From: an uncultured virus (IMG/VR IMGVR_UViG_3300009036_000501) | Taxonomy: Duplodnaviria > Heunggongvirae > Uroviricota > Caudoviricetes | Direction: 5' to 3' (one strand) | IMG/VR virus record: IMGVR_UViG_3300009036_000501 | DNA: 64,000 nucleotides | Shown: piece by piece, positions 1 to 64,000 of the stretch | How positions within the stretch are numbered: position 1 is the first letter of the stretch | Layout of the letters: each line of letters begins with the position of its first letter | The notes under the pieces: model-generated | Databases searched by the model: none | Told to the model about the DNA's origin: nothing | What the model saw: only the letters and a program-made list of their open reading frames with translations | Translations under genes and position numbers: made by a program

Positions 1-13
1 TGAGAAACTAGGC

Positions 14-1654
14 ATGTTCGCACAAATGAAACGATATATAGGGCAACTGAACGAACGTGTCCCTGAGCTTATTGAGAAAGCAAAAGATTTATCAAAAGTT
101 ATGCTAGAACATTCGCGGCAAGCATTCGGAAAACTCCGTGTGAGTATCAATGAGTGGGGCCAGACGTCTCTGGGTGAGTACCGTTCCGTCAGGAAAGCTT
201 TTGGCTCATTAAATGAACTTGAAGATCTAATCTCTTCCAACGAAAAAGGCATAGAATCCTTCACACGAGAGAAAGACGCAGCCAACGCAGAGATATATAA
301 ACTTCAACTTGACAAATCTCGACTATTATCTTCGCGGTTTTCAGTACACAAACTGTGGGGACCAATAGAGAAGAGAATAGAGAACCTTGATGCAAAAATA
401 GCAGCTGTGACCTCTAAAGTGCAAGAGAGAGAAAATGCCCTAAATAACGTATTGGCCCAAAGCAAAAATGTGTTTAAGTCGAGTGTGGACCGCCTAATAC
501 ATGATACACTTGATGTTCGTAACAAGACAATAGGAAATACAACAATCGAGGTCAATTCGACAGATGACAGTGTGTATGCCGCTCTTATATCAAAAGGTGA
601 AGTTATAGAGTATGTTTCTCTTAACAGATCAGGTGAATTGACTATTGATCAAATAGAGAATCTCAAACACTTCAATAAAGCTGTACGCACCCTAAGTCCA
701 CAGTCCATAACACTGGATACTGTACAAACGGAAGATAAGGAGAATGAAACTTCGCAATATCTCAATGATCAAAGGAATATGTACAGGGATGCTATTGGTA
801 TAAAATTGGCCAATATTCAAAAACTGCCTGCAGAGGTAGGACGAAATAGTTTGAATGTACATGCGGTGGAATTGATGGGGGCTCTTCGTGACCACAGTGA
901 TTTCACTAACATGGGAGCAGATGTAGAATATAGAGATGGCCAGTTAAGAGTGACTTTTGTGAATTCACAATCCTCAAATAACGAGTCACAGTATACACTG
1001 GATATACCACCATCCGTCGGTGATGGGCTGATGGTAGAAATAGGCAAACTGGCTAACACGAATGATATAGTCTACACTCAGGATGCATCAGAGGATTTCG
1101 CAATAACCTCTGAAATGCACATGGATCAGTATAAAAAGATGGCCAGTCAAATACAAAGACAAGCAACTAGGAATAAATTGGATGGAACCGAGGTCAAGAA
1201 GCAGATGGAGGCACTGAACACATCCACAATGCAAAGACTGTCTGTAATGAACCAATCAAAATTAGGCGACAAAACATTATTCGTTACTGCCTATGCCGGA
1301 GGCATCAAGATGTTGCTTCAAGACTCCGCAGGGAAACAACAAGTGGTGTTAGTACCTGTAGGGTTGGATGGCAAGTTGCAATTTACAAACTTGGAACAAC
1401 TAAGTCGTGAATTGAAACAAGCAGCGGATGTGCAGAGACAAGAGCCGAAAGATGTGGAAAGGGAGATAATTACTCCACACGAAACAACAAACGAGCAAAC
1501 AGTCGAAGTGGAAAGACAAAGTGTAGAAGAGTTGCCACAGTCTAGGGAACAAGAGCCTGCGGCAGAAGAAAGGGATATATTTGCAGCGATAAGACAAGTA
1601 CGTAGTGATGTGGCCACGCGTGTTGAGGAAAGAGAACATGAAAAGATACGGTAA
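14..1654 (+). CDS. Coiled-coil protein, probably the C-terminal part of a larger protein cut by the window edge
   Basis: Frame is open back to base 2 and no RBS precedes ATG 14; coiled-coil composition; E/R-rich tail; directly upstream of the coupling protein. Confidence 0.55.
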   Translation: MFAQMKRYIGQLNERVPELIEKAKDLSKVMLEHSRQAFGKLRVSINEWGQTSLGEYRSVRKAFGSLNELEDLISSNEKGIESFTREKDAANAEIYKLQLDKSRLLSSRFSVHKLWGPIEKRIENLDAKIAAVTSKVQERENALNNVLAQSKNVFKSSVDRLIHDTLDVRNKTIGNTTIEVNSTDDSVYAALISKGEVIEYVSLNRSGELTIDQIENLKHFNKAVRTLSPQSITLDTVQTEDKENETSQYLNDQRNMYRDAIGIKLANIQKLPAEVGRNSLNVHAVELMGALRDHSDFTNMGADVEYRDGQLRVTFVNSQSSNNESQYTLDIPPSVGDGLMVEIGKLANTNDIVYTQDASEDFAITSEMHMDQYKKMASQIQRQATRNKLDGTEVKKQMEALNTSTMQRLSVMNQSKLGDKTLFVTAYAGGIKMLLQDSAGKQQVVLVPVGLDGKLQFTNLEQLSRELKQAADVQRQEPKDVEREIITPHETTNEQTVEVERQSVEELPQSREQEPAAEERDIFAAIRQVRSDVATRVEEREHEKIR

Positions 1655-1661
1655 TACAACA

Positions 1662-1690
1662 AAGGGGGCTTCCAATATGGAAGTCCCCTT
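1662..1690 (+). terminator. Intrinsic terminator-like hairpin
   Basis: AAGGGGGCTTCCA-ata-TGGAAGTCCCCTT after the stop codon. Confidence 0.6.
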
Positions 1691-1751
1691 AAATGATTGA
1701 CACTACTGTTAGTATGTGATTTAATATACATACAAAACATGAAAGAAAGGC

Positions 1752-3737
1752 GTGAACACACATATTATGAAGAATATTATTGCATATAGCAGTTTAGGGA
1801 TATATTTCCTGTTCTGTATGCTTGCAGTAGTATCTCAGATGCCTGGACTGATTATGCATCCAATAGAGTACTATGATAACTTCCAAGTACTACATCCTCA
1901 GTGGATCGGTCTATTATTTTTAGGTGCTGTGATAGTATTGCGGAAGAAATACAGCAACTTACGGTCGGGAAAATTCCAGTCTATGTTTATACTGTCGATA
2001 TGCTTAGGCTTTGTGGCATATGGATCGCAGTTACTACATATGGGAGTGCTACAATTCACCAAAGACTCTCCTACAGAGGGGCTACTGCCAACTTTAGTAA
2101 CGTTCCTATTTCACCATGCAGGGTTCATAGTTTCTCTCTTAATATCCTATTTCATTTTCTACTACAAATTTGGAACAACTACAGAAGAAATGGGAGATCA
2201 ATCACATGTTAGTGCGTCAAAGAACAACGGTAAGTTTGTAGAGATGGATCTAAAAAAAGATTTCGACATAGATCGTGCCCCTAAAAAGAATCCTGGTGAT
2301 ATACTCTTATGTTGGGACAAACTGACCGGAAAAAGTATTGTAATTCCAGAAAAAGACAGAAGTTTGCACTTATTCTGTGCAGGTCCGACAGGTTCTGGTA
2401 AATCTAGTACATTGGTGCTACCAATGATATATCAGGACTTAAAAGTTCCTAACAGTGGCATTGGGCTGATTGAGCCAAAAGGCGATATAGCAGAAAAAGC
2501 GTATAGGATGGCACTGTTAGCAGGACGTAAGGATGCCGTATTGTTTGACCCGACTAGGAGTGATACCACTGTATTTTTCAACCCTTTGGACCCCATGTTG
2601 GGGACAGATCAAGATGTAATTAACTTGATGACAACGGTTTATGATGGTATGGCCGGAGGAGCTGGGACGGATCAGTTTTTCCACAAGAACAGTATGATGG
2701 TCTTGCGGAAATCTCTTGATTTGTTGCTTCGTGTGAAGCGTTTGGCTGGCGGGATTCTCACTTTACGTGAACTTGGGTCATTTCTAACAGGGAAGACTGC
2801 GATGGCGAATTATTGTAAGCAGTTGGCAGCCTTTAGACGGTCAGAAGATGAACCCATCCTCACATGGTTCTTTGAAGAACTCTTGGCTGATACCAAGAAT
2901 GCTCAAAACAATCAAGGGTATTACATCGGCTTAAGACAAGAGATAGAGTTGCTTGGCGAACTCCCTTGGTTAAACGGAGACCCTAAAACAGGGAAATCAC
3001 AACTAAACTTCGATGTGTTGCTTGAAAATGGTGGAATATTTTTCGCAAGTACAGGTTTTGGTGCCTTAGGTACAATGGGTAACTATCTCGGTCAATTCTT
3101 AATCATGGCCTTCCAAAATGCTGTATTTCGCAGACCAGGATATGAAAACACCAGAAAATCCTTCTACATGTATATAGATGAATTTTCGCTTTATGCAAAT
3201 GACAATTTCGAGAGATGGTTGGCGTTGGCTCGTTCATACAAATGTCCGGCCCACTTGTTTACTCAAGGTACATCTCAACTGGAGAAAGTTAGCCCCGAGT
3301 TTAAGAAGAGTGCCTTGAACAACTGTCGTCATAAAGTAATATTCGCACCTGAGGAAGAAGAAGAAGCTAGATACTGGTCGGAATATTTTGGTGAGACGTA
3401 TCGCGAAAAAGTGAGCAGAAGTTCCAACACCGGCTCATCCCGTCAATGGAAGTTCATAGACTTCATCAAAACCCCTGACAGCACTAATGCATCCGAGGGA
3501 GAGAGCATAAGCGAAGAATTGGTGAAGAACTACACAGCAACCGATGTTATGAACTTACCATTCAAAAACGTCGTGTACAAGACTGTAAAAGACGGAACAA
3601 ACCAAGTGGCTAGATATGGAGTGACGGATTGGATACCTAAAAAGGTAAATGATGCTGCTGATGCTCTAGATATATCGCAATTCATTAAAAAGCCATCTCC
3701 GTTAGAAGATGCAGGGGAAGATGTCGAGTTTGGATAA
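1752..3737 (+). CDS. virD4: Type IV coupling protein (VirD4/TraG-like)
   Basis: N-terminal TM helices, Walker A GPTGSGKS, EPKGD, FNPL, Walker B YIDEF, ARSY...TQ motif. Confidence 0.85.
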   Translation: MNTHIMKNIIAYSSLGIYFLFCMLAVVSQMPGLIMHPIEYYDNFQVLHPQWIGLLFLGAVIVLRKKYSNLRSGKFQSMFILSICLGFVAYGSQLLHMGVLQFTKDSPTEGLLPTLVTFLFHHAGFIVSLLISYFIFYYKFGTTTEEMGDQSHVSASKNNGKFVEMDLKKDFDIDRAPKKNPGDILLCWDKLTGKSIVIPEKDRSLHLFCAGPTGSGKSSTLVLPMIYQDLKVPNSGIGLIEPKGDIAEKAYRMALLAGRKDAVLFDPTRSDTTVFFNPLDPMLGTDQDVINLMTTVYDGMAGGAGTDQFFHKNSMMVLRKSLDLLLRVKRLAGGILTLRELGSFLTGKTAMANYCKQLAAFRRSEDEPILTWFFEELLADTKNAQNNQGYYIGLRQEIELLGELPWLNGDPKTGKSQLNFDVLLENGGIFFASTGFGALGTMGNYLGQFLIMAFQNAVFRRPGYENTRKSFYMYIDEFSLYANDNFERWLALARSYKCPAHLFTQGTSQLEKVSPEFKKSALNNCRHKVIFAPEEEEEARYWSEYFGETYREKVSRSSNTGSSRQWKFIDFIKTPDSTNASEGESISEELVKNYTATDVMNLPFKNVVYKTVKDGTNQVARYGVTDWIPKKVNDAADALDISQFIKKPSPLEDAGEDVEFG

Positions 3738-3740
3738 ATA

Positions 3741-3770
3741 AAAGGGGTGGCTCTAAGCCACCCCTTTTTT
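3741..3770. terminator. Bidirectional terminator
   Basis: AAAGGGGTGGCT-cta-AGCCACCCCTTTTTT between convergent genes. Confidence 0.8.
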
Positions 3771-4426
3771 CATGCTATGAGAGAATATACCCAAAAGAAG
3801 ACTACAAGACCAAAGTAGATTGATGGGCCGAGAGGATACATTTTGTTTTTACGAATGATTTTGTGGAATCCGTAGTAGATCAGGGCTCCAATGGAAAAGG
3901 CTAAGAGGACAAGGAATACGAACATGCCAAGTGATAAAGCGATGGTGGTCAAAAGCATGACATCGCCGCCACCGATAGCTGATCCAGCAGTCTTCTTATT
4001 GAGAAGATAATATATGATAAACAAGACAAGGGGCAACAAGAGGAAGTTCGCCGCATACTCTAGTAAAGACATGTTTCCTTGAATACTTGCATCGATTGCC
4101 CGCAACACTACACAAATCAGTGCTAGTGGAAAAGTTATTTTATGCGGAATTAACTGAACGTAAAGGTCAGTAGCTATGGCTACCGAGGACCCCCACAATA
4201 AAAGGGTGTATAGAAGAACCAACGTGAAAGACATCTCACCTGCCAAATAAGGTGTACTTATAAAAACTGAACCTACCCCGAAACCCGCCATAGCAAAGGC
4301 TAAGCAAGCAAACTTGTTATCTATGTATATCATGCCTGTGTGGCTTTTCTTTGTCAATGACCAACGAAATGCTATTGGGATGCTGAGAAATAAAACGACC
4401 AGTATACCCAAGTATGTAAAATCCAT
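3770..4426 (-). CDS. Prepilin peptidase (A24 family)
   Basis: Polytopic membrane protein with TDL...IP, GGGDVML and PLGP motifs; start placed at the ATG after GAGG. Confidence 0.8.
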   Translation of the reverse strand: MDFTYLGILVVLFLSIPIAFRWSLTKKSHTGMIYIDNKFACLAFAMAGFGVGSVFISTPYLAGEMSFTLVLLYTLLLWGSSVAIATDLYVQLIPHKITFPLALICVVLRAIDASIQGNMSLLEYAANFLLLPLVLFIIYYLLNKKTAGSAIGGGDVMLLTTIALSLGMFVFLVLLAFSIGALIYYGFHKIIRKNKMYPLGPSIYFGLVVFFWVYSLIA

Positions 4427-4507
4427 AACCCTCAACCTCCTTTGTGTCAATATTATCTATGTGTAATCATATCACACCGACACGTATCGTGTCAAGCATA
4501 TATAAGC

Positions 4508-4539
4508 TGAAGGCCACCTTTTGGACAAGGTGGCCTTCA
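4508..4539. terminator. Terminator-like hairpin
   Basis: TGAAGGCCACCTT-ttggac-AAGGTGGCCTTCA, 13-bp perfect stem. Confidence 0.65.
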
Positions 4540-4544
4540 ATTCG

Positions 4545-4628
4545 TTAGCGCTTCTTTTTGCTTTTCCATTCTAGCAAAATCACCATACCTAGATACATTA
4601 CACATAATACAAAGATATTAGACAACAT
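4545..4628 (-). CDS. 27-aa hydrophobic peptide with basic tail (MLSNIFVLCVMYLGMVILLEWKSKKKR)
   Basis: Hand-translated; GAGGAG RBS, own TTGTAC-18-TATAAT promoter, hairpin immediately downstream. Confidence 0.55.
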   Translation of the reverse strand: MLSNIFVLCVMYLGMVILLEWKSKKKR

Positions 4629-4701
4629 GCTTATACACGCTCCTCAACACAAATTCTCTTGTGTCAATTATACCTTATGCGATGTATTTTGTACAATAAT
4701 T

Positions 4702-4869
4702 TTAGTTCAAGTGTCTTTTCATATCTGCTAGGAAGCTATATCCAAACTTCACTACGATATAACATAGAATGGCTGCAAAGATAAATAGAAGAACGCTAAC
4801 TAATATGGGCCGTCCCCCATTATCTCGTCTGTCTCTTCTTCTATCATACCTATTGTCGTATCTATTCAT
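4702..4869 (-). CDS. 55-aa single-TM protein (MNRYDNRYDRRRDRRDNGGRPILVSVLLFIFAAILCYIVVKFG...)
   Basis: Hand-translated; AGGAGGT RBS just downstream of the 4884-5873 gene. Confidence 0.65.
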   Translation of the reverse strand: MNRYDNRYDRRRDRRDNGGRPILVSVLLFIFAAILCYIVVKFGYSFLADMKRHLN

Positions 4870-4883
4870 GGTTACACCTCCTA

Positions 4884-5873
4884 TTATAGTACCAACATAC
4901 CATTAACGACTTCCATGTCAGAACGCACAGAGCGAAGGAGATCTCGCCTTCCCTCCTCAAACACTTCATGCCCTAAAAATTTGTCCGGTTGAAATCCACG
5001 AGAACTAAACACAGCCAACTCGTACAGATCGTGTTTTTGTCTTCCATTAGTGAGATTACATCTCCATATGTTTGCATAAGGCCCCTGTTGTTCTATTTCC
5101 TTCATAGTCGTGACCAGGACCCGCATTTTACTGTCTGTATTTTTTAGATAGGAGTTGGCAGTGTTTATGATATTTTGAACTCGTGTTTGGTTCATTAATG
5201 TGACGAACATAATTATTTGCTGATCCGGATTATACCCGTGCAAATGGAAATATGTGTAGTAATGCCGTATTTTTTCATTTATTACCATTTGCGACTGCTT
5301 ACCGCTATCTAATTCGAGATTGAACGATGATTCACCACCATTATGTACATAATACCCAAGTGCATCTGGGATGATCTTGGGTTGTCCGTCATCATATGGA
5401 TACAAAGACTCACACTCAACAGGACCTCTCCACAACAGCAGTCCACTGTCTGGAGCCTTATCATTATGTACAAAAGACATCATCGTCTCTGTTACTGCAC
5501 TGTTGTGTGCTGCCAATACCATCATCCCGGCAGGCGTCCTATTCAAACTTTTTGGAACAGAAGAGTCGATCCGATGTAGGATGTCCGCCCCTTGTTGTGT
5601 CAAAAAATAATAATACGACCGGTTAAACTGCACGCACCCAATATATTTCAACTCTTTCAAAGCAGAGAGATACCATCTGACATTCCTAGCGTTTTGATAG
5701 CATAGTAGCATCCGTACGTCGTTTATCCGCAAGAAGTCATACCTGTATATAACTCGTAAGAAAGGTTCAAAATGAGGATTATATAGGTTATCTGGATCTT
5801 TAGGGAACCGTGGGTTCCACTTATTTTTCGTGATAAGCTTTTCAATAGAATCACGTGACATTACTCGTGCCAT
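4884..5873 (-). CDS. Replication-relaxation (Replic_Relax/MOBC-like) protein
   Basis: N-terminal wHTH (YFLTQQGA), H...V motif, PDA...LELDSG...EKIRHY PD-(D/E)XK-like core. Confidence 0.7.
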   Translation of the reverse strand: MARVMSRDSIEKLITKNKWNPRFPKDPDNLYNPHFEPFLRVIYRYDFLRINDVRMLLCYQNARNVRWYLSALKELKYIGCVQFNRSYYYFLTQQGADILHRIDSSVPKSLNRTPAGMMVLAAHNSAVTETMMSFVHNDKAPDSGLLLWRGPVECESLYPYDDGQPKIIPDALGYYVHNGGESSFNLELDSGKQSQMVINEKIRHYYTYFHLHGYNPDQQIIMFVTLMNQTRVQNIINTANSYLKNTDSKMRVLVTTMKEIEQQGPYANIWRCNLTNGRQKHDLYELAVFSSRGFQPDKFLGHEVFEEGRRDLLRSVRSDMEVVNGMLVL

Positions 5874-6072
5874 TCACATCACTCTCCACATATATTTCAG
5901 TAACATCCCACACTTAATCGCGTCTTAAGGCAGAATACATCACTTAATATAATTATAACATGTACATCCAGACATGTCAATAGGTATGGGCATGGCAAGC
6001 ATACTTGCATCCTTCGATTCCTTATGTTATAATGAGTGTAGAAATTGAAATAATGTGGAGGAGTGTGTGGTA

Positions 6073-6339
6073 ATGTGGTTTGTACAGATTGTATGTGTCA
6101 TCAACATTGTGACCGTTATTACCTATATGTTGGATAATGCGGCCATCTCGCGGAATGGGTACAGAGTACCTAACAGTTTTCTTTGGTTGTTGAATGTATG
6201 TTTTGGGTCTTTTGCAGCATTCGTTATGATGATAGCGACAGGGAATAAAAGTAAAAACCCAGATTTTCGGTATGGTGTACCTTTGTTGGTCTTAGTACAT
6301 TTGCTTGTAGGTGCATGGATCATCATGGTGATCACATAA
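6073..6339 (+). CDS. DUF1294-like small membrane protein
   Basis: D...A...YRVP..L..L...GS.A...M....K pattern; GGAGGAG RBS. Confidence 0.65.
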   Translation: MWFVQIVCVINIVTVITYMLDNAAISRNGYRVPNSFLWLLNVCFGSFAAFVMMIATGNKSKNPDFRYGVPLLVLVHLLVGAWIIMVIT

Positions 6340-6344
6340 GAAAG

Positions 6345-6373
6345 AAGACACTGTGCTTATTGCACAGTGTCTT
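6345..6373. terminator. Bidirectional terminator overlapping the primase stop codon
   Basis: AAGACACTGTGC-ttatt-GCACAGTGTCTT. Confidence 0.7.
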
Positions 6374-7619
6374 TTATTTTCTTGTCCGCAGACTTTATGA
6401 CACTTGTGAGATAGTAATTTCTGTTACTGTATCTCTCTCGGTATTTTTCACCAACGTTGTATTTCTCATTTTCATACAACTCACGAATTGCCAAAGGTGT
6501 GTACCCCATTTGGCGCAACTCGGCAATAACCATATAGTCCAAATCCGAGCGTCCTCCTCGAAAAGTCCCTACTGTTATCTTAGTTCTCAGCGATGATGGC
6601 AATTCCTCCACCGCTATATGATCTCTGTTCAACAATTTTTCTCTCAATCCATACATGTGTTTCACGACTTTTAATATATCTGGATCTTTGAATGGGAAAG
6701 TAGTAAAATTGGTCTCGGTGTCATCCCAGTAGATTGTTACTGCATTTCCTTCCAGATCAAAGTCACACTCGACATTCCCATCTATGACAAAGTCTACCAC
6801 GCCATTTTTCAGGTTATGTGTTATTATGTCAGCGTATATATCTGAGATCTCGAAAAAGCTTTGCGCTCGTTTTATGTGTGGATGAATTCGGTCATTGGCC
6901 TTCTGTACCAAGGACTTATGTTCTTCGACATCTTCCACTAATAACTTTTTGAATACTCTGTCCATATCACTTTCGGTGTTTAGCTCATCAGGGTCTAAAT
7001 CCACTTTGTAGGGTTCAAATGTCTTCACATCATATATTATGCTAGGATCAAAGTGTAGAATCTTCACTTCTTTCAGATTGTTTTTGTCCTTCATGTTGTA
7101 TGTGAAGGGTATACGTAGGACTCTATCCAAGTTGAAAGTGTGGTCTCCATTTACCTTCTGGCTTAGTCCTTTTAGTATTCCTTTAATGTATGCTTTGTCA
7201 TTGATACCAGATACTCGGAAAATGCTGTCCAACTTCCAGTAACAATGGTATCCATTACCAGACATTATAACGAGTGAAGGTTTAATATCAGAAGACATTA
7301 TCATATCGAGTTGTTCTTCCAATGTAATGTCCAACATTTTTCCATCGATGTCTACCCATAAGTGTGGTACATCGACAATAAGATCCTCTCTCGCGTGTTT
7401 TTCTACCGACTCCACACGTGGGCACACGCCAAAATAGCAGTTCTCATATTCCCTGAATACTTCTACTCTCTTAGTTGCCGACTTCAGCCAACCATCTGAC
7501 CCCAGCATAAATGATTTTACACCAGGTATCCGATTCGAACCCATGAGCATAATTTCCGCATGCCCTGTTGCACCCTGAAACATGTACTCAAGGAATTCTT
7601 TTACATTTGTAATCTCCAT
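6357..7619 (-). CDS. RepB'-family (archaeo-eukaryotic type) DNA primase
   Basis: YFGV..R, WVDID, SGNGYHCYW, RVLRIP.TYN.K motifs; C-terminal RSDLDY helical domain. Confidence 0.75.
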   Translation of the reverse strand: MEITNVKEFLEYMFQGATGHAEIMLMGSNRIPGVKSFMLGSDGWLKSATKRVEVFREYENCYFGVCPRVESVEKHAREDLIVDVPHLWVDIDGKMLDITLEEQLDMIMSSDIKPSLVIMSGNGYHCYWKLDSIFRVSGINDKAYIKGILKGLSQKVNGDHTFNLDRVLRIPFTYNMKDKNNLKEVKILHFDPSIIYDVKTFEPYKVDLDPDELNTESDMDRVFKKLLVEDVEEHKSLVQKANDRIHPHIKRAQSFFEISDIYADIITHNLKNGVVDFVIDGNVECDFDLEGNAVTIYWDDTETNFTTFPFKDPDILKVVKHMYGLREKLLNRDHIAVEELPSSLRTKITVGTFRGGRSDLDYMVIAELRQMGYTPLAIRELYENEKYNVGEKYRERYSNRNYYLTSVIKSADKKIKDTVQ

Positions 7620-7696
7620 ACTAAAAAATCACCGCCACTTCATGTATTTTAGTGTATATACTCCCCTTGAATATGAGCAAGGAGAAAGACTCCCAG

Positions 7697-8347
7697 CTAG
7701 GAGTCCTTTTTGTTTGTGAGTATGTCAACTAATTGTGGTACATTAGTAGTAATGATTTTCCCATACTCATCTAGATAGCTCCTAGTCAGATCATATGTTT
7801 TTACAGCATACTCAGAGAACAAGCTGTAAAGGTCTTCGCATACCTCTACATCTAGAGAGTCTTGACCATCCAAAGCGATCACTAATTTACCCTTAAAAGA
7901 ATAAAGTGCATGGGCCGATAAGTCAAAAGCGCCATAATTGAGTTGCAAATTTATTACATGCTCTATATCAGGAACCATGAATGCAGGAGATCCGTTTACT
8001 CTTGTTTGATTCCTTTTGGAAGGAGCCGAAGCATACATTTCTTCAGATTCCTCTTCCATCTCATCGTCATCCTCTTTGTCAGGGAATATTTCAGAGTCTG
8101 TAGGAACCACATTAATCACTAATACAATATCCACATCGTTTTGGCGATAAATCATTGTACCGATGTCATATACGGATGTGTCTAGATTATATTCAGCGCA
8201 AAGCTTAGTGATAGTTTCTCTCACTAGCAGATCAATTGTGGTGGAGCTTTCTAAAGCGGAATTTATATCTTTGCCGATAAGGCTAGTCATTTCGTCATTT
8301 CCTAAAACACAAACAAATTCTGACTCACTTCTTCTCTCAAATTTCAT
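7697..8347 (-). CDS. mecA: MecA-like ClpC adaptor protein
   Basis: MKFER N-terminus, acidic linker, C-terminal DIEHVI / LYSFKG / SEYA / YLDEYGKII. Confidence 0.7.
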   Translation of the reverse strand: MKFERRSESEFVCVLGNDEMTSLIGKDINSALESSTTIDLLVRETITKLCAEYNLDTSVYDIGTMIYRQNDVDIVLVINVVPTDSEIFPDKEDDDEMEEESEEMYASAPSKRNQTRVNGSPAFMVPDIEHVINLQLNYGAFDLSAHALYSFKGKLVIALDGQDSLDVEVCEDLYSLFSEYAVKTYDLTRSYLDEYGKIITTNVPQLVDILTNKKDS

Positions 8348-8441
8348 TATAGCACCACCTTGGGGGATATCGATCTAATTAACCCCATTTTACTATACAT
8401 ACGACTCCTAGGTCAATACATTGCGCAAGAGTGATGTATAC

Positions 8442-8471
8442 TTGACATGTTCTCTGGGTATGTGATATAAT
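8442..8471 (+). promoter_or_regulatory. sigma-A promoter of parM
   Basis: TTGACA-18-TATAAT with extended -10 TG. Confidence 0.75.
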
Positions 8472-8512
8472 GCATCTAGATTACATGGTCAATTACATAA
8501 GGAGGCTAATCC

Positions 8513-9577
8513 ATGTCATTTAAAATTTCTGTTGACGCAGGGTACGGATATACAAAGGTATTGTCGAGTTCAGGTTTTCAGTCTGTATTTCCGAGTTTGG
8601 TTGGATATGGTAGAGACAGGCTGAATCTTTTCGATGACAAGAGTTCAGACCTAAATTTGGAAAACATCCAAGTCATGATCAAAGAGCAAGGTGCCGAAGA
8701 TATATTCGATTACTTTGTAGGAGAGTTGGCAAAACGCGAAAGTGAGAACGCCACTCACATTATGGGGACGGATCGAGTGTCTGATCACCGTGCAAAAGCG
8801 CTCATATTAACCGCTTGTGCAGTGGCTATGAAAGATTACAGCGGGCCTATTGGGGAGCTATCCGTGGGATTACCGCTGCAATACTACAACAAACATCAAG
8901 AATCTATGATGGAGTCATTACTTGCTACAGATGCAACACTGGAATTCACTTCCGGGGGTATCGCTAACAAACGAATCCGGTTTAATAGGGTCAATGTTTA
9001 CCCACAAGCGGCAGGTGCACTATGGGCACAGCTGTTCAATGAAAAAGGTGAAATGCGGAACCCTCAGCTATCTGGACTGGTCGGATTAATTGATATTGGA
9101 TTCAAAACTACTGACTTCATTGTTATCGACTTAGGCGACAATATGGTTCTACGTTCCGAGTTGTCAGGAACCATCGAGCAAGGTATGCGCCAAGTGTTTG
9201 ATAATACACAACGCTACTTTGAAGTCCAGGTAGGTAGTTCTGTAGACCCGAATGAGTTTGAGAAGTCCTTAATGAAAAATGATTTTAAATTTCACTACAG
9301 CCAAAACGTCAAAGGACAACGAATCAAAAAAGAATACGACCTGAGAGCGATCTTTGACAAATACAAGCAAGAGTTGGCAACCACTATCAAAGAGCGGGTT
9401 CGTCAGAAATGGGGTTCTCGTATGAACTTCTTTGACGTCGTATTCTTAGCGGGTGGAGGAGCCATCGCATTAAATAAGCACTTCTCTAACTTCGAAATCG
9501 AAAGTCAGCTCTGTAATAGTCCCCAAATGGCGAATGCCCGAGGGTATATGCTGATGTCAAATATGGAAGAAGAGTAA
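8513..9577 (+). CDS. parM: ParM/StbA actin-like partition ATPase
   Basis: VDAGYGYTK, GLP, PQAAGA, IDIGFKTTD, GGGA, NARG actin-fold motifs. Confidence 0.9.
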   Translation: MSFKISVDAGYGYTKVLSSSGFQSVFPSLVGYGRDRLNLFDDKSSDLNLENIQVMIKEQGAEDIFDYFVGELAKRESENATHIMGTDRVSDHRAKALILTACAVAMKDYSGPIGELSVGLPLQYYNKHQESMMESLLATDATLEFTSGGIANKRIRFNRVNVYPQAAGALWAQLFNEKGEMRNPQLSGLVGLIDIGFKTTDFIVIDLGDNMVLRSELSGTIEQGMRQVFDNTQRYFEVQVGSSVDPNEFEKSLMKNDFKFHYSQNVKGQRIKKEYDLRAIFDKYKQELATTIKERVRQKWGSRMNFFDVVFLAGGGAIALNKHFSNFEIESQLCNSPQMANARGYMLMSNMEEE

Positions 9578-9761
9578 ATCAATGCAAGTATGGGGAACAC
9601 ATATGTGTTCCCCCTTAGCATGTGTATGTGTTTGGCCGGACAAGCCTTTCCATTCTTTCCACCCGTATGGTAACACTGGAAAACCTTGACAAGAGGATGT
9701 ATGATGTGGTATAATTGAGTTACATTAGTGTAAAATTAAAACTATATAAGGAGTGTGCCCC

Positions 9762-10736
9762 ATGAGTGTGCGTAAAAGTGTCAATATCGTTAAAAGTGTC
9801 AGCAATTCCACAGGTCTTCTTCAAAATTTTACTTTTGAACCATCCAGTAGCTTCGTACAAGAGTTTGCCCAGATTGTTACCATCAATTGTGAAAAAAGCG
9901 GGTATGTAGACATCAATGAAAGAGGACCTTGGATGGACGTGATTGTGGAATTGCACAATCCTTGCTTCAAGAAAGTCTCTGGACGTGCCGCTTTTGACAT
10001 TCGTCTCTTCACAGATGACGCTGGCACACCTCACTTGGAGTACTCATGTGGCGTAGATGAAGACCGATTCTTAAACATGATGGGCATGGATGAGGAGGAA
10101 CTGGTTCAGTTCCGAAACGATCTGCTTAGCTCTACGGCCGAGGCTTTTGTAGCTCAAAACGTAACTAGCAGAAGTTTCCGGATCATCCTCCACAAAAATG
10201 GTGGTGTATTGAAGAACATCATGTTCCGTCCATCGAGTGAGATCTTATCGGAATATCTTTCCAAGATCTGCATCCGACTTGACTTGTCGAACTTCATCGA
10301 TCTGTTGAATTCGCCAAAAAAGGGTGCAAAACTCGCCGCAAAAAGAGCACAAGAAACTGCACGTTTGAAAGACTTGGGTCTTTCGGCAGCAGACATCAAA
10401 GAAAAAGTGGCACAAGTCACTGTAATAGACCCACAGTACGATGTAATGTTGGAGCTTTATTACACTACGGGTGATCGTTCCGTTCCACTAGGAATGTACA
10501 CACAACCAAATGATACAATCAAATTCTCGAATGGTACAGATGAAAATCTCTACCAAGATGATTTCATTAAGACAATGGCTATCCCGCAACGGGAACTGCC
10601 TGATTTCAAGAAGATGTTGAACACGGAAGTGTTCGAAGTTCTGACCCAGTTGGGCATCGACTTCCTTGATAATTCAGCGCATGCTTTGGGTCTGGAAGAG
10701 CCTTGGGCAACAACAACATCCACAGTAGCTATGTAA
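9762..10736 (+). CDS. Hypothetical protein
   Basis: Own promoter (9686-9715), AAGGAG RBS, terminator at 10741-10771. Confidence 0.75.
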   Translation: MSVRKSVNIVKSVSNSTGLLQNFTFEPSSSFVQEFAQIVTINCEKSGYVDINERGPWMDVIVELHNPCFKKVSGRAAFDIRLFTDDAGTPHLEYSCGVDEDRFLNMMGMDEEELVQFRNDLLSSTAEAFVAQNVTSRSFRIILHKNGGVLKNIMFRPSSEILSEYLSKICIRLDLSNFIDLLNSPKKGAKLAAKRAQETARLKDLGLSAADIKEKVAQVTVIDPQYDVMLELYYTTGDRSVPLGMYTQPNDTIKFSNGTDENLYQDDFIKTMAIPQRELPDFKKMLNTEVFEVLTQLGIDFLDNSAHALGLEEPWATTTSTVAM

Positions 10737-10857
10737 ATAAAAGGGACCGTCCACGTGACGGTCCCTCTTTTATGTAGGGGTATTGACTATGTATACATGT
10801 ATATGATAAAATTATTCTAGGTTAATTTTTGCCAATACATGTAGAGGGAGATACCAA

Positions 10858-11166
10858 ATGAGTACAACAAAAAAGCTAAAGAAAATAGAAAAAGAGACCC
10901 ACATCCATTTCGATGAGCATACTCTCAAGGCTACTGTATCTACATACAATGTGAAGTGGATCAACCGTATGGCGCGTTACGGGATCGAACCTCATTACAC
11001 AGATGATACTGGATTACACATCTACAAAGATGTATCCGCACACTGGATGATTCCACGTAAGCCACCTGCGCGGACTGAGACACAAATCGAGGCGTCTAAG
11101 CAGAATATGCAACGTCTAATTGACCGATCTAATGGCAGTCAGCCAGAGGACGAGGACGAAGAATAA
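10858..11166 (+). CDS. Small hypothetical protein
   Basis: Promoter 10783-10812, GGGAG RBS, terminator follows. Confidence 0.75.
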   Translation: MSTTKKLKKIEKETHIHFDEHTLKATVSTYNVKWINRMARYGIEPHYTDDTGLHIYKDVSAHWMIPRKPPARTETQIEASKQNMQRLIDRSNGSQPEDEDEE

Positions 11167-11267
11167 AAAGGAGATGCGGTTCACGCCGCGTCTCCTTTTT
11201 TTATGCTTGACACGGAATACGAAAAACCCACCGTGTATTGGCCCAGGGGCCTGACGGTGGGTTTTTC
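11166..11267. terminator. Two back-to-back terminator hairpins between convergent genes
   Basis: AGGAGATGCGG-ttcacg-CCGCGTCTCCT-T7 and GAAAAACCCACCGT...ACGGTGGGTTTTTC. Confidence 0.7.
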
Positions 11268-11336
11268 AGTTAATCACATCTTGGCTCCTCAATAGAGCCC
11301 TATCTATTTCATACGAGCACCCCAGAGGGCCCGTTA

Positions 11337-11711
11337 CTAGCGAATGAATTGTTTGACGTGTGAGAAAGTCCGTTTCCAAATAGAAAGGTCGTTCGTCTCT
11401 TGTTGAATCTCATTCCAGATCCAGTCACGGATTGCCATTTTTTGATCTGGCAGGAGCACATCCGATTTAGTAGTGCCAACCAAAAGAGATGGCAAGTCAA
11501 CTTGGGCATCTTGATCGAATTGAAGGAAAGAAGCACAAATAGAATTGATGGAGTAACGTTGTGTACCGTAGTAGTTCCAGTCAATACAGATGACTACAAA
11601 CTGACGATTCGGCAATTCTACTTGCTCTGGTGTATCTGAGAGAAACAATTTTACATCTTCTGAAATAACCCCGTTTTCATCTAGTACGAGTGTTGTTGGT
11701 TCCATGGACAT
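11337..11711 (-). CDS. Hypothetical protein
   Basis: GGAGGT RBS; upstream TGnTATAAT promoter on the minus strand. Confidence 0.6.
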   Translation of the reverse strand: MSMEPTTLVLDENGVISEDVKLFLSDTPEQVELPNRQFVVICIDWNYYGTQRYSINSICASFLQFDQDAQVDLPSLLVGTTKSDVLLPDQKMAIRDWIWNEIQQETNDLSIWKRTFSHVKQFIR

Positions 11712-12002
11712 TTTAAAGACACCTCCGGAAATTTAAGAAAGATTTATGCTAGACGAATGTTACCACTTGTCCAATGTTTAAATTCATCTACCACACAATC
11801 ATTATATCACACTGGTGAAACCGCCACAATATAATGTATATGCCCATAGAGGTGTATGTGTGAACAAACCTCGTTCGGTAAAAATCGTGTTTCGTTGTGT
11901 TTTGCAGGATATACATACTGGTTGACTTTCCCCCTACGTATGTGTTTTAATAGTAAATAATAGGGTATAACTGAGTTAAACTGGGAAAAGAGGTGGATAT
12001 GT

Positions 12003-12476
12003 GTGGCATCTCCAGAGATCGTAGGGGCAAAGCTATTTCCTGAAAAATATGAACGAGACATGGTTATCTCTAATTTTTTGAAGGGCAAAAATAGAACTGA
12101 GCTGGTAAAAGAAGCATTGTATAGACTGGCTGTATCGTATACACCGCCGCAGTCAAACAACATCCAGGAGGCAGATGTGTCTGAAGCTAGGTTATTGAAG
12201 GAAATACTAGGACAGCTAGAACGATTAAACACTACAGGCATACCAAGTGCGCATATTCCTGTTGCAAGAACTGGGTCACACAATCAGAATGTCAATGTGG
12301 GTGGTCAATATACAGAGTCTGACATACCAGTTGTGAAGGAGTTTTTGCCTGATGATTCTTTGCCATCTATTGATGAATTAGAGATAACCAGTTCTGAAGT
12401 GACAGAGGTTCCCGCTAGGGATATGGTAGCTGCTAGGAAATCACTGCTGAAAGGCTTCAAAGGGCTCTCACTTTAG
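12003..12476 (+). CDS. ParR-like ribbon-helix-helix DNA-binding protein
   Basis: N-terminal strand plus two helices (RDMVISNFL, RTELVKEALYR), disordered middle, short C-terminal helix; near parM. Confidence 0.5.
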   Translation: MASPEIVGAKLFPEKYERDMVISNFLKGKNRTELVKEALYRLAVSYTPPQSNNIQEADVSEARLLKEILGQLERLNTTGIPSAHIPVARTGSHNQNVNVGGQYTESDIPVVKEFLPDDSLPSIDELEITSSEVTEVPARDMVAARKSLLKGFKGLSL

Positions 12477-12684
12477 TTCTAAAACGGCTTCTCTATGCAT
12501 ATACTAGGAATAAGGGTGATTCGGCTACATAAAGGGTTGAGACTTGACAAGTGCAACATATACATGTTATACTTGGGAAAAATAACCTGGCGATAGCAAA
12601 CAACATACAGATACTATGTGTGTTGCTACACCCTTAATACAACCATAAATTGCTGGTGAATAAATGCATAGAGGGGCAATAATT

Positions 12685-13644
12685 ATGAATCGTATAATGT
12701 CAGGAAAACGTGTTGCACAAATCTTGCAGACTGTCGGGGAGCAGAGAGAAGCCATCCAACACTGGTCGGATCTCGAGATGCAAACCCTTGTGGATAAATA
12801 TATAGCTGATCCGAATGTTAATATGTTCCTAGTTGATAATGTGAATGGAGATGGTGTTTGCTCCCACTGCGGTAATTATAACATTCGATTTATGGTTTCA
12901 TTCACAGACAGTTCGAATACATACACGCTTTCCATTTCGGAAAAATGCTTAGGTAGTTTTGTAACAACCCTGAATACAGAAGAAATGGCATCCCTGATTG
13001 CGGATGTAAAGTCCATAATTAAAATGCGCAATTCTGTTCTATGTAAAATGGAGGAATCAGAGTACGCAAGAGTAAGGTACCCACATGCGTTGCAGGTGAA
13101 CACCAAAATCCAGCCATTGATTTTGGCCCAGTTGCCTGTACCAGATTCTTATTCTAACGAAGTACGGCTGGCAGTCACTACACAAAAGGCTCTACATGAG
13201 AAAACAACATACTACATGACATATCAAAAATATATACGCTATGTACGTCTCTCTCTGAAACTACAACCATACTCCTCGTTTCTTCTATCTATAAATGATA
13301 AGATGAAAAAGTGTGAGAGATTATCCCCAAGCATACTAGAGGCTTTAGACAGGGGTATGACAGAAGGATGGGAGAGTCGTCTTAAAGAATCGTTGGTAAT
13401 CAAGGATCTAAACCGTGATGCAATGATAGAGTATGAGAAGAGATTAGACAGACTACTACTCTGCCGGTGCGGATTCACACGTAATACTATTGTCTCGTTC
13501 AGAAAGCAACTGAGGAACGGAAAGCCCTTGTCAGATAGGCAAATAGAGGTATTAAAAGAATGGGAGGAAAAATTCTCAAAGCAGTTAGAGGCACTCGCCA
13601 CAAGAGAAGATACATCAAGCTCCTTGATACCTAGTAAGGCATAA
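12685..13644 (+). CDS. Hypothetical protein with CxxC motif
   Basis: Long ORF with promoter 12544-12573 and bidirectional terminator 13645-13676. Confidence 0.7.
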   Translation: MNRIMSGKRVAQILQTVGEQREAIQHWSDLEMQTLVDKYIADPNVNMFLVDNVNGDGVCSHCGNYNIRFMVSFTDSSNTYTLSISEKCLGSFVTTLNTEEMASLIADVKSIIKMRNSVLCKMEESEYARVRYPHALQVNTKIQPLILAQLPVPDSYSNEVRLAVTTQKALHEKTTYYMTYQKYIRYVRLSLKLQPYSSFLLSINDKMKKCERLSPSILEALDRGMTEGWESRLKESLVIKDLNRDAMIEYEKRLDRLLLCRCGFTRNTIVSFRKQLRNGKPLSDRQIEVLKEWEEKFSKQLEALATREDTSSSLIPSKA

Positions 13645-13680
13645 AAAAGGCCCACACATTTGTGTAGGCCTTTTTCTTTA

Positions 13681-14067
13681 TTATTCGGCATCGCCTTCGG
13701 AGGTTTTAGTAACCCACTTCGTCTTTTTGTTTTTCTCCACGGGAACGAACTGCACACCTTCGATCACATCGCCCGTGGTACTCCCCGTTTTGAAGTATAC
13801 ATAGTTACGAGCTGCCAGCGTAACCATTTCCCCTCGTTGCATATCCCATGATGCCCGTTCTGGGCGGTGACGAACCTCAAAACTACCGAAACCAATCAAG
13901 TTAATACGTGCGCCTGTGGCCAATCCTTGTTGTACTGTTTCTATGAATCCATTGATAGCCGTATCCGCTTGCTTTTTAGTAAGTTCTACACCTTCTGCAC
14001 GTGCGAATGTAGCAATACCCTCGACGATATCTGGTTTGTACAGTTGTGATTTCGTTGTTTCTGACAT
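13681..14067 (-). CDS. hup: HU/IHF-family DNA-binding protein
   Basis: INLIGFGSFEVRHRPER...FK.G motif; GAGGAGG RBS; two tandem upstream promoters. Confidence 0.85.
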   Translation of the reverse strand: MSETTKSQLYKPDIVEGIATFARAEGVELTKKQADTAINGFIETVQQGLATGARINLIGFGSFEVRHRPERASWDMQRGEMVTLAARNYVYFKTGSTTGDVIEGVQFVPVEKNKKTKWVTKTSEGDAE

Positions 14068-14370
14068 GATTATATTCCTCCTCTGGATTTTACGGAAAAT
14101 GTTTCTTATCAGTCTCTTTTTCACTCTACAATCATAACACGCTTTTCTAGCAAAAGTCAAGTACCCTTTTGGCTCAAAAAGAATCTCGATTGTTCAAGTG
14201 GCAAAACCTATTCGAAACCTTTCCCAAACGTGTTTTTATTATGTTACGATTATAGCATACACCTGAGAGACCTGTCAATTACATTCTTAGAAAGGATTTG
14301 TCCTTATATATGGTGATTAGAATAACGAAGATAGAATACGAAGAAATAGGAATAAAACAGACTATGTATT

Positions 14371-14400
14371 GCATAAAATAAAATAAAGGGATACATTCTA
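14371..14400 (+). promoter_or_regulatory. Putative sigma-G (forespore) promoter
   Basis: GCATA-N18-CATTCTA matches the Bacillus sigma-G consensus; no sigma-A promoter found for this operon. Confidence 0.45.
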
Positions 14401-14426
14401 TCGACATCATGTAGGAGGCGAAACAC

Positions 14427-15002
14427 ATGTCCACTGTTCTAAGTGTAATCGAAAGTGACTTGAACCTAGGGAACATCGAAAGCATAACGACTGTAGGAAA
14501 CAAGATGAGAATAAAACTTACTTCATTAGCGCCTTCCATTGTAGGGCCTACAGTGGATTACCTAGATAAGGAAGAAGTGAGTAATATTTTTAAGGCTTTT
14601 GGTTTTTCTCGAACAGAAAGAAAATCTGCGTTGGCGAAATTGCAAAAAGGAAAGTCGAAAGCACAAAGGTTCGCTATACCAGAAATAGGGTTATTCATAG
14701 CTGGATCACCGCTTTTTTCGTTTGCCCATGCTAAGTCCGCTGCGGCCATGGCGGTTGCGACAACGGCAACACAGACGGCTTTTAGTGTAGATAGAGCCTT
14801 TGACCCGCTTATTCAACTGATCAGGGATATAGCAAACCCGATTTGTTATGTTATGTTCATAATAGGATTTATATACGTGATGGTGGGTAGAGCCAATGAA
14901 GGATTCAAACGAATGCAGTATGCGGCCTTTGGCTACATTGGGTTACAGTTGGCGCCAGGACTCATGTCCATTGTGAAGAGTGTAGGAACATCTATCGTAT
15001 AA
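14427..15002 (+). CDS. TrbC/VirB2-like pilin-domain membrane protein
   Basis: C-terminal two-TM hairpin AFDPLIQLIRDIANPICY...AAFGYIGLQLAP; AGGAGG RBS. Confidence 0.55.
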   Translation: MSTVLSVIESDLNLGNIESITTVGNKMRIKLTSLAPSIVGPTVDYLDKEEVSNIFKAFGFSRTERKSALAKLQKGKSKAQRFAIPEIGLFIAGSPLFSFAHAKSAAAMAVATTATQTAFSVDRAFDPLIQLIRDIANPICYVMFIIGFIYVMVGRANEGFKRMQYAAFGYIGLQLAPGLMSIVKSVGTSIV

Positions 15003-15022
15003 AACTTCTGGGGGAATACAAC

Positions 15023-15124
15023 ATGGATAAAAAACGCTCCAATGTACTAAATCTGATCTTAACTTGTTACGCTTTATTGTCGATGACGATTAGTTTGGTC
15101 AGAAATGTGATGGATATCATTTGA
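15023..15124 (+). CDS. 33-aa hydrophobic peptide (MDKKRSNVLNLILTCYALLSMTISLVRNVMDII)
   Basis: Hand-translated; GGGGG RBS; fills the gap in the operon. Confidence 0.45.
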   Translation: MDKKRSNVLNLILTCYALLSMTISLVRNVMDII

Positions 15125-15143
15125 GAGAAAGGCGTGCATTCGT

Positions 15144-17669
15144 ATGGTAATGCCACCGGCATTCAGAAAGATATTGAAAGTAGAAAAGAGTGGCACTGTG
15201 GGCATCACTATTTGTCCCGATAAATTCGTAAAAAACGATAAAGTGTCAGGGCTAGTGTCTGCACTATATGACACCTACAGCGCCCCTATTCATAGAATCA
15301 AGTGGAACAAAGGCGTTGAGTTTAGGCCAAAGCATGTAGGTATATGGGAAATAGTAATAACGGAAAAAAGCATTGGCTTCAACATCTACACGAACGTTGA
15401 CAACTACAGTTTCGTAATGGGTCGATTAGGGGCTGTATGGCCGGAGTCTGCTTGTCTTCGCATTCCTGAGGAAGAGAGTTTTGTTAGCCTAAACCCTATG
15501 ATATCAGATTGTATACTGCTTAAGTTAGCAGACCATCACATGCTTAGTCTAGACACCAATACTAGGCAAGAGAGTGGCCTTCTTGAGTCTTTGTTAAACT
15601 GTAACACATTGATGAAAGAGGAAGATAAAGTCATAATCCAGTTTGTGCTGGATCCTATGTCGGATGAATGGCAAGATGAATGCGACCGGTTGTATGAGGA
15701 CTACAGAAATACAGGCAGTCTACCATCCAAAATGTTTAGTACACCCACCCATACCTTTAAACGTGGAATCGAGGCTGTACTTGATTTTACTGTGGATACC
15801 ATAGAAAGTGCTTTGGATGGATTATCTTCGGCCACTGACATAAAGGGGATGCAGAAAAAACGAAAAAGTATTAAACAACTGAGCAACTCTACGATGTATA
15901 AGGCAACCAACCACGGATTTAATACACAAATACGTATCGCCTGTGAATCGCCAGACAAGAATCGTACCAATCAAATACTAAAAGCCATATCTAACTCTTT
16001 CCGTGAACTTGATGGCGATAATAGATTGGTGCCCACTAGGTCGAAGAACAAAAAGAGGATGTTAGACTTGATCAATACTAAGTCCAACGATAATGGGGGA
16101 GAGCACAAATCCATCTTGTCAGTAAAAGAAGTTGAAAAGATGGTGCAATTGCCTACTTCATCTCTGCAAAAAAATATGCCAGCTGTCAACTCCATCCAGT
16201 TCCGCGAGACAGATGTTCCCGACATTTTGACTAAACAAGGTATTGCAATAGGATCGGTGAAGAAAAAAGGGAAATTACAAAAACTACACTATTTGACATC
16301 TAACCATGACATTTTATGTTTACCACGAGTCGTCATAGGGCAAATGGGATCTGGAAAAAGTAGTTATGCTAGTACATTTTCTAGATCTGCCTTTGTAGAT
16401 AACAACTTCAATGTGATAGCGGTGGACGTAGCAGATGGTCGCATGTGTAATCAGATACGAGATTCCATCCCACCAGAACGAAAAAAAGATGTGATTGAAT
16501 TAGATTTTGGAAAGTTGTCTAGACCCATTGGTCTTGTATGGAACGAAGCAGTCGCGGGTATGAACAATTCAGGAAACCGAGTTACAGCAGAATTGTTGTC
16601 GTTTATGGAAAAAATAACTGGAGACTTTGGCCCCCAAATGAGAAGATGGATGAAAAAAGCTGCACAAGCGGTATTTGAAGATCCAAACTCCACTATTCTA
16701 GATGTCATTCTAATGTTGGTTGATGCCGAATACAGGGTGACTATGATACCAAAGATAAAAAATCTAGCTGTAAAGCAAGCTTGGATACAATTCCAAACGT
16801 TCAATGAGCGCCAACAACAACTGATTGTGAGCCCTGTACTAAATCGTCTTGACTATTTATTAGACGATGAGAATATGAAGAACATTCTATGCCAAGTCCC
16901 GAAGAAGGATAAAAATGGTAACTTCGCCTTAGACTTTCGTGAACTCATAAACCAGAATAACAAAGAGAACTACTCGGGCAAGTGTATACTGATAAAAGTG
17001 CCTGTGGCTGAGTTAGGGGAAGCGGCAACCGATGCCATCGTAGCTTTTCTAATTTCCAAGATTTGGCTAACTGTTCAAACACGAGACAGAAACACTGTTT
17101 TAGACAATGGTGTACCAACGTTTCTACTCATGGATGAACCGCACCAATTTATGTCCTCTGTGGAAAACTGGAAGCGAATGGTTGTAGAATCTAGAAAGTG
17201 GAGACTGGGACTGGTGTGGTTTTTTCACACTTGGGAGCAGATAAGAGATAAATCTAAAGAGTTAGCTAAAACTATAAAGTCTGCAGGTATACACTACATC
17301 CTATACAATAGTAGCAAAGACACATGGAAAGAGTTGGCAGAAGAGATACTACCGTACACACTCACAGAAGCCTTAGAGATACCACGTTATCATGCCTTTG
17401 TCATAACACATACACCTGAGGGACCTGTTCCGCCGATGTTGGTCAAGATGGAAGCACCCGTGAACACCACGCACCCTGTGTACGATAATTCTGATATAGC
17501 AGAGATTTGTTTGGAACGTTACTCACGCCCCTTGTCAGAAGTAGAAACCGAAATAACGAATAAAGAATTGTGTCTTTTAGGAATAGATCCCACTAAGATT
17601 GTCGATGATGTGCCTGTCATAGATGATGGTAAGTTCACATCGAAAGATAAAAAGAAAGGAGCAGACTGA
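15144..17669 (+). CDS. FtsK/HerA/VirD4-superfamily ATPase
   Basis: Walker A GQMGSGKS, Walker B LMDEPHQ, ESRKWR arginine-finger region. Confidence 0.75.
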   Translation: MVMPPAFRKILKVEKSGTVGITICPDKFVKNDKVSGLVSALYDTYSAPIHRIKWNKGVEFRPKHVGIWEIVITEKSIGFNIYTNVDNYSFVMGRLGAVWPESACLRIPEEESFVSLNPMISDCILLKLADHHMLSLDTNTRQESGLLESLLNCNTLMKEEDKVIIQFVLDPMSDEWQDECDRLYEDYRNTGSLPSKMFSTPTHTFKRGIEAVLDFTVDTIESALDGLSSATDIKGMQKKRKSIKQLSNSTMYKATNHGFNTQIRIACESPDKNRTNQILKAISNSFRELDGDNRLVPTRSKNKKRMLDLINTKSNDNGGEHKSILSVKEVEKMVQLPTSSLQKNMPAVNSIQFRETDVPDILTKQGIAIGSVKKKGKLQKLHYLTSNHDILCLPRVVIGQMGSGKSSYASTFSRSAFVDNNFNVIAVDVADGRMCNQIRDSIPPERKKDVIELDFGKLSRPIGLVWNEAVAGMNNSGNRVTAELLSFMEKITGDFGPQMRRWMKKAAQAVFEDPNSTILDVILMLVDAEYRVTMIPKIKNLAVKQAWIQFQTFNERQQQLIVSPVLNRLDYLLDDENMKNILCQVPKKDKNGNFALDFRELINQNNKENYSGKCILIKVPVAELGEAATDAIVAFLISKIWLTVQTRDRNTVLDNGVPTFLLMDEPHQFMSSVENWKRMVVESRKWRLGLVWFFHTWEQIRDKSKELAKTIKSAGIHYILYNSSKDTWKELAEEILPYTLTEALEIPRYHAFVITHTPEGPVPPMLVKMEAPVNTTHPVYDNSDIAEICLERYSRPLSEVETEITNKELCLLGIDPTKIVDDVPVIDDGKFTSKDKKKGAD

Positions 17670-18034
17670 TGACACAGGTATTGGCTTACACCATATCTCT
17701 GACCCCTCGTTCGGCGATCACATCATCGCATAACTCTGGATTTTCTTTTAACAACTTCATGAGTCAAGTGCCTAACCCAATAGATTATGTTACTGAGAAT
17801 GTGGGCGCAAAGATCAATGAAATGGCGGATGCTATCACAATTGCAGCTAAACAATTATTCATGGATGCGACTCAATTTTTATTTGTTGACCTCTTAGGCA
17901 GATTGAGTGTGGTTGCTATTATGGCGGGCTGTGTTACTATTATGCTGGGATCAAAAACTCTTTCTACCAAAATGATCACTGGGGGATGCGTAGGTTCCTT
18001 AATCTCATACATGGTAGCATTGGGTTGGTCCTGA
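17669..18034 (+). CDS. Small membrane protein
   Basis: Start overlaps upstream stop (TGATG); two C-terminal TM segments. Confidence 0.65.
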   Translation: MTQVLAYTISLTPRSAITSSHNSGFSFNNFMSQVPNPIDYVTENVGAKINEMADAITIAAKQLFMDATQFLFVDLLGRLSVVAIMAGCVTIMLGSKTLSTKMITGGCVGSLISYMVALGWS

Positions 18035-18049
18035 TGGAGGGTATACAAC

Positions 18050-18907
18050 ATGAATGACAGACACGAAGGATTTCGCCTCACTGAAGAGTGGGTTAACGAA
18101 GTGCGTAAGAAGAGACTTACGGAACGAGACCTGCGTATACTGGATATACTGAAGAAACACAAACTGGTGGATAGAGATCAGTTGTTGAATCTAGTGATGG
18201 CTAAGGGTAAACAGGCAACACAGGTAATTAATAAAAGGCTCAAATTCTTGTACGACCACCATTTTGTGGACAGAGCTTATGCACATATCATACCTGGACG
18301 TGGGGCCTCCCCATACATATATTCACTGGACAGGGCATGCTCATACATTTACGGTATTAAACCTTGGCGCAAAATAATACGTCATATAAAGGGACCAACT
18401 GGAGATATAATAAAGAAACTTCCTATAAGCTACATCCACAACATCATAATAAATGATGTTGTGTGTGCTTGTATGGAAGTTTCTTTTTCGCAAAACTGGC
18501 ATATCGTCTATTATGGTGTAGAAGAGGACAATTATATCCCACTTAATTTTAAAAATAAAAATGCCATAGTACCTGATATTATTTTGATTATTAAAAACGA
18601 ACTCGGAGATGCTCGTGTTTTTTTCATTGAAGTAGACTTAGGAAATGAAGGTAAAGATATTTTAAAGGCAAAGATAGACCATTACAACGCCTTGAAAGTG
18701 TATAGAACTTGGATAAGCGAGGGTTGGTATAAAGAGTTCATTGCAAATGAGAGCCGACTTATTTTCCCACACATTCTTTTTGCTATGGGCAATTCAAATC
18801 CATCGCGCAACAAGATGGTGAGAGATCACATGCATGGCAGATCGCTAGACGGAACAGTGATTCCTCTTAGTGGATTCTCTTCTTGGCTTGCCACAATATT
18901 TGATTAG
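18050..18907 (+). CDS. Replication-relaxation family protein
   Basis: LTERDLRIL wHTH, RLKFL, H.I.IND, VPD...FIEVDLG.E...KI..Y. Confidence 0.8.
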   Translation: MNDRHEGFRLTEEWVNEVRKKRLTERDLRILDILKKHKLVDRDQLLNLVMAKGKQATQVINKRLKFLYDHHFVDRAYAHIIPGRGASPYIYSLDRACSYIYGIKPWRKIIRHIKGPTGDIIKKLPISYIHNIIINDVVCACMEVSFSQNWHIVYYGVEEDNYIPLNFKNKNAIVPDIILIIKNELGDARVFFIEVDLGNEGKDILKAKIDHYNALKVYRTWISEGWYKEFIANESRLIFPHILFAMGNSNPSRNKMVRDHMHGRSLDGTVIPLSGFSSWLATIFD

Positions 18908-18908
18908 T

Positions 18909-19322
18909 CTATTCTTCACTCAGCTTTGCTTGTGCTGCATCCACAGTTGCTTTGTAACTCCCGTATGTTCCTCTGATCTTCCAGTACAATTTTGTGTGGT
19001 TGAGCTTAATATCGAAACTGTTGGGCATCGTGCCCCCATAGTTAGTTCTAGAAAGGTATAACAGTTGCTCAACCACTTCCTCCTTATCCTTCTCAACAGC
19101 AGCATCCATTTTTCCGATAGCTATAATGGCTATTTGGCGTGTTCTTTCCCGTGATATTCCTAGTTCCTCAGATATTAAGTTCAGCGACTTTATTACATGA
19201 TTGTCATAACCTGTTAAATGCCGAATGATGTACTGCTCTCTGTCATTCAATGTCTCATACTGTTCTTCAACTCTTGCTTCGTTTAATGTATTAAGCGAAA
19301 TACCAAGACCATTCATCTTCAT
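18909..19322 (-). CDS. Sigma-70 region-4-like HTH protein
   Basis: LNDREQYII...SLNLISEELGISRERTRQI...A; no region 2 seen. Confidence 0.75.
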   Translation of the reverse strand: MKMNGLGISLNTLNEARVEEQYETLNDREQYIIRHLTGYDNHVIKSLNLISEELGISRERTRQIAIIAIGKMDAAVEKDKEEVVEQLLYLSRTNYGGTMPNSFDIKLNHTKLYWKIRGTYGSYKATVDAAQAKLSEE

Positions 19323-19557
19323 TTTATACCACCCTTTTGCTCGTCTGTTTAAGACAATTTTATCACAGGCATGTATATGTGTCAACACCCTTTCTTAAAT
19401 TATTGACATCCTCATCTTGTTACGGAAGGGGTGAGAAAGTTGTCAATACTTTGAGTTATTATGTATATACCTTCTCCAATCTGTTCATCAACTTGACATG
19501 TATATAATATACATGTTAAAATGAGCGAAATTTGGACATATTGGAGGAGGAAACACA

Positions 19558-21717
19558 TTGGCTTCAATCACATTAGATCTTGACCCTAACGGTCTTCCTA
19601 TTAAAATCAATTTGCGATGCGATTATGCTGAGAATGATACAGCGAAAAGTGTTATTGGTAGCTATTTTAACAAGACGAAGTCATGTTGGACATATCCTTT
19701 TGATGTCCCCACATATAATGAAATACTAGAAAAATTCCCTGGTTCTGAGTCTGCACAGGCAGAACAAGTTATGCGAGAACTGATGGAACAAACTAACAAA
19801 ATTCTCGAAATAAAATCAGCAGAGGATGCCACACTCAAGTCGAAATTATCAAAATTCTTGTATAACTACCAGCGTGTGGCTGTTAAACTCATGGGAGAAA
19901 TCGACAACCCTCTACTGGCTGATGACATGGGTATTGGGAAAACTCTTGAATCTATCTGTACATGTGAGGAGGTAAATGAAGGAACTTCGTATGAAGATCT
20001 TCGCATATTAGTTGTTTGTCCAAACTCTCTAAAGTGGACATGGGCAGATGAGATCGAGACTTGGAAATCTAGAACTGGCACATATGACCCTGACAAAACT
20101 GTGCGGGTTATAGATGGCACCCCTAAACAGAAGAAGAAACAATGGGCACACCCAGGAAAGTATACTATCATCAACTACGAGGCGCTGACCACTGCAGGTG
20201 AGGTTTATTTCGCAGATGTGGATAAAGTAGAAGCATCACTGCTTAAACGTAATGAAAAAAGAGTGGCCGCTGGTTTACCACCTAAAAAAGCGAGTAAAAA
20301 GATTTGGGAAGATGAGCGTCCAGATAGAGTTTGGGACATTCTCATAGTAGATGAAGGTCATCGCATCAAAAATAGAAAGAGCGTGTATACGGAAGCTATC
20401 AAATCAATCAAGGCCAACAAAGTCATCGTGGTGACAGGTACACCTATTATGAACCGAGTGGACGAGTTGTGGTCCATCTTGAATCGTTTATACCCCACCA
20501 AATACACATCTTATTGGAACTTCGTAGACAAATATTGTGAAGTGACAGAGACCAGATTCGGTAAAAAAATAACAGGGACAAAAAACCTTGAGCAATTAAA
20601 ACAAGAGTTGGCGCCCATAATGATCAGACGGACCAAAGAAGAAATAATGGAAGACCTTCCCGACAAGTCTTACCAAAAGATCTTGGTGGAAATGACCCCA
20701 GTGCAGAAAAAGCTCTACTATGAGATGAAAAACAATCTCATCACATATTACATGAAGCCAATACTAGATGTGGATGCTCGTACACTAACTGATCATCTAC
20801 GTGATAATAGGATGGCGGAAAAGATGCTCATACATTTTAGTACCGATCCAGACTCAGAAAAGTATGTAGAAACATGCGAAGAGGAGAAGGCTGAGTTGCA
20901 ACAAGCGCTCAGGAAATCCAAAGAAAAGCATGTAGTAATAGATACTAGGACAGTAAACTTAGCAGACTATGTGGATGAATCATCAGAAAAGGATGATAAA
21001 GAGAAAATGAAAGATGCAGAGATCGCTTTTCTTTCTCAATCCCTTGAAAAGTTCCGAAACAAAGATGAACGTGTTGCTATAATTATATCATCTACACCAG
21101 TATACAAGAATGTGGTGGACAGTGTAGGAAAGCTCTCTGCAACTACATTGCTAGCACAAACTACGCGGCTGCGCCAAATTGCGATTTCGGCAGGACTGAT
21201 TGCATCTGACTACAAAGCAGATGCACCAAAGATTGATACTTTTATGGATGTGTTGCCGGATTACTTGGAAAATAACAAAAAAGTGGTAGTAATGACCCAA
21301 TTTGCACAAGCGCTTGAGCTGGTTAAACCCAGACTGGAGGCGGCGGGCATCAAGTACGTGTCTCTTACTGGAGAGGTGCCTATCCCAGAAAGACGAGAGA
21401 TAGTAAAAACCTTCCAAAATGACACCGAAACCAAAGTGTTTTTATGTACTATCAAGGCGGGTGGTGTAGGTATAACCCTTACACGTGCATCCACCATCTT
21501 CTTCCTAGATCGTGATTGGACACCAGCAATGAATGAACAAGCAGAAGACCGTTTGCACCGTACAGGTCAAAAAGACAACGTCCTTGTCGTAGACTTGATA
21601 GCAAAAAATACTGTTGAAGCACACGTGTGGCAACTGTTGCGAGAAAAGCAAGATATCTTCAATCAAGTAATAGATACCTCCACTATCATAGACATACTCA
21701 AGCTCCCAACAGATTAG
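19558..21717 (+). CDS. SNF2-family helicase/translocase
   Basis: LADDMGIGKT, DEGH, TGTP, GGVGITL, QAEDRLHRTGQ; TTG start after GGAGGAGG. Confidence 0.9.
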   Translation: MASITLDLDPNGLPIKINLRCDYAENDTAKSVIGSYFNKTKSCWTYPFDVPTYNEILEKFPGSESAQAEQVMRELMEQTNKILEIKSAEDATLKSKLSKFLYNYQRVAVKLMGEIDNPLLADDMGIGKTLESICTCEEVNEGTSYEDLRILVVCPNSLKWTWADEIETWKSRTGTYDPDKTVRVIDGTPKQKKKQWAHPGKYTIINYEALTTAGEVYFADVDKVEASLLKRNEKRVAAGLPPKKASKKIWEDERPDRVWDILIVDEGHRIKNRKSVYTEAIKSIKANKVIVVTGTPIMNRVDELWSILNRLYPTKYTSYWNFVDKYCEVTETRFGKKITGTKNLEQLKQELAPIMIRRTKEEIMEDLPDKSYQKILVEMTPVQKKLYYEMKNNLITYYMKPILDVDARTLTDHLRDNRMAEKMLIHFSTDPDSEKYVETCEEEKAELQQALRKSKEKHVVIDTRTVNLADYVDESSEKDDKEKMKDAEIAFLSQSLEKFRNKDERVAIIISSTPVYKNVVDSVGKLSATTLLAQTTRLRQIAISAGLIASDYKADAPKIDTFMDVLPDYLENNKKVVVMTQFAQALELVKPRLEAAGIKYVSLTGEVPIPERREIVKTFQNDTETKVFLCTIKAGGVGITLTRASTIFFLDRDWTPAMNEQAEDRLHRTGQKDNVLVVDLIAKNTVEAHVWQLLREKQDIFNQVIDTSTIIDILKLPTD

Positions 21718-21834
21718 ACCAATTCCGAACGAGGCCACAACATACTTAGTGTTGTGGCCTCCTGAATTATACTGACAGGGGTATACAGATCATGTTTTAA
21801 TTCCAGCACAATATAAAGGACTTGAGGTGTTTCT

Positions 21835-23838
21835 ATGTCATCCACAGCAGGACTCGATGGAGATTTGTTGGCAAGCATGCTAAAAATTCGGGCGGCTTTT
21901 ACTGAGAGCATTCCAAACAAGAGCGAAACGTATACCATTCGGAAAGACCAGATTGAAATGGCAGAACGGATCTGGTTAACTTTCAAAAATAATGAGAGCA
22001 TTCTGATTGAAGCGCAAACAGGTGTCGGAAAGTCAAATGCATATCTGGTACCTATCATACTCAATGCGGACGGCGAAAACACGCCTCCTGTCGTTATTGC
22101 TACAGGAACCAAAGTATTGCAAGATCAGTTGATCAGAACTATTCCTTTCCTTTTGGAAGCACTCGATAAAAGAAAAGTTAAAGTGGCAGTCCTAAAAGGA
22201 AAAGGAAACTATTTGTGTAAATACAAATATGAAAAGGCGATGTCAACTCACAGCATCCCTCGCTATCTTTATGATAAATGTCGAACATCAAAAGAAGTTG
22301 ATGATCTACAGCTCCAAGGACCGGCCATGGATCACGGATATAAGGTTGTAGCGGATGACGACTGCATGGGGAAAAAATGTATGTATTACCACAAATGCCC
22401 GATGATTGAAGCTCGTAAGGAAGCAAGAAAAGCAAACATTATTATTACTAATCACCATGTGGCTATGTACGATATTAAGTACCCAACAGCTAAACTACTG
22501 CCTGAATATAAGCAAATTGTATTTGATGAGGGACATAACCTACCTGGTGTTATGTCGTCTGTTTACACTCGCACTATCTCACAGAATCAGGTCAAAAAGT
22601 TATTTAAAGAAGCAATTGACTTGCTCCCTTCTGACGAAAGAAGGATGAGAGAATTGCTAGAAGATGCCGATGACATTAGTAGCATCTTTTTTGATTCATT
22701 GATGCCTCCTACAGGCACATCAGATACCTCTCCTTTCTTGGTAAGTCAAACAGCTTTTGACTTCAACCGAGCCCTGACTTTAGCAAGATTATGTGAAGAA
22801 GTCATAAGAGATGGCTCTGGGAATCCCCACAGATACATCAATATATTCCAAAGTGATAATCCAGAAGATGATGATGGTGAGTTGCTACACAAAGCAAATA
22901 GAATCACGGAAAAACTCTCTTCTCTAGCCAAGGATATCCAATTTATCTCCAAGATGCACAAACACTTTGCTGCATGGGCGGAGTATCGATATAAGCAAGG
23001 TAGAACACGGGAAAAATATGTGGTACTAAATTATACTCCGCTGGACATAGGCGCACTCTTCCAGAAAGAATTCGTGGAAAAAGAAGCATCTGTTGTCGTT
23101 GTATCTGCAACATTGGGTGCTGGGGGGAAAGCCAAATACTTCCAAAAGATACTAGGGTATGATAGATCTGAAAGGAATATAGACTTCCTGAGTTATCAGT
23201 CACCCTTCGATTATGAAAACAATGCTAGGGTGTTCATACCACAGATGGAAAGCAAACCAAGTAGCCCTGAGTATGTAGAAGAATGCGGCCAAAATGTACT
23301 TAAAATTGTGAACATGATGGATGGGCGTTCCCTTGTCCTGTGCACAAGTTACAATGCTATGAAGACTCTGAAAGAATATGTGGAATCTAGAGTATCTTAC
23401 AACTGCTTGATGCAAGGAGATATGCCAACACGAGACTTGGTGGATGCCTTTAAGAAAGATAAGCATAGTGTATTATTTGCAACTCGTTCATTCTGGGAGG
23501 GCGTGGATGTGCCCGGAGATTCTCTTTCTTGTGTTATTCTCGATAAGTTACCCTTCCCGGGACAACACGACCCAGTAGTCAAAGCGACTATGGAATACTT
23601 TGAGCACCGCAGTCTCAATTCCTTCAAAATGTATAGTATCCCCGAGGCTGTCATGTTGTTCAAACAAGGCATTGGTAGACTTATACGTAGCGAAGAGGAT
23701 AAGGGAGTAATGGCCATACTTGATAACAGAGTCATAGATAGTAGTTATGCAGAACTATTTCAAGAAGCCCTTCCTCCATCACCTGTTGTGCGGACATACG
23801 AAGAACTGCAAGACTGGCTGACAAAAGAAAATGTATAA
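21835..23838 (+). CDS. dinG: DinG/YoaA-family Fe-S helicase
   Basis: AQTGVGKS, KGKGNYLC, Cys cluster, DEGH, SATL, SPF, FWEGVD, QGIGRLIR. Confidence 0.9.
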   Translation: MSSTAGLDGDLLASMLKIRAAFTESIPNKSETYTIRKDQIEMAERIWLTFKNNESILIEAQTGVGKSNAYLVPIILNADGENTPPVVIATGTKVLQDQLIRTIPFLLEALDKRKVKVAVLKGKGNYLCKYKYEKAMSTHSIPRYLYDKCRTSKEVDDLQLQGPAMDHGYKVVADDDCMGKKCMYYHKCPMIEARKEARKANIIITNHHVAMYDIKYPTAKLLPEYKQIVFDEGHNLPGVMSSVYTRTISQNQVKKLFKEAIDLLPSDERRMRELLEDADDISSIFFDSLMPPTGTSDTSPFLVSQTAFDFNRALTLARLCEEVIRDGSGNPHRYINIFQSDNPEDDDGELLHKANRITEKLSSLAKDIQFISKMHKHFAAWAEYRYKQGRTREKYVVLNYTPLDIGALFQKEFVEKEASVVVVSATLGAGGKAKYFQKILGYDRSERNIDFLSYQSPFDYENNARVFIPQMESKPSSPEYVEECGQNVLKIVNMMDGRSLVLCTSYNAMKTLKEYVESRVSYNCLMQGDMPTRDLVDAFKKDKHSVLFATRSFWEGVDVPGDSLSCVILDKLPFPGQHDPVVKATMEYFEHRSLNSFKMYSIPEAVMLFKQGIGRLIRSEEDKGVMAILDNRVIDSSYAELFQEALPPSPVVRTYEELQDWLTKENV

Positions 23839-23913
23839 TTCTTTATGTAGTTATATTGCACATACATTCCTAAGTATGTTATAATGTTGTATACAAAAAA
23901 GGAGGCTATTTGG

Positions 23914-24189
23914 ATGAGTTGGAAAATCGAAATTAAGAAGGTCACATCCACAGCAAAAGGATCTGTGACTGTGGACGGTACAGCATATGGAGAAGGTAAA
24001 GACGCCAAGGTAGATTTCAATGGCAAGTACAATGCAAAAGATCAAGAGTGGGAGTCTTTCAGCTCCAAAACAGCAGACCCTTCCATTATTAAGTCTACAC
24101 CATCCTCGGAACTGTCGGATGTAGTAAAAGATATTGCGGCACAGGTATACGAACTTGCCCACGAAAAAGAGTGGGGCGAGGAAGAATAA
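23914..24189 (+). CDS. Small hypothetical protein
   Basis: AGGAGG RBS, own promoter, terminator at 24196-24225. Confidence 0.7.
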   Translation: MSWKIEIKKVTSTAKGSVTVDGTAYGEGKDAKVDFNGKYNAKDQEWESFSSKTADPSIIKSTPSSELSDVVKDIAAQVYELAHEKEWGEEE

Positions 24190-24298
24190 TAAAGCAGCCC
24201 TTGAGATCCCCCCTCAAGGGCTTTTGCATGCCTAGATTCTTGACCTGAAATACATAGATGATTTATAATACCTATATAAATATGTGGGGAGTGTTGTT

Positions 24299-25774
24299 AT
24301 GATGTTAAATAGTGTAGTTGTGAGGACATTGGCCTCTATTTCCAGTGAAGTTTATTATGTAGGGGGATTCGTACGAGACTTGTTGTTGGGGCGACCCTCG
24401 AAAGATGTAGACATCGCTACTGATATTCCGTATCAAGAAGTGATTAATGCGCTTAAAGGTGTGGGGCTGAATCCAGTGGTGATAAATCAAGATCTGAATG
24501 TAGTTCAGGTTAAAGAAGATGGTATAGAGTTTGAAATCGCTCGATTCCGTACTGAATCATACCCAAAAGGCGGGTCACTTCGGCCTGAGTCCTATAACTT
24601 TATTCGGGATGTAGTGAAGGACTTAGAAAGAAGAGATTTTACAATTAACGCCATAGCCTTACATGTGCAATGCCCCTCAGCGGTTGCCGTAGAAGAGTAT
24701 TTGGTGGATCCATTTTTCGGCGTCGCTGATATTAAAGCCAAGGCGTTACGCGCTGTGGGGTATAATGAGTCTTACATGAACGGTTTAAACCGGTTCAAAG
24801 AGAGTCCCGTTCGGATCATGAGGGGACACCGATTCGTTGCACAACTGGGATTCCAGATGGATTTGGGCACCTTTGAAGCTGTCAAAGAATGCTCCCCTAT
24901 GTTGTCTGATGTCGCCAAAGTACCCACGGAACAAGTAGCACGTGAGTTCCTCAAACTTCTCGCATCTCCATATGCGTCAGAAGGTGTAAGAAGTATGCAA
25001 AGAGCTAATACTTTAGGTGTGGTACTTCCTGAAATGGCTCACTTGCCTGGTCATGAACAAAATCCAAAATACCATACATTAGACGCTTTTGACCATACTC
25101 TGCAAGTCCTAGACGGCGCTGTAGAGAATGGGGAAGACTTGCCTATGCTTTTGTCCACATTTTTGCATGACTGCGCCAAAGGCATTTACAAAAACACATA
25201 TTATGTGGAAACTTACTCTCAGCAAGATATGCCGCAGAATGATTTGGACCACGATGACAGGGGTGCTGACCTAGCATACGATATTTGTGTGAATAAGTTT
25301 CAAGTTGGTAAAGATGTAGCTAAGCAAGTACGTACACTTGTGAAGTTTCATATGATTAGGTGTTCTTTAGAGCGTGCATCATTTGTTCGTTTTGTACGTA
25401 AGGTTGCCTCTCATTGCACCTCGAAAAACCAATTGAAAGAAATGTTAGAACGGCTGATCCGGCACAAAACCTATGACAATCGTGCAAGTAAAGTAGCGGC
25501 CGAAGGAGATCTAATTAAGCTTGAAAATCTCTATAAGAGTGTAATTGATAGCACTTATTTCTACCCCCACGAAATGATGATATGTGGGAAAGATGTCATT
25601 AATTTGATTCCTGAATATGACCAGAAGACTCATGGTAAAATGGTAGGAGACATTCTACGGAGATGTCTGCTTCTGATACAACAACATCCAGAACGCAACA
25701 GTGTTGAAGAACTTACATCTTATGTGGAGAAGCAGGTGAATGTTCGGGGCATTCAATCGACACCATTGGTCTAG
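24299..25774 (+). CDS. cca: Class II tRNA nucleotidyltransferase (CCA-adding-like) with HD domain
   Basis: VGGFVRD...DVDIAT, RRDFTINA, motif D variant ESPVR, HD domain (DHT...LHD..K). Confidence 0.85.
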   Translation: MMLNSVVVRTLASISSEVYYVGGFVRDLLLGRPSKDVDIATDIPYQEVINALKGVGLNPVVINQDLNVVQVKEDGIEFEIARFRTESYPKGGSLRPESYNFIRDVVKDLERRDFTINAIALHVQCPSAVAVEEYLVDPFFGVADIKAKALRAVGYNESYMNGLNRFKESPVRIMRGHRFVAQLGFQMDLGTFEAVKECSPMLSDVAKVPTEQVAREFLKLLASPYASEGVRSMQRANTLGVVLPEMAHLPGHEQNPKYHTLDAFDHTLQVLDGAVENGEDLPMLLSTFLHDCAKGIYKNTYYVETYSQQDMPQNDLDHDDRGADLAYDICVNKFQVGKDVAKQVRTLVKFHMIRCSLERASFVRFVRKVASHCTSKNQLKEMLERLIRHKTYDNRASKVAAEGDLIKLENLYKSVIDSTYFYPHEMMICGKDVINLIPEYDQKTHGKMVGDILRRCLLLIQQHPERNSVEELTSYVEKQVNVRGIQSTPLV

Positions 25775-25881
25775 CATCTTATCAATATTGGTGAGCAACA
25801 CTGCTTCGAATCAGCAATAAGAATGGCGTGAACCTAATTGTGTCCACGTATTTTTGGGCAGAGAAGAGCGTTCCGAAGTAT

Positions 25882-25918
25882 AAATAGAGGAGACCATTAT
25901 CTTTGGTCTCCTCTATTT
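25882..25918. terminator. Bidirectional terminator
   Basis: AAATAGAGGAGACCA...TGGTCTCCTCTATTT perfect 15-bp stem. Confidence 0.75.
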
Positions 25919-28329
25919 GTTGTTTTTATAGGTGATCCATTTCCATGGAGTAAAGGGTGGTGCTCAAAAACCTCATCGATTTCTGCCAGTTTATCTAACC
26001 GTAACAAAGTGTACCTACCCGTACTGCGCTCACCATTGATAGGATTAGGCACATTCAGCTTGAATTGAGATGGTGCTAAAACCAAGCCATCTCCACCACT
26101 ACGCTTCGCCCTTTCAAAAGCTGAATTTAGATAGGGTTGTATATTACCAAAAGTGTGTACTTCTTTTGAGTTGTGAAGAGATCTATTTAACTCGGTTATC
26201 AGTAGTTCCAACTTTATAGCGACAAACTTATGTGTGTATACACATGCCTCCATGGCTTTTCCTCTCCCATACTGTCCAGGAGTATCTGAGGTGCGCTGAC
26301 CCACCATCGCTATGTTCCCCTCCCCGTACACTCCAGAACTGTGCATAGACCGTGTACGTAAATGAGTTGCAAAATCTTGTAAGAAATGTTCTAGAGGGTT
26401 TTTGCTGGCTTGGGTAGCAATACTAGAGTTGAACTCATCCAAAGAGTAAATGAGATCATACACATCATTGGAGCTATATCCTACATCTGAGTCTAATTTG
26501 AACTCCTTACACAACTTCAAGAAAAAATGCAGTCCCGTTTGTATAGCAGATAACATTGCCATTTGTCTTTCTGATATATCCAAGTTATTTGCTCTTTTAT
26601 TTTGCTCGTTTGCCTTTAAATACATTTTTACAGTATCTTTCACTTCATCATCATCCTGTCTCATGCTCCACAAGCTGTAACCAACAATGAAGTTTTTATC
26701 TTTGAAGTCCCTGAAAAGATCTGCGGTATGTTTTGCTGTATCTCCCTCCGATGTGCCTTTGAGAGAGCCATCAATACTAACCTGTATTGTCCTGTCAGTT
26801 ATCGAGTCTGCTTGGATAAATCTCTGTCCCAATGACAACAGGGGATTGCGCATCTTGTATCTGAACTGGCCCTGACCGCCTTCTCCACGACCTAGCTTCC
26901 GTTCTATGCCCTTTATATAAACATTTTTCATGATAGCATGAACTTTTTTCATCTTCTCGCTGTCCCAGCCATCATCTTGGTTACCTCCGCCATATTCATC
27001 ACAAATCAAAGGTATCGTATAGGATACAGTCAGCATCTTTGACAGCGCAGGAGTACTGGGTGGATAGTTGTTGATGGTATGTGAAGCATGCCCAAAAAAG
27101 GGTGCTAATGCCCCTACAGTTAGGGTTTTTCCGGATCCTGGTTGTCCTGCCACATGAAATATAGGAAACTCATTAATGGCCTGCCTAATGTTGTATTCAT
27201 GTACAGTGCTGAAAAAGAACCCACCCAACTTTAGCATAACATCTTTTTTGTTCAACTTGAGAAAATTCTGAGCAACAAACTTCAACACCTTAGGCCATTG
27301 TTGCTCCGTATATTTCATGTTTCCGTATATATCAGTGCTTGATTCATCGTCATCGTCCAACCGGATTTTGGGGTGAACAAACACAACATTTTCTGCTACA
27401 GTTCCATCGTGGGTGTAGACTTTTCCAGAGGGAGTGCAAAAGTATTTGGTCAGGTCGCCCTTAAACCTTTCATATCCAAGCACTGTTGTGCCCTTCTTTT
27501 GTGCATACTCTTGACCAACCCAATCTAAGTCAGTCAGTTTATATGAGAGACCACGCATATGTGATTGTGGAAAAAATGTGCGTGGTTCAACTATTCCTGC
27601 TTGCAAACCTATAGCGTCCTGAAGATTTTTCACAGTATTGAAGTCATCTGTATTTAGAAAAACATTCAGGCTTGATTTGCTCGGGTTTTGTGGGCATAAC
27701 AAAAACTCACTGTATACTTTGCTTATATCTTGGTTATGAACCTCAATCTTAGACATGGGTTGAAGCAAATAGTTAGTGACCTCTATATCTTTAGTGGTCT
27801 TTCCGTTGTTTTTTGACTCCTGTATCCAATAGGCCCCGTCACGTTCTAAAACTACCACATCTTCATACCCTTGCCAAGCATTTTTACACACACTCTGGAG
27901 AGATTGGTATATATCTTCCCTAGTGATATTGGCATTAAAATGCTCGATTTTCTCTTCTCTTTCAGATTGAGACGCATGGGGGTTATCCTTCAACCACTTG
28001 ATCACTTTATGCAACCTAGCACGGGATGGTGCCGATATCTTATTAGTCTCTTGAAACACACCTTGTTTCAAGTGAAGAGCTAGAGCATCTAAGTGTTCAT
28101 CCCGCATTGTCTCCTCATCGACTTGATAATCATGATTGATCACCTTTTTCAGCATGTAAGAATCAAATAACACGAGAGGACCTATGGCCTGTACAAGCGA
28201 ACTGATTGAGTTGTATTGTTGGGTCAGTGTGGTGTGATGGTTTACTACACCATTCACGCTTTTGTTTGGTTTGGCAGGCTTATTCTGTGCATTCGTTTTG
28301 GACGGAATGTTGTTGGTGTTCGTTGTCAT
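25897..28329 (-). CDS. DUF927/Cch-like P-loop helicase or replication initiator
   Basis: Walker A GQPGSGKT, Walker B LICDEY, R..GR motif, ITDRTI; adjacent to the candidate origin. Confidence 0.6.
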   Translation of the reverse strand: MTTNTNNIPSKTNAQNKPAKPNKSVNGVVNHHTTLTQQYNSISSLVQAIGPLVLFDSYMLKKVINHDYQVDEETMRDEHLDALALHLKQGVFQETNKISAPSRARLHKVIKWLKDNPHASQSEREEKIEHFNANITREDIYQSLQSVCKNAWQGYEDVVVLERDGAYWIQESKNNGKTTKDIEVTNYLLQPMSKIEVHNQDISKVYSEFLLCPQNPSKSSLNVFLNTDDFNTVKNLQDAIGLQAGIVEPRTFFPQSHMRGLSYKLTDLDWVGQEYAQKKGTTVLGYERFKGDLTKYFCTPSGKVYTHDGTVAENVVFVHPKIRLDDDDESSTDIYGNMKYTEQQWPKVLKFVAQNFLKLNKKDVMLKLGGFFFSTVHEYNIRQAINEFPIFHVAGQPGSGKTLTVGALAPFFGHASHTINNYPPSTPALSKMLTVSYTIPLICDEYGGGNQDDGWDSEKMKKVHAIMKNVYIKGIERKLGRGEGGQGQFRYKMRNPLLSLGQRFIQADSITDRTIQVSIDGSLKGTSEGDTAKHTADLFRDFKDKNFIVGYSLWSMRQDDDEVKDTVKMYLKANEQNKRANNLDISERQMAMLSAIQTGLHFFLKLCKEFKLDSDVGYSSNDVYDLIYSLDEFNSSIATQASKNPLEHFLQDFATHLRTRSMHSSGVYGEGNIAMVGQRTSDTPGQYGRGKAMEACVYTHKFVAIKLELLITELNRSLHNSKEVHTFGNIQPYLNSAFERAKRSGGDGLVLAPSQFKLNVPNPINGERSTGRYTLLRLDKLAEIDEVFEHHPLLHGNGSPIKTTNRGDQR

Positions 28330-28546
28330 GTGAGTTCTGTAGCCTCCATTCGTCCTTTTTCCGTTTCAACTCCTCATATTGTTTTTCCAGAGCACTCACC
28401 CGATCTTTATCTCCACGCAGTTTTGCCATATACTTCAAGCTGCTCACAGATTTCATCTCACGAACATATGGGTGGTTATTTACATACTCCTTATTATACT
28501 GGCGCATGTTTGCACGTCTACGTTCCAACACATCTTTATTACCCAC
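28280..28546 (-). CDS. Small basic helical protein overlapping the helicase start
   Basis: GTG start after GAGGTGG; promoter TTGACA-17-TAAAAT at 28615-28587. Confidence 0.55.
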   Translation of the reverse strand: MGNKDVLERRRANMRQYNKEYVNNHPYVREMKSVSSLKYMAKLRGDKDRVSALEKQYEELKRKKDEWRLQNSHDNEHQQHSVQNECTE

Positions 28547-29256
28547 TCAGTACCACCTCTTTAGATTTTAAGTATGTGTGTTACTCATTTTAACATGTAT
28601 TATGTGTTTTGTCAAGTATCCAAGGAGGTCTTACAAATAAGTGTGAAGGATAATACATTGCTCAAGAAAAGAGATTTTCTACTATTTTGGTGCAATACAA
28701 TGTATGAGCATAATTTAGCACGAATATGACCTCTATTTAGACATGATACTTCTAGGATACTGTTAAGACCTGCTGACGTCTAGATCATACTAGTGCACAC
28801 TTGTCAAGTATCATGGTGTGCGCAAAATGTTCCTTCTGGAAAGGGGCGGCGTCTCATCATGCTTCGGGGCTTTCGTGGAAAGGTGTAGGGGTGCCCTGCA
28901 CCTGACAGTATCAAAGGCGGTACCTAGGGTCTTAAACAACGATTTTCTGAAAAGTATATTTCTGTGAAAAGTATGCGAGTCTTTCCAGAAAAAGGCTAAG
29001 TACCCCAAGTAACATAGCAACAAAAGCGTCCCTTGCCAACAAGATTATCGCTGTCCGACGGGAAAGAAGCTTTGTGTGAAAAGTATTCTCAAGCCCAAGT
29101 AACATATTGACACGTTGCACGCCTTTCCAGAAAAGATTTTTCGGAGTCATCCTTGTGTGCAAGACGGGGGTGGTAGTGGTGTGATACGCCGAATGATACT
29201 TAGTGTACTCACTCTTCCACAAGATGTAGAGGCAACATTTCGTGAATGTCATGCAG

Positions 29257-30638
29257 TGAGTCCACTTTACGAACAAAGAACGAGTGCCTCTATCAGCTTC
29301 TCGATACCGGTGGGTGTAACTTAGGTGTGAGGTCTTGCGATAAAAGGGATAAGATGGTATCACCTCCTACACCCAACATTTGAGTCCACTAGGCCCAATA
29401 TCATGGACTCACCTTTTTAGCAAGGCCTAAGTGTGCATGGCGTGGAGATGGGACAAAGGTCTGACACTGAACAAGACCTTGCCATGAAGGTGAGTCCATA
29501 TATGGACTCACCTTGGACTCAATGTTTCTGTGTCGGTTACGAAAAGCTTGAAGGCCCTCTTCAGAATATATGGGATAAACACAGGTGAGTCCACATGTGG
29601 ACTCATATTTGAGTATTTAATTAGACCTTGCCATGAAAGGTTTCTTCCTTTTGGTCGGATACGTGTCGTGAGTCCACATTGGACTCATATCTCTGACCTT
29701 TTTTTTCTTAATTTTAAATTTATTTATAAATATTTAAAATTAATTTTTTTAAGGAATAATATACCCCCGTGTACGGTTATTTATATTTTATGTCGCGTGT
29801 GTGTATGTGTATATATTGGGGGGCGAAAAGTGCACATTTCATATATGACAAAGATACTTAGAATCAATAAGAAAAAGGTCAGAGACATGAGTCCAATGTG
29901 GACTCACGACACGTGTCTGACCAAGAGAAAGAAACCTTTCACAGCAAGGTCCAATTAAATATTCAAATGTGAGTCCACATGTGGACTCAGTATGGACTCA
30001 GAGGGGGGTTTGAGACGCACTCACGCCTTGCCACAAAAATGGACTCACTTGGTTCCACAGCACATACTCTTGTGGATACACATATATATTCCCGACCTTG
30101 TCGTAGAAAACATGGTCGCATGTGGGTGCATGGGAAATGTACATGAACGTTTGTGGAAAAACGCATAAAGCCCTATCACACTTCTTACCCAAAGGTATCT
30201 ACTGACAGAGAGACCTTGCCACGAAAATGGACTCACCACATCCGCATGCCCTGAAGTGTGCTCAAAACTTTCGTCATACGGGCAGAAGTGTGTAAAATTT
30301 TCTGGACATCCTAGCATAAAGATTGTATGCAGGGCTTGTCAGAAAAATGGACTCATGCACTGTGCATCTACGGGCGCGCCACATGCAATGCAATTCTCTC
30401 CTTGTCACGAAAGAGCCATCACCCATGTAGGGTTACAATTTAAGCGTCTCTTCTCTGTTCCCATCGTAGAGGGAAAGCAAGAGGCCCCTTTTCGATAAAT
30501 GGACTCACCACATACTGTGTGGATACGACATAGTATACTCAGTTATAAACCTTGTCCTCGCCGGTTTTCCCAGATGTTGGATGAGTGCCACACCATCCAA
30601 CTAAGCACTGTCCGCACCTTTCCAATAAGATGGACTCA
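29257..30638. repeat. Iteron-like array: 20 copies of TGAGTCCA/TGGACTCA; candidate replication origin
   Basis: Copies at 29257, 29381, 29404, 29491, 29503, 29514, 29586, 29598, 29669, 29680, 29888, 29899, 29970, 29982, 29993, 30040, 30228, 30348, 30500, 30631, within a ~2.6-kb gene-free region. Confidence 0.85.
29586..29989. repeat. ~120-bp imperfect inverted repeat flanking an AT-rich core
   Basis: Arms 29586-29710 and 29868-29989 align as reverse complements with 10 substitutions and one T-tract length difference. Confidence 0.9.
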
Positions 30639-31155
30639 CTCGATTGTAGGTAGTTGTAATCATTCACCGCCCCCTAAACACATAAGTCGGATATGTGTGA
30701 ATGAGCGCCATTTATTTGTGACGTGATCCCCACAGGGACTGTGTTTCTAGGTGAAAGCGAACTACCCAGCAGTCATCATCAATGTTACTCATTGGCTCAT
30801 GAACAAGAAAAAGCCCTCGGGAATATACCTTGTCCATGCGATGGATACAATATTCGGCATTATATTCTGCCAGATGAGTATCCCGTGCAATCCTTTCTGT
30901 GTCATAATGGTTTAGAGCAGATGAAAATGAACACCATTTGGTCTGAGCCCTTTGACCCTATTTAATGCGGGGAACACACATCAACATATACTTAACATGT
31001 TTATCCAAATGAGGCTCATTTGGCGTTGAACAGAGAAAGGCGGTCGGAAAACATACTTGATGACTAGATTTAGTATCTCCTATGTGGAGTATTAGATTGA
31101 CATATTAGGGACAGTGGGTTTAAAATTGGTTGAATACAAAGCTAGGAGGGTATAC

Positions 31156-32430
31156 ATGCTGGATACTGTACCATTGGCCTACCGAATGCGCCCACAAACC
31201 TTGAAAGAATTCTTCGGTCACAAAGACACCATGGCGAATCAGTCCATGTTGAAGAGCATGATCGAGAAAGACAGATTGTTTTCTTTTTTGTTTATGGGAC
31301 CTCCAGGGGTTGGAAAGACATCACTAGCCACTATTATAGCAAATCAGACAAAAAGTCATTTTGTGTTCGAACACGGGGCATCTACTACTGCTGCTGAACT
31401 ACAAAAGATATTCGCGGAAGCACAAAAACGAAAAGAAGAAACGAAGCAGGCCACTATCCTTTTCATAGATGAGATACACCGGTTCAGCAGTACACAGCAA
31501 GATAAGTTGCTGTCACATGTGGAAAAAGGAACAGTAGTACTGATCGGAGCAACTACAGAGAATGTATTTAGAGAACTGCAACCCGCACTAGTGTCGCGAT
31601 GTATGGTTATGAGACTAGAGGTGCTGAAAGATACGGACATCGAACGGATCATAAAAAGAGCGTTAAAAGACAAAGAGCGTGGGTTGGGGAGTTTTGACCT
31701 CAAGATAGAACCACAGGCATTGGAAAGAATCGTACGTGCGGCTAATGGAGATGCCAGGATTGCGCTGGGAGTCTTAGAAAAGTGCCACGTGTTCGGGCAG
31801 GGTGCAATTACAAGAGAATTGGTAGAACGTGTGGTATCCACTCAGACAATCAAGATGGATAGAAAAAGTGATGAACACTACAACTTGATTGCAGCATGGA
31901 TTCATTCCACCAATGGGTCTGATGTCCAAGCGAGTATCTATTATTTAGCAAGGATGATAGAAGCAGGAGTGCCACTGGAGTTTATATGTAGGAGAATGCA
32001 AATACTGGCCGCGGAAGATATATCTCTAGCAGACCCTATGGCTATTGTAGTGGTTAACAATTGTGTACAGGCCGCCCAAGATGTGGGGTGGCCAGAGGCG
32101 CGAATACTGCTGTCCCAAGCATCTTCGTACATGGCCCTAGCACCAAAAAGCAATAGCACATATAATGCGATCAATCAAGCTATTTCTTTTGTACGTGCTG
32201 GCAACCTTGATCCAATCCCGAAGGCGATAGCTGACCGGAGTCACCACAATAAACGGATCGGTCAAGGCTTTGACTATAAATACCCACATGACTATGAGAA
32301 TGGCTGGGTTGAACAACAGTACTTGCCCGAAAGATATAAAGATATAGAATTCTATTCCCCCAAAGATGCCACGAATGAAAAAAGAATGTATTCACATTGG
32401 CTCAGCATACAAAATAAAAAGACAGAATAG
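31156..32430 (+). CDS. rarA: Replication-associated recombination protein A (RarA/MgsA)
   Basis: PLAYRMRP, GPPGVGKT, FIDEIHRF, GATTEN, GDAR, AEDI.LADP, YKYPHDY. Confidence 0.92.
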   Translation: MLDTVPLAYRMRPQTLKEFFGHKDTMANQSMLKSMIEKDRLFSFLFMGPPGVGKTSLATIIANQTKSHFVFEHGASTTAAELQKIFAEAQKRKEETKQATILFIDEIHRFSSTQQDKLLSHVEKGTVVLIGATTENVFRELQPALVSRCMVMRLEVLKDTDIERIIKRALKDKERGLGSFDLKIEPQALERIVRAANGDARIALGVLEKCHVFGQGAITRELVERVVSTQTIKMDRKSDEHYNLIAAWIHSTNGSDVQASIYYLARMIEAGVPLEFICRRMQILAAEDISLADPMAIVVVNNCVQAAQDVGWPEARILLSQASSYMALAPKSNSTYNAINQAISFVRAGNLDPIPKAIADRSHHNKRIGQGFDYKYPHDYENGWVEQQYLPERYKDIEFYSPKDATNEKRMYSHWLSIQNKKTE

Positions 32431-32449
32431 TTATCTATTCTGTCTTTTT
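32416..32449. terminator. Bidirectional terminator
   Basis: AAAAAGACAGAATAG-ttat-CTATTCTGTCTTTTT. Confidence 0.75.
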
Positions 32450-32463
32450 CTCTCTTTGCAAGC

Positions 32464-33147
32464 TTATTTACGTTGCAATTTTTCTAAGACAAGTTGTACG
32501 AGGCATTCATGTTGCACTGCTACCGATGTGGAATCAAACACATTTTCCATTTCACGCAAGAAAGCATCTTTGTCTGCTCGGAAGATCATACCTTTGTTCT
32601 TCTGGAGAGTGTCGGCTACTTTTTCGTTGATCTCTGTCACTATCCCATTATACTTCGCACGTACAGTGCCAACAGTCGGAAGGATGGAGCCTATCACGTA
32701 TCCGTGAGAACGGCAAATGCGCGATGCGATCTCTTCTGCCGATGATGTGGGCCGTTCCTTTATAACTGGAGCGACAACCTCTATAAGTTTTCTCACGTCC
32801 TGCTCGTTACGAGGATTGTACTTCACAACTTTGTCACTTCGTACAGTCTCGTAATAAGATTTTTTGTTGACTACAGTTGCTTGTATAAATCCTTTGACCC
32901 CTGTCACACGTTCAAACTCCACCATACCAATATCTGTCTTGCTAGCACGCGCTACAAGTTCCACCTGATGCCTAACTTTTTCATAGTCTGGACTTTCTTT
33001 ATCTATGCTGAAGAGATCAAGAAATAACTTTTCTCTTAGTACTCGCGATTGTTTATAATCCTCTTTGTTGTAGTGATTATTCAAATACTTTACCACTTTT
33101 TCGAATGTTTCGTTATCAATACCTTGCGGCAACATTAGTTCCGTCAT
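32464..33147 (-). CDS. Hypothetical protein
   Basis: 227-aa ORF, GGGGGA RBS, upstream promoter. Confidence 0.7.
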   Translation of the reverse strand: MTELMLPQGIDNETFEKVVKYLNNHYNKEDYKQSRVLREKLFLDLFSIDKESPDYEKVRHQVELVARASKTDIGMVEFERVTGVKGFIQATVVNKKSYYETVRSDKVVKYNPRNEQDVRKLIEVVAPVIKERPTSSAEEIASRICRSHGYVIGSILPTVGTVRAKYNGIVTEINEKVADTLQKNKGMIFRADKDAFLREMENVFDSTSVAVQHECLVQLVLEKLQRK

Positions 33148-33402
33148 AATGTCCAGTCCCCCTGTTAGTGTTTAATGTTGGCGATTGTTGGCGATTCATG
33201 TTTTATTATAACACGTCTAAGTATATTTGCACAAGTTCGAATTTAAGTTGGAAAAGTTTTCCAATTGTTTGTGTATCCACAAACACGATGTGGAACAGAT
33301 GGAGAGATTAAACAGCATATTGGTTGACTGGGGCACATACAGGGTGATAGAATGCGATACAAATTTTGAACATGTATATAAACCAAAGGAGGAGACGCAA
33401 GT

Positions 33403-34464
33403 ATGTCAGAACCAGACGTTATCTCCACAGATAAAAAACGCATCTCATACTCACAAATGTCTTGTTATAAGAGATGTAAGAGAAAATGGTACTACCGGTA
33501 TGTTGAGAAGTTGCAGCCAATATATACCACACGGCCCCTGGCTTTGGGTAAACTGATACACATGGGAATGGAGTGTCTCTATGGCGGGAAAGACTGGCGC
33601 CAAGGCATGTTTGATATGCACATGGAGAATGTAAATCTCATTAAAGATTCGCTGGCTATGCCGGAGGAAGAAAAAGCTCAACACATAGAGGATGCTTCCC
33701 AGTTTTATGAGGATGCTATTGCAGTCTTTGAACGTTATGCAGAACATGATGCCGAAAAGCCTCTGTTGGGACCTGGGTGGAAGGTAGTATCCTTGGAAGA
33801 AGAGTTCTTGGTGAATCTGATTGGTGCAGAAGATCAATTGTATGGGTTCATCGATATGATTGTAGAAGATGCTGATGGAGGGATATGGGGGATCGAGCAC
33901 AAGTCTGGTGAGCAATTCTTCGATGTGGAACAATTGGCGCTCAATGAGCAGACATCACTCTATATCAGTGTACTCAAAAACTATTATGGCAATAACGTAA
34001 AAGGTATGATATACAATCTTGTTCGTACTAAGGTGCCATCTGTACCAAAAATGACCAAAGCAAAAGGCATGTCCAAAGCTGCTATTGATACAACATGGGA
34101 AGTGTATAAAGAAGCACTCCTAGAAAACGGACTCGATCCTGCTGACTATGTAGACATGCAGATGAAGTTAGAAAACAACAAGTTTGTAGATCGTTCTTAT
34201 ATTTACAGAACTAACAAAGAATTGAACAACTTTATTGAAGAAACAGCACATGTAATGCATGCAATCGTTGATCAAGATCCTGACACATGCTATAGAACTC
34301 CTACACGGGATTGCAAATGGGACTGTAAGGAATTCCACGAGTTGTGTATTATGGACTTGAAAGGGCTAGATACAACATACTACAAAGAACGTGCTTTTGT
34401 CACGAGACAAAGTGGTCGTGATACAGAACCAACTGAAGATCAGGAGTTGCCAGAAAACGATTGA
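33403..34464 (+). CDS. PD-(D/E)XK nuclease (RecB/Cas4-like exonuclease)
   Basis: SYSQ...C...W, G..IH, E..F, GFID, EHKS, Q..LY, C-terminal Cys cluster. Confidence 0.85.
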   Translation: MSEPDVISTDKKRISYSQMSCYKRCKRKWYYRYVEKLQPIYTTRPLALGKLIHMGMECLYGGKDWRQGMFDMHMENVNLIKDSLAMPEEEKAQHIEDASQFYEDAIAVFERYAEHDAEKPLLGPGWKVVSLEEEFLVNLIGAEDQLYGFIDMIVEDADGGIWGIEHKSGEQFFDVEQLALNEQTSLYISVLKNYYGNNVKGMIYNLVRTKVPSVPKMTKAKGMSKAAIDTTWEVYKEALLENGLDPADYVDMQMKLENNKFVDRSYIYRTNKELNNFIEETAHVMHAIVDQDPDTCYRTPTRDCKWDCKEFHELCIMDLKGLDTTYYKERAFVTRQSGRDTEPTEDQELPEND

Positions 34465-34623
34465 GACATACCGCCGAGAACCAATATACAGTATATGGAC
34501 AAATTCCATTGACATATTTCTGAGGTATGTGATAGAATACATGTATGAAATTGAGATTGGTACTGTAGTTACCTCTCGAGTAAAACTGTACCTACTCACA
34601 AATGAATGGAGGAATCATATAAC

Positions 34624-35388
34624 ATGATTAATGGCTTGAATATTGAGAAACTCTCTGAAAAAGAACCGGGTATTAAGATCATTGTGTATGGACCCCCAGG
34701 TGTGGGAAAAACATACTTTTCCAGTAGCGCTCCTAAGGCTCTATTCGTAGACGTTGAAGGTGGTACGCTGTCTATCAAAAACGCAGGGCGGCAATTGGAT
34801 GTCGTAAAAGTGAACAAGTTCCGTGATATCTTTGAAATTCACAAGTTCCTTGCCTCGGGCAAACATGAGTATGAGTCCGTCATTGTCGATTCCTTGACTG
34901 AGTTGCAAAAGAAATCCATGGACGGGATCATCGAAGAAGCATATCGCAAAGACCCAACAAAACGCGATCCGGACGTGGCTGAACTTCGTGACTGGGGTAA
35001 AAACACGGCACAACTTCGCAAAGCGGTTCGGTATTTCCGTGACCTTCCTATGAACGTTATTTTTACTGCTCTTGCAAAAGAAAGCAAAGATGAACGTACT
35101 GGAGAAATCAGCATTGGTCCTGACCTAACACCAAAATTGCAAAACGATGTTGCTGGTTATTTGGATATCATTGGTCATATGTCCGCAAAGGACAAAGAAG
35201 ATGGTATCGTACGCCAGATGCTTGTACAACCAACAGGCAAATACATGGCAAAAGACCGCTCAGGCCGATTGGGGAAAGTTGTAAATGCCCCTGATTTCCG
35301 TCAAATCTTGGATGTAATTGAGGGGCGCAGTGCATCCGCTTCGCCAGAAAAAGAACCTGCTCCTACACCATCTTCCACCACTGAGTGA
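34624..35388 (+). CDS. Sak4-like/AAA_24 phage recombination ATPase
   Basis: IVYGPPGVGKT, DVEGG, IVDSLT, AKDRSG. Confidence 0.8.
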   Translation: MINGLNIEKLSEKEPGIKIIVYGPPGVGKTYFSSSAPKALFVDVEGGTLSIKNAGRQLDVVKVNKFRDIFEIHKFLASGKHEYESVIVDSLTELQKKSMDGIIEEAYRKDPTKRDPDVAELRDWGKNTAQLRKAVRYFRDLPMNVIFTALAKESKDERTGEISIGPDLTPKLQNDVAGYLDIIGHMSAKDKEDGIVRQMLVQPTGKYMAKDRSGRLGKVVNAPDFRQILDVIEGRSASASPEKEPAPTPSSTTE

Positions 35389-35479
35389 TATTATTGACGA
35401 GTGGACAGATTTAATGATAGAGTAATACTGTAATACAGGAAATACTGTAATACCAAATAAAACCACACACTTAGGAGAG

Positions 35480-35899
35480 ATGAATACTATGCCTATTATC
35501 AACCTGGATATGTCCAAAACAGAAAACAACAACCTGATCCCAGAGGGGGAATATCAGGCGTTCGTATACGACGTTGCTCAAAGACAAAACAAAGCTGGTG
35601 ATGGCTTCTACCTTAACTGGCAGTTTAAGATCCAAGGTGGAGACAGCGAAGGAAAACTCGTCTTCCACATCACTTCTCTGAAAGACAACGCTCTGTTCAA
35701 ACTTCGTGAACTGTTGGAAGCAATTGGGTATTCGGTACCTACAGATGGTCAGTTGGAACTCGATACAGACGATCTGATGGGCAAGAAATGTACCCTTGTT
35801 ATTGGACACCGCGAGTACCAAGGCAAGCAGCAAAACGAGATTCGTGAAATCTTGACAGCTAAGGCGTCTGAGCAAGACGAGTTTGACAACGAATACTAA
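35480..35899 (+). CDS. DUF669-family single-stranded DNA-binding protein
   Basis: IPEGEY N-terminal motif, OB-like pattern, acidic/aromatic tail EQDEFDNEY; follows Sak4. Confidence 0.7.
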   Translation: MNTMPIINLDMSKTENNNLIPEGEYQAFVYDVAQRQNKAGDGFYLNWQFKIQGGDSEGKLVFHITSLKDNALFKLRELLEAIGYSVPTDGQLELDTDDLMGKKCTLVIGHREYQGKQQNEIREILTAKASEQDEFDNEY

Positions 35900-35950
35900 A
35901 ACCCACAGGACAGGGCCACGAGCCCTGTCCTTATCTATGTGTCGGCTGAT

Positions 35951-36238
35951 TCATTTACGCTCTTCTGGATGTCCGCAATACCGACAACAATCCTCGTCGT
36001 ATTCCCCATCTTCTTGTGTGTAGTCGCACAAATGATCCGGAGAATCGGGGCACCACCATCCGCTTCTGGTCTCACAAACGCCACATTTGGCTTCACCATA
36101 AGTGTCTTTTCTAAACTCATGTATACAACTGGACTTCAAGTGCTTTATTTCATCTCGGATGGTTTCTTCTTCCTTTTTCACATCTGTTAGTCTGCGTTGT
36201 AATTGTGCAAGCCTCTCTTTGATCTTTTCAGCTTTCAT
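35951..36238 (-). CDS. Small coiled-coil, Cys-rich (Zn-binding) protein
   Basis: CxxC...WWCPDSPDHLC...C.YCG; AGGAGG RBS. Confidence 0.7.
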   Translation of the reverse strand: MKAEKIKERLAQLQRRLTDVKKEEETIRDEIKHLKSSCIHEFRKDTYGEAKCGVCETRSGWWCPDSPDHLCDYTQEDGEYDEDCCRYCGHPEERK

Positions 36239-36489
36239 TCGGCCCCTCCTTTCTCTGAAAACTATTAAACCACATCAATTTGTTATACGTCAAGAGCCTA
36301 CTTCTCACGCGTGCGCCCACGGAACCTTTTCTGGAAAAGAAGTAAATTGTTTGTTATTGTTTGTGTTTGTGTGTAATAGTGCTAGAAACATAACTGTTTA
36401 TAGTATTGACAAGTGTCTAGATTTTGTGATAAAATTATATTAATCCCACATTGTGGAATATAATAAAAATGTCTAAGGAGTGTTGTCTA

Positions 36490-37830
36490 GTGTCTACTGA
36501 ACTACTTAACCAAATTTATGTCGATGAAATGCAAGAAATGGTCGGAGCTGAAATTGTTTCTGCACTTGATGCCGTGAAGAAAAACAAGGCAGAAATTGCT
36601 AAGCTTGAGGCAGAACGTGCTCAGGTTTGTCCTCCAGAAGTAAAAGAACTTGAGGATAAGATCGCAGAAGCTCTAGCGAATAAAAAGAACAAAGAAGCTC
36701 TTCGGTTACGTAAAGAACTCAAAAAAATCTACCCAAGCTCCGTGCTTGCAGGTCTGGACTTCAAGTTGGAACGAGCACGCAATTGGCGTTTGTCTAATTC
36801 CGTAGCTCCGATGATGTTCTGGGGTCCTCCAGGATCGGCAAAAACACAAGGTATTACACACGCAGTTAAAAACCTGACCAATGAAAAAGGTTTGCGTGTA
36901 GCACTTATTACAACATTCATGAGTGCTTATGACCAAGTGGCGTTGCGCGGTATGCCAACGATTGACCGTGAAAATGAGGTTACCGTTTGGTATCCACAGG
37001 AAAGCTTCCCTTCCGAACTCAACTGCGCCGACTACGACGTAGTTGTATGGATGCTTGATGAACTTTCCGCCGCATCTCGTCCTGTTCAACCTGTATTGTA
37101 CCGACTTTTGCAAGAAGGACAAATCGAGGGAATGATTCTTCCTAAGAACGTCATGATGATTGCAGCAGGTAATGACAAAGATGACCGCGCTATTGCGATG
37201 GATATGTCGTCTGCAATGTCCAACCGGATGGTGCACTTCGATGTTCGTCCTTCTTTGGACCCTTGGAAACAATGGGCTATCCAATCGGGCGTTCACCCGA
37301 TGGTTATCGCTTACCACAACTCCAACCAAGGTCAAAATCTACACAACATGGATACATCCGTAGTTGGTATGATGAAGGCTTTCCCAACGTACCGTACATG
37401 GGAGAAAGTTTCCGATGATGTTTACAAGTACCACAAAAAGCCAGAGCGTCTTCTGGACTTGCGGGTCATCGGACATGTTGGTCCTGTGGCTGGAATCGAA
37501 TTCAACACATTCTTCAAACTCTTTGATCAACTGCCTGACCCAGAAGGAATTCTGGATGGTAAAGTTGAGGCAGTTCCAAAAGAGGATGATATCATCTACG
37601 CAACTCTTTCCAACCTCGTTGCTTGCATTCTCAAGAAACACACACCTGAACGTATGGACAACTTCTTCAAGTACATTTCGGCAGTGTGTGAGACTCGGGA
37701 TGAAATGGGATACATGGCTATCAATGATATGTTCCGTTCTAAGAACAACACTGTCATTCAAATGGCTATGAAAACCGCAGGCTGGACGAGATGGGCAAGC
37801 AAGATCATCAATATGCAAAGCTGGAGCTAA
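36490..37830 (+). CDS. MoxR-like AAA+ ATPase
   Basis: WGPPGSAKT, LDELSAA, AAGN, SNRMVH, PTYRTW; GTG start after AAGGAG. Confidence 0.8.
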   Translation: MSTELLNQIYVDEMQEMVGAEIVSALDAVKKNKAEIAKLEAERAQVCPPEVKELEDKIAEALANKKNKEALRLRKELKKIYPSSVLAGLDFKLERARNWRLSNSVAPMMFWGPPGSAKTQGITHAVKNLTNEKGLRVALITTFMSAYDQVALRGMPTIDRENEVTVWYPQESFPSELNCADYDVVVWMLDELSAASRPVQPVLYRLLQEGQIEGMILPKNVMMIAAGNDKDDRAIAMDMSSAMSNRMVHFDVRPSLDPWKQWAIQSGVHPMVIAYHNSNQGQNLHNMDTSVVGMMKAFPTYRTWEKVSDDVYKYHKKPERLLDLRVIGHVGPVAGIEFNTFFKLFDQLPDPEGILDGKVEAVPKEDDIIYATLSNLVACILKKHTPERMDNFFKYISAVCETRDEMGYMAINDMFRSKNNTVIQMAMKTAGWTRWASKIINMQSWS

Positions 37831-37970
37831 ACCACAACTAGAAAGAGGACAGCAACTTTGCTGTCCTCTTTCTCTTTGTCAGGGGCGAATAAGTATTGAC
37901 TTAACGTGGTATTATGTGTTACAATAAACGCAGATTTAGATCTTATAATATATGTAAGGAGTGTTGTATT

Positions 37971-39374
37971 GTGTCAAAGTCAATTAGCGCAGCTGAGCGT
38001 ATTTCAACGGTAAAAATCGATCTTATGGAACAAGAACCTTTCCTCGCGGTGCTGGGTGTTAAAACTAGGCACGTGCTGGACAACAATGAACCCACGATGT
38101 ACGTCAATGGTAAGATCATGGGATTCAATGAGGAGTTTGTGTTGGCTCAGAGCAAAGGTACGCTTAAGGGTGTAGTAGCTCACGAAATTATGCACATCGC
38201 TTTATTGCATTTGTATCGTCGTGGTGCACGTAATAGTCTTCTCTACAACTACGCGACCGACTTTGCTATCAACTGGATTCTTCGCGAGTCAAAATTCGAT
38301 CTGCCAGATGGCGGTTTGTACAGCGCTGATTTCGCAAACATGGGTGCAGAAGTCATCTACGACAAGCTTGTAGAAGCCTTGAAGAAAGAAGGCATCGACC
38401 CCAAATCTGTTGGCAAAAACCCTTCTGGCGGTCAACAGCAGTCTGGTGGACAACAATCTGGTGGACAACAATCCGGTGGACAACAATCCGGTGGACAACA
38501 ATCTGGTGGACAACAATCTGGTGGACAATCTGGTGGACAACAGTCTGGTGATCAAGGTTCTGGCCCAAGCAATAAACAAGTACATGATGCGCTCAGCAAG
38601 CACTTCGATATCGAAGGTGACCGAGTTGTGGGTAGTCATGATATGTGGGATAAGAACATGTCGGCAGAGCAAAAACAACGCGCTACAGATGATTTAGCTA
38701 GTGCAGTCAGACAAGCACAAATGGTAGCAAACATGAAACGCCAACAACAAGGAAAAGGATCTAGTCTCATTGACCGAATGATTGATGAGTTGCTGAAACC
38801 AAAGATCACTTGGCAAAAGTACGTAAAGTCCTTGATCAGACCGCGTGAGTTGGATACTTGCTACACAAATCCGGACAGATACTACTCCTATCGGGGCGAT
38901 ATCGACATGTCTATGGGAGACATTCCTTTCCCTGGCGACACCCCTGCAGGTGAGAAACTTGAAGGAGTCGTGTTTGTACTAGACACCTCCGGTTCTATAA
39001 CCCGTCAAGAAGCAACAGGATATTTATCCGAGATGCAAGGACTTATGCGTCAATTCCCAGATACACTTGCAATGTACATGTCTTGTGATTACGACTGCAC
39101 AGACCCTGTGGACTTGCAAACCGTGGATGGAACTACTATCGATCTCAAAACTGTCAAACTTAAAGGTGGCGGCGGTACATCCTTTAAACCTCCTTTCGAG
39201 TTCTTTGCAGCACCTGAAAACAAGCGCAAGTTCGATGTTCAATTGTTGGTTTACTTCACAGATGCGTATGGGGATTTCCCAACGGAAAAACCGCCATACC
39301 CAACAATCTTCTGTGTAACAACAGATGCCATCAAGAATGTGCCTGATTGGGCTATCGCTATTGACTTGAGATAA
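37971..39374 (+). CDS. DUF2201-like HExxH metallopeptidase plus vWA-like domain
   Basis: HEIMH...H..R, N.ATD.AIN, DTSGS MIDAS, GGGGTSF, FTD.YG. Confidence 0.85.
   Translation: MSKSISAAERISTVKIDLMEQEPFLAVLGVKTRHVLDNNEPTMYVNGKIMGFNEEFVLAQSKGTLKGVVAHEIMHIALLHLYRRGARNSLLYNYATDFAINWILRESKFDLPDGGLYSADFANMGAEVIYDKLVEALKKEGIDPKSVGKNPSGGQQQSGGQQSGGQQSGGQQSGGQQSGGQQSGGQSGGQQSGDQGSGPSNKQVHDALSKHFDIEGDRVVGSHDMWDKNMSAEQKQRATDDLASAVRQAQMVANMKRQQQGKGSSLIDRMIDELLKPKITWQKYVKSLIRPRELDTCYTNPDRYYSYRGDIDMSMGDIPFPGDTPAGEKLEGVVFVLDTSGSITRQEATGYLSEMQGLMRQFPDTLAMYMSCDYDCTDPVDLQTVDGTTIDLKTVKLKGGGGTSFKPPFEFFAAPENKRKFDVQLLVYFTDAYGDFPTEKPPYPTIFCVTTDAIKNVPDWAIAIDLR
38424..38555 (+). repeat. In-frame 15-bp tandem repeat (TCYGGTGGACAACAA) encoding an SGGQQ linker
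   Basis: About 8 units, including one shortened 12-bp unit. Confidence 0.9.
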
Positions 39375-39562
39375 CTTTCATTCAAAGACTAGGGCCAGCA
39401 TTCGTGCTGGCCTTTTTCATATGTAGGCATGCTTTATGCTTTTACATAAAAAGTTTAGTGCATGCGATGGTGGAAGACACGTGTCATTCCTTATATTGAC
39501 ATGTATACTGTATTAGTGATAGAATACACATACAATATGGTATGTGGAGGTTGTATATCACT

Positions 39563-41788
39563 ATGCTAATTTTAACAGAGGAAACCTTAAAGGACTGCGT
39601 TGAAGACCTAGCAGCCTCAAAAGAGATTGATCACGATACGGAGACAACCGGACTCTTTGCATTCAAAAAGATGAACAACATAAAAGATCCAGGTGAGGCG
39701 CGAATAGCTGGTCATGCTTTTTTATCACGAAAATCGAAGAGGAAATATTATATACCGATTAGACATGAAACAATCATTGAAACCACCTTAGTATACGGGC
39801 TTCCCCCAAGAACAACGAAAGAGACTCTTCACTCTGTAATTGAGGCCATTCGTGAAGGCGTACGTAGCTCTCTTGGCAGTATGTACATTGATCTCAGTTA
39901 CAACATCACGGGCTTTAGTGAAACTAAAAAGGCCCAATCCAAGCGACAAAGTGCGAAACTGAAGATACAAGTGGAAGCATATATAGACGATTATGACTTC
40001 GTGATATGTGAGACGGTCCGCAATGTAGTGGACAAACTATCTGGTTCCATCGTATCAGAAGAGTTAATTCTCAAAGAATCCACCACAGAGGTCTATGAGG
40101 GGTGCTGGAACGAATCCACAAATACTATAAAGAACTTGAGTATTGCCTTAGTTAATAACGCAATCCGTCCTATCTTCGAAGCCGAAGAGAAGACTTTCGT
40201 TGGTTTCAACTATAAGTTCGATCTCTCAGTCATGAGATTCGATGATATTATACCTAAAGCAGAAGTGCAAGATGTAATGGTGCTCTGTCATTTGAATCAA
40301 GAAAACGAATTTAACTATCGGTTGAAAGATCTGGCTGTGAAATATGTGGATAAAAACGCTAAGGATCAGCAGGATTACATCAAGGAGTACATCAAAAAGT
40401 GGAAACTAAAACGATACAGCCAAGTGCCAGCCAACTTGCTAGGTGAGTATGCAGAACAAGACGTACACCTTACTAGTGAATTGCATGAAAGTGTAATGGA
40501 TGAAATTATCACACAAAACTTTACCAATTTGACAGTGAAAGATTTTGAAAAAAATCTGGTCTACAAGGAAAGTGTATTTCTGCGTCTATTGGATAAAATA
40601 TGGTATAATGGCATCCCTATTGACCCAGCGGCATGTAGAAAAGGTATAGAAGAAGCTGATGCGCGTTCTGAGGAACTTTTGAAACAAGCGAAAGTAATCG
40701 TGGGTGTTGATGTCAACTTAAACAGCCCTGTACAACTTATGAAGATACTTGGCCTAACCACCACGGCTAAGGAGGCATTGGAAGAGAGTAGCCATCCTCT
40801 TGTATCTACAGTGCTTGAGTACCGAGCATGGCAAAAAGTCAAGACAACCTACTACGAAGTGTTTTTGAATGATCGCGACGAACAGAATAGACTTCATCCA
40901 GACTTGTTCCAGATTGGAACGGTGACTGGTCGGTTGTCTTGTCGGAATCCGAATCTCCAAGCACTACCACGGGCGAAGGATGACACTGATCCCTTTGCTC
41001 ATATCTACCGTGTCCGTAATGTAATCGTGCCTCCGGGACCAGATTATGCTCTTGTGTTTTCTGACTTATCTCAGGCCGAAATGCGGATAGCAGCCCACTA
41101 TGCTAAAGAAACAGCGATGATAGACATTATTAAAGCTGGAGGAGACTTGCATACCCAGACGGCTGTCGTTATGTTTGGTGACAAATGTATAGACCCTCGT
41201 ACGGGTGTGCCTACAAAAGAATATCGTAACTTTGCAAAAAGACTTAACTTCGGTATCATTTACGGTATGGGTGCAAAAGCCCTAGCAGGAAACTTGGGGT
41301 GCAGTATTGAGAAAGCTAAAGAACTGCTTGACCAATACCACGAAAAATTCCCAGGGTTCAAAAAGTTGTATGCAAGTGCGGAAATGCGAGCTATAGTACG
41401 TGGCTGGATTACTATGTGGTCAGGTCGTAGACGCCGTTTCAAAGGCGACAAAATTGAAATGTGGGAATGCAGAAAGGCCATGAACAATCTGATCCAAGGA
41501 TCCGTATCGGAAATGATGAAACACGCGATGATCAAAGTGGACAAATTGTTCCGTGAAGAAACCGGCGACCGCTCCTATATATTCAATCAAGTGCATGATG
41601 ACCTGCAAATGGCGGTTCACAAGGATGACTGGCACTTGGTCCCTATCATTCGAGACATTATGCAGGACCACCCTTGGTGCACAGTTCCTATCATCACAGA
41701 TACAGAATACTCTCTTACTTCTTGGGGAGAAAAGAGCAAGTGGAAAGAGGGTATCGACCCGTGGGCAACTAAGTCCTTTGTAGTCTGA
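39563..41788 (+). CDS. Family A DNA polymerase, phage-type (3'-5' exonuclease, no 5'-3' exonuclease)
   Basis: ExoI DTETTG, ExoII N.KFD, ExoIII YAEQD, TGRLS, motif A DLSQAEMR, motif B R..AK..NFG..YG, motif C QVHDD. Confidence 0.93.
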   Translation: MLILTEETLKDCVEDLAASKEIDHDTETTGLFAFKKMNNIKDPGEARIAGHAFLSRKSKRKYYIPIRHETIIETTLVYGLPPRTTKETLHSVIEAIREGVRSSLGSMYIDLSYNITGFSETKKAQSKRQSAKLKIQVEAYIDDYDFVICETVRNVVDKLSGSIVSEELILKESTTEVYEGCWNESTNTIKNLSIALVNNAIRPIFEAEEKTFVGFNYKFDLSVMRFDDIIPKAEVQDVMVLCHLNQENEFNYRLKDLAVKYVDKNAKDQQDYIKEYIKKWKLKRYSQVPANLLGEYAEQDVHLTSELHESVMDEIITQNFTNLTVKDFEKNLVYKESVFLRLLDKIWYNGIPIDPAACRKGIEEADARSEELLKQAKVIVGVDVNLNSPVQLMKILGLTTTAKEALEESSHPLVSTVLEYRAWQKVKTTYYEVFLNDRDEQNRLHPDLFQIGTVTGRLSCRNPNLQALPRAKDDTDPFAHIYRVRNVIVPPGPDYALVFSDLSQAEMRIAAHYAKETAMIDIIKAGGDLHTQTAVVMFGDKCIDPRTGVPTKEYRNFAKRLNFGIIYGMGAKALAGNLGCSIEKAKELLDQYHEKFPGFKKLYASAEMRAIVRGWITMWSGRRRRFKGDKIEMWECRKAMNNLIQGSVSEMMKHAMIKVDKLFREETGDRSYIFNQVHDDLQMAVHKDDWHLVPIIRDIMQDHPWCTVPIITDTEYSLTSWGEKSKWKEGIDPWATKSFVV

Positions 41789-42024
41789 TATGTGTGGAGG
41801 GGGTATAGAGTCATGAACCCTCTCCACCAAATCCTCTTTTGCATTTATGAACTGCAATTATTGAGTTAACTACAACCGCATGTTAGAATACATATAAGAA
41901 TTAATGGTTGATTTATATAGCACCTTAGAATGACTAACAAAATAGAACACCCATCCCATAGACTGTCTAGTTAAGATACCGTTAGCTAGGTGGTCTATTT
42001 ACTTTCTATATATTCATAAAAGAG

Positions 42025-42480
42025 GTGAAATGTATGTTGTTCATTGTTCTAGACCCTGGAAAATCTACAGGCATGACTGTTATGAAAGACGGAAAGTACA
42101 TATTTGGATGTACTGTTGAGGATTATAACTGGACTTGGCTCATGGAAAAAGTGGAAAGTCTAGCTGCGAGACACAAAAATGTGACAGTCATTACAGAGGA
42201 ATTTCGCGTATACCCTGGAATGGGTGCACAACAAGCTCTCCAACCTGCTTGGAGTGCACAAATAAATGGGATGCTAGAGTATTTTGTGTATTTGAATAGT
42301 AGAAAAGGAAAAAACTATCACTTTATAAAACAGTGGGCATCGACAGCTAAGACATATAGCAGTGATGATAAACTTAAGCAACACGGGTTATGGAAAGGCA
42401 CGAAACATCAAAAAGACAGTGCACGTCACTATATATTCTATATTGAAAATACACGCAATAAGGAGATGAAAAGGGCATGA
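42025..42480 (+). CDS. RuvC-like Holliday junction resolvase (phage type)
   Basis: LDPGKSTG, EEF, H..DS.RH. Confidence 0.65.
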   Translation: MKCMLFIVLDPGKSTGMTVMKDGKYIFGCTVEDYNWTWLMEKVESLAARHKNVTVITEEFRVYPGMGAQQALQPAWSAQINGMLEYFVYLNSRKGKNYHFIKQWASTAKTYSSDDKLKQHGLWKGTKHQKDSARHYIFYIENTRNKEMKRA

Positions 42481-43004
42481 GACTCCCGCAAACAGAGTAT
42501 ACGTTATCCATGCACACACTGAAAGGCTCCCGTTTTTCATGGGTATGGTATACCTTCTCTGTATGTCTCGCTATTGCATATGTGACGGTTGCATTTAACT
42601 TTAATAGCCTCTATGTCAATGATATAGTTTTTCTACTGCAACTGCCAGTGTACGTAGCTGTGATCATCCTGCATGAGGGAATACATATTGTTTGGAAGAT
42701 CATATTTGGCTATACTGGGAAAATGGTGCGCGTAAGGAATGGGTCGACATCTATAATAACCTTCGTTGTGGATCAGCCCATCAAGAAATGGCACTTTTTG
42801 GCTATCGTATCCAGCCCGTTTATTTTGCTTAACATCGCGACCATACCATTCCTGTTTACACCTTATGCACCCTATATACTTCTCCCCATGCTGTTGAACA
42901 ACTTGGGGTGCCATATTGATGCCAAACTCACAGCTGTTGCGTTGTTATCTAATCCGAAACATGTGGAAGTAAACAATGGCACTATTCGGTATGTGTATAC
43001 TTGA
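42477..43004 (+). CDS. DUF3267-like membrane metalloprotease
   Basis: LHEGIH within a TM region, SPF, N...D motif. Confidence 0.65.
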   Translation: MRLPQTEYTLSMHTLKGSRFSWVWYTFSVCLAIAYVTVAFNFNSLYVNDIVFLLQLPVYVAVIILHEGIHIVWKIIFGYTGKMVRVRNGSTSIITFVVDQPIKKWHFLAIVSSPFILLNIATIPFLFTPYAPYILLPMLLNNLGCHIDAKLTAVALLSNPKHVEVNNGTIRYVYT

Positions 43005-43144
43005 GACATGTATACTTTGACGTCTTTTCTGACATAGATGGAATTGAGCATGTTCCGAGCATCCGGTTTTAATTCATTGACTATACATACCGAACTGTGA
43101 TACAATTACAGTACAACACCAAAATTGATTTAGGAGGACTTAAT

Positions 43145-44227
43145 ATGGAAAGATCTTTAGATGTTATTCTCGACTTGTCGTTTGGTTCGTGTGGTAAAGG
43201 CCTTATCGGGGGCTATCTCGCCACTCGTAACAAGTACGACTTCGCTATAGAGAGCTATGGTGTGCAGGCTGGCCATACGGTTATTAAGGAAGATGGCACT
43301 ACATACGTTGTACAACAACTCCCACAAGCACTGATCGACCCAGATGTGAAATTGTATATTGGGGCTGGAGCAGTAATCGACATTGATCAGCTCAAAAAAG
43401 AAGTGGATGAGTATCTAGGCGGCATGGAAAAAGCAAAAGGTCGTTTGTTCATTCACCCACGCGCTTCTGTAATTCAAGACCAACATAAACAGTGGGAAAG
43501 AGAAAACATTAGATCTGGTAGCACATTTAAAGGTGTTGGAGCAGCCAGTGGGTTTAAGGCCATGAGACACCCGGATCACACCCTCATTAAAGATTTACCA
43601 GAGTGGGCCGACTTTATTGCGGATACAGCTGAACTCGCTTGTGATGCTTTAGAAGATGGCAAATCAGGCATTCTGGAAGTGGCTCAAGGATTCGAACTAG
43701 GTTTAAACCACGGGTTCCAGTATCCTAATTGTACAAGTCGGGAATGCACACCTATGCAAGGTCTATCGGACAATGGTATTCCTCCAAAACACGTTCGCGA
43801 CACATATGGTGTAATCCGGACGTACCCAATTCGTATTTCCAATGAAATGGCTACTTCCGAAGGTGGACAAGCCTACTCAGGTGATGGCGGTAAAGAAATC
43901 ACCTGGGAAGAAGTAGAAGACCGGGCAGGTGCTCCACGTGGTGCATTCTCCTCAAAAGAATTAACTACAGTGACTAAAAAGCTCCGTCGTGTCTTTGAAT
44001 TCGATGTGGAACGTATCAAGCGGGCTGTGAAAATCACAGGGGTAAACAAATTGGCCGTCAACTTCATTCAGTATGTCAACTATGTTGATGCTGGCGTTAC
44101 TGATTACGAAAAACTGTCTGAAAAATCAAAAGAATTTATTCGGATGATTGAGAAAGAAACAGGTGTACCAGTAGTTCTTATTGGTACCGGACCTCGTAAC
44201 GACCAAGTCATCGACCTAGAAGCATAA
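43145..44227 (+). CDS. purZ: Adenylosuccinate-synthetase homologue with PurZ signature
   Basis: FGSCGKG (Ser in place of the PurA Asp), AGHT, GST..GVG, E.AQG, YP.CTSR, RTYPIR, TTVTK..RR, NFIQ in place of TKLD; 360-aa short form. Confidence 0.75.
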   Translation: MERSLDVILDLSFGSCGKGLIGGYLATRNKYDFAIESYGVQAGHTVIKEDGTTYVVQQLPQALIDPDVKLYIGAGAVIDIDQLKKEVDEYLGGMEKAKGRLFIHPRASVIQDQHKQWERENIRSGSTFKGVGAASGFKAMRHPDHTLIKDLPEWADFIADTAELACDALEDGKSGILEVAQGFELGLNHGFQYPNCTSRECTPMQGLSDNGIPPKHVRDTYGVIRTYPIRISNEMATSEGGQAYSGDGGKEITWEEVEDRAGAPRGAFSSKELTTVTKKLRRVFEFDVERIKRAVKITGVNKLAVNFIQYVNYVDAGVTDYEKLSEKSKEFIRMIEKETGVPVVLIGTGPRNDQVIDLEA

Positions 44228-44235
44228 TATAAAAC

Positions 44236-44272
44236 AAAAAGAGAGAGTTCACACATGTGACTCTCTCTTTTT
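44236..44272 (+). terminator. Terminator after the purZ-like gene
   Basis: AAAAAGAGAGAGT...ACTCTCTCTTTTT. Confidence 0.75.
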
Positions 44273-44343
44273 ATGCTAGAATTGACACAGTATGTTGATG
44301 TGTGTTATGATAACAGCATAAACCATATAAGGAGTGTTTTATA

Positions 44344-44601
44344 ATGTATGTGTATATCGTTGTTTTTCCAGGATTTGAATTCGAGGGATCAGCTGTTATC
44401 GTAGCTAGTGACCAAGAAAAAGCATGTACTCAACTAGAAGATCACTTCCGTCAGGAAAGATTTGGAAAAGAAGGTGAAGAAAATTTTCACCCCGACCACC
44501 CAGAAGTTTTCTCATATAGTGTTGTATCTAAAATAAAAGCGGCAACAGATGAAGAGCCTAGCTTAAAATACATTAATTATGGTGGAGAAGGATCTAGATA
44601 A
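44344..44601 (+). CDS. Small hypothetical protein
   Basis: Promoter 44282-44311, AAGGAG RBS, terminator 44611-44649. Confidence 0.7.
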   Translation: MYVYIVVFPGFEFEGSAVIVASDQEKACTQLEDHFRQERFGKEGEENFHPDHPEVFSYSVVSKIKAATDEEPSLKYINYGGEGSR

Positions 44602-44762
44602 CACACACATAAATGAAAGGGAGTACCAAGAAGGTACTCCCTTTCATTTATGTATTTACCAAAAACATTCCGGAACAGAGAAGGAAATACATATTATTGA
44701 TTCGTCTCCTGGCACATGGTAGAATGGTGTATGTATTTTACTATGTATGTGAGGAGATAAAT

Positions 44763-47366
44763 ATGAGAGATACATCATTCAAGTTTATAGATTTGTTTGC
44801 TGGTATAGGAGGTTTTCGTACAGCTTTTGAAAGACTGGGCGGTCAATGTGTTTTTTCTTCAGAAATAAACCCTTTTGCACAACAAGCCTATAACATATTG
44901 CATGGGGAAGTACCAGCGGGAGATATACGACAAGTACAGGCAGATGATATCCCTGATTTCGATTTGCTATGCGGAGGCTTTCCTTGTTTTGCTGCAGGTG
45001 AATTGGTCACTACATCTATGGGTATGAAGCCCATCGAAGATATAAAAAAGGGTGACTATGTGCTAACACATAAAAATCGGTTTAGAAAAGTAGTTATGCC
45101 TATGGTGAAACACAAACAAGGAATCTTCCGGTTAAGTGTTTTGGGAAGCCCGAGCACTTTTGTTACTGAAGAGCACCCATATTATGTACGTCGTTATACC
45201 AGAGTTTGGAATAATGATAAGAGGACATATGAAAGAGTGTGGGGGCCCCCTGAATGGAAAGCTGTCAAAGATTTAACCAAAGAGGATTATGTTGGGTTTG
45301 CCACAAATAAAAAGGCAGAGAACATAAAGAACTTAACTGCTGAGCAGTGTTGGCTTTTAGGGCGATATGTCGCAGATGGGTATATCCGCAATTATGCACG
45401 AAAAGGGAGACAGAACTCACATCATCATATTGTCACCTTCTGCATTGGAAAACACAAACTTGATAATTTTCGACAACGAGTGACTGAGTATTCTCTAGGT
45501 GTGACAGAAGAAAAAACTTCATACAAATGCAGAATCATAAACGAACACTTTATGAATCTGTGTATTGAGTGTGGGCGAGGCGCGCACAATAAACAAATTC
45601 CTGGATACATCATGGATTTACCTGAAGATCTCCTCCAGCATTTTTTAGATGGGTACATATCTGGGGATGGGGATGTGAACAAAAATAACGTGATAAAAGC
45701 CACAACTGTTAGCAGACAACTAGCCTACCAAGTATCCCAGGCAGTGCAAAAAGTGTATAAAAAGCCTTGTAGCATTATCAAAGTAAAAACGGCTGATCAA
45801 AAAGTTATTGAGGGACGAGTAGTGAATCAATCTGATTACTTTCAGATACGATTCAAGACCACTCCTTCCAACCGAGATAGATCTAAATATCTTGATGATA
45901 TGCTTTGGTGCCCCGTGAAAGATCTAACTTGGATTCCTAATTATGACTCCGTAGTCCACAACTTCGAAGTTGAAGAAGACAATAGTTATGTAGTCAATAA
46001 CTGTGTCGTACACAACTGTCAGGCCTTCTCCTTTGCTGGCAAGAGGCTCGGATTTGCCGATGAAACTAGGGGTACCTTGTTTTTTGAAATAGCCCGCATA
46101 GCAGAAGCTAAGAAACCGAAGTACCTATTCCTAGAGAACGTGAAAGGTCTGGTGAACCACGAAAAAGGACGTACTCTAGACACAATTGTCAGGACTCTAT
46201 CGGATCTGGGATATTCTGTAGACTTTGAAGTGATAAACTCAAAGTACTATGGCGTTCCTCAAAATAGAGAACGTATCTATATTGTAGGTGTGTTGGATGG
46301 GGAAGTAAGCCCATATGTTGTCTCAAAGAAGAAGTCCATTATATCGGCAGCAAAGAAAAGACAAAATGAGTATGGGGATATACGGTCTTTCAACTTTGCA
46401 TGGCCTACAAATTCCGAGGTCACTACATCTGTACGTGATATTATGGAAGACAATGTTGATGACATCTTCTATATGACTGAGGACAAAACTGAAAAATTGA
46501 TAGATGTGTTGACAAACCGAGGGTACTTTTCTGAGGAACGTCTTGGCAGGATGGAAATGGTGGGATTGTTACATTACCGTGGCACAGATCAAACACGGCG
46601 TGTATATGATGCGAATGGGTTGGCTCCTACATTGACGGCACATAGTGGTGGAAGTACAGAACCGAAGGTTCTATATTCAGAAGATATCATGGAGTTTTCC
46701 ATGGGTGATGGCATAACCTGTTGTGTGGATGCTAGTTACTCCAAGGGGGTTTCACCCAATTGTGTAGGCAAGGGTAGGCGTACTCATATTGTGGAACCTA
46801 ATAGTGCAAATCTCACACCTAAGTGGAAGATACGTAAACTTACACCGGTGGAGTGTTTCAGACTCCAGAGCTTTCCCGAGTCCAGCATTATCAAATTAAA
46901 ACAATCCGGCATCAAAAACACTCAGCTATACAGAATGGCGGGGAACTCAGTAACAGTAAATGTCATACAAAGTATTGGAACTAATATAGTCCATTTATCT
47001 AATGGGAGTTCACCTGTACAAGAGTGCCTGCCGTTAGAACCTCAGACCTCTATGACATGCGAATATGAGAAAAATGAACATGAAAGACGAGTTTCCAAGG
47101 CCCCATCTGATGTGACTGAACAATGTGGTTCATTTACTCAACTCATGTTTAAGTATATTAAACACACTAAGATAGTGGAAAGAAAAACAACGACAGATTT
47201 ATACAATGACGTCAAGAGTTTTGCAAATGAACTAAATATTTCAGATCCTGGTTTAAGCAACCCTATATATTTTGGCACTATTATGAAGATAAAATCTGAA
47301 GAATTAGCCAATTTAGGTATACGTGTCAATAAAAGCAAGAAGCATTGGTCAATAACTCGGCCATAA
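44763..47366 (+). CDS. C5 DNA cytosine methyltransferase containing an intein
   Basis: DLFAGIGG, GGFP|CQAFS, ENVKG, QNRER, RKLTP.EC.RLQ.FP, GNSV. Confidence 0.92.
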   Translation: MRDTSFKFIDLFAGIGGFRTAFERLGGQCVFSSEINPFAQQAYNILHGEVPAGDIRQVQADDIPDFDLLCGGFPCFAAGELVTTSMGMKPIEDIKKGDYVLTHKNRFRKVVMPMVKHKQGIFRLSVLGSPSTFVTEEHPYYVRRYTRVWNNDKRTYERVWGPPEWKAVKDLTKEDYVGFATNKKAENIKNLTAEQCWLLGRYVADGYIRNYARKGRQNSHHHIVTFCIGKHKLDNFRQRVTEYSLGVTEEKTSYKCRIINEHFMNLCIECGRGAHNKQIPGYIMDLPEDLLQHFLDGYISGDGDVNKNNVIKATTVSRQLAYQVSQAVQKVYKKPCSIIKVKTADQKVIEGRVVNQSDYFQIRFKTTPSNRDRSKYLDDMLWCPVKDLTWIPNYDSVVHNFEVEEDNSYVVNNCVVHNCQAFSFAGKRLGFADETRGTLFFEIARIAEAKKPKYLFLENVKGLVNHEKGRTLDTIVRTLSDLGYSVDFEVINSKYYGVPQNRERIYIVGVLDGEVSPYVVSKKKSIISAAKKRQNEYGDIRSFNFAWPTNSEVTTSVRDIMEDNVDDIFYMTEDKTEKLIDVLTNRGYFSEERLGRMEMVGLLHYRGTDQTRRVYDANGLAPTLTAHSGGSTEPKVLYSEDIMEFSMGDGITCCVDASYSKGVSPNCVGKGRRTHIVEPNSANLTPKWKIRKLTPVECFRLQSFPESSIIKLKQSGIKNTQLYRMAGNSVTVNVIQSIGTNIVHLSNGSSPVQECLPLEPQTSMTCEYEKNEHERRVSKAPSDVTEQCGSFTQLMFKYIKHTKIVERKTTTDLYNDVKSFANELNISDPGLSNPIYFGTIMKIKSEELANLGIRVNKSKKHWSITRP
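44985..46016 (+). mobile_element. 344-aa intein with LAGLIDADG homing endonuclease
   Basis: Starts CFAAG, block B TEEHP, LLGRYVADG and FLDGYISGDG, ends VVHN before +1 Cys. Confidence 0.92.
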
Positions 47367-47467
47367 ACAAAAAGAGGGGGACCGCCAGTTGGGCGATCCC
47401 CTTCGTCCGTTCGTGTAAAATGTAAAGAGTGTTGTGAGTGTCGCAGCAACTGTGTCAAGGTTGCTAC
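47366..47467 (-). ncRNA. Putative ~100-nt trans-acting small RNA
   Basis: Consensus promoter upstream, 5' hairpin (GUAGCAAC/GUUGCUGC), C/U-rich middle, GC hairpin with U-tail on the minus strand only; middle complementary to several RBS regions. Confidence 0.6.
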
Positions 47468-47473
47468 ACTTTT

Positions 47474-47503
47474 ATTATATCACACGGACACGCGTCTTGT
47501 CAA
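47474..47503 (-). promoter_or_regulatory. sigma-A promoter of the putative sRNA
   Basis: TTGACA-18-TATAAT with TGTG extended -10 on the minus strand. Confidence 0.75.
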
Positions 47504-47588
47504 GTGCAGTATGCTTTCAGGTCAATTGTTAACGTCGCGAAAATAGTGTTAGTTATTGACGAATTTTTGTATGTAATGCTATGATGAC

Positions 47589-47819
47589 ATGAAGGAGATG
47601 ATGAAATTGAGTATTCAATTAGGTGCAATTAAACTAGAAGTGTTGGAAACGAGTGTGGAAATTTCAGGTATCGGATACACGCATAAGGTTCATGGACTGC
47701 CCGATCATGATTATTGGGTGTTTGCACGCCCTAAGTTCGAGGACGGCAACATTTTGCATATTATCGTCTACAATCCCAGCACTCACAGAAGTAATAAAGT
47801 ACTAGTAACCAGTCAGTGA
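47589..47819 (+). CDS. Small hypothetical protein
   Basis: Promoter 47556-47585; AAGGAG suggests the real start is a few codons downstream. Confidence 0.55.
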   Translation: MKEMMKLSIQLGAIKLEVLETSVEISGIGYTHKVHGLPDHDYWVFARPKFEDGNILHIIVYNPSTHRSNKVLVTSQ

Positions 47820-47900
47820 GTGAATTCAGACTAAATTATTGTGTATTACACTTCAGACAGTATATAATTGGAAATAAATACATGTCTAGGAGTGTCGTAT

Positions 47901-49055
47901 ATGCAAAATATGTTGCTTAATTTACGTAGTCTACAACAAATAAATACTCGCATTTCGGAGAAATCCACCGAAATAAAACAAACCAAAGCATTTTACACCC
48001 AACTGTTTAGCGAAAATTTGCAAGAACTTACGTCTTTGCTAGGTGGACTAAAGAAAATGCGAGACTTGCATACTCGCTCTGCTGAGTCACTTTATCCTTT
48101 ACAGTCTGGGTTGTTTGATCTATCGCATATCCAGGAACTCACACGATCTCTTTCAGATGAGATTGATCATCTGACTCAGCAAGCGGAAGTTAGTATGAAT
48201 GAACAAAAGGGCACAGAGAAATTGGCAAACCTCCACGAAGAACTGGAACGCCTAGGGAATGAGCAGGTCAATCTGGAAAAGGCATTGGTTCAAGGTTTTT
48301 GGGACTTGTCTGATAACCTGAAGTCTGTACAGTACGAAACAGCCGATATGTTTGCTGTACACTATGATGTCCTTACACACATCTTGGTAACTGAACATTC
48401 TGTTTCACCTGTTGATGCTGCTGACATTGTAAACCTTGTCACTCACTACGTGAAGGGTAAAAGTGAATATAGTTCTAGCAGTGTCGAATTAGTAAGAGTG
48501 GAAAAAAGTAAGGTCGGATCTTCTTTCGGATTAGGGGAAGACCCTTTTGAAGTGACCGTGAATGGTCACACACTACAAAAATTTGATCTTGATAAAACAA
48601 TCGACAAAAAGAAAAACCACATGATCATCTCCGGTACAGTTGACGTGCAGATAGAAGGGGATGTGTCATGTGTTCTTGATGAGGACGCAGGTGTTTTCGC
48701 TACGAAAGACCAGCATTGGATTCTTCAAGGATATACTTTACAAAATTATATTGCCGTGGCTACAGCACATGTAGAATTTGTTTTTGATATGGACAGATGT
48801 TTGGAATCGTCTGATATTGATCTCCGACAAGAAGAAGTGAAATTTACGCTTCCAGTGCTAAAGATCGAACCATGTGTAAATTCAGACACTCTCAACCTTT
48901 TGGTAAAGATGTTAATGGAAGAAGTCCAAAAAGTTGATGTTGAAGAACTAGCGTGGGGAACAATATTAAGTGAAGTGGTATCAAAGGATATTGAAGATTC
49001 ACTTAAATCTGACATCGAAGATATGGCGAAAGAAATAGAATTTACAGTGAGCTGA
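47901..49055 (+). CDS. Hypothetical acidic protein with N-terminal coiled coil
   Basis: AGGAG RBS; terminator at 49066-49091. Confidence 0.75.
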   Translation: MQNMLLNLRSLQQINTRISEKSTEIKQTKAFYTQLFSENLQELTSLLGGLKKMRDLHTRSAESLYPLQSGLFDLSHIQELTRSLSDEIDHLTQQAEVSMNEQKGTEKLANLHEELERLGNEQVNLEKALVQGFWDLSDNLKSVQYETADMFAVHYDVLTHILVTEHSVSPVDAADIVNLVTHYVKGKSEYSSSSVELVRVEKSKVGSSFGLGEDPFEVTVNGHTLQKFDLDKTIDKKKNHMIISGTVDVQIEGDVSCVLDEDAGVFATKDQHWILQGYTLQNYIAVATAHVEFVFDMDRCLESSDIDLRQEEVKFTLPVLKIEPCVNSDTLNLLVKMLMEEVQKVDVEELAWGTILSEVVSKDIEDSLKSDIEDMAKEIEFTVS

Positions 49056-49168
49056 ATACTTTTTTAAAGAGGTGGCATATGCCACCTCTTTTCCTATTTA
49101 TTGACAGGCCTGTACATATCGTGATAAACTGTACATATTAAAACAAGGTATGTACATGATATAAGGAT

Positions 49169-49798
49169 GTGGATATATTGCAACCTGGACTATTTGTTGT
49201 GTTTGAGGGACCAGAAGGAGCCTCGAAAGGAACACAATCCCAACTATTTGCGGATTATTTACAGGATAAAAAAATCCCATACATACACACACGAGAGCCA
49301 GATGGCCCTATTCGTAGTGTTTTGCTTGATCCTGCAAATACGGGAATGATACACGATGACACAGAAGTGTTGTTGTACGCTGCTTCACGCGTTAACAAAT
49401 TTTTAACCGAAATAAAACCTGCGCTTGAAGAAGGAAAAGTTGTGGTATGTGATCGTTACCTTGAGTCCTCTCTCGCATATCAGGGTTATGCTGGTGGAGT
49501 GGATCTAGCGAAGATACTGAGCATCCATGACGCTTTTATAAATGATAGCAGGGTGACTCTGTTGTTTGACATTTCTTATGAAACAAGCAGGAAAAGGTTG
49601 GGGACACGGGGAGAAGCGCTAGATAGGCTCGAGATGAAGTCAGAAGTATATCACAGAAAAGTTATTGATGGTTATAGGAAACTAGCCAAAGATTACTCTC
49701 ACATTAAGCGTATAGATGCGAATCAAACAATTGATCAAGTACATTCAGAAGTGTTGAGTTTATTGACTCCACTACTGGAAGAAAGAGGGATGTTATGA
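49169..49798 (+). CDS. tmk: Thymidylate kinase
   Basis: FEGPEGASKGT P-loop variant, TREP, E.LLYAASR, CDRY..SSLAYQG, DRLE. Confidence 0.85.
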   Translation: MDILQPGLFVVFEGPEGASKGTQSQLFADYLQDKKIPYIHTREPDGPIRSVLLDPANTGMIHDDTEVLLYAASRVNKFLTEIKPALEEGKVVVCDRYLESSLAYQGYAGGVDLAKILSIHDAFINDSRVTLLFDISYETSRKRLGTRGEALDRLEMKSEVYHRKVIDGYRKLAKDYSHIKRIDANQTIDQVHSEVLSLLTPLLEERGML

Positions 49799-50310
49799 GT
49801 AAACGAGTAATTATATCTCTCATTTCTCCACCTGGAGGTGGGAAAACAACTATACTTAAGCATTTGTCCGAGCATCACCAATTGCCCATACTGAGTTCGG
49901 GAGATATAGCGAGGCAAATGCAGAGGGATACAGAAACGAATTTCCTAATACAAGGGGGATTTGCTCCTGAAGAAGAGATGAGACGCAGACTCTTAGAATC
50001 CATTGAGACATTATTTGTCTCTAGCAACGTGATACTGGCTGATGGGTTCCCGAGATTCGTTGACCAGCTGAATTGGTTGGAAAACTCTCTAGATGGCGTG
50101 GATATTGTATTGTACCACTTGGATGTGCCATTGGACAAATGTAGAGACAGACTGCAGTCTCGCAATCGTTCTGATGACAATGAAGAAACTATAGAGGCAA
50201 GATTCAAACAATATACTGAACAAACAGAGCCAATTGTCACTTCGCGACATCTGCGACGGTACAATTATGATTTTGTGACTCAAGTAATTCTTGCGGCAAA
50301 GAAAAATTAG
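49795..50310 (+). CDS. Adenylate-kinase-family NMP kinase (short LID)
   Basis: PPGGGKT, SSGDIAR, DGFPR, R.RSDDNEETI..R. Confidence 0.8.
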   Translation: MSKRVIISLISPPGGGKTTILKHLSEHHQLPILSSGDIARQMQRDTETNFLIQGGFAPEEEMRRRLLESIETLFVSSNVILADGFPRFVDQLNWLENSLDGVDIVLYHLDVPLDKCRDRLQSRNRSDDNEETIEARFKQYTEQTEPIVTSRHLRRYNYDFVTQVILAAKKN

Positions 50311-50323
50311 GAGGTTTAATACA

Positions 50324-51325
50324 ATGCAAATGTGCTATCTTGCAGGTGCTATCGATATGGTTATTCCAGAACAGGCTAGAGGTTGGAGAGACAATGTCTC
50401 TAAAGTGTTAAACGATCATGGCATCCACACTTTTGATCCAGCTTCTGCTTTTAATCTATCTCGTAAGGATAGCGAGACATGGTTGTCCAAAACAGATATG
50501 GTTATCAAACTAAACAACATGGCCTTAGACAGTTCCGAGATTATGCTGGCCGAAATGGAATTTAATTGCCAGCATACAGGCACTACCCGCGAACTTATTC
50601 GTGCCAGTGAACAAGATGGGAAGCTTGTTGTGGTGTGGAACTCAAGCGAGTATACTCCCCTATATCTCACAGATATCCCCAATCTTGTTATCAAATCTAC
50701 ACTGGCAGAGTGTGTGGAATATATTATCGAAAAAATAACAGGGGTCGCTCCTAGTCCCGACGTATGCCGTTCTGTATTGGAAACTAAAGTGGACAAACCT
50801 GCCATTAAAGTTATGCTGACTGAAAAGCATCCTTTAATGATCGCAAAAGAACGTGGTGAAATTTCCGATATTGATCCTTCAATGCTGTTATTCAAGAAAC
50901 ACAGCGATGATACTGGGTATGACATTATGTGCACTGAGAACGTGACAGTACCTCCAGGGGGAAAAGTACAAGTGCCAACACATTTGGCTATCCAGCCGCC
51001 AAAAGGTTACTGGTATCGTTTGGTTGCTAGATCCTCAACATTCCATGTCCATGAGATGCTGGTGGTAGAAGGCATCATCGATACACAATTCCGAGGTGTG
51101 TTGTACTGCAACATTCAGAACATGAGCAATGAGACTAAGACAATCCGTGCTGGTGATTCTGTGGCCCAACTGATATTCCATGAGATCGTAGGCGAACATT
51201 GGGATGTGTCAGTGCACGACTCTCTGGATGCTACGGATCGTGGTGAAGGTGGATTCGGAAGTACAACTGCTTCTAAAGACTTTATCGTGGAGATGTACCA
51301 AAAATACGCTTCCGTGACGGTTTAA
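50324..51325 (+). CDS. Fusion of nucleoside 2-deoxyribosyltransferase/Rcl-like domain and trimeric dUTPase-like domain
   Basis: N-terminal YLAG, WR, DP, GT..E; C-terminal GYD, RSS, GIIDTQFRG, AQL, RGEGGFGST. Confidence 0.8.
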   Translation: MQMCYLAGAIDMVIPEQARGWRDNVSKVLNDHGIHTFDPASAFNLSRKDSETWLSKTDMVIKLNNMALDSSEIMLAEMEFNCQHTGTTRELIRASEQDGKLVVVWNSSEYTPLYLTDIPNLVIKSTLAECVEYIIEKITGVAPSPDVCRSVLETKVDKPAIKVMLTEKHPLMIAKERGEISDIDPSMLLFKKHSDDTGYDIMCTENVTVPPGGKVQVPTHLAIQPPKGYWYRLVARSSTFHVHEMLVVEGIIDTQFRGVLYCNIQNMSNETKTIRAGDSVAQLIFHEIVGEHWDVSVHDSLDATDRGEGGFGSTTASKDFIVEMYQKYASVTV

Positions 51326-51346
51326 CGTACCGATTGTTCTTTTTTG

Positions 51347-51382
51347 AAAAGGGGGATTCCCAATGTGGGGATCCCCCTTTTT
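51347..51382 (+). terminator. Terminator of the kinase/dUTPase operon
   Basis: AAAAGGGGGATTCCCA-atg-TGGGGATCCCCCTTTTT. Confidence 0.75.
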
Positions 51383-51586
51383 CTGGTTAAATATTGTAAT
51401 TATTGTGGGTATGTATATATACATGATTTAATAAGAATATAAGTTGATATTAAGTGGCAGATAGAGTGATATAGTAGGACATAATGAACTAACGAAAATA
51501 TACTGTAATGATTGTACTAAAATACAGTGTATGCTATAATGGCGATAGTAGTTCATACGAATGTGTGGAAGGAGATGATAAAGCCA

Positions 51587-52243
51587 ATGATGGGCCACAC
51601 ACATTTCACATTCGGTGCATTATTCGCAGCTGTCGCTGTCAACACTGGGCATGCGGAACCGACAGTGGCCTTTTTTCTTGGCTCATTAATAGGTTCACTA
51701 GCTCCAGATTTAGATCACCCGCAGGCAATGTTGTCCAAAAAAATACCATTGAGTGGAGCGACAATAGGATTTCTCAGGCATAGAACGCTAACGCATTCTT
51801 TGGTTGGACTGGCTATAGCCTATTCTATAGGGAAATACTTAGTACCCCTACTCCTAAGCAAGTTATGGTCTTTATTGATGACAAGCTTACCTGGGCAAGT
51901 AGACACATTGCTCCAGATCCAAGACCTAAGTGCTACATACTTCGGATCCGGATTTTTGTGGGGGTTCATGCTGGGATATATCAGTCACATTTTTATAGAC
52001 TTGTTCAATCCCATGGGTGTCCAACTATTTTATCCCTTCGAGTTTCTGCCGAATAGAGGATGGGTTAATCCACCTTTTGGTCTTGGGATAGGAACGGGCA
52101 CTATTTGGGAACTGATGTTTGCAGTAGTGAGTTTGCTCATTACCACATACGTTAGTCCCATGACCGGTTTATCTGTGGGTATATTAGTCTTTATATTCTG
52201 GTACCTCATAGGGAAACCCGGTCTTCCAAGATATAGACTTTAG
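51587..52243 (+). CDS. YdjM-like membrane metal-dependent hydrolase
   Basis: M.G.TH, GSLAPDLDH, HRTLTHS, SH...D..NP.GV...YP. Confidence 0.85.
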   Translation: MMGHTHFTFGALFAAVAVNTGHAEPTVAFFLGSLIGSLAPDLDHPQAMLSKKIPLSGATIGFLRHRTLTHSLVGLAIAYSIGKYLVPLLLSKLWSLLMTSLPGQVDTLLQIQDLSATYFGSGFLWGFMLGYISHIFIDLFNPMGVQLFYPFEFLPNRGWVNPPFGLGIGTGTIWELMFAVVSLLITTYVSPMTGLSVGILVFIFWYLIGKPGLPRYRL

Positions 52244-52261
52244 TTAGGAGGATGTAGAACA

Positions 52262-53122
52262 ATGTTGCGTATCAATCCAAGAGTAATACCAAGGATAATA
52301 GCTTGGCTATTGCTAGTATTTATTGCAGGTGCTCTGTTGATTAATATTCTAGGCGGGAAGGAACAGGTGACTGAAGAGTCCCAGTCCAATCTCGATGATC
52401 AGATCTCCAGCATCGCGGTAGCTTTTACCAAGCAATGGATGACTCTAGAAGAGAAAGAAACACCTGATGTATTCCGGAAGAGAATCGAACCTTATGTAAC
52501 ACCTGCCCTACTAACTAATCAAGCCGGTAGGACGAATGTTACTAATGTAACGAGTCAACGGGTCATTGACGCTTGGATGAAGTCTTACACGAAACTCGAT
52601 GCTACTCATTTCACAGCAGATGTAGTGGTTTATGTATCCTCTAACAACATTAAGGCCTATAAAGTGGTAAATGTCCCACTGGCACTTAATGCAGAAACCA
52701 ATCAGCTTGTCGTGAATGAAAGACCGAGTTTTTCACCAGTGATAGCCACTAGTGATGTGGGAAGCATGGACTTTGGTAAACAAGTGAATGTAGCTAACAC
52801 AGATCAATTAAGAGTAACACTTTCCAATTTCTTCCAGAAGTATCTTGGTTCTTCAGATCCTGCTGAGTTATCGAACTTCCTAATGGATAGTTCCAAAAAC
52901 ACCATTATGCCGAAAGGTGGATTGGTGGAATTTAAAAACATAGTAACCATGCAGACATTCTTAATGGGGTCTGCAACCGAAGAATCAACTGTTAAAATGT
53001 ATTTGGCTAGAGTAACGGTAGCTACACAAGATGTTTTCTCTAACAGTGTGGTGGAGTCCGACTACAGCTTGATGATACAAGAACAAGGTGATAAATACCT
53101 GATACAGAAAATATCGCCTTAA
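52262..53122 (+). CDS. TcpC/ConB (VirB8-like) conjugation protein
   Basis: Single N-terminal TM, two repeats with F...W / FF..Y; position in the T4SS operon. Confidence 0.7.
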   Translation: MLRINPRVIPRIIAWLLLVFIAGALLINILGGKEQVTEESQSNLDDQISSIAVAFTKQWMTLEEKETPDVFRKRIEPYVTPALLTNQAGRTNVTNVTSQRVIDAWMKSYTKLDATHFTADVVVYVSSNNIKAYKVVNVPLALNAETNQLVVNERPSFSPVIATSDVGSMDFGKQVNVANTDQLRVTLSNFFQKYLGSSDPAELSNFLMDSSKNTIMPKGGLVEFKNIVTMQTFLMGSATEESTVKMYLARVTVATQDVFSNSVVESDYSLMIQEQGDKYLIQKISP

Positions 53123-53143
53123 CTAAACCTAGGAGGAATTATT

Positions 53144-53512
53144 ATGACTACTCAAAAAATGTTGAAAATTGTAATGATTGCCCTGATGGCGCTTGTTATT
53201 GGACTCTCCTTTGCGGCACCTAATGTGGCACTTGCAGATGGTTTTACAGATGCTCCGACTAGCTTGACAGACACTAGCGGAACAGGAACAGACAGTCCGG
53301 TAGGTAAACTTGGTGGATGGGTAGCTCAACAATTGATGTACCTCTACGCTTTGATGGTAGCTGTAGTTTCCATCGTCTTTGTTGTTAAACACGAATACAG
53401 CAAACTGGTGGCGTTCTTGGTAATTGCGATCATCGTTGCTATCCCTATCTTCGCACCAAACGTAATCCCATCCATCGCTGAGTCCATCTCCAAAGCGATC
53501 ACAGGAAAATAA
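53144..53512 (+). CDS. VirB2/TcpD-like small membrane protein
   Basis: Signal peptide (ALA|D) plus two TM helices. Confidence 0.6.
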   Translation: MTTQKMLKIVMIALMALVIGLSFAAPNVALADGFTDAPTSLTDTSGTGTDSPVGKLGGWVAQQLMYLYALMVAVVSIVFVVKHEYSKLVAFLVIAIIVAIPIFAPNVIPSIAESISKAITGK

Positions 53513-53584
53513 GTTTAGCATTAATTGGCAACCTTCGGGTTGCCAATCTGCTATCTACATAACGTGCTTGAGGAGGTAAATAGT

Positions 53585-54328
53585 GTGTCGAACAAGAGAG
53601 TTGGACCTTTCAGTAGTTACAAAAGCTTATTCAAAATACAACACGTTATTTACAAATTAGGAAACATAAGACTCTGGGGTTTTGGGGTCAGTTTTGACCA
53701 GTTGATCACTGGTGCTGTCGTAGCAGCCTTTTTGATGGCTCTCTATGCTATATTCCCTTTGCTAAATTACTTTTTCATTAATAAGTGGATAGTTATAGTT
53801 GTCGCTTTTTTAGCTTCCATGTGGGCGAGCGCAAGGTACGAATTAGGCGGTAAGTCAATCCTCATGTGGACAATAGGAATAATTCTTTGGTCTGTAAGAG
53901 GTAAATACACCGCGCGTGGTCGTACTATTAAAAAGCCACGGTACAAGAAAGAAGGAATATACTTTTATGCGTCATCCCGTCGTGTAGAAACAACGAGCAC
54001 AGGTGCTCAAAGGTGTGTAACACCTGCAGTGATTAGCTACGATCAGTTAGAGCATATAAAGGTTTCAGGTGCACACAAACTTCGCATAGATCCAAGCGGC
54101 AAACATATAAAAATAACTCCCCTACGACAGGCTAAGAAAAGTGCCATAGTGGATGGAGAGATGATCCTCTTACCTAAGAAAAAGATAAGCTCTTTGACAA
54201 CCCCTGATGTTCCGATCATCATAGATAACACACTCATTATTTCCCAACCAGCATCCTCTCCAAAAAAGGTAGTGAAACACAAACCAAAATATGGGATGGC
54301 GCTGTTTGTGGAAGAAAACAATTCGTAA
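53585..54328 (+). CDS. TcpE (VirB3-like) membrane protein
   Basis: SY...FKI..VIYKLG...L, two TMs, GK motif; precedes VirB4. Confidence 0.65.
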   Translation: MSNKRVGPFSSYKSLFKIQHVIYKLGNIRLWGFGVSFDQLITGAVVAAFLMALYAIFPLLNYFFINKWIVIVVAFLASMWASARYELGGKSILMWTIGIILWSVRGKYTARGRTIKKPRYKKEGIYFYASSRRVETTSTGAQRCVTPAVISYDQLEHIKVSGAHKLRIDPSGKHIKITPLRQAKKSAIVDGEMILLPKKKISSLTTPDVPIIIDNTLIISQPASSPKKVVKHKPKYGMALFVEENNS

Positions 54329-54356
54329 ACAATCTAATTTAGGCGGTGAATGTACA

Positions 54357-56831
54357 ATGAAGTTTCCAATAATCTTCTGGCAACAAAACATTATATTTGA
54401 CAACAAGCGAAGAGCTTTCGCTGTCTATAAATTGCCACTGATAAATTATGCTCTGTTATCTATAAACGATAAGATTGGCGCGATGTACAATCTGAGAGAA
54501 TTAGTGTACAATGCGCAAGGAGAATACCATATTTTGTCTCTTTGTCGTGATTTTGATATCGGAACATATGAGGAACAGCTTAGCAGCTTGCAAAGGGATG
54601 ATCTCAAGACTACAGATCAATCTCTACCTCAGGAATTCAGAGACCATGTAGTCGCAACATATAATGGACTGTCAAATAGGAAGCCGTGGAATCGGCACCT
54701 ATACATCTTAAAGCAAATACCGCTTAAAAACGTGTTGTTGCAAGTCAAAAGCTTGCATCACCTAAAATCCAACGTGCGAGGATTGGCTAGTTCCCTAATA
54801 GATATGTTCGTGCCGTCTGAGCCAACCATCCCAGAGCAATTGTTAGAAGCAGCTATGATGCAGGAAGATACAATCGCACAAGATATTCGGAATGGTATGG
54901 GGGGACAACGGGCTGATTCTAAAGATATTGAGTGGATGATCAGACATAACCTTTTCCGCTCACTTGGTGAACCTGAAGTTACTTCGGATTGGGCTCCTGC
55001 TTCGGTTGTAGAAGTAGCAGGTACTGGTAAAAAACTCATTCCTATGAAAAATGAGATAGTTTCCCACATAGATGACACCTTCATGTATGAAGGATTAGAT
55101 CATGTGAAGATAGATCATGTGGATGGGGAACACAAAGGTAAAGAATCCTACCAAGCCTTTTTAGCTCTCACGAATTATCCCGAACATTTACGTTTTCCAG
55201 GGTTAGAGTTCTACCAATGGTTGGACGAATTCTCTTTCCCAGTTGACATCAGTATTAGGCTGAATAGTTATGAAAGCAAACATGCACAAATGAAATTGTC
55301 AGGAAAGATGAAAGAGTTGCAAGATCAAAAAGAACAACACGCCAACTCTACGACAGGTGTACCCCTACATATTCATGAGAATGAGTATAAAGGTAAAGAC
55401 TTGGAAGGCAAAATTAAAAGTGGAATGCCATTACTGGATGTGACAACGGTCTTTTGTATAGCAGCATCAGATAAAGAGACCCTGGAAAAGCGTGTAGATG
55501 AAGTAATGGGATGGTATCGTCCAAGACAGTTCAAATTGGTACGGACACCTGGAGATCAGAAAAAGTTCTTTTCCACCTTTATACCGACATACGATGTGAA
55601 ATTGAAAGAGCACACTGTGGCCATGGATCCTGAATTCTTCGCTTCAGGCATGATGAACGCATCTAAACAAATTGGTGATCCGAAAGGATTCTACTTGGGG
55701 GATAATGTCAGTGGCTCAATGGCTCCTGTACTCATGCACCCTCTACGAGGGCCAAGATTGCTCAATAGATCTGCGGCTCTAGGCATATTAGGTACACTTG
55801 GAGGCGGTAAGTCAGTAACTAGGAAGTATATCTTGTATGCGGCAATGACTATATGGGGAGCTAAGGTCATTTCGATTGACCCCAAAAATGAGGATTTCTG
55901 TTTCTCCCTCATACCCGAAATAGCGAAAAACATGAAACAAGTAGACCTTGGTCCAGGATCAAGCATCACTATTAATCCATTTCACATAAGTCCTGTGGAA
56001 GCAACCTCGAGATCGATAGTCACAGACTTGCTGTTCATGCTTTTAAATGCCGAGAGTGACGACAAAGAAGTACGACAAATGGCTATACACAAAGCACTTG
56101 GGTATGTAATGGAAAAAACACGATCTGAGAGACATATGGATGCTGTAATTGAAGCACTAACGCGAGTGAACTCAGAAGAAGGCCTAGATACGGGGATAAG
56201 GGATGAAGCCAATAGATGTAAGTTGTTGCTGGAATCCTTCAAAGAACTGAATTATTCTAGTCTGTTGTTCTCCAAAGAGAGTAATATTGATGCCTCTGCT
56301 CAACTGACAGTATTCAACTTCGCAGGTCTTCCATTGCCAGCAGACAAAAATTCAAAAATGTCAAATTCCGAAAAATTTGGTGCTGCTATCCTCTACCTAG
56401 TAACATCGTTCTCTCGAGAAGTGCTGATGTCCAAAGAATACAGAAGTCTGTTGAAAATTCTGTCGATTGACGAAGCTTGGAAAATGATGATGACTCCAGA
56501 GGGAATCCGATTGATCACAGAGATTATACGTATGGGTCGGTCGATGGGTATTATGCCTATCATTGCAACTCAGAATGCCAATGACCTAAGCGGAACAGAT
56601 ATTCGAAACAATCTAGGAATGATTATGATGTTCCGTAATCCTGACAAAACGGAAATAGAGCAGTGTCTTGAAATGATCGGACTAGATAAAGAAGACGAGC
56701 ACTTAAAAGAACGTATACCAAACTTCAAATCTGGTCAATGCATATTCCGAGATATAGAGGGACGTATAGGAGAGATCCAAGTACGACCTCGGCCTGGCAG
56801 ATTGTTGGATGTATTTAATACATCTGTGTGA
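54357..56831 (+). CDS. virB4: VirB4-like ATPase (TcpF/ConE type)
   Basis: GTLGGGKS, IDPKNE, IDEAW, RMGRS, ATQ, G.C.FRD..GRIG. Confidence 0.9.
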   Translation: MKFPIIFWQQNIIFDNKRRAFAVYKLPLINYALLSINDKIGAMYNLRELVYNAQGEYHILSLCRDFDIGTYEEQLSSLQRDDLKTTDQSLPQEFRDHVVATYNGLSNRKPWNRHLYILKQIPLKNVLLQVKSLHHLKSNVRGLASSLIDMFVPSEPTIPEQLLEAAMMQEDTIAQDIRNGMGGQRADSKDIEWMIRHNLFRSLGEPEVTSDWAPASVVEVAGTGKKLIPMKNEIVSHIDDTFMYEGLDHVKIDHVDGEHKGKESYQAFLALTNYPEHLRFPGLEFYQWLDEFSFPVDISIRLNSYESKHAQMKLSGKMKELQDQKEQHANSTTGVPLHIHENEYKGKDLEGKIKSGMPLLDVTTVFCIAASDKETLEKRVDEVMGWYRPRQFKLVRTPGDQKKFFSTFIPTYDVKLKEHTVAMDPEFFASGMMNASKQIGDPKGFYLGDNVSGSMAPVLMHPLRGPRLLNRSAALGILGTLGGGKSVTRKYILYAAMTIWGAKVISIDPKNEDFCFSLIPEIAKNMKQVDLGPGSSITINPFHISPVEATSRSIVTDLLFMLLNAESDDKEVRQMAIHKALGYVMEKTRSERHMDAVIEALTRVNSEEGLDTGIRDEANRCKLLLESFKELNYSSLLFSKESNIDASAQLTVFNFAGLPLPADKNSKMSNSEKFGAAILYLVTSFSREVLMSKEYRSLLKILSIDEAWKMMMTPEGIRLITEIIRMGRSMGIMPIIATQNANDLSGTDIRNNLGMIMMFRNPDKTEIEQCLEMIGLDKEDEHLKERIPNFKSGQCIFRDIEGRIGEIQVRPRPGRLLDVFNTSV

Positions 56832-56856
56832 TTTAATTAACTTGGAGGTGAAAAAC

Positions 56857-59800
56857 TTGGACAGTCTTAGAAAGCATAAGAAGGCCACAGCGGCCTTCTT
56901 GACCTTCATACTCTTGATCACTTTTCTTATCTTCCCGCCCAATGCAAAAGCAGCAGAAGATAAGAGTAAGGCAAATGGTGAAAACACCACATCCAGTGTT
57001 TTCTGGTCTTCAAAAGATATGTTGGGATCTGTACCTCCCAACACATTGATATTACATGAACAATATCCTAATACCTTCTCAAGATACAGTTTGGATGCAC
57101 CCCTCAATCTCAAAGTATATGACAAGACTCCGTGGTGGAAACCCAATGTAGTTAAACGGGTGGAAGATGCTGCGAACACTTGGTCTCTGACTAGAATACT
57201 CACAGTTATCGCGGATTTTGGCTTTAGTTTGGTCAAGCTCATGACGACAATCTCCATCTATGTGATTCAGATTTCAATGGGGGCACAGTGGTCTAGTGCG
57301 CTATTTTCCCTCTTTGGGGCGATAGCAAAGGTCATAGGTGTCACGCTCGTGACTAAGAATCTATTTTACTTAGCGATGATCTGTTTAGGTGGTTACTTAG
57401 TATTCCAAGGTCTAATCAAGAGAAAACTTGGTACAACATTAAGTGAGACAGCACTAAGCATAGCTTTACTGGCATTCACCATAATATTTATCACTAACCC
57501 AGGAAAAGTCATGGGTGGTGTAAACTCAGGTACCGATCTCATAGGAACTTGGATATTGCAAATAGCTGTTTCTCAAGATAGTACTGAGAATATCAATAGT
57601 GCTATAAAAGATGACAACTATGTGACAAATAATAACATTGACAACCAAGTTACTGCCAGCACCAGTTTGTCTGATCTGAAAAATGCCGCTATAGTGCAAA
57701 TAACTAATAAATTGTGGGCGCTTCAAGTACGTGCGCCATGGGATATACTACAGTTTGGTCAACTCGATGTAAATGTCAATGACCCACAAAAGATACGTGA
57801 AGATGGTGGAGTAAAAATACATGAGTATGAAATCGATGCAATACTGAAAATCCTAGAAAATAACTCTGTTGAAATTGGTGACGGTGTATCTTCAGATAAA
57901 CCAGATGCGCAGAAACTGAAAGAAAAAGGTATAGCGGCTGGAGAAAGTTGGGGTAATGCTATACTGGGCCTGAGTGCAGGAGAAGGTGAATTGCGTTCCA
58001 TCCTAGTCAGTGTGTTAGGCAATAAAGGAACTGGCGAAGGTAAAGGAGAAGCAGTCTCGATGCATAATGGCGCTGTAGAAGCACTAAATGACGGAGGAAC
58101 AAAGATATTCGTAGTATTGATACTGCTCATAACTACAGCACTAACTACATTCTTCATTTGTACAATCGCTCTAGGATTGTTCTTAGCACAGTTGATCGTA
58201 TTGATAGCAATGGTTGTGGGACCTTTTGTCTTGATGTTGTCTGCACTGCCACAGTTTGGGCACAGATACATCAAAAACTGGGGGCTAATTACACTAGGCG
58301 CTTTCGGAACCAAGATTATATACTTTACTCTAATGGCAATAATGTTCTTGCTAATTTCCACACTTATGACTCTAGCTTTCGACATAAACACACTGGGGTT
58401 GGATGAGCAAACAAAGAGCCAGCTTAACATGTTTTCTCCTGATGGCACAACATCCTTACTACTTGTCCAAGTTCTTGTCATACTTGTCATGTATGGTCTA
58501 TCCGTGTTCAGGAAAAAGATGTTCCAAAAGAACACTTCCGGCACATTTGGCGTAGCGGGTGCACTCATACACAACACAGCAAGTGGCGGAAACTGGGGCC
58601 AAAGCATGAGTGTAGTACGAGAATCCATGCAAGGGCAGTCATATGGACAATATGTCGTTGGTAGTAGAGAAAACCGTAAGTTTAATAAAGATATGGGATT
58701 CAATAACAATCGCCAATTAAACAAAGGAAATGATGCTGATTCACGTAGAGATGATGAAAACACATATGGATCCTCTGCTGATGAGAAACAAGGAACAGGA
58801 AATGAATCTTTGCAGAATAATGGAGAGAATGTGCAACAACTGGGACAAGGCGAAGGTAATCCCGACTACACAGATGAGAACGGCGCAGATGCTCCAGGTG
58901 CAGGGGGTACATCACCTAACAATAAGGACACTGATGACTATGAATTTAACAACGGAGCCAATGCTAGTGAAGGTTCTGGGTCACAGAAAGAGAATAGGCT
59001 GAACTGCCCTATCAACGGAGCCACATGTAGTAATGAATCTGTTGCCTATGGCAGTGGTAGTTCAATGTGTTCTGTAACCGGCAAAGTTTGCCCATACAGA
59101 AATATGGCAGAAACTGAGCACTACAGTCAAATGATGCAACTGCGACGTCAACGAAATGCTAGCAATACAACCGACTCAGTAGCAGCAAGTAACGGGCCGA
59201 GGAGGAACGCTGGAAGCAGTACGGAAGGTACAAATACACCAACAAACTCTGGAGAAACTCAGTACCCCAATAACACTCGCATGCGGTCCGTACAAGAGAA
59301 CGGAGAAGGAACTCAACAACCGAACAACACTCGTGTACGATCTGTACAGGATGGGGATACAGGTATTGACGGATCTGGACGTGGCGTGGTAATATCCGAG
59401 GGTACAGTTAATGGGGTTAATATTGTTGGTTCACGTAGGAACACGTATAGTGATGAAGATGATCATGATTTCGATGACTCCCGTTCCTCAGATGAATTCC
59501 TGAGTTCCCGTGGAAGAAGTCATAATAGCATATCCATAACCGGTGGCAATGTGAATGCAGAGAACATTTTTGTTGCAGATCAAGCTACCGTACACCAAGA
59601 TGGATCCGTTTCTGCTAGTCCGAATAGACGAGATTATACAGGTAATGACGAGGTCGCCGCTACACGCGAATCCGCAAAACCTCAGTCGCCAGCTCGTGAT
59701 CAGGATAAACAAAATACATCCAAGAAGGCAAAAGAAAACACAACTGACAAGTCAGCAAACAAAAAACCTGCGGGAGGGAATACAGAACCTCCAAAACCAC

Positions 59801-60012
59801 CTGTACAGCGTAGTAGCAACAAAACGGAAGATAAACCGCAACAAAGCAAGAATAACTCATCTTCTGGCAAAGATCAGTCACCACAGCCACCTAGAGGAGT
59901 AAGAGTTAACCCACAGTCAACAAATGAAGGATCAAGACAAACTGACAATGACTTTATCCCTGGTGACCGTGGCTTAGGCCGTGGTCCTGGACCCGGATCG
60001 AGTCAAGAATAA
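56857..60012 (+). CDS. VirB6-like (TcpH/ConG) polytopic protein with long low-complexity tail
   Basis: Multiple TM clusters, PW..LQFG motif, N/S/G/Q-rich C-terminus; TTG start after GGAGGTG. Confidence 0.7.
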   Translation: MDSLRKHKKATAAFLTFILLITFLIFPPNAKAAEDKSKANGENTTSSVFWSSKDMLGSVPPNTLILHEQYPNTFSRYSLDAPLNLKVYDKTPWWKPNVVKRVEDAANTWSLTRILTVIADFGFSLVKLMTTISIYVIQISMGAQWSSALFSLFGAIAKVIGVTLVTKNLFYLAMICLGGYLVFQGLIKRKLGTTLSETALSIALLAFTIIFITNPGKVMGGVNSGTDLIGTWILQIAVSQDSTENINSAIKDDNYVTNNNIDNQVTASTSLSDLKNAAIVQITNKLWALQVRAPWDILQFGQLDVNVNDPQKIREDGGVKIHEYEIDAILKILENNSVEIGDGVSSDKPDAQKLKEKGIAAGESWGNAILGLSAGEGELRSILVSVLGNKGTGEGKGEAVSMHNGAVEALNDGGTKIFVVLILLITTALTTFFICTIALGLFLAQLIVLIAMVVGPFVLMLSALPQFGHRYIKNWGLITLGAFGTKIIYFTLMAIMFLLISTLMTLAFDINTLGLDEQTKSQLNMFSPDGTTSLLLVQVLVILVMYGLSVFRKKMFQKNTSGTFGVAGALIHNTASGGNWGQSMSVVRESMQGQSYGQYVVGSRENRKFNKDMGFNNNRQLNKGNDADSRRDDENTYGSSADEKQGTGNESLQNNGENVQQLGQGEGNPDYTDENGADAPGAGGTSPNNKDTDDYEFNNGANASEGSGSQKENRLNCPINGATCSNESVAYGSGSSMCSVTGKVCPYRNMAETEHYSQMMQLRRQRNASNTTDSVAASNGPRRNAGSSTEGTNTPTNSGETQYPNNTRMRSVQENGEGTQQPNNTRVRSVQDGDTGIDGSGRGVVISEGTVNGVNIVGSRRNTYSDEDDHDFDDSRSSDEFLSSRGRSHNSISITGGNVNAENIFVADQATVHQDGSVSASPNRRDYTGNDEVAATRESAKPQSPARDQDKQNTSKKAKENTTDKSANKKPAGGNTEPPKPPVQRSSNKTEDKPQQSKNNSSSGKDQSPQPPRGVRVNPQSTNEGSRQTDNDFIPGDRGLGRGPGPGSSQE

Positions 60013-60073
60013 TAACTGACGTGGGGGAAGGGGCGTATGTGTCCCTTCCCCTCATTTATAGGGAGGGATATGC

Positions 60074-62068
60074 ATGGGAGATAACGAAGATCGTCAGGAC
60101 GGAATTGGCATTACTCTGGCAAAACGAGCCTTGAAGTATTACAAGTCCATAGGGATTGTCACTATTGCATCTGTAACTGCCATATTCATCATAGGCATAA
60201 TTTTTCTCATAATACTAACATCATCGCAAAAAATACCTGACTTGGAGAAATTGAAAAAGAGTACTTACATGTCCCTAGAACCAACCGCTCTTGCTTTGAA
60301 AGAGATACCTTCAGATCAGATGGAAATATTCAGGGAGGGGCAAAAAAATTATAATATTCCATGGACTGTGCTAGCTGCAGTGTCCAAAAACCGGACTAAG
60401 TTCGGAAAAGAGATATATAGAAACACTTATGGAGTATTTGGATTGGATTCGGTCTGGTGGAGTGGTCCGGGATCAAAAAAATATAGTTTAGATCCTGAGG
60501 GAAATATAGCAAACAAAGGAAACGGTAAAAACGAATACGACATTCCAGACAACTTAGATGACATCGATGCGGCATATGCGGCATGCGAGCAACCTAGACC
60601 TTACCCGAATCCGCCAGGAACCCTGTGGACACGATCTGACGCATATTGGAGTGAACCCTCTCCCCCAGCAAATACTACTTCTAGTACTGCTGGGACATCA
60701 AGTAATACCACTGTGTCAGCAAACAATACTTCATCGACACCCGTGGTAAGACTAGCGAGTACAACCTCAACAAGCACCTCTGGGACGTCAAGTAAGCCCA
60801 AGCCGTGCAACATACCGGCTCCAGTGTATACGGCAGATCCAAAAGACGACAGAGATGCAACAATGGCAGTTGCCAAGTACTTAGTAGATCATAATTTCTC
60901 TGAGGATCCTCGAGGAGCACTACAAGACCTGCTTGGCCGTAGAGTTGTAGCCAACATCGTTATCATACAAGCGACAAAATATGGTGTTTTGGTAGACGCA
61001 TCCACTTTGCCCAACATGTCCTTTGAAGACAACCAAATCCCAGCTAAGTACATCCCTATATATCAGGCCGCAGCGGAGAAGTTCAACGTACCTTGGACTC
61101 TTCTAGCTGCTCATCACAGGGTAGAGACCAGATTTTCAACACACCGACCAATGGTTTCTTCTGCTGGGGCAGAGGGGCACATGCAATTCATGCCGTGTAC
61201 GTGGGTAGGTTGGTCGGCACCAGGATGTAAAGGTTCCAACGGTAAGGGCGATATTCCTTCCGCAGATAAAACAAGTCCCGAAGCTATATCGAGATATGGC
61301 GGGTATGGTTTAGATGCGAATGGAGATGGGAAAGCCGATATGTGGAATATAGAAGATGCCATTTACTCAGCGGCATCGTACCTATCAAGAAATGGAGCAT
61401 CTAGTGGAGATTTAAGAAAAGCCATATATGCTTATAACCATAGTGAAACTTATATACAAAACGTATTGTACTTCAAAAACACTTATGACAATGGATATGT
61501 AGCTGTTGATGAGAACTCTGGGTTTAACGGAACTTCAAACCCCTACATCATATGGCCTGTGGATCAGTCCAAATCCACTTTGTCTAGCCCGTATTACTAC
61601 CGATTCCACCCAGTCGATCTAGTTTACAAATGGCATAGGGGCATAGACATTGCAAGATCAAATCGTTCGGCTCCATCGCCTTCTATTATGGCTATAGCAG
61701 ATGGACGTGTGGTGTGGTCCGATGTAGGATTCGCAGGTTCAGGATACGGTGGTCTTGGCAATTCGGTTGCCATAGATCATGGGAATGGAATATATTCCCT
61801 GTATGCACATATGGTTCCGGGCAGTGTACGTGTTCAAGCGGGACAAAATGTAAGACAAGGAGATATACTAGGAACCATGGGTATGTCTGGAAAAGTAAGC
61901 GGTATACATCTCCATTTTGAGATACACATTGGATCTCCAAAACATATTGAGGGATCGACTATGTTCTTGAATCCGCAATGTGTATACAAGGCACTTTCAG
62001 GCAATCAGTCAGGTGACTGGAGGTCAACCCTTAACTCACTTGGTGCAGACAGACTGCAAAAATGCTAA
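60074..62068 (+). CDS. VirB1-like cell-wall hydrolase: lytic transglycosylase plus M23 peptidase
   Basis: VPWTLLAAHHRVETRF, S.AGA.G.MQF, AYN, HRGID, YAH, HLHFEI. Confidence 0.88.
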   Translation: MGDNEDRQDGIGITLAKRALKYYKSIGIVTIASVTAIFIIGIIFLIILTSSQKIPDLEKLKKSTYMSLEPTALALKEIPSDQMEIFREGQKNYNIPWTVLAAVSKNRTKFGKEIYRNTYGVFGLDSVWWSGPGSKKYSLDPEGNIANKGNGKNEYDIPDNLDDIDAAYAACEQPRPYPNPPGTLWTRSDAYWSEPSPPANTTSSTAGTSSNTTVSANNTSSTPVVRLASTTSTSTSGTSSKPKPCNIPAPVYTADPKDDRDATMAVAKYLVDHNFSEDPRGALQDLLGRRVVANIVIIQATKYGVLVDASTLPNMSFEDNQIPAKYIPIYQAAAEKFNVPWTLLAAHHRVETRFSTHRPMVSSAGAEGHMQFMPCTWVGWSAPGCKGSNGKGDIPSADKTSPEAISRYGGYGLDANGDGKADMWNIEDAIYSAASYLSRNGASSGDLRKAIYAYNHSETYIQNVLYFKNTYDNGYVAVDENSGFNGTSNPYIIWPVDQSKSTLSSPYYYRFHPVDLVYKWHRGIDIARSNRSAPSPSIMAIADGRVVWSDVGFAGSGYGGLGNSVAIDHGNGIYSLYAHMVPGSVRVQAGQNVRQGDILGTMGMSGKVSGIHLHFEIHIGSPKHIEGSTMFLNPQCVYKALSGNQSGDWRSTLNSLGADRLQKC

Positions 62069-62081
62069 AGGAGGAACACAC

Positions 62082-62834
62082 ATGAGCGAAGAGAAATCTA
62101 AGTTTTCTGTTTCAGATAAGGTGAAAGTAGGACTTGTCGTGGGGGTGATTGGTATAGCCATTATAGTGAATCAGGTGCTATATAACACATCTGCCCCTCC
62201 AATGGACACCATTACTCCAGAGCCTCAGAAGGGGTCTCAGCAGATAATAGATAATAATATAGCCAAACAACAAGCCGAATTGGAACGACAGAAAAAATTA
62301 CAGGAGTTGAATGTGGAGAAAGAGAGCGAGCTAACCCTCGACTCTCTCCTCCCTGATGGTACGAACATTATGGTAGTGAGCCCTAGTCCTGAAGCCGTTG
62401 GGAAAGGAAGCCTGACATATTTGATAACAAAAGGAAAGACCGACACTCGGCATGAGATAACTTGGCAGGGTAACAGTTTTGCCTATGCAACACCAACATC
62501 AACAGATCCATTATATCTATCCTCTATGTTCGCGTCCTATCTGTTAAATCGTGATTCAGTGCAACTTGGGTCCTTAAAGTCCTATATAGATGCTGAGTTG
62601 TTGAAATATACTTCTGATCCCAGTATGTTGGTGGTGAAAGATAAGACAATGACTAGTATGTCCTTCAGTCTACGCGAGAGCCAATTAGTGGTTGACTACA
62701 TATTGGCAGATCATGTCGATGGGACAGATGACGAGATATTTGTGGATATGGGTGTATATCTTGAATTCAAGGGTAACAAATGGATTATAACTGATGTAGA
62801 CATCAGAAAAGAGGGTGATCAATTTGGCATATAG
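62082..62834 (+). CDS. Single-TM conjugation-associated protein
   Basis: AGGAGG RBS, N-terminal TM, operon position. Confidence 0.65.
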   Translation: MSEEKSKFSVSDKVKVGLVVGVIGIAIIVNQVLYNTSAPPMDTITPEPQKGSQQIIDNNIAKQQAELERQKKLQELNVEKESELTLDSLLPDGTNIMVVSPSPEAVGKGSLTYLITKGKTDTRHEITWQGNSFAYATPTSTDPLYLSSMFASYLLNRDSVQLGSLKSYIDAELLKYTSDPSMLVVKDKTMTSMSFSLRESQLVVDYILADHVDGTDDEIFVDMGVYLEFKGNKWIITDVDIRKEGDQFGI

Positions 62835-63432
62835 TATTGTCATAGACTACACCAATGATTTGAGTATCGGAAACTTTCTGAATTCAGAAACATGTTCAGA
62901 TATAGGAATAAATGCGGTGCAGGTTAACTCTGTCGATATGCTGTCTCGGGCACTGACAGAGTATAGGCCGAATGCGATTGTATTGAGTACCAGTACGACC
63001 AGTGTGTCCGATATGCATGCTTTAATAACAGGAAATGTAGGACAATATAACTACATTATATGCACGGGCGAAATAAAGAATAAAAAAGATAAGCAACAAT
63101 TGAAATTATTGCAAGAAGAATATAACTGTAATATAATAGGAAGTGTAGTGACAGACTTGTTGATGCTCAATAGTCTCATCACATGTATTGGTGATGTCAC
63201 CCATGTACCACATAATTCTCACACACCACAAATAGTGGAGGACGTATTTTACAAAGAAGAACCGTATAAAGAGGCGCCAATATCTGATATAGAGGTCACT
63301 TCTACAGAGCACGAAGCTATAGAAGGACATGCACTAGTTTCCCCACAAGTGCCAGAATACAAAGAAGAAGCACAACCAAATTTACCATCTAGATTCGTGA
63401 ATAATGACGATGACGATGATGTGGAATTTTGA
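62815..63432 (+). CDS. Hypothetical protein (receiver-like N-terminus, acidic tail)
   Basis: Overlaps the upstream gene; alternating beta/alpha pattern. Confidence 0.55.
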   Translation: MINLAYSIVIDYTNDLSIGNFLNSETCSDIGINAVQVNSVDMLSRALTEYRPNAIVLSTSTTSVSDMHALITGNVGQYNYIICTGEIKNKKDKQQLKLLQEEYNCNIIGSVVTDLLMLNSLITCIGDVTHVPHNSHTPQIVEDVFYKEEPYKEAPISDIEVTSTEHEAIEGHALVSPQVPEYKEEAQPNLPSRFVNNDDDDDVEF

Positions 63433-63460
63433 ATAAATAGCATTGAGGAAGGTGTTATAT

Positions 63461-64000
63461 ATGTCGAAAAAGACTTGCATTCTAGCTATTAATAAGCCCG
63501 AGATAGAAAATTGGATGCATGGAGTGGACAGAGAGGGTAAACTAGCGACATTCCCAATCTGGGAAGATCTGCATGTACTAGATATATTGCAGGATTCTCG
63601 TGATGTCATTCCAAGTATAGAAAATAACAACCCAAGTATACTGTTTATCTCCAACTTGCTGGGTTCTACCGAAAGCCTAAAGATGCTGTTGAAACGGTGC
63701 AGACAATCCTACCCACAAGTTCGTGTAGTCTTCTTGTTGTGGGGCAGTGAAAAAAATGTACAAGAACTGATTCACTTTTCTTTACAGCACACTATCACGA
63801 CGGACTTAATTACCAAAGTTACAGCGAAGATGATCAATAATATTCTAAGTGAATCTCTAAGTCTCGAGGAAGCGGAAGGGCTGAGAGACCCACAATATAA
63901 GTATGTGGAACAGGAAGAGATACCACAAAAAGCTTTACCTGAGGCGAAGGAACCACGTAAATCTTTCTTTCCGAAAAAAGGTACAGCACCTGATCATAAA
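63461..64000 (+). CDS. Partial ORF with receiver-like N-terminus (possibly ParA/CpaE-type), truncated by the window end
   Basis: Hand-translated MSKKTCILAINKPEIENW...PSILFISNLL...VRVVFLL, open to 64000; GAGGAAGGTG RBS. Confidence 0.55.
   Translation, partial: MSKKTCILAINKPEIENWMHGVDREGKLATFPIWEDLHVLDILQDSRDVIPSIENNNPSILFISNLLGSTESLKMLLKRCRQSYPQVRVVFLLWGSEKNVQELIHFSLQHTITTDLITKVTAKMINNILSESLSLEEAEGLRDPQYKYVEQEEIPQKALPEAKEPRKSFFPKKGTAPDHK

What the first reader, a model, noticed from the sequence alone, without database searches (positions are those of the whole stretch)
43145..44227. PurZ-like (Z-base, 2-aminoadenine) synthase on a conjugative element
Seen: a short adenylosuccinate-synthetase fold with FGSCGKG, TTVTKKLRR and NFIQ, with its own promoter and terminator. 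Established: PurA has a catalytic Asp in GDEGKG and a GTP-selecting K-x-D. PurZ has Ser at that Asp (to fit the 2-amino group of dGMP) and F-x-N (ATP use), and is known mainly from lytic phages with Z genomes. By manual alignment this protein has Asp->Ser, K->F, D->Q and G298->T, plus an unusual QAGHT instead of NAGHT. Inference: a T4SS/ParM-bearing replicon in a living cell makes dZMP or a related modified purine, perhaps for partial anti-restriction substitution during transfer or as an anti-phage nucleotide. That would be an unusual context for Z biosynthesis.
Basis: partly seen in the sequence, partly recalled or inferred. Interest (0 to 1): 0.92.

Follow-up and report, generated by a model that had tools for sequence, protein, structure and literature searches.

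The report
PurZ-type gene on a conjugative element
A large conjugative, plasmid-like DNA element from soil bacteria carries the enzyme set that some phages use to replace adenine with 2-aminoadenine (Z) in their DNA, which hints that Z-DNA chemistry may exist outside viruses.

Summary
It has its own promoter-like site, ribosome-binding site and strong terminator.

It carries Ser at the catalytic Asp position and the five residues reported to distinguish phage PurZ. In two trees it falls inside the clade that holds the characterised ATP-type phage PurZ enzymes, apart from PurZ0, DPANN-archaeal and Asp-type sequences.

New here: 6 kb downstream lies a fusion of a nucleoside-deoxyribosyltransferase-like domain and a dUTPase domain. 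This is the DmtZ-DutZ architecture of Z-genome actinophages, and the DmtZ catalytic residues are conserved. Thymidylate kinase, an adenylate-kinase-like kinase and a proofreading PolA sit beside it.

The module is syntenic in a 76%-identical relative. By contig-length matching, PurZ, the fusion and VirB4 co-occur in at least two further elements. The window holds a complete Firmicute-type conjugation system and no virion genes.

Caveats: activity and Z content are untested. Only 64 kb of a replicon of at least 239 kb is visible. Sister PurZ-clade genes sit in ordinary bacterial chromosomes, so Ser alone does not prove Z synthesis. No published link between PurZ and conjugative elements was found.

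The parts
43077..43106 (+). sigma-70-like promoter of purZ-like gene (TTGACT, 18 nt, TG-n-TACAAT)
   Evidence: 10 of 12 matches, TG present; consensus match only, number of sites in region not above chance
43145..44227 (+). PurZ-clade short adenylosuccinate-synthetase homologue, 360 aa (Ser15, Gln41, Thr274, Phe307, Gln309, Tyr310); RBS AGGAGG at 43133-43138
44236..44272 (+). intrinsic terminator after purZ-like gene
   Evidence: -20.5 kcal/mol, z -5.08, followed by U-run
50324..51325 (+). fusion of NDT-like (DmtZ-like, aa 1-140) and dUTPase (DutZ-like, aa 160-300) domains, 333 aa as called (ORF from TTG 50291 is 344 aa)
49795..50310 (+). adenylate-kinase-like nucleotide kinase (171 aa)
   Evidence: PF00406 7.9e-18; 36% identical to adk of Bacillus phage vB_BpsS-140, which also has a PurZ-clade gene and dut
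49169..49798 (+). thymidylate kinase
   Evidence: PF02223 2.5e-38; conserved in L103
39542..41788 (+). family A DNA polymerase with 3'-5' exonuclease domain
   Evidence: 67% identical in L103
42025..43004 (+). two small genes between PolA and purZ (151-aa phrog_1981 protein; 175-aa DUF3267 membrane protein), conserved in L103
44613..47366 (+). C5 cytosine DNA methyltransferase interrupted by a 344-aa LAGLIDADG intein (nt 44985-46016) inside the catalytic P-C-Q motif
19558..39374 (+). phage-type replication/recombination module: SNF2 helicase, DinG-like helicase, CCA-adding-like enzyme, MgsA AAA+, PD-(D/E)XK exonuclease, Sak4, DUF669 SSB-like, AAA ATPase, DUF2201 (one 810-aa and one 227-aa ORF on the - strand)
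51527..62068 (+). Firmicute-type T4SS: YdjM, TcpC/ConB-like, small 3-TM protein, TcpE, VirB4 (AAA_10), 1067-aa 11-TM protein (TcpH/ConG-like by position and topology), SLT+M23 cell-wall hydrolase
1752..3737 (+). type IV coupling protein (TraG/VirD4 family)
   Evidence: (PF02534 5.2e-16, PF12696), 4 N-terminal TM-like segments
4884..5873 (-). Replic_Relax relaxase-like protein (a second one at 18050-18907 +)
8513..9577 (+). actin-like (ALP/ParM-type) partition ATPase
   Evidence: phrog_691 1.5e-49; PF17989, PF21522
14427..17669 (+). T4SS-pilin-like protein (weak) and 841-aa P-loop ATPase related to SPO1 gp27.4 / phage D6E 'T4SS DNA transfer' protein

Best explanation
The gene is a working member of the PurZ clade. 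It sits in a large conjugative, plasmid-like replicon of a soil or rhizosphere Bacillota host.

**Proposed pathway (inferred from characterised homologues).**
1. [quoted passage not shown]
2. The fusion's DmtZ-like domain destroys dAMP. It may also load free Z base onto deoxyribose-5-phosphate.
3. PurZ condenses dGMP with aspartate, using ATP or dATP rather than GTP.
4. Host PurB releases dZMP.
5. The element's adenylate-kinase-like kinase and host NDP kinase raise dZMP to dZTP.
6. The element's own proofreading PolA and phage-type replication module put Z opposite T in the element's DNA.

**Proposed purpose.** Z-substituted DNA, together with C5-cytosine methylation from the adjacent methyltransferase, would protect the transferred DNA from restriction in recipients.

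**Shown here.** Family placement, diagnostic residues, domain architecture, synteny and the link to the T4SS.

**Inferred, not shown.** Every enzymatic step, any Z in DNA, and the purpose.
For: **PurZ residues.**
- Ser15 replaces the catalytic Asp. 27 of 27 rows in alignment A1 and 76 of 80 rows have Ser.
- phiVC8 PurZ residues F12, S14, T262, F295 and Y298 are named as 2-amino-group and ATP determinants (preprint 10.1101/2025.10.22.683976, passages read). They align with window F13, S15, T274, F307 and Y310.
- The GTP-specifying Asp position is Gln309. It is Asn in phage PurZ and Asp in PurZ0, DPANN and Asp-type rows.

**Database matches.**
- The best solved-structure match is phiVC8 PurZ 6fm1, E 4.9e-45.
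- phrog_1211 gives E 5.9e-66.

**Trees.**
- A 53-row clade with SH-aLRT 100 holds the window clade, six named phage PurZ and Bacillus phage vB_BpsS-140 (76 rows).
- A 26-row clade at 100/100 and a 19-row subset with phage PurZ at 97/96 hold it in the careful tree (44 rows).

**The downstream fusion.**
- Pfam gives dUTPase E 4.4e-22 and NDT-like E 7e-4.
- Relatives P0122 and P0124 carry PF15891 and/or PF05014 together with PF00692.
- In the AlphaFold model (pLDDT 82.6), residues 1-140 match NDT, MilB and DNPH1 folds at Z 15.2-11.5. Residues 160-300 match dUTPases at Z 17.
- Ghobes DmtZ Tyr6, Asp12, Pro57, Asn77 and Glu103 (PMC12884076, sections 22-23 read) align with Y5, D11, P39, N64 and E90. 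All five are invariant in 16 of 16 rows.
- The fusion is 27% identical to the Wayne fusion over 298 aa, E 8e-28.
- 110 of 1520 matching phage records cover at least 80% of it. The top ones are PurZ0 Arthrobacter and Streptomyces phages.

**Synteny.** L103 (76% PurZ, on a 303-kb contig) keeps 10 window genes in the same order:
- AAA ATPase
- DUF2201
- PolA (67%)
- RuvC-like
- DUF3267
- PurZ
- MTase
- Tmk
- ADK-like
- NDT-Dut

**Link to conjugation.** Relatives of all three genes lie on contigs of 31038 and 175240 nt:
- PurZ at 78% and 76%.
- The fusion at 62% and 56%.
- VirB4 at 72% and 71%.

The window holds T4CP, TcpC, TcpE, VirB4, an 11-TM protein, SLT+M23, two relaxases and ALP.
Against: **Function is not measured.** No activity or DNA composition can be measured here.

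**Curated cut-offs are missed.** NCBIfam PurZ model NF038379 scores 222.1, below its cut-off of 300. The archaeal PurA model NF003295 scores about the same (223.6, cut-off 368).

**Odd or archaeal-like features.**
- The C-terminal 45 residues are very like P. horikoshii PurA.
- Gln replaces the otherwise conserved Asn of NAGHT, as in DPANN homologues. The effect is unknown.

**Nearest relatives are cellular.**
- In the careful tree the window clade's nearest sister (87/95) is a set of cellular and metagenomic sequences, not the phage PurZ group.
- That 40-46% family lies among housekeeping genes (rpsB, tsf, recA, nusA, rimP) with a NUDIX partner in 3 of 3 loci inspected.
- In 2 of 5 such genomes it is the only PF00709 homologue. 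One of those two has purB but no purH. Ser-type enzymes may therefore serve ordinary AMP synthesis in some cells.

**Missing or unspecific pathway parts.**
- No DatZ (HD), MazG or purB is found in the window.
- PolA's best phage matches are non-Z phages at 28-31%.
- The Dut domain looks like a standard dUTPase.

**Other limits.**
- A Z pathway is toxic in E. coli (PMC8342488, passages read), so a resident plasmid would need tight control.
- Only 64 kb of a replicon of at least 239 kb is visible.
Confidence: 0.55

Rival explanations
1. The enzyme belongs to a cellular branch of Ser-type synthetases. These would do ordinary or salvage purine work, such as AMP supply from IMP or nucleotide-pool balancing. 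The element carries it, like its Tmk, kinase, dUTPase (and RNR in a relative), simply to feed its own replication with normal dNTPs. No Z is made.
For: - The window clade's sister group is cellular or metagenomic.
- The 40-46% family sits in housekeeping context in 3 of 3 loci inspected.
- It is the sole PF00709 homologue in 2 of 5 genomes, one of which has purB but no purH.
- DPANN archaea carry Ser-type homologues with the same QAGHT.
- The relative L103 adds a ribonucleotide reductase to the module.
- The PurZ HMM cut-off is not reached.
Against: - All five reported dGMP and ATP determinants are present.
- The preprint text says the Ser-to-Asp change abolishes substrate selectivity in phage PurZ.
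- The DmtZ-like domain keeps the catalytic triad and the dAMP-specifying Asp. An enzyme that destroys dAMP makes little sense in a module meant to boost normal dNTPs.
- The MAGs used for the 'sole homologue' count may be incomplete.
Confidence: 0.2
2. The replicon is really a phage or a phage-plasmid whose virion genes lie outside the 64-kb window. PurZ serves packaged Z-DNA as in known Z phages, and the T4SS is a second transfer route or a co-resident module.
For: - The replication module is phage-type by PHROGs: Sak4, PD-(D/E)XK exonuclease, PolA, DUF669.
- The 841-aa ATPase is shared with SPO1-like Bacillus phages in 147 phage records.
- The closest named PurZ relative is in Bacillus phage vB_BpsS-140, which also has adk and dut.
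- Only 64 kb of at least 239 kb can be seen.
Against: - No capsid, portal, tail or true terminase family is found among 47 ORFs. The two 'terminase' PHROG hits are weak matches to the ATPase parts of T4CP and VirB4.
- No tRNA is found.
- A complete conjugation gene set, two relaxases and a partition ATPase are present.
- No match to any of 50,697 phage records by megablast.
Confidence: 0.15
3. The module is a defence or competition device rather than a genome-modification system. It would either drain dATP and dGTP through the Dut, NDT and PurZ activities, or make dZTP to poison invading phage or rival-plasmid replication.
For: - The gene has its own promoter and terminator.
- The Wayne fusion converts dATP to adenine (PMC12884076, section 20 read), which would deplete dATP.
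- A DinG-like helicase and an SNF2 helicase in the window hit PADLOC models.
Against: - No PADLOC family matches PurZ, the fusion or the kinase: 0 families at E 1e-5.
- The genes are embedded in, and syntenic with, the replication module in a 76% relative.
- No sensor or effector partner is evident.
Confidence: 0.07
4. It is an ordinary PurA paralogue that uses IMP and GTP.
For: - Pfam PF00709 matches.
- Public annotations of relatives say 'adenylosuccinate synthetase'.
Against: - Ser, not Asp, sits at the catalytic position, and Gln sits at the guanine-specifying Asp position.
- TIGR00184 scores 161.8 against a cut-off of 395.55.
- It is separated from Asp-type rows by branches at 99/98 and 100/100.
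Confidence: 0.03

Closest known systems
Phage PurZ (phiVC8, S-2L, SH-Ab 15497): ATP-using N6-succino-2-amino-2'-deoxyadenylate synthase
   Same: - Same clade in both trees.
- Ser at the catalytic Asp position, Thr274, Phe13, Phe307 and Tyr310.
- No Asp at the GTP-specifying position.
- Best PDB hit is 6fm1.
- A family A polymerase gene lies a few kb upstream, as in phiVC8, Bm1 and Wayne.
   Different: - Only 33-37% identical.
- Keeps an archaeal-PurA-like C-terminus that phiVC8 PurZ does not align to.
- Gln replaces Asn in NAGHT.
- No DatZ, MazZ or DUF550 partner in the window.
- Sits in a T4SS-bearing element rather than a virion genome.
PurZ0 system of actinophages (Wayne, Ghobes): PurZ0 + DutZ + DmtZ (PMC12884076)
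   Same: - NDT-like plus dUTPase fusion with the DmtZ catalytic triad, Asp12 and Pro57 equivalents.
- Gene neighbourhood of PolA, synthetase and fusion.
- No DatZ.
   Different: - The synthetase is not PurZ0. It lies in a separate clade at 100 support and has Gln where PurZ0 keeps Asp.
- The fusion is only 27% identical to Wayne's.
- The host is Bacillota-like, not Actinomycetota.
- The combination of a PurZ-clade enzyme with a DmtZ-DutZ fusion is not the pairing described in that paper (sections 24-26 read).
Bacillus phage vB_BpsS-140 purA-like gene
   Same: - Closest named relative at 41.3%.
- Same phage genome also carries adk (36% to the window kinase) and dut.
   Different: - It is a tailed phage with lysis and structural genes next to the locus.
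- Its Dut has no NDT domain.
- Whether its DNA holds Z was not found in any paper read here.
Chromosomal Ser-type AdSS plus NUDIX genes of gut Clostridia/Bacilli MAGs, and DPANN Ser-type AdSS
   Same: - Ser-type P-loop, TTVTKK, and NF.Q/N (gut family) or QAGHT (DPANN).
- The gut family shares the 100-supported clade with the window.
   Different: - Housekeeping neighbourhood.
- Their partner is a NUDIX hydrolase, not DmtZ-DutZ.
- No shared neighbours with the window.
- Function unknown.
ICEBs1 / pLS20 / Tcp-type conjugation systems of Firmicutes
   Same: - TcpC, TcpE, VirB4 (AAA_10), a multi-TM channel protein, an SLT+M23 hydrolase and a T4CP.
- VirB4 is 27% identical to Bacillus plasmid proteins.
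- The ICEBs1 gene order is recalled, not from a call.
   Different: - Very distant in sequence.
- No megablast match to 72,556 plasmids.
- Carries a phage-type replisome and a Z-type nucleotide module.

Membership tests
PurZ (ATP-type, phage clade) | Ser in place of the catalytic Asp13 of PurA (S14 in phiVC8) | tested here: met
   Ser15
PurZ (ATP-type, phage clade) | [quoted passage not shown] | tested here: met
   F13 and T274 by alignment; the residue roles are taken from preprint text
PurZ (ATP-type, phage clade) | Adenine-stacking F295/Y298 and loss of the guanine-specifying Asp | tested here: met
   F307, Y310; Gln309 where PurZ has Asn and PurZ0/PurA have Asp
PurZ (ATP-type, phage clade) | Groups with characterised PurZ in a tree, apart from PurA and PurZ0 | tested here: met
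   SH-aLRT 100; 100/100 and 97/96. No Pyrococcus-type Asp archaeal PurA could be added; the outgroup was two Asp-type sequences
PurZ (ATP-type, phage clade) | Reaches NCBIfam NF038379 curated cut-off | tested here: not met
   222.1 bits against cut-off 300
PurZ (ATP-type, phage clade) | Makes dSMP from dGMP + Asp + ATP; Z present in the replicon's DNA | not testable with these tools
   needs enzyme assay and LC-MS
PurZ0 (GTP-type) | Retains archaeal-type guanine pocket (Asp at the D333-equivalent) and falls in the PurZ0 clade | tested here: not met
   Gln309 against Asp in Wayne and Ghobes in the residue table, with TMLD/TMVD motifs in Hiyaa and Goodman; PurZ0 clade separate at 100
Canonical PurA | Catalytic Asp13, K-x-D GTP motif, curated HMM cut-offs | tested here: not met
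   Ser15, Phe307/Gln309; TIGR00184 161.8 against 395.55; NF003295 223.6 against 368
DmtZ-DutZ fusion | N-terminal NDT-superfamily fold joined to a C-terminal trimeric-dUTPase fold | tested here: met
   Model pLDDT 82.6; VIA Z 15.2-11.5 to NDT/MilB/DNPH1 over residues 1-140 and Z 17 to dUTPases over 160-300; Pfam
DmtZ-DutZ fusion | DmtZ catalytic triad Tyr6/Asn77/Glu103 plus Asp12 and Pro57 (Ghobes numbering) | tested here: met
   Y5, N64, E90, D11, P39; invariant in 16 of 16 rows; roles from PMC12884076
DmtZ-DutZ fusion | dATP/dGTP diphosphatase and dAMP hydrolase/Z-transferase activity; Dut domain inside the DutZ clade | not tested
   No DutZ-versus-Dut tree was built; activity needs assay. 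The Dut domain resembles ordinary dUTPases
DpoZ (Z-preferring PolA) | Membership of a DpoZ subfamily / Z-over-A preference | tested here: inconclusive
   PolA with exo domain present; 26-28% to Wayne and phiVC8 polymerases; best phage hits are non-Z phages. The paper read states that no single motif defines the specificity
Firmicute conjugative T4SS (Tcp/ICEBs1 type) | VirB4 ATPase, coupling protein, relaxase, TcpC/VirB8-like, TcpE, polytopic channel protein, cell-wall hydrolase | tested here: met
   The channel protein is assigned by 11 TM-like segments and its position only

The most novel reading that the evidence does not exclude
This family of large conjugative elements (at least three diverged members in soil and root metagenomes) replicates or transfers its own DNA with 2-aminoadenine in place of adenine. 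It would use a hybrid pathway: an ATP-type PurZ plus a DmtZ-DutZ fusion plus its own kinase and PolA. That would make it the first non-viral Z-DNA replicon. Z together with m5C would act as a double shield against restriction in recipients.
Probability: 0.35. Interest if true: 0.95.

Novelty: new variant of a known kind. Interest (0 to 1): 0.8.

Why it matters
**Where Z-DNA is known.** In the papers read here, Z-DNA is described only in phage genomes.
- Two literature searches looked for PurZ on plasmids or conjugative elements. 'PurZ' with 'conjugative' gave 4 papers. One of them, opened, matched only an author name, and none of the titles bears on PurZ enzymes.
- 'PurZ' with 'plasmid' and '2-aminoadenine' gave 12 papers. 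By title and abstract these concern engineered E. coli plasmids or phages.

**If a resident, self-transmissible replicon makes and uses Z.**
- It extends an alternative genetic alphabet to plasmids.
- It raises the question of how a living host tolerates or compartmentalises dZTP.
- It suggests a new anti-restriction strategy for conjugation.
- It offers a natural Bacillota-compatible gene set for Z-DNA engineering.

**Second point.** PurZ-clade genes with every published 'diagnostic' residue also sit in ordinary chromosomes of reduced-genome bacteria and DPANN archaea. Calling Z genomes from Ser14 alone may therefore be unsafe.

Tried and rejected
- **Whole genome of the window:** none is held.
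- **Earlier findings:** nothing by place, sequence or words.
- **Megablast of 39-62 kb against plasmids and phages:** no match.
- **First genome-contig scan with the single protein:** no relative found. The viral-contig scan gave one 36% relative only.
- **Reaching the rest of the L100 and L103 contigs with the genome search:** the records are not held. The flanks of the replicon therefore stayed unseen.
- **DatZ (HD), MazG, DUF550 and purB in the window:** none were found in 47 large and 35 further ORFs.
- **PADLOC:** no family matched PurZ, the fusion or the kinase.
- **tRNA and Rfam:** none.
- **Palindrome avoidance as a proxy for restriction pressure:** mean z was -0.82 for A/T-containing 4-mers and -0.84 for GC-only 4-mers. 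This gives no signal either way.
- **Sequencing runs:** 2 DNA holders, and no RNA holder listed.
- **Foldseek with the whole fusion model:** the listed rows were all dUTPases. The N-domain match came from the VIA wide search.
- **Canonical Asp-type archaeal PurA:** none could be brought into the tree with the tools allowed.
- **DutZ-versus-Dut tree:** not built.
Full report
**1. The observation**

The + strand ORF runs 43097..44227 from a GTG. An AGGAGG box at 43133-43138 precedes the ATG at 43145, and this start gives the 360-aa protein that the protein collection holds as P0001.

The protein matches several family models:
- Pfam PF00709, E 1.6e-42.
- PHROG 1211 '2-aminooxy adenylosuccinate synthetase', E 5.9e-66.
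- In NCBIfam, both the archaeal PurA model NF003295 (223.6 bits, cut-off 368) and the PurZ model NF038379 (222.1 bits, cut-off 300). Neither reaches its cut-off.

A promoter-like site, TTGACT-18 nt-TACAAT with a TG, lies at 43077-43106. Promoter-like sites in the 3-kb region are no more frequent than in shuffles (8 found against 8.8 expected). A hairpin at 44236-44272 folds at -20.5 kcal/mol (z -5.08; 0 of 200 shuffles as good) and is followed by a U-run. A second, stronger promoter-like site (11 of 12 matches) starts the next transcription unit at 44282. The gene therefore looks like a unit of its own.

**2. What the protein is**

Against solved structures, the matches are as follows:

| Structure | E-value |
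|---|---|
| phiVC8 PurZ (6fm1), best hit | 4.9e-45 |
| Pyrococcus horikoshii PurA | 9e-43 |
| S-2L PurZ | 2.5e-37 |
| PurZ0 of phage Archimedes | 3.4e-31 |

The alignments show PurZ-like active-site strings. The C-terminal 45 residues align well with the archaeal enzyme but were not aligned to phiVC8 PurZ.

A preprint (10.1101/2025.10.22.683976; abstract and passages read) names the phiVC8 residues that matter. [quoted passage not shown] F295 and Y298 stack the adenine of ATP. The same text says that S14D abolishes substrate selectivity. In an 80-row MAFFT alignment these align with window F13, S15, T274, F307 and Y310.

The position that is Asp in PurZ0, DPANN and Asp-type rows is Asn in phage PurZ and Gln309 here. 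That argues for ATP or dATP rather than GTP as the phosphate donor.

On donor preference, one sentence in PMC12884076 (section 24) gives the preferences of PurZ0 and PurZ in the opposite order from the preprint's introduction. The alignment agrees with PurZ0 keeping the guanine-type Asp.

Ser at the catalytic position is found as follows:
- 27 of 27 rows of alignment A1.
- 76 of 80 rows of the larger set. The other four are two Asp-type outgroups, one Gly, and one truncated row.

**3. Trees**

The first tree was a quick IQ-TREE (LG+C20) of 76 rows. Four of the 80 rows were left out: the truncated P0007, the broken L073, and the long and odd L094 and L097. The outgroup was two Asp-type sequences.
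- A 53-row clade with SH-aLRT 100 holds the window clade (6 rows, support 100), six named phage PurZ (phiVC8, SH-Ab 15497, Bm1, Kokobel2, VLCpiS6a, OH) and a large metagenomic family that includes Bacillus phage vB_BpsS-140.
- DPANN-archaeal Ser-type sequences are the sister group (support 99).
- PurZ0 (support 100) and a Rhizobiales kinase-fused group lie further out.

The second tree was a careful LG+G4 tree of a 44-row subset of those 80.
- The equivalent clade has 26 rows at 100/100.
- The window sits in a 19-row subset with the phage PurZ at 97/96.
- Its immediate sister (87/95) is a group of cellular and metagenomic sequences.

I could not add a Pyrococcus-type Asp archaeal PurA. The statement about clustering is nonetheless root-independent.

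**4. The neighbourhood**

Downstream lie a thymidylate kinase (49169-49798), an adenylate-kinase-like kinase (49795-50310) and a 333-aa protein (50324-51325).

The 333-aa protein is a two-domain fusion:
- Its C-terminal half is a dUTPase (PF00692, E 4.4e-22).
- Its N-terminal half weakly matches nucleoside 2-deoxyribosyltransferase families (E 7e-4).
- Two close relatives, P0122 and P0124, carry precomputed NDT Pfam domains beside the dUTPase domain.
- An AlphaFold model from a 16-row alignment (pLDDT 82.6, pTM 0.50) was searched against about 48,000 PDB representatives. Residues 1-140 match an E. faecalis NDT-like protein, the Desulfotalea and B. psychrosaccharolyticus deoxyribosyltransferases, MilB and Rcl/DNPH1 at Z 15.2 to 11.5. 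Residues 160-300 match dUTPases at Z 17.
- These are the same structural neighbours that PMC12884076 lists for the N-domain of the phage Wayne protein (section 19 read).

That paper names the two activities DmtZ and DutZ, and describes them as follows:
- DutZ is a dATP and dGTP diphosphatase.
- All 98 PurZ0 genomes have dutZ, 85 have dmtZ, and 77 have the two fused.
- Tyr6, Asn77 and Glu103 are catalytic, Asp12 is needed for activity, and Pro57 is transferase-like.

Aligned with Ghobes gp53, these residues are Y5, N64, E90, D11 and P39 in the window protein. All five are invariant in 16 of 16 rows of A2.

By blastp the window protein is 27% identical to the Wayne fusion over 298 residues, E 8e-28. 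By tblastn, 110 of 1520 matching phage records cover at least 80% of it. These are led by Arthrobacter and Streptomyces phages, the groups that also carry PurZ0.

Upstream lie a family A polymerase with a 3'-5' exonuclease domain (39542-41788) and a phage-type replication set.

No HD-domain (DatZ), MazG or purB gene was found in the window.

**5. Conservation**

L100, from a metagenome contig, is the same element: 99.98% identical over window 33145-54224.

L103 has a 76%-identical PurZ and lies on a 303-kb contig. It keeps AAA ATPase, DUF2201, PolA (67%), the RuvC-like gene, DUF3267, PurZ, the C5 methyltransferase, Tmk, the ADK-like kinase and the NDT-dUTPase fusion in the same order. A ribonucleotide reductase large subunit is inserted after PolA.

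In the protein collection, relatives of three window genes lie on contigs of exactly the same lengths:

| Gene | Relative on 31038-nt contig | Relative on 175240-nt contig |
|---|---|---|
| PurZ | P0004, 78% | P0006, 76% |
| NDT-Dut fusion | P0122, 62% | P0123, 56% |
| VirB4 | P0171, 72% | P0172, 71% |

I infer, but did not see, that these are the same two contigs. If so, the link between the Z-type module and the T4SS is kept across at least three diverged elements.

**6. The replicon**

The window encodes a full conjugation and maintenance set:
- a coupling protein;
- two Replic_Relax relaxases;
- an actin-like partition ATPase;
- a pilin-like protein;
- an SPO1 gp27.4-like ATPase;
- in one row, YdjM, TcpC, a small 3-TM protein, TcpE, VirB4, a 1067-aa protein with 11 TM-like segments, and an SLT+M23 hydrolase.

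VirB4's nearest plasmid relatives, at 27%, are on Bacillus, Shouchella and Enterococcus plasmids.

No capsid, portal, tail or genuine terminase family was found among 47 ORFs. The two 'terminase' PHROG hits fall on the ATPase parts of T4CP and VirB4. There are no tRNAs.

Two DNA runs hold the stretch. Their organism labels are 'rhizosphere metagenome' and 'root metagenome'.

**7. What cuts against a simple reading**

The next tier of relatives (40-46% identity, part of the same 100-supported clade) is abundant in species-representative genomes. Of 258 pattern matches, 158 encode relatives, and the 80 kept are all at 45% or below. These loci share no neighbour with the window.

In 3 of 3 loci examined, the gene lies in a housekeeping neighbourhood. 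It is fused or adjacent to a NUDIX hydrolase, and the neighbours are rpsB, tsf, recA, nusA, rimP, aldolase and ispD.

The five such genomes searched gave these results:
- Two have no other PF00709 homologue.
- One of those two has purB but no purH.
- One genome (Heliobacterium chlorum) has a full-length canonical purA.
- One MAG has a full-length purA next to a purB-like gene that scores just under its curated cut-off, plus two further PF00709 homologues.
- One MAG has a further, weaker PF00709 homologue (160.9 bits, covering 362 of the 416 model positions).
- Four of the five are MAGs and may be incomplete.

DPANN archaea also carry Ser-type homologues, and they share the unusual QAGHT with the window clade: 9 of 10 DPANN rows and 6 of 6 window-clade rows.

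So the published residue signature may not be enough to infer Z synthesis. What singles out the window is its partner genes.

Other points against:
- PolA is not specifically DpoZ-like, and the paper read says that no motif defines that specificity.
- The Z cluster is toxic when expressed in E. coli (PMC8342488, passages read).

**8. Verdict**

The most likely reading, at about 0.55, is a functional PurZ-type pathway that serves the element's own phage-like replisome. The stronger claim, that the element's DNA is Z-substituted, I put at about 0.35.

The rivals:

| Rival | Confidence |
|---|---|
| Ser-type synthetase with an ordinary or salvage role | 0.2 |
| Phage-plasmid with unseen virion genes | 0.15 |
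| Defence or pool-poisoning device | 0.07 |
| Plain PurA | 0.03 |

The phage-plasmid rival is not exclusive of PurZ function.

In the paper library, none of the 16 papers returned by two searches describes a natural plasmid or conjugative element with PurZ, judged from titles, abstracts and one passage.

Noticed in passing
L022, L028, L047 (genome-contig loci); G002-G006: PurZ-clade, Ser-type synthetase genes (40-46% to the window) sit in ordinary chromosomal neighbourhoods of reduced-genome gut Clostridia/Bacilli MAGs. The neighbours include rpsB, tsf, recA and nusA. The gene is fused or adjacent to a NUDIX hydrolase, and in one case lies near Ham1, HD and UDG genes. In 2 of 5 genomes it is the only PF00709 homologue. 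Either cells have a Z-like purine metabolism, or Ser-type enzymes can act as ordinary AdSS.
   Followed up: partly
L068-L085 (DPANN archaeal MAG loci): DPANN archaeal homologues carry Ser at the catalytic position (WGSEGKG) and Gln in QAGHT, as the window clade does, but they keep the guanine-type Asp.
   Followed up: partly
L005, L089, L092, L093, L095: Rhizobiales plasmids and chromosomes encode proteins of about 530-545 aa in which a P-loop kinase-like N-terminus is fused to a Ser-type AdSS domain (PNAGHK, GTVSGK). They form a separate, well-supported clade. Their function is unknown.
   Followed up: no
window 44613-47366 (intein 44985-46016): The C5 cytosine methyltransferase is split by a 344-aa intein with a LAGLIDADG domain. 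The intein is inserted exactly before the catalytic Cys of the P-C-Q motif: GGFP | C...HN | CQAFS.
   Followed up: partly
window 21835-23838: A DinG-like helicase matches a PADLOC 'type IV-A CRISPR-associated DinG' model almost end to end (E 1.7e-122). No Cas genes or CRISPR array were looked for.
   Followed up: no
window 15144-17669: An 841-aa P-loop protein has no Pfam family but matches phrog_5156 strongly (E 1.3e-179). It is shared with SPO1-like Bacillus myophages (gp27.4) and phage D6E, where it is annotated as a T4SS DNA-transfer family protein. 147 phage records match.
   Followed up: partly
window 24284-25774 and 7697-8347 (-): A CCA-adding/poly(A)-polymerase-family enzyme is encoded although the window has no tRNA gene. 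A MecA-like adaptor protein gene lies near the primase-like gene.
   Followed up: no
L103 5647-8181: The 76% relative carries a ribonucleotide reductase large subunit between PolA and the RuvC-like gene. The window lacks it.
   Followed up: no
protein P0005: One 78%-identical PurZ relative is filed in a public database under a bdelloid rotifer assembly, on a 456-kb contig. It is probably bacterial DNA in that assembly.
   Followed up: no

Follow-up and report, generated by a model that had tools for sequence, protein, structure and literature searches.

A probable trans-acting small RNA of a conjugative element with complementarity to the ribosome-binding sites of several genes of the same element

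The 64-kb stretch of DNA analysed here (the window), part of a 116-kb contig from a soil metagenome, carries, on its minus strand at 47503-47366, a short transcription unit that we read as a probable new trans-acting small RNA (sRNA) directed at ribosome-binding sites and carried by a conjugative element, and we put the probability of this reading at about 0.5. A non-coding RNA of about 100 nt would be transcribed constitutively from an element of Bacillota type, and its single-stranded middle would pair with the stretch from the Shine-Dalgarno (SD) sequence to the start codon in look-alike leaders on the same element. Such pairing would occlude the ribosome-binding site and lower translation, and it might also trigger duplex-dependent decay. 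The evidence consists of the architecture of the gene, the accessibility of the seed, its complementarity to start regions with the accompanying statistics, and the conservation of a leader motif; transcription, repression and a physiological role are what we infer from it. The whole case was built on one sequence and one partial relative.

The sequence supports the presence of a self-contained, strongly promoted non-coding unit. Its promoter (47503-47474, minus strand) is a perfect TTGACA-18-TGnTATAAT and scored 12/12, with the -35 hexamer TTGACA at 47498-47503 and the extended -10 element TGaTATAAT at 47474-47482 (TG at 47482-47481, TATAAT at 47479-47474, 18-nt spacer). Five perfect promoters were found in the 64 kb, this one included, against 0.05 expected from 200 shuffles, and the remaining four all lie upstream of protein-coding genes; at a score of at least 11/12 the window has 17 promoters against 2.3 expected. 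From the usual -10 spacing, the 5' end would lie at about 47467-47470, directly before a 5' hairpin (47443-47467, minus strand). Read on the plus strand, this hairpin (47445-47465) with its T run also forms a terminator-like site for the transcript of the neighbouring methylase gene. At the other end is a predicted intrinsic terminator (47366-47401, minus strand), whose stem at 47401-47377 has 10 pairs, 8 of them G-C, and is followed by CTCTTTTTGT, giving the U run; it should work on the minus strand only, since on the plus strand no T run follows the hairpin.

From promoter to terminator the unit thus measures about 100 nt, and no minus-strand gene lies past the terminator. No SD-preceded open reading frame was found in it, and the sole frame, which opens with TTG at 47458, continues across the terminator, so that, as expected of trans-encoded sRNAs, a promoter and an intrinsic terminator of its own bound a short non-coding unit. 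The predicted fold of 47467-47366 consists of the 5' hairpin, an open stretch of roughly 30 nt and the terminator, at -34.3 kcal/mol (z = -4.97), a value that none of 200 shuffles equalled. The open seed region (47412-47442, minus strand) is the reverse complement of GTGTAAAATGTAAAGAGTGTTGTGAGTGTC, which is located at 47413-47442 on the plus strand, and has an unpaired probability of about 0.9 or more, with at least 0.9 across sRNA nt 26-53. A preliminary description of this locus had proposed a consensus minus-strand promoter followed by about 100 nt that end in a minus-only terminator, with an unstructured middle and the same position for GTGTAAAATGTAAAGAGTGTTGTGAGTGTC, and all of these held.

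Counting the locus itself, the 16-mer of the seed occurs in the window at six sites with no more than three mismatches; 1.16 were expected, and none of 100 shuffles reached six. The five other copies are at 37952 (one mismatch) and, with three mismatches each, at 24282, 36471, 5876-5891 (minus strand) and 44325, each of them shortly before a start codon. This agrees with the earlier claim of near-copies at ribosome-binding sites and starts, among them the single-mismatch copy before the vWA-peptidase gene at 37952 and the relaxase-like minus-strand match; the bulged match at the MoxR gene and the three-block match in the leader of the gene at 9762 (g9762) were reproduced too. A weak look-alike leader was also seen before an 88-aa open reading frame at 28546 on the minus strand. 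It had been argued that most differences among the copies are A>G changes, which keep pairing intact. They do make up 9 of the 13 differences in the five ungapped copies, but eight of the nine fall within core positions 5-7, where the locus has AAA; in the targets this purine tract is the upstream portion of the SD sequence. SD constraint in real genes explains this pattern equally well, so it is not independent evidence of selection for pairing. The seed itself resembles a leader of this kind in compacted, antisense form, with an SD-like AAAGAG and a GTGTC start, which suggests an origin by duplication of a target 5' end.

For quantitative analysis of pairing, we ranked duplex energies of the seed with 54 curated start regions of the window. 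The vWA-peptidase (-30.0 kcal/mol) and MoxR (-29.0 kcal/mol) starts stood out, the relaxase-like gene, cca, g9762 and g6073 followed at -20 to -24, and the median was -9.9; in total 6 of 54 regions reached -20 or better. Across the same 54 regions the correlation with pairing of a generic anti-SD string was about 0. Among 300 shuffled seeds, none had a second-best energy beyond -24.8 or more than 4 regions at -20 or better; for 300 more that kept the CUCUUU core, these limits were -25.9 and 5. The best single match of a shuffled seed can reach -30.5 or -32.7 by chance, which means that the case draws its strength from the targets as a group and from no single one. A scan of the whole window on both strands (25,584 windows) placed the vWA and MoxR starts as the top two trans matches, with the others at -24.5 or weaker, and five of the six best trans matches were at start regions. 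When structure costs were charged by cofolding, g9762, g6073, MoxR, vWA and the relaxase-like gene were outliers at -16.9 to -26.9, and most of the other 49 regions lay at about -10 to -1. The open middle is thus clearly complementary, by calculated energies, to SD/start regions of several genes of the same element beyond generic SD pairing, as would be expected of the accessible seed of a trans-encoded sRNA. The alternative that had been raised beforehand, pairing no better than that of generic SD regions, did not fit, and the shuffled seeds never matched the pattern.

By these calculations the strongest candidate targets are five. The DUF2201 vWA/metallopeptidase gene (start 37971) would be covered from SD to start codon at 37951-37975 on the plus strand (duplex -30.0, net -21.0), and the MoxR-like AAA ATPase gene (start 36490) likewise at 36466-36495 on the plus strand (duplex -29.0/-29.5, net -25.0). 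The three-block match to the g9762 leader and start spans 9727-9769 on the plus strand (duplex -26.5, net -26.9); g9762 encodes 324 aa of no family and is preceded by a perfect promoter at 9686-9715. For g6073 (88 aa, DUF1294), the matching leader and start are at 6035-6077 on the plus strand (duplex -24.6, net -25.8). On the minus strand, the match at 5871-5914 (duplex -28.2, net -16.9) belongs to a Replic_Relax gene (4884-5873), relaxase or nicking-initiator-like. The duplex energies for g9762, g6073 and the relaxase-like gene involve 10-15-nt target bulges and are probably optimistic.

The preliminary description had thus been right about complementarity to several SD/start regions, but the list of targets changed. 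The cca-like tRNA nucleotidyltransferase gene has its near-copy at 24282, but its leader and start (24276-24315, plus strand; duplex -23.7) reach only -13.7 kcal/mol net of intramolecular structure, so it is kept as a weaker candidate. Two further matches had been called weaker from the outset and proved so: the leader look-alike before g44344 (44325-44340, plus strand) at -15.8 (net -11.1, near background), and the start region at 47901 at -13.4, near background once structure costs are charged. Between the sRNA locus and the candidate targets lie about 9-42 kb, and the matches fall in at least five units with promoters of their own. The promoters of the targets follow TTGACA-18-TGnTAxAAT, with leaders of about 28-70 nt. 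Leaders of 12-16 nt, with a TATAAT just before the SD, were also considered and were dropped, as full promoters lie further upstream.

A metagenome scan gave the window's own contig, L002 and the distant L003. The only usable relative was L002, a 303-kb contig whose vWA protein is 52% identical and of which 21 kb were compared; a further contig of roughly 175 kb encodes a vWA protein (P0002) with 56% identity. Four leaders of L002 carry GTAAGGAGTGTTG and a fifth carries ATGTAAGGAGTGTC, and its MoxR leader keeps TAAGGAGTGTTGTC, the leader motif standing out as an island of identity in the alignment. The motif is found at the first genes of separately promoted units, is not palindromic, and keeps its orientation and its spacing to the start codon. 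In L002 it lies partly before unrelated genes: two tested motif-bearing genes and one neighbour gene have no homology to genes of the window. No sRNA-like unit is present in the 21 kb, but synteny with the window breaks before the relevant place, so this absence does not count against one; no methylase gene lies at the corresponding place. A distant relative, L003, had no leader motif, and its best seed match (-20.0) was away from obvious starts. Of two DNA runs whose contigs were compared with the window, one is probably its source, and the other yielded fragments 90-100% alike to parts of 36000-49500, none of them over 47275-47725.

Homologues of the sRNA were not found in plasmid, phage, viral or genome-contig searches. 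At the DNA level, 47340-47530 and 46800-48200 gave no match in PLSDB, and 47340-47530 gave none in INPHARED. Rfam 15 gave no match in the whole window at gathering thresholds, and all seven matches of a permissive search of 47200-47700 were far below the cut-offs (best 21.2 bits against 45). The vWA protein matched plasmids in tblastn at no more than 37% identity, these being proteobacterial or cyanobacterial, and phages at no more than 34%; no relative was found with the vWA protein or alignment in viral contigs, with the vWA alignment in genome contigs, or with the PurA-like protein in genome contigs. The VirB4-like protein matched plasmids at no more than 28% identity, best in Bacillus-group plasmids, and a 384-aa neighbour protein had no tblastn match among plasmids. 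The element also carries a PurZ-like/family-A polymerase module.

Four other explanations were weighed against the trans-acting sRNA. The locus may be a relic, in which the plus strand at 47413-47442 is a decayed gene-less promoter-leader-start cassette in the methylase 3' UTR that shares ancestry with the target leaders, and any RNA made from the minus promoter does not regulate those leaders. The locus does show the hallmarks of the family in order (TAAAAT, GTAAAGAG, and GTG TC as at the MoxR and vWA starts), its SD is degraded to AAAGAG, the A>G changes at core positions 5-7 lie in a purine tract that is constrained only in real genes, and no homologue is at hand to show conservation of the sRNA. 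But chance is very unlikely to have placed a perfect TG promoter to read across the cassette (0.05 perfect promoters expected per window) and to have added a dedicated terminator that is minus-only, the cassette copy coincides exactly with the single open stretch that separates two strong hairpins, and a near-copy search and a both-strand seed scan found no further gene-less cassette copy in the window, so we regard a pure relic as unlikely. A local job for a real RNA, as cis-antisense to the mRNA of the intein-containing C5-methylase gene (44613-47366 plus about 100 nt), appears quite unlikely to be the whole explanation. Duplex cleavage or convergent collision would then set the stability of the methylase mRNA or stop read-through into the genes at 47601 and 47901. 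The convergent layout is typical of 3'-overlapping antisense pairs, and the plus-strand terminator-like hairpin with its T run lies beyond the seed, so that nearly all of the sRNA would find its perfect complement in the methylase transcript (-52.9 for the seed with its own plus-strand complement). However, this leaves unexplained five or six distant start matches that are far better than those of shuffled seeds, as well as the persistence of the leader motif in L002, where the methylase is missing from that place. The two roles are also not exclusive, as the methylase 3' UTR could be a sponge for a trans-acting sRNA.

We consider it improbable that the role of the leader motif lies with a different factor, for instance an RNA- or DNA-binding regulator or a translation-enhancing context, with the sRNA being incidental or a decoy. 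Its conservation in L002, where 21 kb show no sRNA, and its position at the first genes of separately promoted units, like that of operator sites, would suit this explanation, but a non-palindromic motif of fixed orientation and spacing to the start codon fits recognition at the RNA level. Moreover, no CsrA- or Hfq-like protein was found among the 20 small and 48 larger open reading frames scanned, and the sRNA is the only specific match to the motif within the window. A type I toxin-antitoxin pair, with the minus-strand RNA as antitoxin over the SD and start of a plus-strand 48-codon frame (47438-47584), was rejected as extremely improbable: the GTG start of this frame does lie 8 nt past the SD-like AAAGAG and is covered by the antisense RNA, but the peptide has no clear membrane helix, and the frame has no plus-strand promoter of its own and crosses the plus-strand terminator-like hairpin, the minus promoter and the promoter of the next gene.

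Compared with known RNA regulators, the putative sRNA combines features of several groups. The CI RNA of satellite P4 is a comparable immunity RNA to C4 of phage P1 and acts by termination. The C4 antisense RNA (immI) of P1 and P7 is summarized as pairing with short duplicated leader sequences and as being needed to silence genes of the element (PMC8198154, citing Citron and Schuster 1990). Like C4 and CI, the present RNA would be a mobile-element small RNA aimed at the element's own genes, but C4 and CI are processed from the operon that they control, and they act on one operon, whereas the present RNA has its own promoter and terminator, distant candidate targets in at least five other units, a Bacillota-like host type, and no sequence or Rfam relationship to them. 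It would resemble them in its way of working without belonging to their family. The chromosomal RsaE/RoxS, FsrA and S. aureus RNAIII, trans-encoded base-pairing sRNAs of Bacillota that mask SD sequences, use C-rich seeds against the G-rich SDs of many unrelated genes. The present RNA shares their hairpin, open seed and intrinsic terminator and the placement of the seed over the SD or start of several mRNAs; unlike theirs, its seed is antisense to one specific leader family over a long stretch (16-30 nt), with U opposite the SD guanines, so that specificity would come from the flanks (GUGUUGU, GUGUC). The plasmid copy-number and fertility countertranscripts CopA, RNAI, pIP501 RNAIII and FinP are cis-encoded opposite a single target leader, pair perfectly through kissing loops, follow plasmid dosage in their level and block translation of replication or transfer genes. 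Like these, the present RNA is plasmid-borne, hairpin-flanked and, as proposed here, constitutive; unlike CopA, RNAI and FinP, it lies opposite no leader, being cis-antisense to the methylase 3' UTR only, and its putative targets are elsewhere and imperfectly paired. XrrA and XrrB are described as plasmid-encoded sRNAs of pXO1 that act in trans in Bacillota (PMC7843513). The present RNA is not known to be related to them in sequence, in targets or in regulatory logic.

In the trans-acting reading, the sRNA may be a brake on its target transcription units that depends on the dosage of the element or on time, since the sRNA and the targets both have near-consensus and presumably constitutive promoters. 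The preliminary description had suggested transient expression in a new recipient before the RNA accumulates; the sequence fits such timing and a dosage or copy-number brake alike. A more speculative extension, which we hold to be rather unlikely, is a lineage-wide "leader code" (GTAAGGAGTGTTG), placed at the first genes of units with their own promoters and shared even by unrelated genes of different elements, through which one RNA would gate the replication, establishment and transfer-initiation units together, as a zygotic-induction timer or a dosage sensor.

Control in conjugative elements of Gram-positive type is known mainly through protein repressors and antitermination. The establishment genes of pLS20 are described as an example of such control (PMC6294495). 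If the trans-acting sRNA is real, it would be a compact case of a mobile element that controls many of its own strongly promoted genes post-transcriptionally with a single RNA. It would also offer a natural short seed-and-leader pair that could be used as an orthogonal translational switch, and an experimentally testable way into the question of how a plasmid that has just arrived restrains costly early functions.

The predicted sRNA is a minus-strand unit of about 100 nt, with a promoter that matches the consensus at 12 of 12 positions (TTGACA 47503-47498, an 18-nt spacer with TG, TATAAT 47479-47474) and an intrinsic terminator (47401-47366) about 65 nt past the inferred start (~47467), in which a hairpin of 10 bp, 8 of them G-C, is followed by CTCTTTTTGT. 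Read on the plus strand, the hairpin has no T run. A whole-window scan with 200 shuffles indicated 5 perfect promoters vs 0.05 expected, and 17 vs 2.3 expected for matches of at least 11/12; nearly all strong promoters of the window had TG and a 17-18-nt spacer, mostly of 18 nt, which is unusual. The four remaining perfect promoters lie upstream of the Alp7A-like gene, the gene starting at 9762 (g9762), the relaxase-like gene (4884-5873, minus strand), and an HU-like gene, and because all four precede protein-coding genes, the class is a real feature of the element. The fifth would drive the short unit only. In the predicted fold of the 102-nt RNA (-34.3 kcal/mol, z = -4.97, equalled by 0 of 200 shuffles), an open stretch separates a 5' hairpin from the terminator, and nt 26-53 had a predicted unpaired probability of about 0.9 or higher. 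No credible ORF was found within the sRNA, and the Rfam search gave it no family match. The preliminary description had reported the consensus minus-strand promoter, the minus-only terminator, the open middle, and near-copies of that middle at start regions, and all of these sequence statements hold. The predicted sRNA is probably at least transcribed.

Five near-copies of the 16-mer core ATGTAAAGAGTGTTGT exist, all directly upstream of start codons; with the core itself, this makes six sites vs 1.16 expected (0 of 100 shuffles reached 6). The 31-nt seed (the open middle, 47412-47442) was then scanned against 25,584 overlapping 40-nt windows covering both strands of the whole window, and the top trans matches were the start regions of the vWA/metallopeptidase gene (vWA, -30.0 kcal/mol) and the MoxR-like ATPase gene (MoxR, -29.0 kcal/mol); the tail began at -24.5, and start regions made up five of the six top trans matches. 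Among 54 curated start regions, duplex energies were -30.0 for vWA, -29.0 for MoxR, -24.4 for the relaxase-like gene, -23.7 for cca, -20.6 for g9762, and -20.3 kcal/mol for the gene starting at 6073 (g6073), with -18.5 for the next best and a median of -9.9 kcal/mol. Over these 54 regions, the energy did not correlate with generic anti-SD pairing (r ~0). Chance alone can bring an individual shuffled seed to -30 kcal/mol; in 300 shuffled seeds, the second-best energy never went beyond -24.8 (-25.9 if the CUCUUU core was kept), and the count at or below -20 kcal/mol was at most 4 (5 with the core kept) vs 6 observed. The outlier energies, the lack of correlation, and the shuffled-seed controls thus place the pairing beyond that of generic SD regions, one of the comparisons by which the preliminary description would have judged its proposal.

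When intramolecular structure was charged, net cofold energies were -26.9 for g9762, -25.8 for g6073, -25.0 for MoxR, -21.0 for vWA, -16.9 for the relaxase-like gene, -14.3 for a MecA-like start (probably chance), -13.7 for cca, -11.1 for the gene at 44344, and -9.7 kcal/mol for that at 47901, and most remaining start regions had about -10 to -1 kcal/mol. The longer leaders of g9762, g6073, and the relaxase-like gene showed a three-block match to the seed (AGTGTAAAA..., SD block, start block). The proposed regulon therefore keeps its complementarity beyond generic SD but shifts in membership: MoxR, vWA, g9762, g6073, and the relaxase-like gene remain, cca is weaker than had been claimed, and 44344 and 47901 fall near background. 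An excess of A-to-G differences had also been pointed out, and 9 of 13 differences are indeed of this kind and keep pairing via G·U, but 8 of the 9 lie in positions 5-7 of the core. This is the purine tract in the targets' SD, at which a real gene requires G, so the pattern is not independent evidence.

The motif-bearing genes are the first genes of units with separate promoters. For g9762, the relaxase-like gene, MoxR, cca, and the gene at 44344, a full upstream promoter (TTGACA-17/18-TGnTAxAAT) gives a leader of about 28-70 nt, rather than of 12-16 nt. The plus strand of the sRNA locus resembles a compacted gene-less leader, with TAAAAT, GTAAAGAG, and then GTG TC like the MoxR and vWA starts, and a further look-alike leader lies upstream of a minus-strand 88-aa ORF (28546); this suggests that the seed may have originated as a duplicated target 5' end. 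The same resemblance supports the main rival explanation, that the locus is a relic without function. In the sole usable relative reached (L002, 21 kb from a metagenome contig of 303 kb, vWA protein 52% identical), GTAAGGAGTGTTG precedes MoxR, vWA, and two more genes and ATGTAAGGAGTGTC precedes a fifth (leaders at 8587, 9971, 19413, 19960, and 21202). In the alignment of its MoxR leader with that of the window, the identity islands were the extended -10 region and TAAGGAGTGTTGTC. Similarity to window genes was not detected for the L002 genes downstream of the PurA-like gene, so the motif accompanies unrelated genes in the two elements, and homology to window genes was not found for two tested motif-bearing L002 genes. 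An sRNA-like unit was not found in these 21 kb, where gene order differs from the window, and since the downstream genes are dissimilar, this is uninformative on the rest of the L002 element. Lineage-wide conservation of the spacer beyond the SD argues for a putative trans-acting reader of the motif, and the predicted sRNA is the window's only candidate reader; no CsrA- or Hfq-like protein was found among 68 window ORFs scanned. We give a functional trans-acting anti-RBS sRNA a probability of about 0.5.

The window is a portion of a 116-kb metagenome contig (100% identity over 27971-49371). Its predicted Pfam domains show a Gram-positive-type conjugative element, with a coupling protein (1752-3737), TcpC, TcpE, VirB4-like, and M23/SLT genes (52-62 kb), two Replic_Relax proteins, and an Alp7A-like actin. 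The top plasmid matches of the VirB4-like protein were Bacillus-group plasmids at about 27% identity, so the host would be Bacillota-like. Prepilin-peptidase-like (A24), MecA-like adaptor, and primase-like (420-aa) proteins adjoin the first Replic_Relax gene (3770-8347), and the second paralogue (18050-18907) is accompanied by a small sigma-70 region-4-like protein (18909-19322). About 1.8 kb without convincing genes (28900-30700) are dense in TGGACTCA / TGAGTCCA repeats in both orientations, frequently as palindromic pairs, and in CCTTGCCA repeats; these are iteron-like and might mark an origin or a partition site. The 88-aa ORF (28280-28546, minus strand) has a leader of the family type and shares about 50 nt, read in a different frame, with the beginning of an 810-aa ORF without known family (25897-28329, minus strand); the two could be separate overlapping genes or result from a frameshift.

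The replication/nucleotide gene module on the same element is phage-like in its predicted products: SNF2 and DEAD helicases, a PD-(D/E)XK nuclease, AAA_24, DUF669, MoxR (36490-37830), vWA (DUF2201, 37971-39374), a family-A DNA polymerase, a PurA-like gene, a C5 cytosine methylase (44613-47366) whose halves are separated by Hint, LAGLIDADG, and Intein_splicing matches, indicating an intein, Tmk, Adk-like, and dUTPase-like genes, and a cca-like nucleotidyltransferase (24299-25774). The closest relatives of the PurA-like protein (43145-44227) were short phage-type enzymes; the top PDB matches were 6fm1/6fko/6tnh (E 5e-45) and also 7odx, named PurZ, and the top phage matches included a Bacillus phage protein with 41% identity and some whose annotation is 2-aminooxy adenylosuccinate synthetase. 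It has FGSCGKG vs FGSTGKG in 6fm1, the polymerase gene lies 1.3 kb upstream, and the Tmk, Adk-like, and dUTPase-like genes are nearby. With 39563-41788 and 49178-51325, it could form a PurZ/DpoZ-type module for 2-aminoadenine (Z-DNA) that a conjugative element carries.

Bacillota have SD-masking sRNAs, which the predicted sRNA would resemble in its working, and P4 CI is an element-encoded immunity RNA that pairs with duplicated target sequences. The C4 RNA of P1/P7 is described in the same terms (PMC8198154). The predicted sRNA would likewise pair with duplicated target sequences, but it does not arise by processing of the operon that it would regulate, which places it outside the C4/CI type, and it is not encoded opposite a leader, which places it outside cis countertranscripts. 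Its locus lacks the defining features of a type I toxin-antitoxin pair and fits no Rfam family. The literature on plasmid and island sRNAs includes XrrA/B, the SGI1 sRNA, and FinP-like RNAs; a keyword search did not find, for Gram-positive conjugative elements, an anti-RBS sRNA that acts on multiple leaders, though one may exist in print.

In the proposed mechanism, the sRNA would be made constitutively from its consensus promoter, and base pairing of its open seed over the SD and start codon would keep 30S subunits off MoxR and vWA (16 + 5 bp and 12 + 7 + 6 bp) and three or four additional leaders. Since the SD guanines would face U in the seed, generic SD binding would be weaker and specificity would move to the flanks. 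Because the methylase 3' UTR is perfectly complementary to the sRNA, the sRNA may in addition affect the methylase mRNA or be titrated by it. As the dosage of the sRNA gene tracks that of the element, the sRNA could be a dosage brake, and its need to accumulate after entry could equally make it the timer of the preliminary description, which had it allow transient expression in a new recipient.
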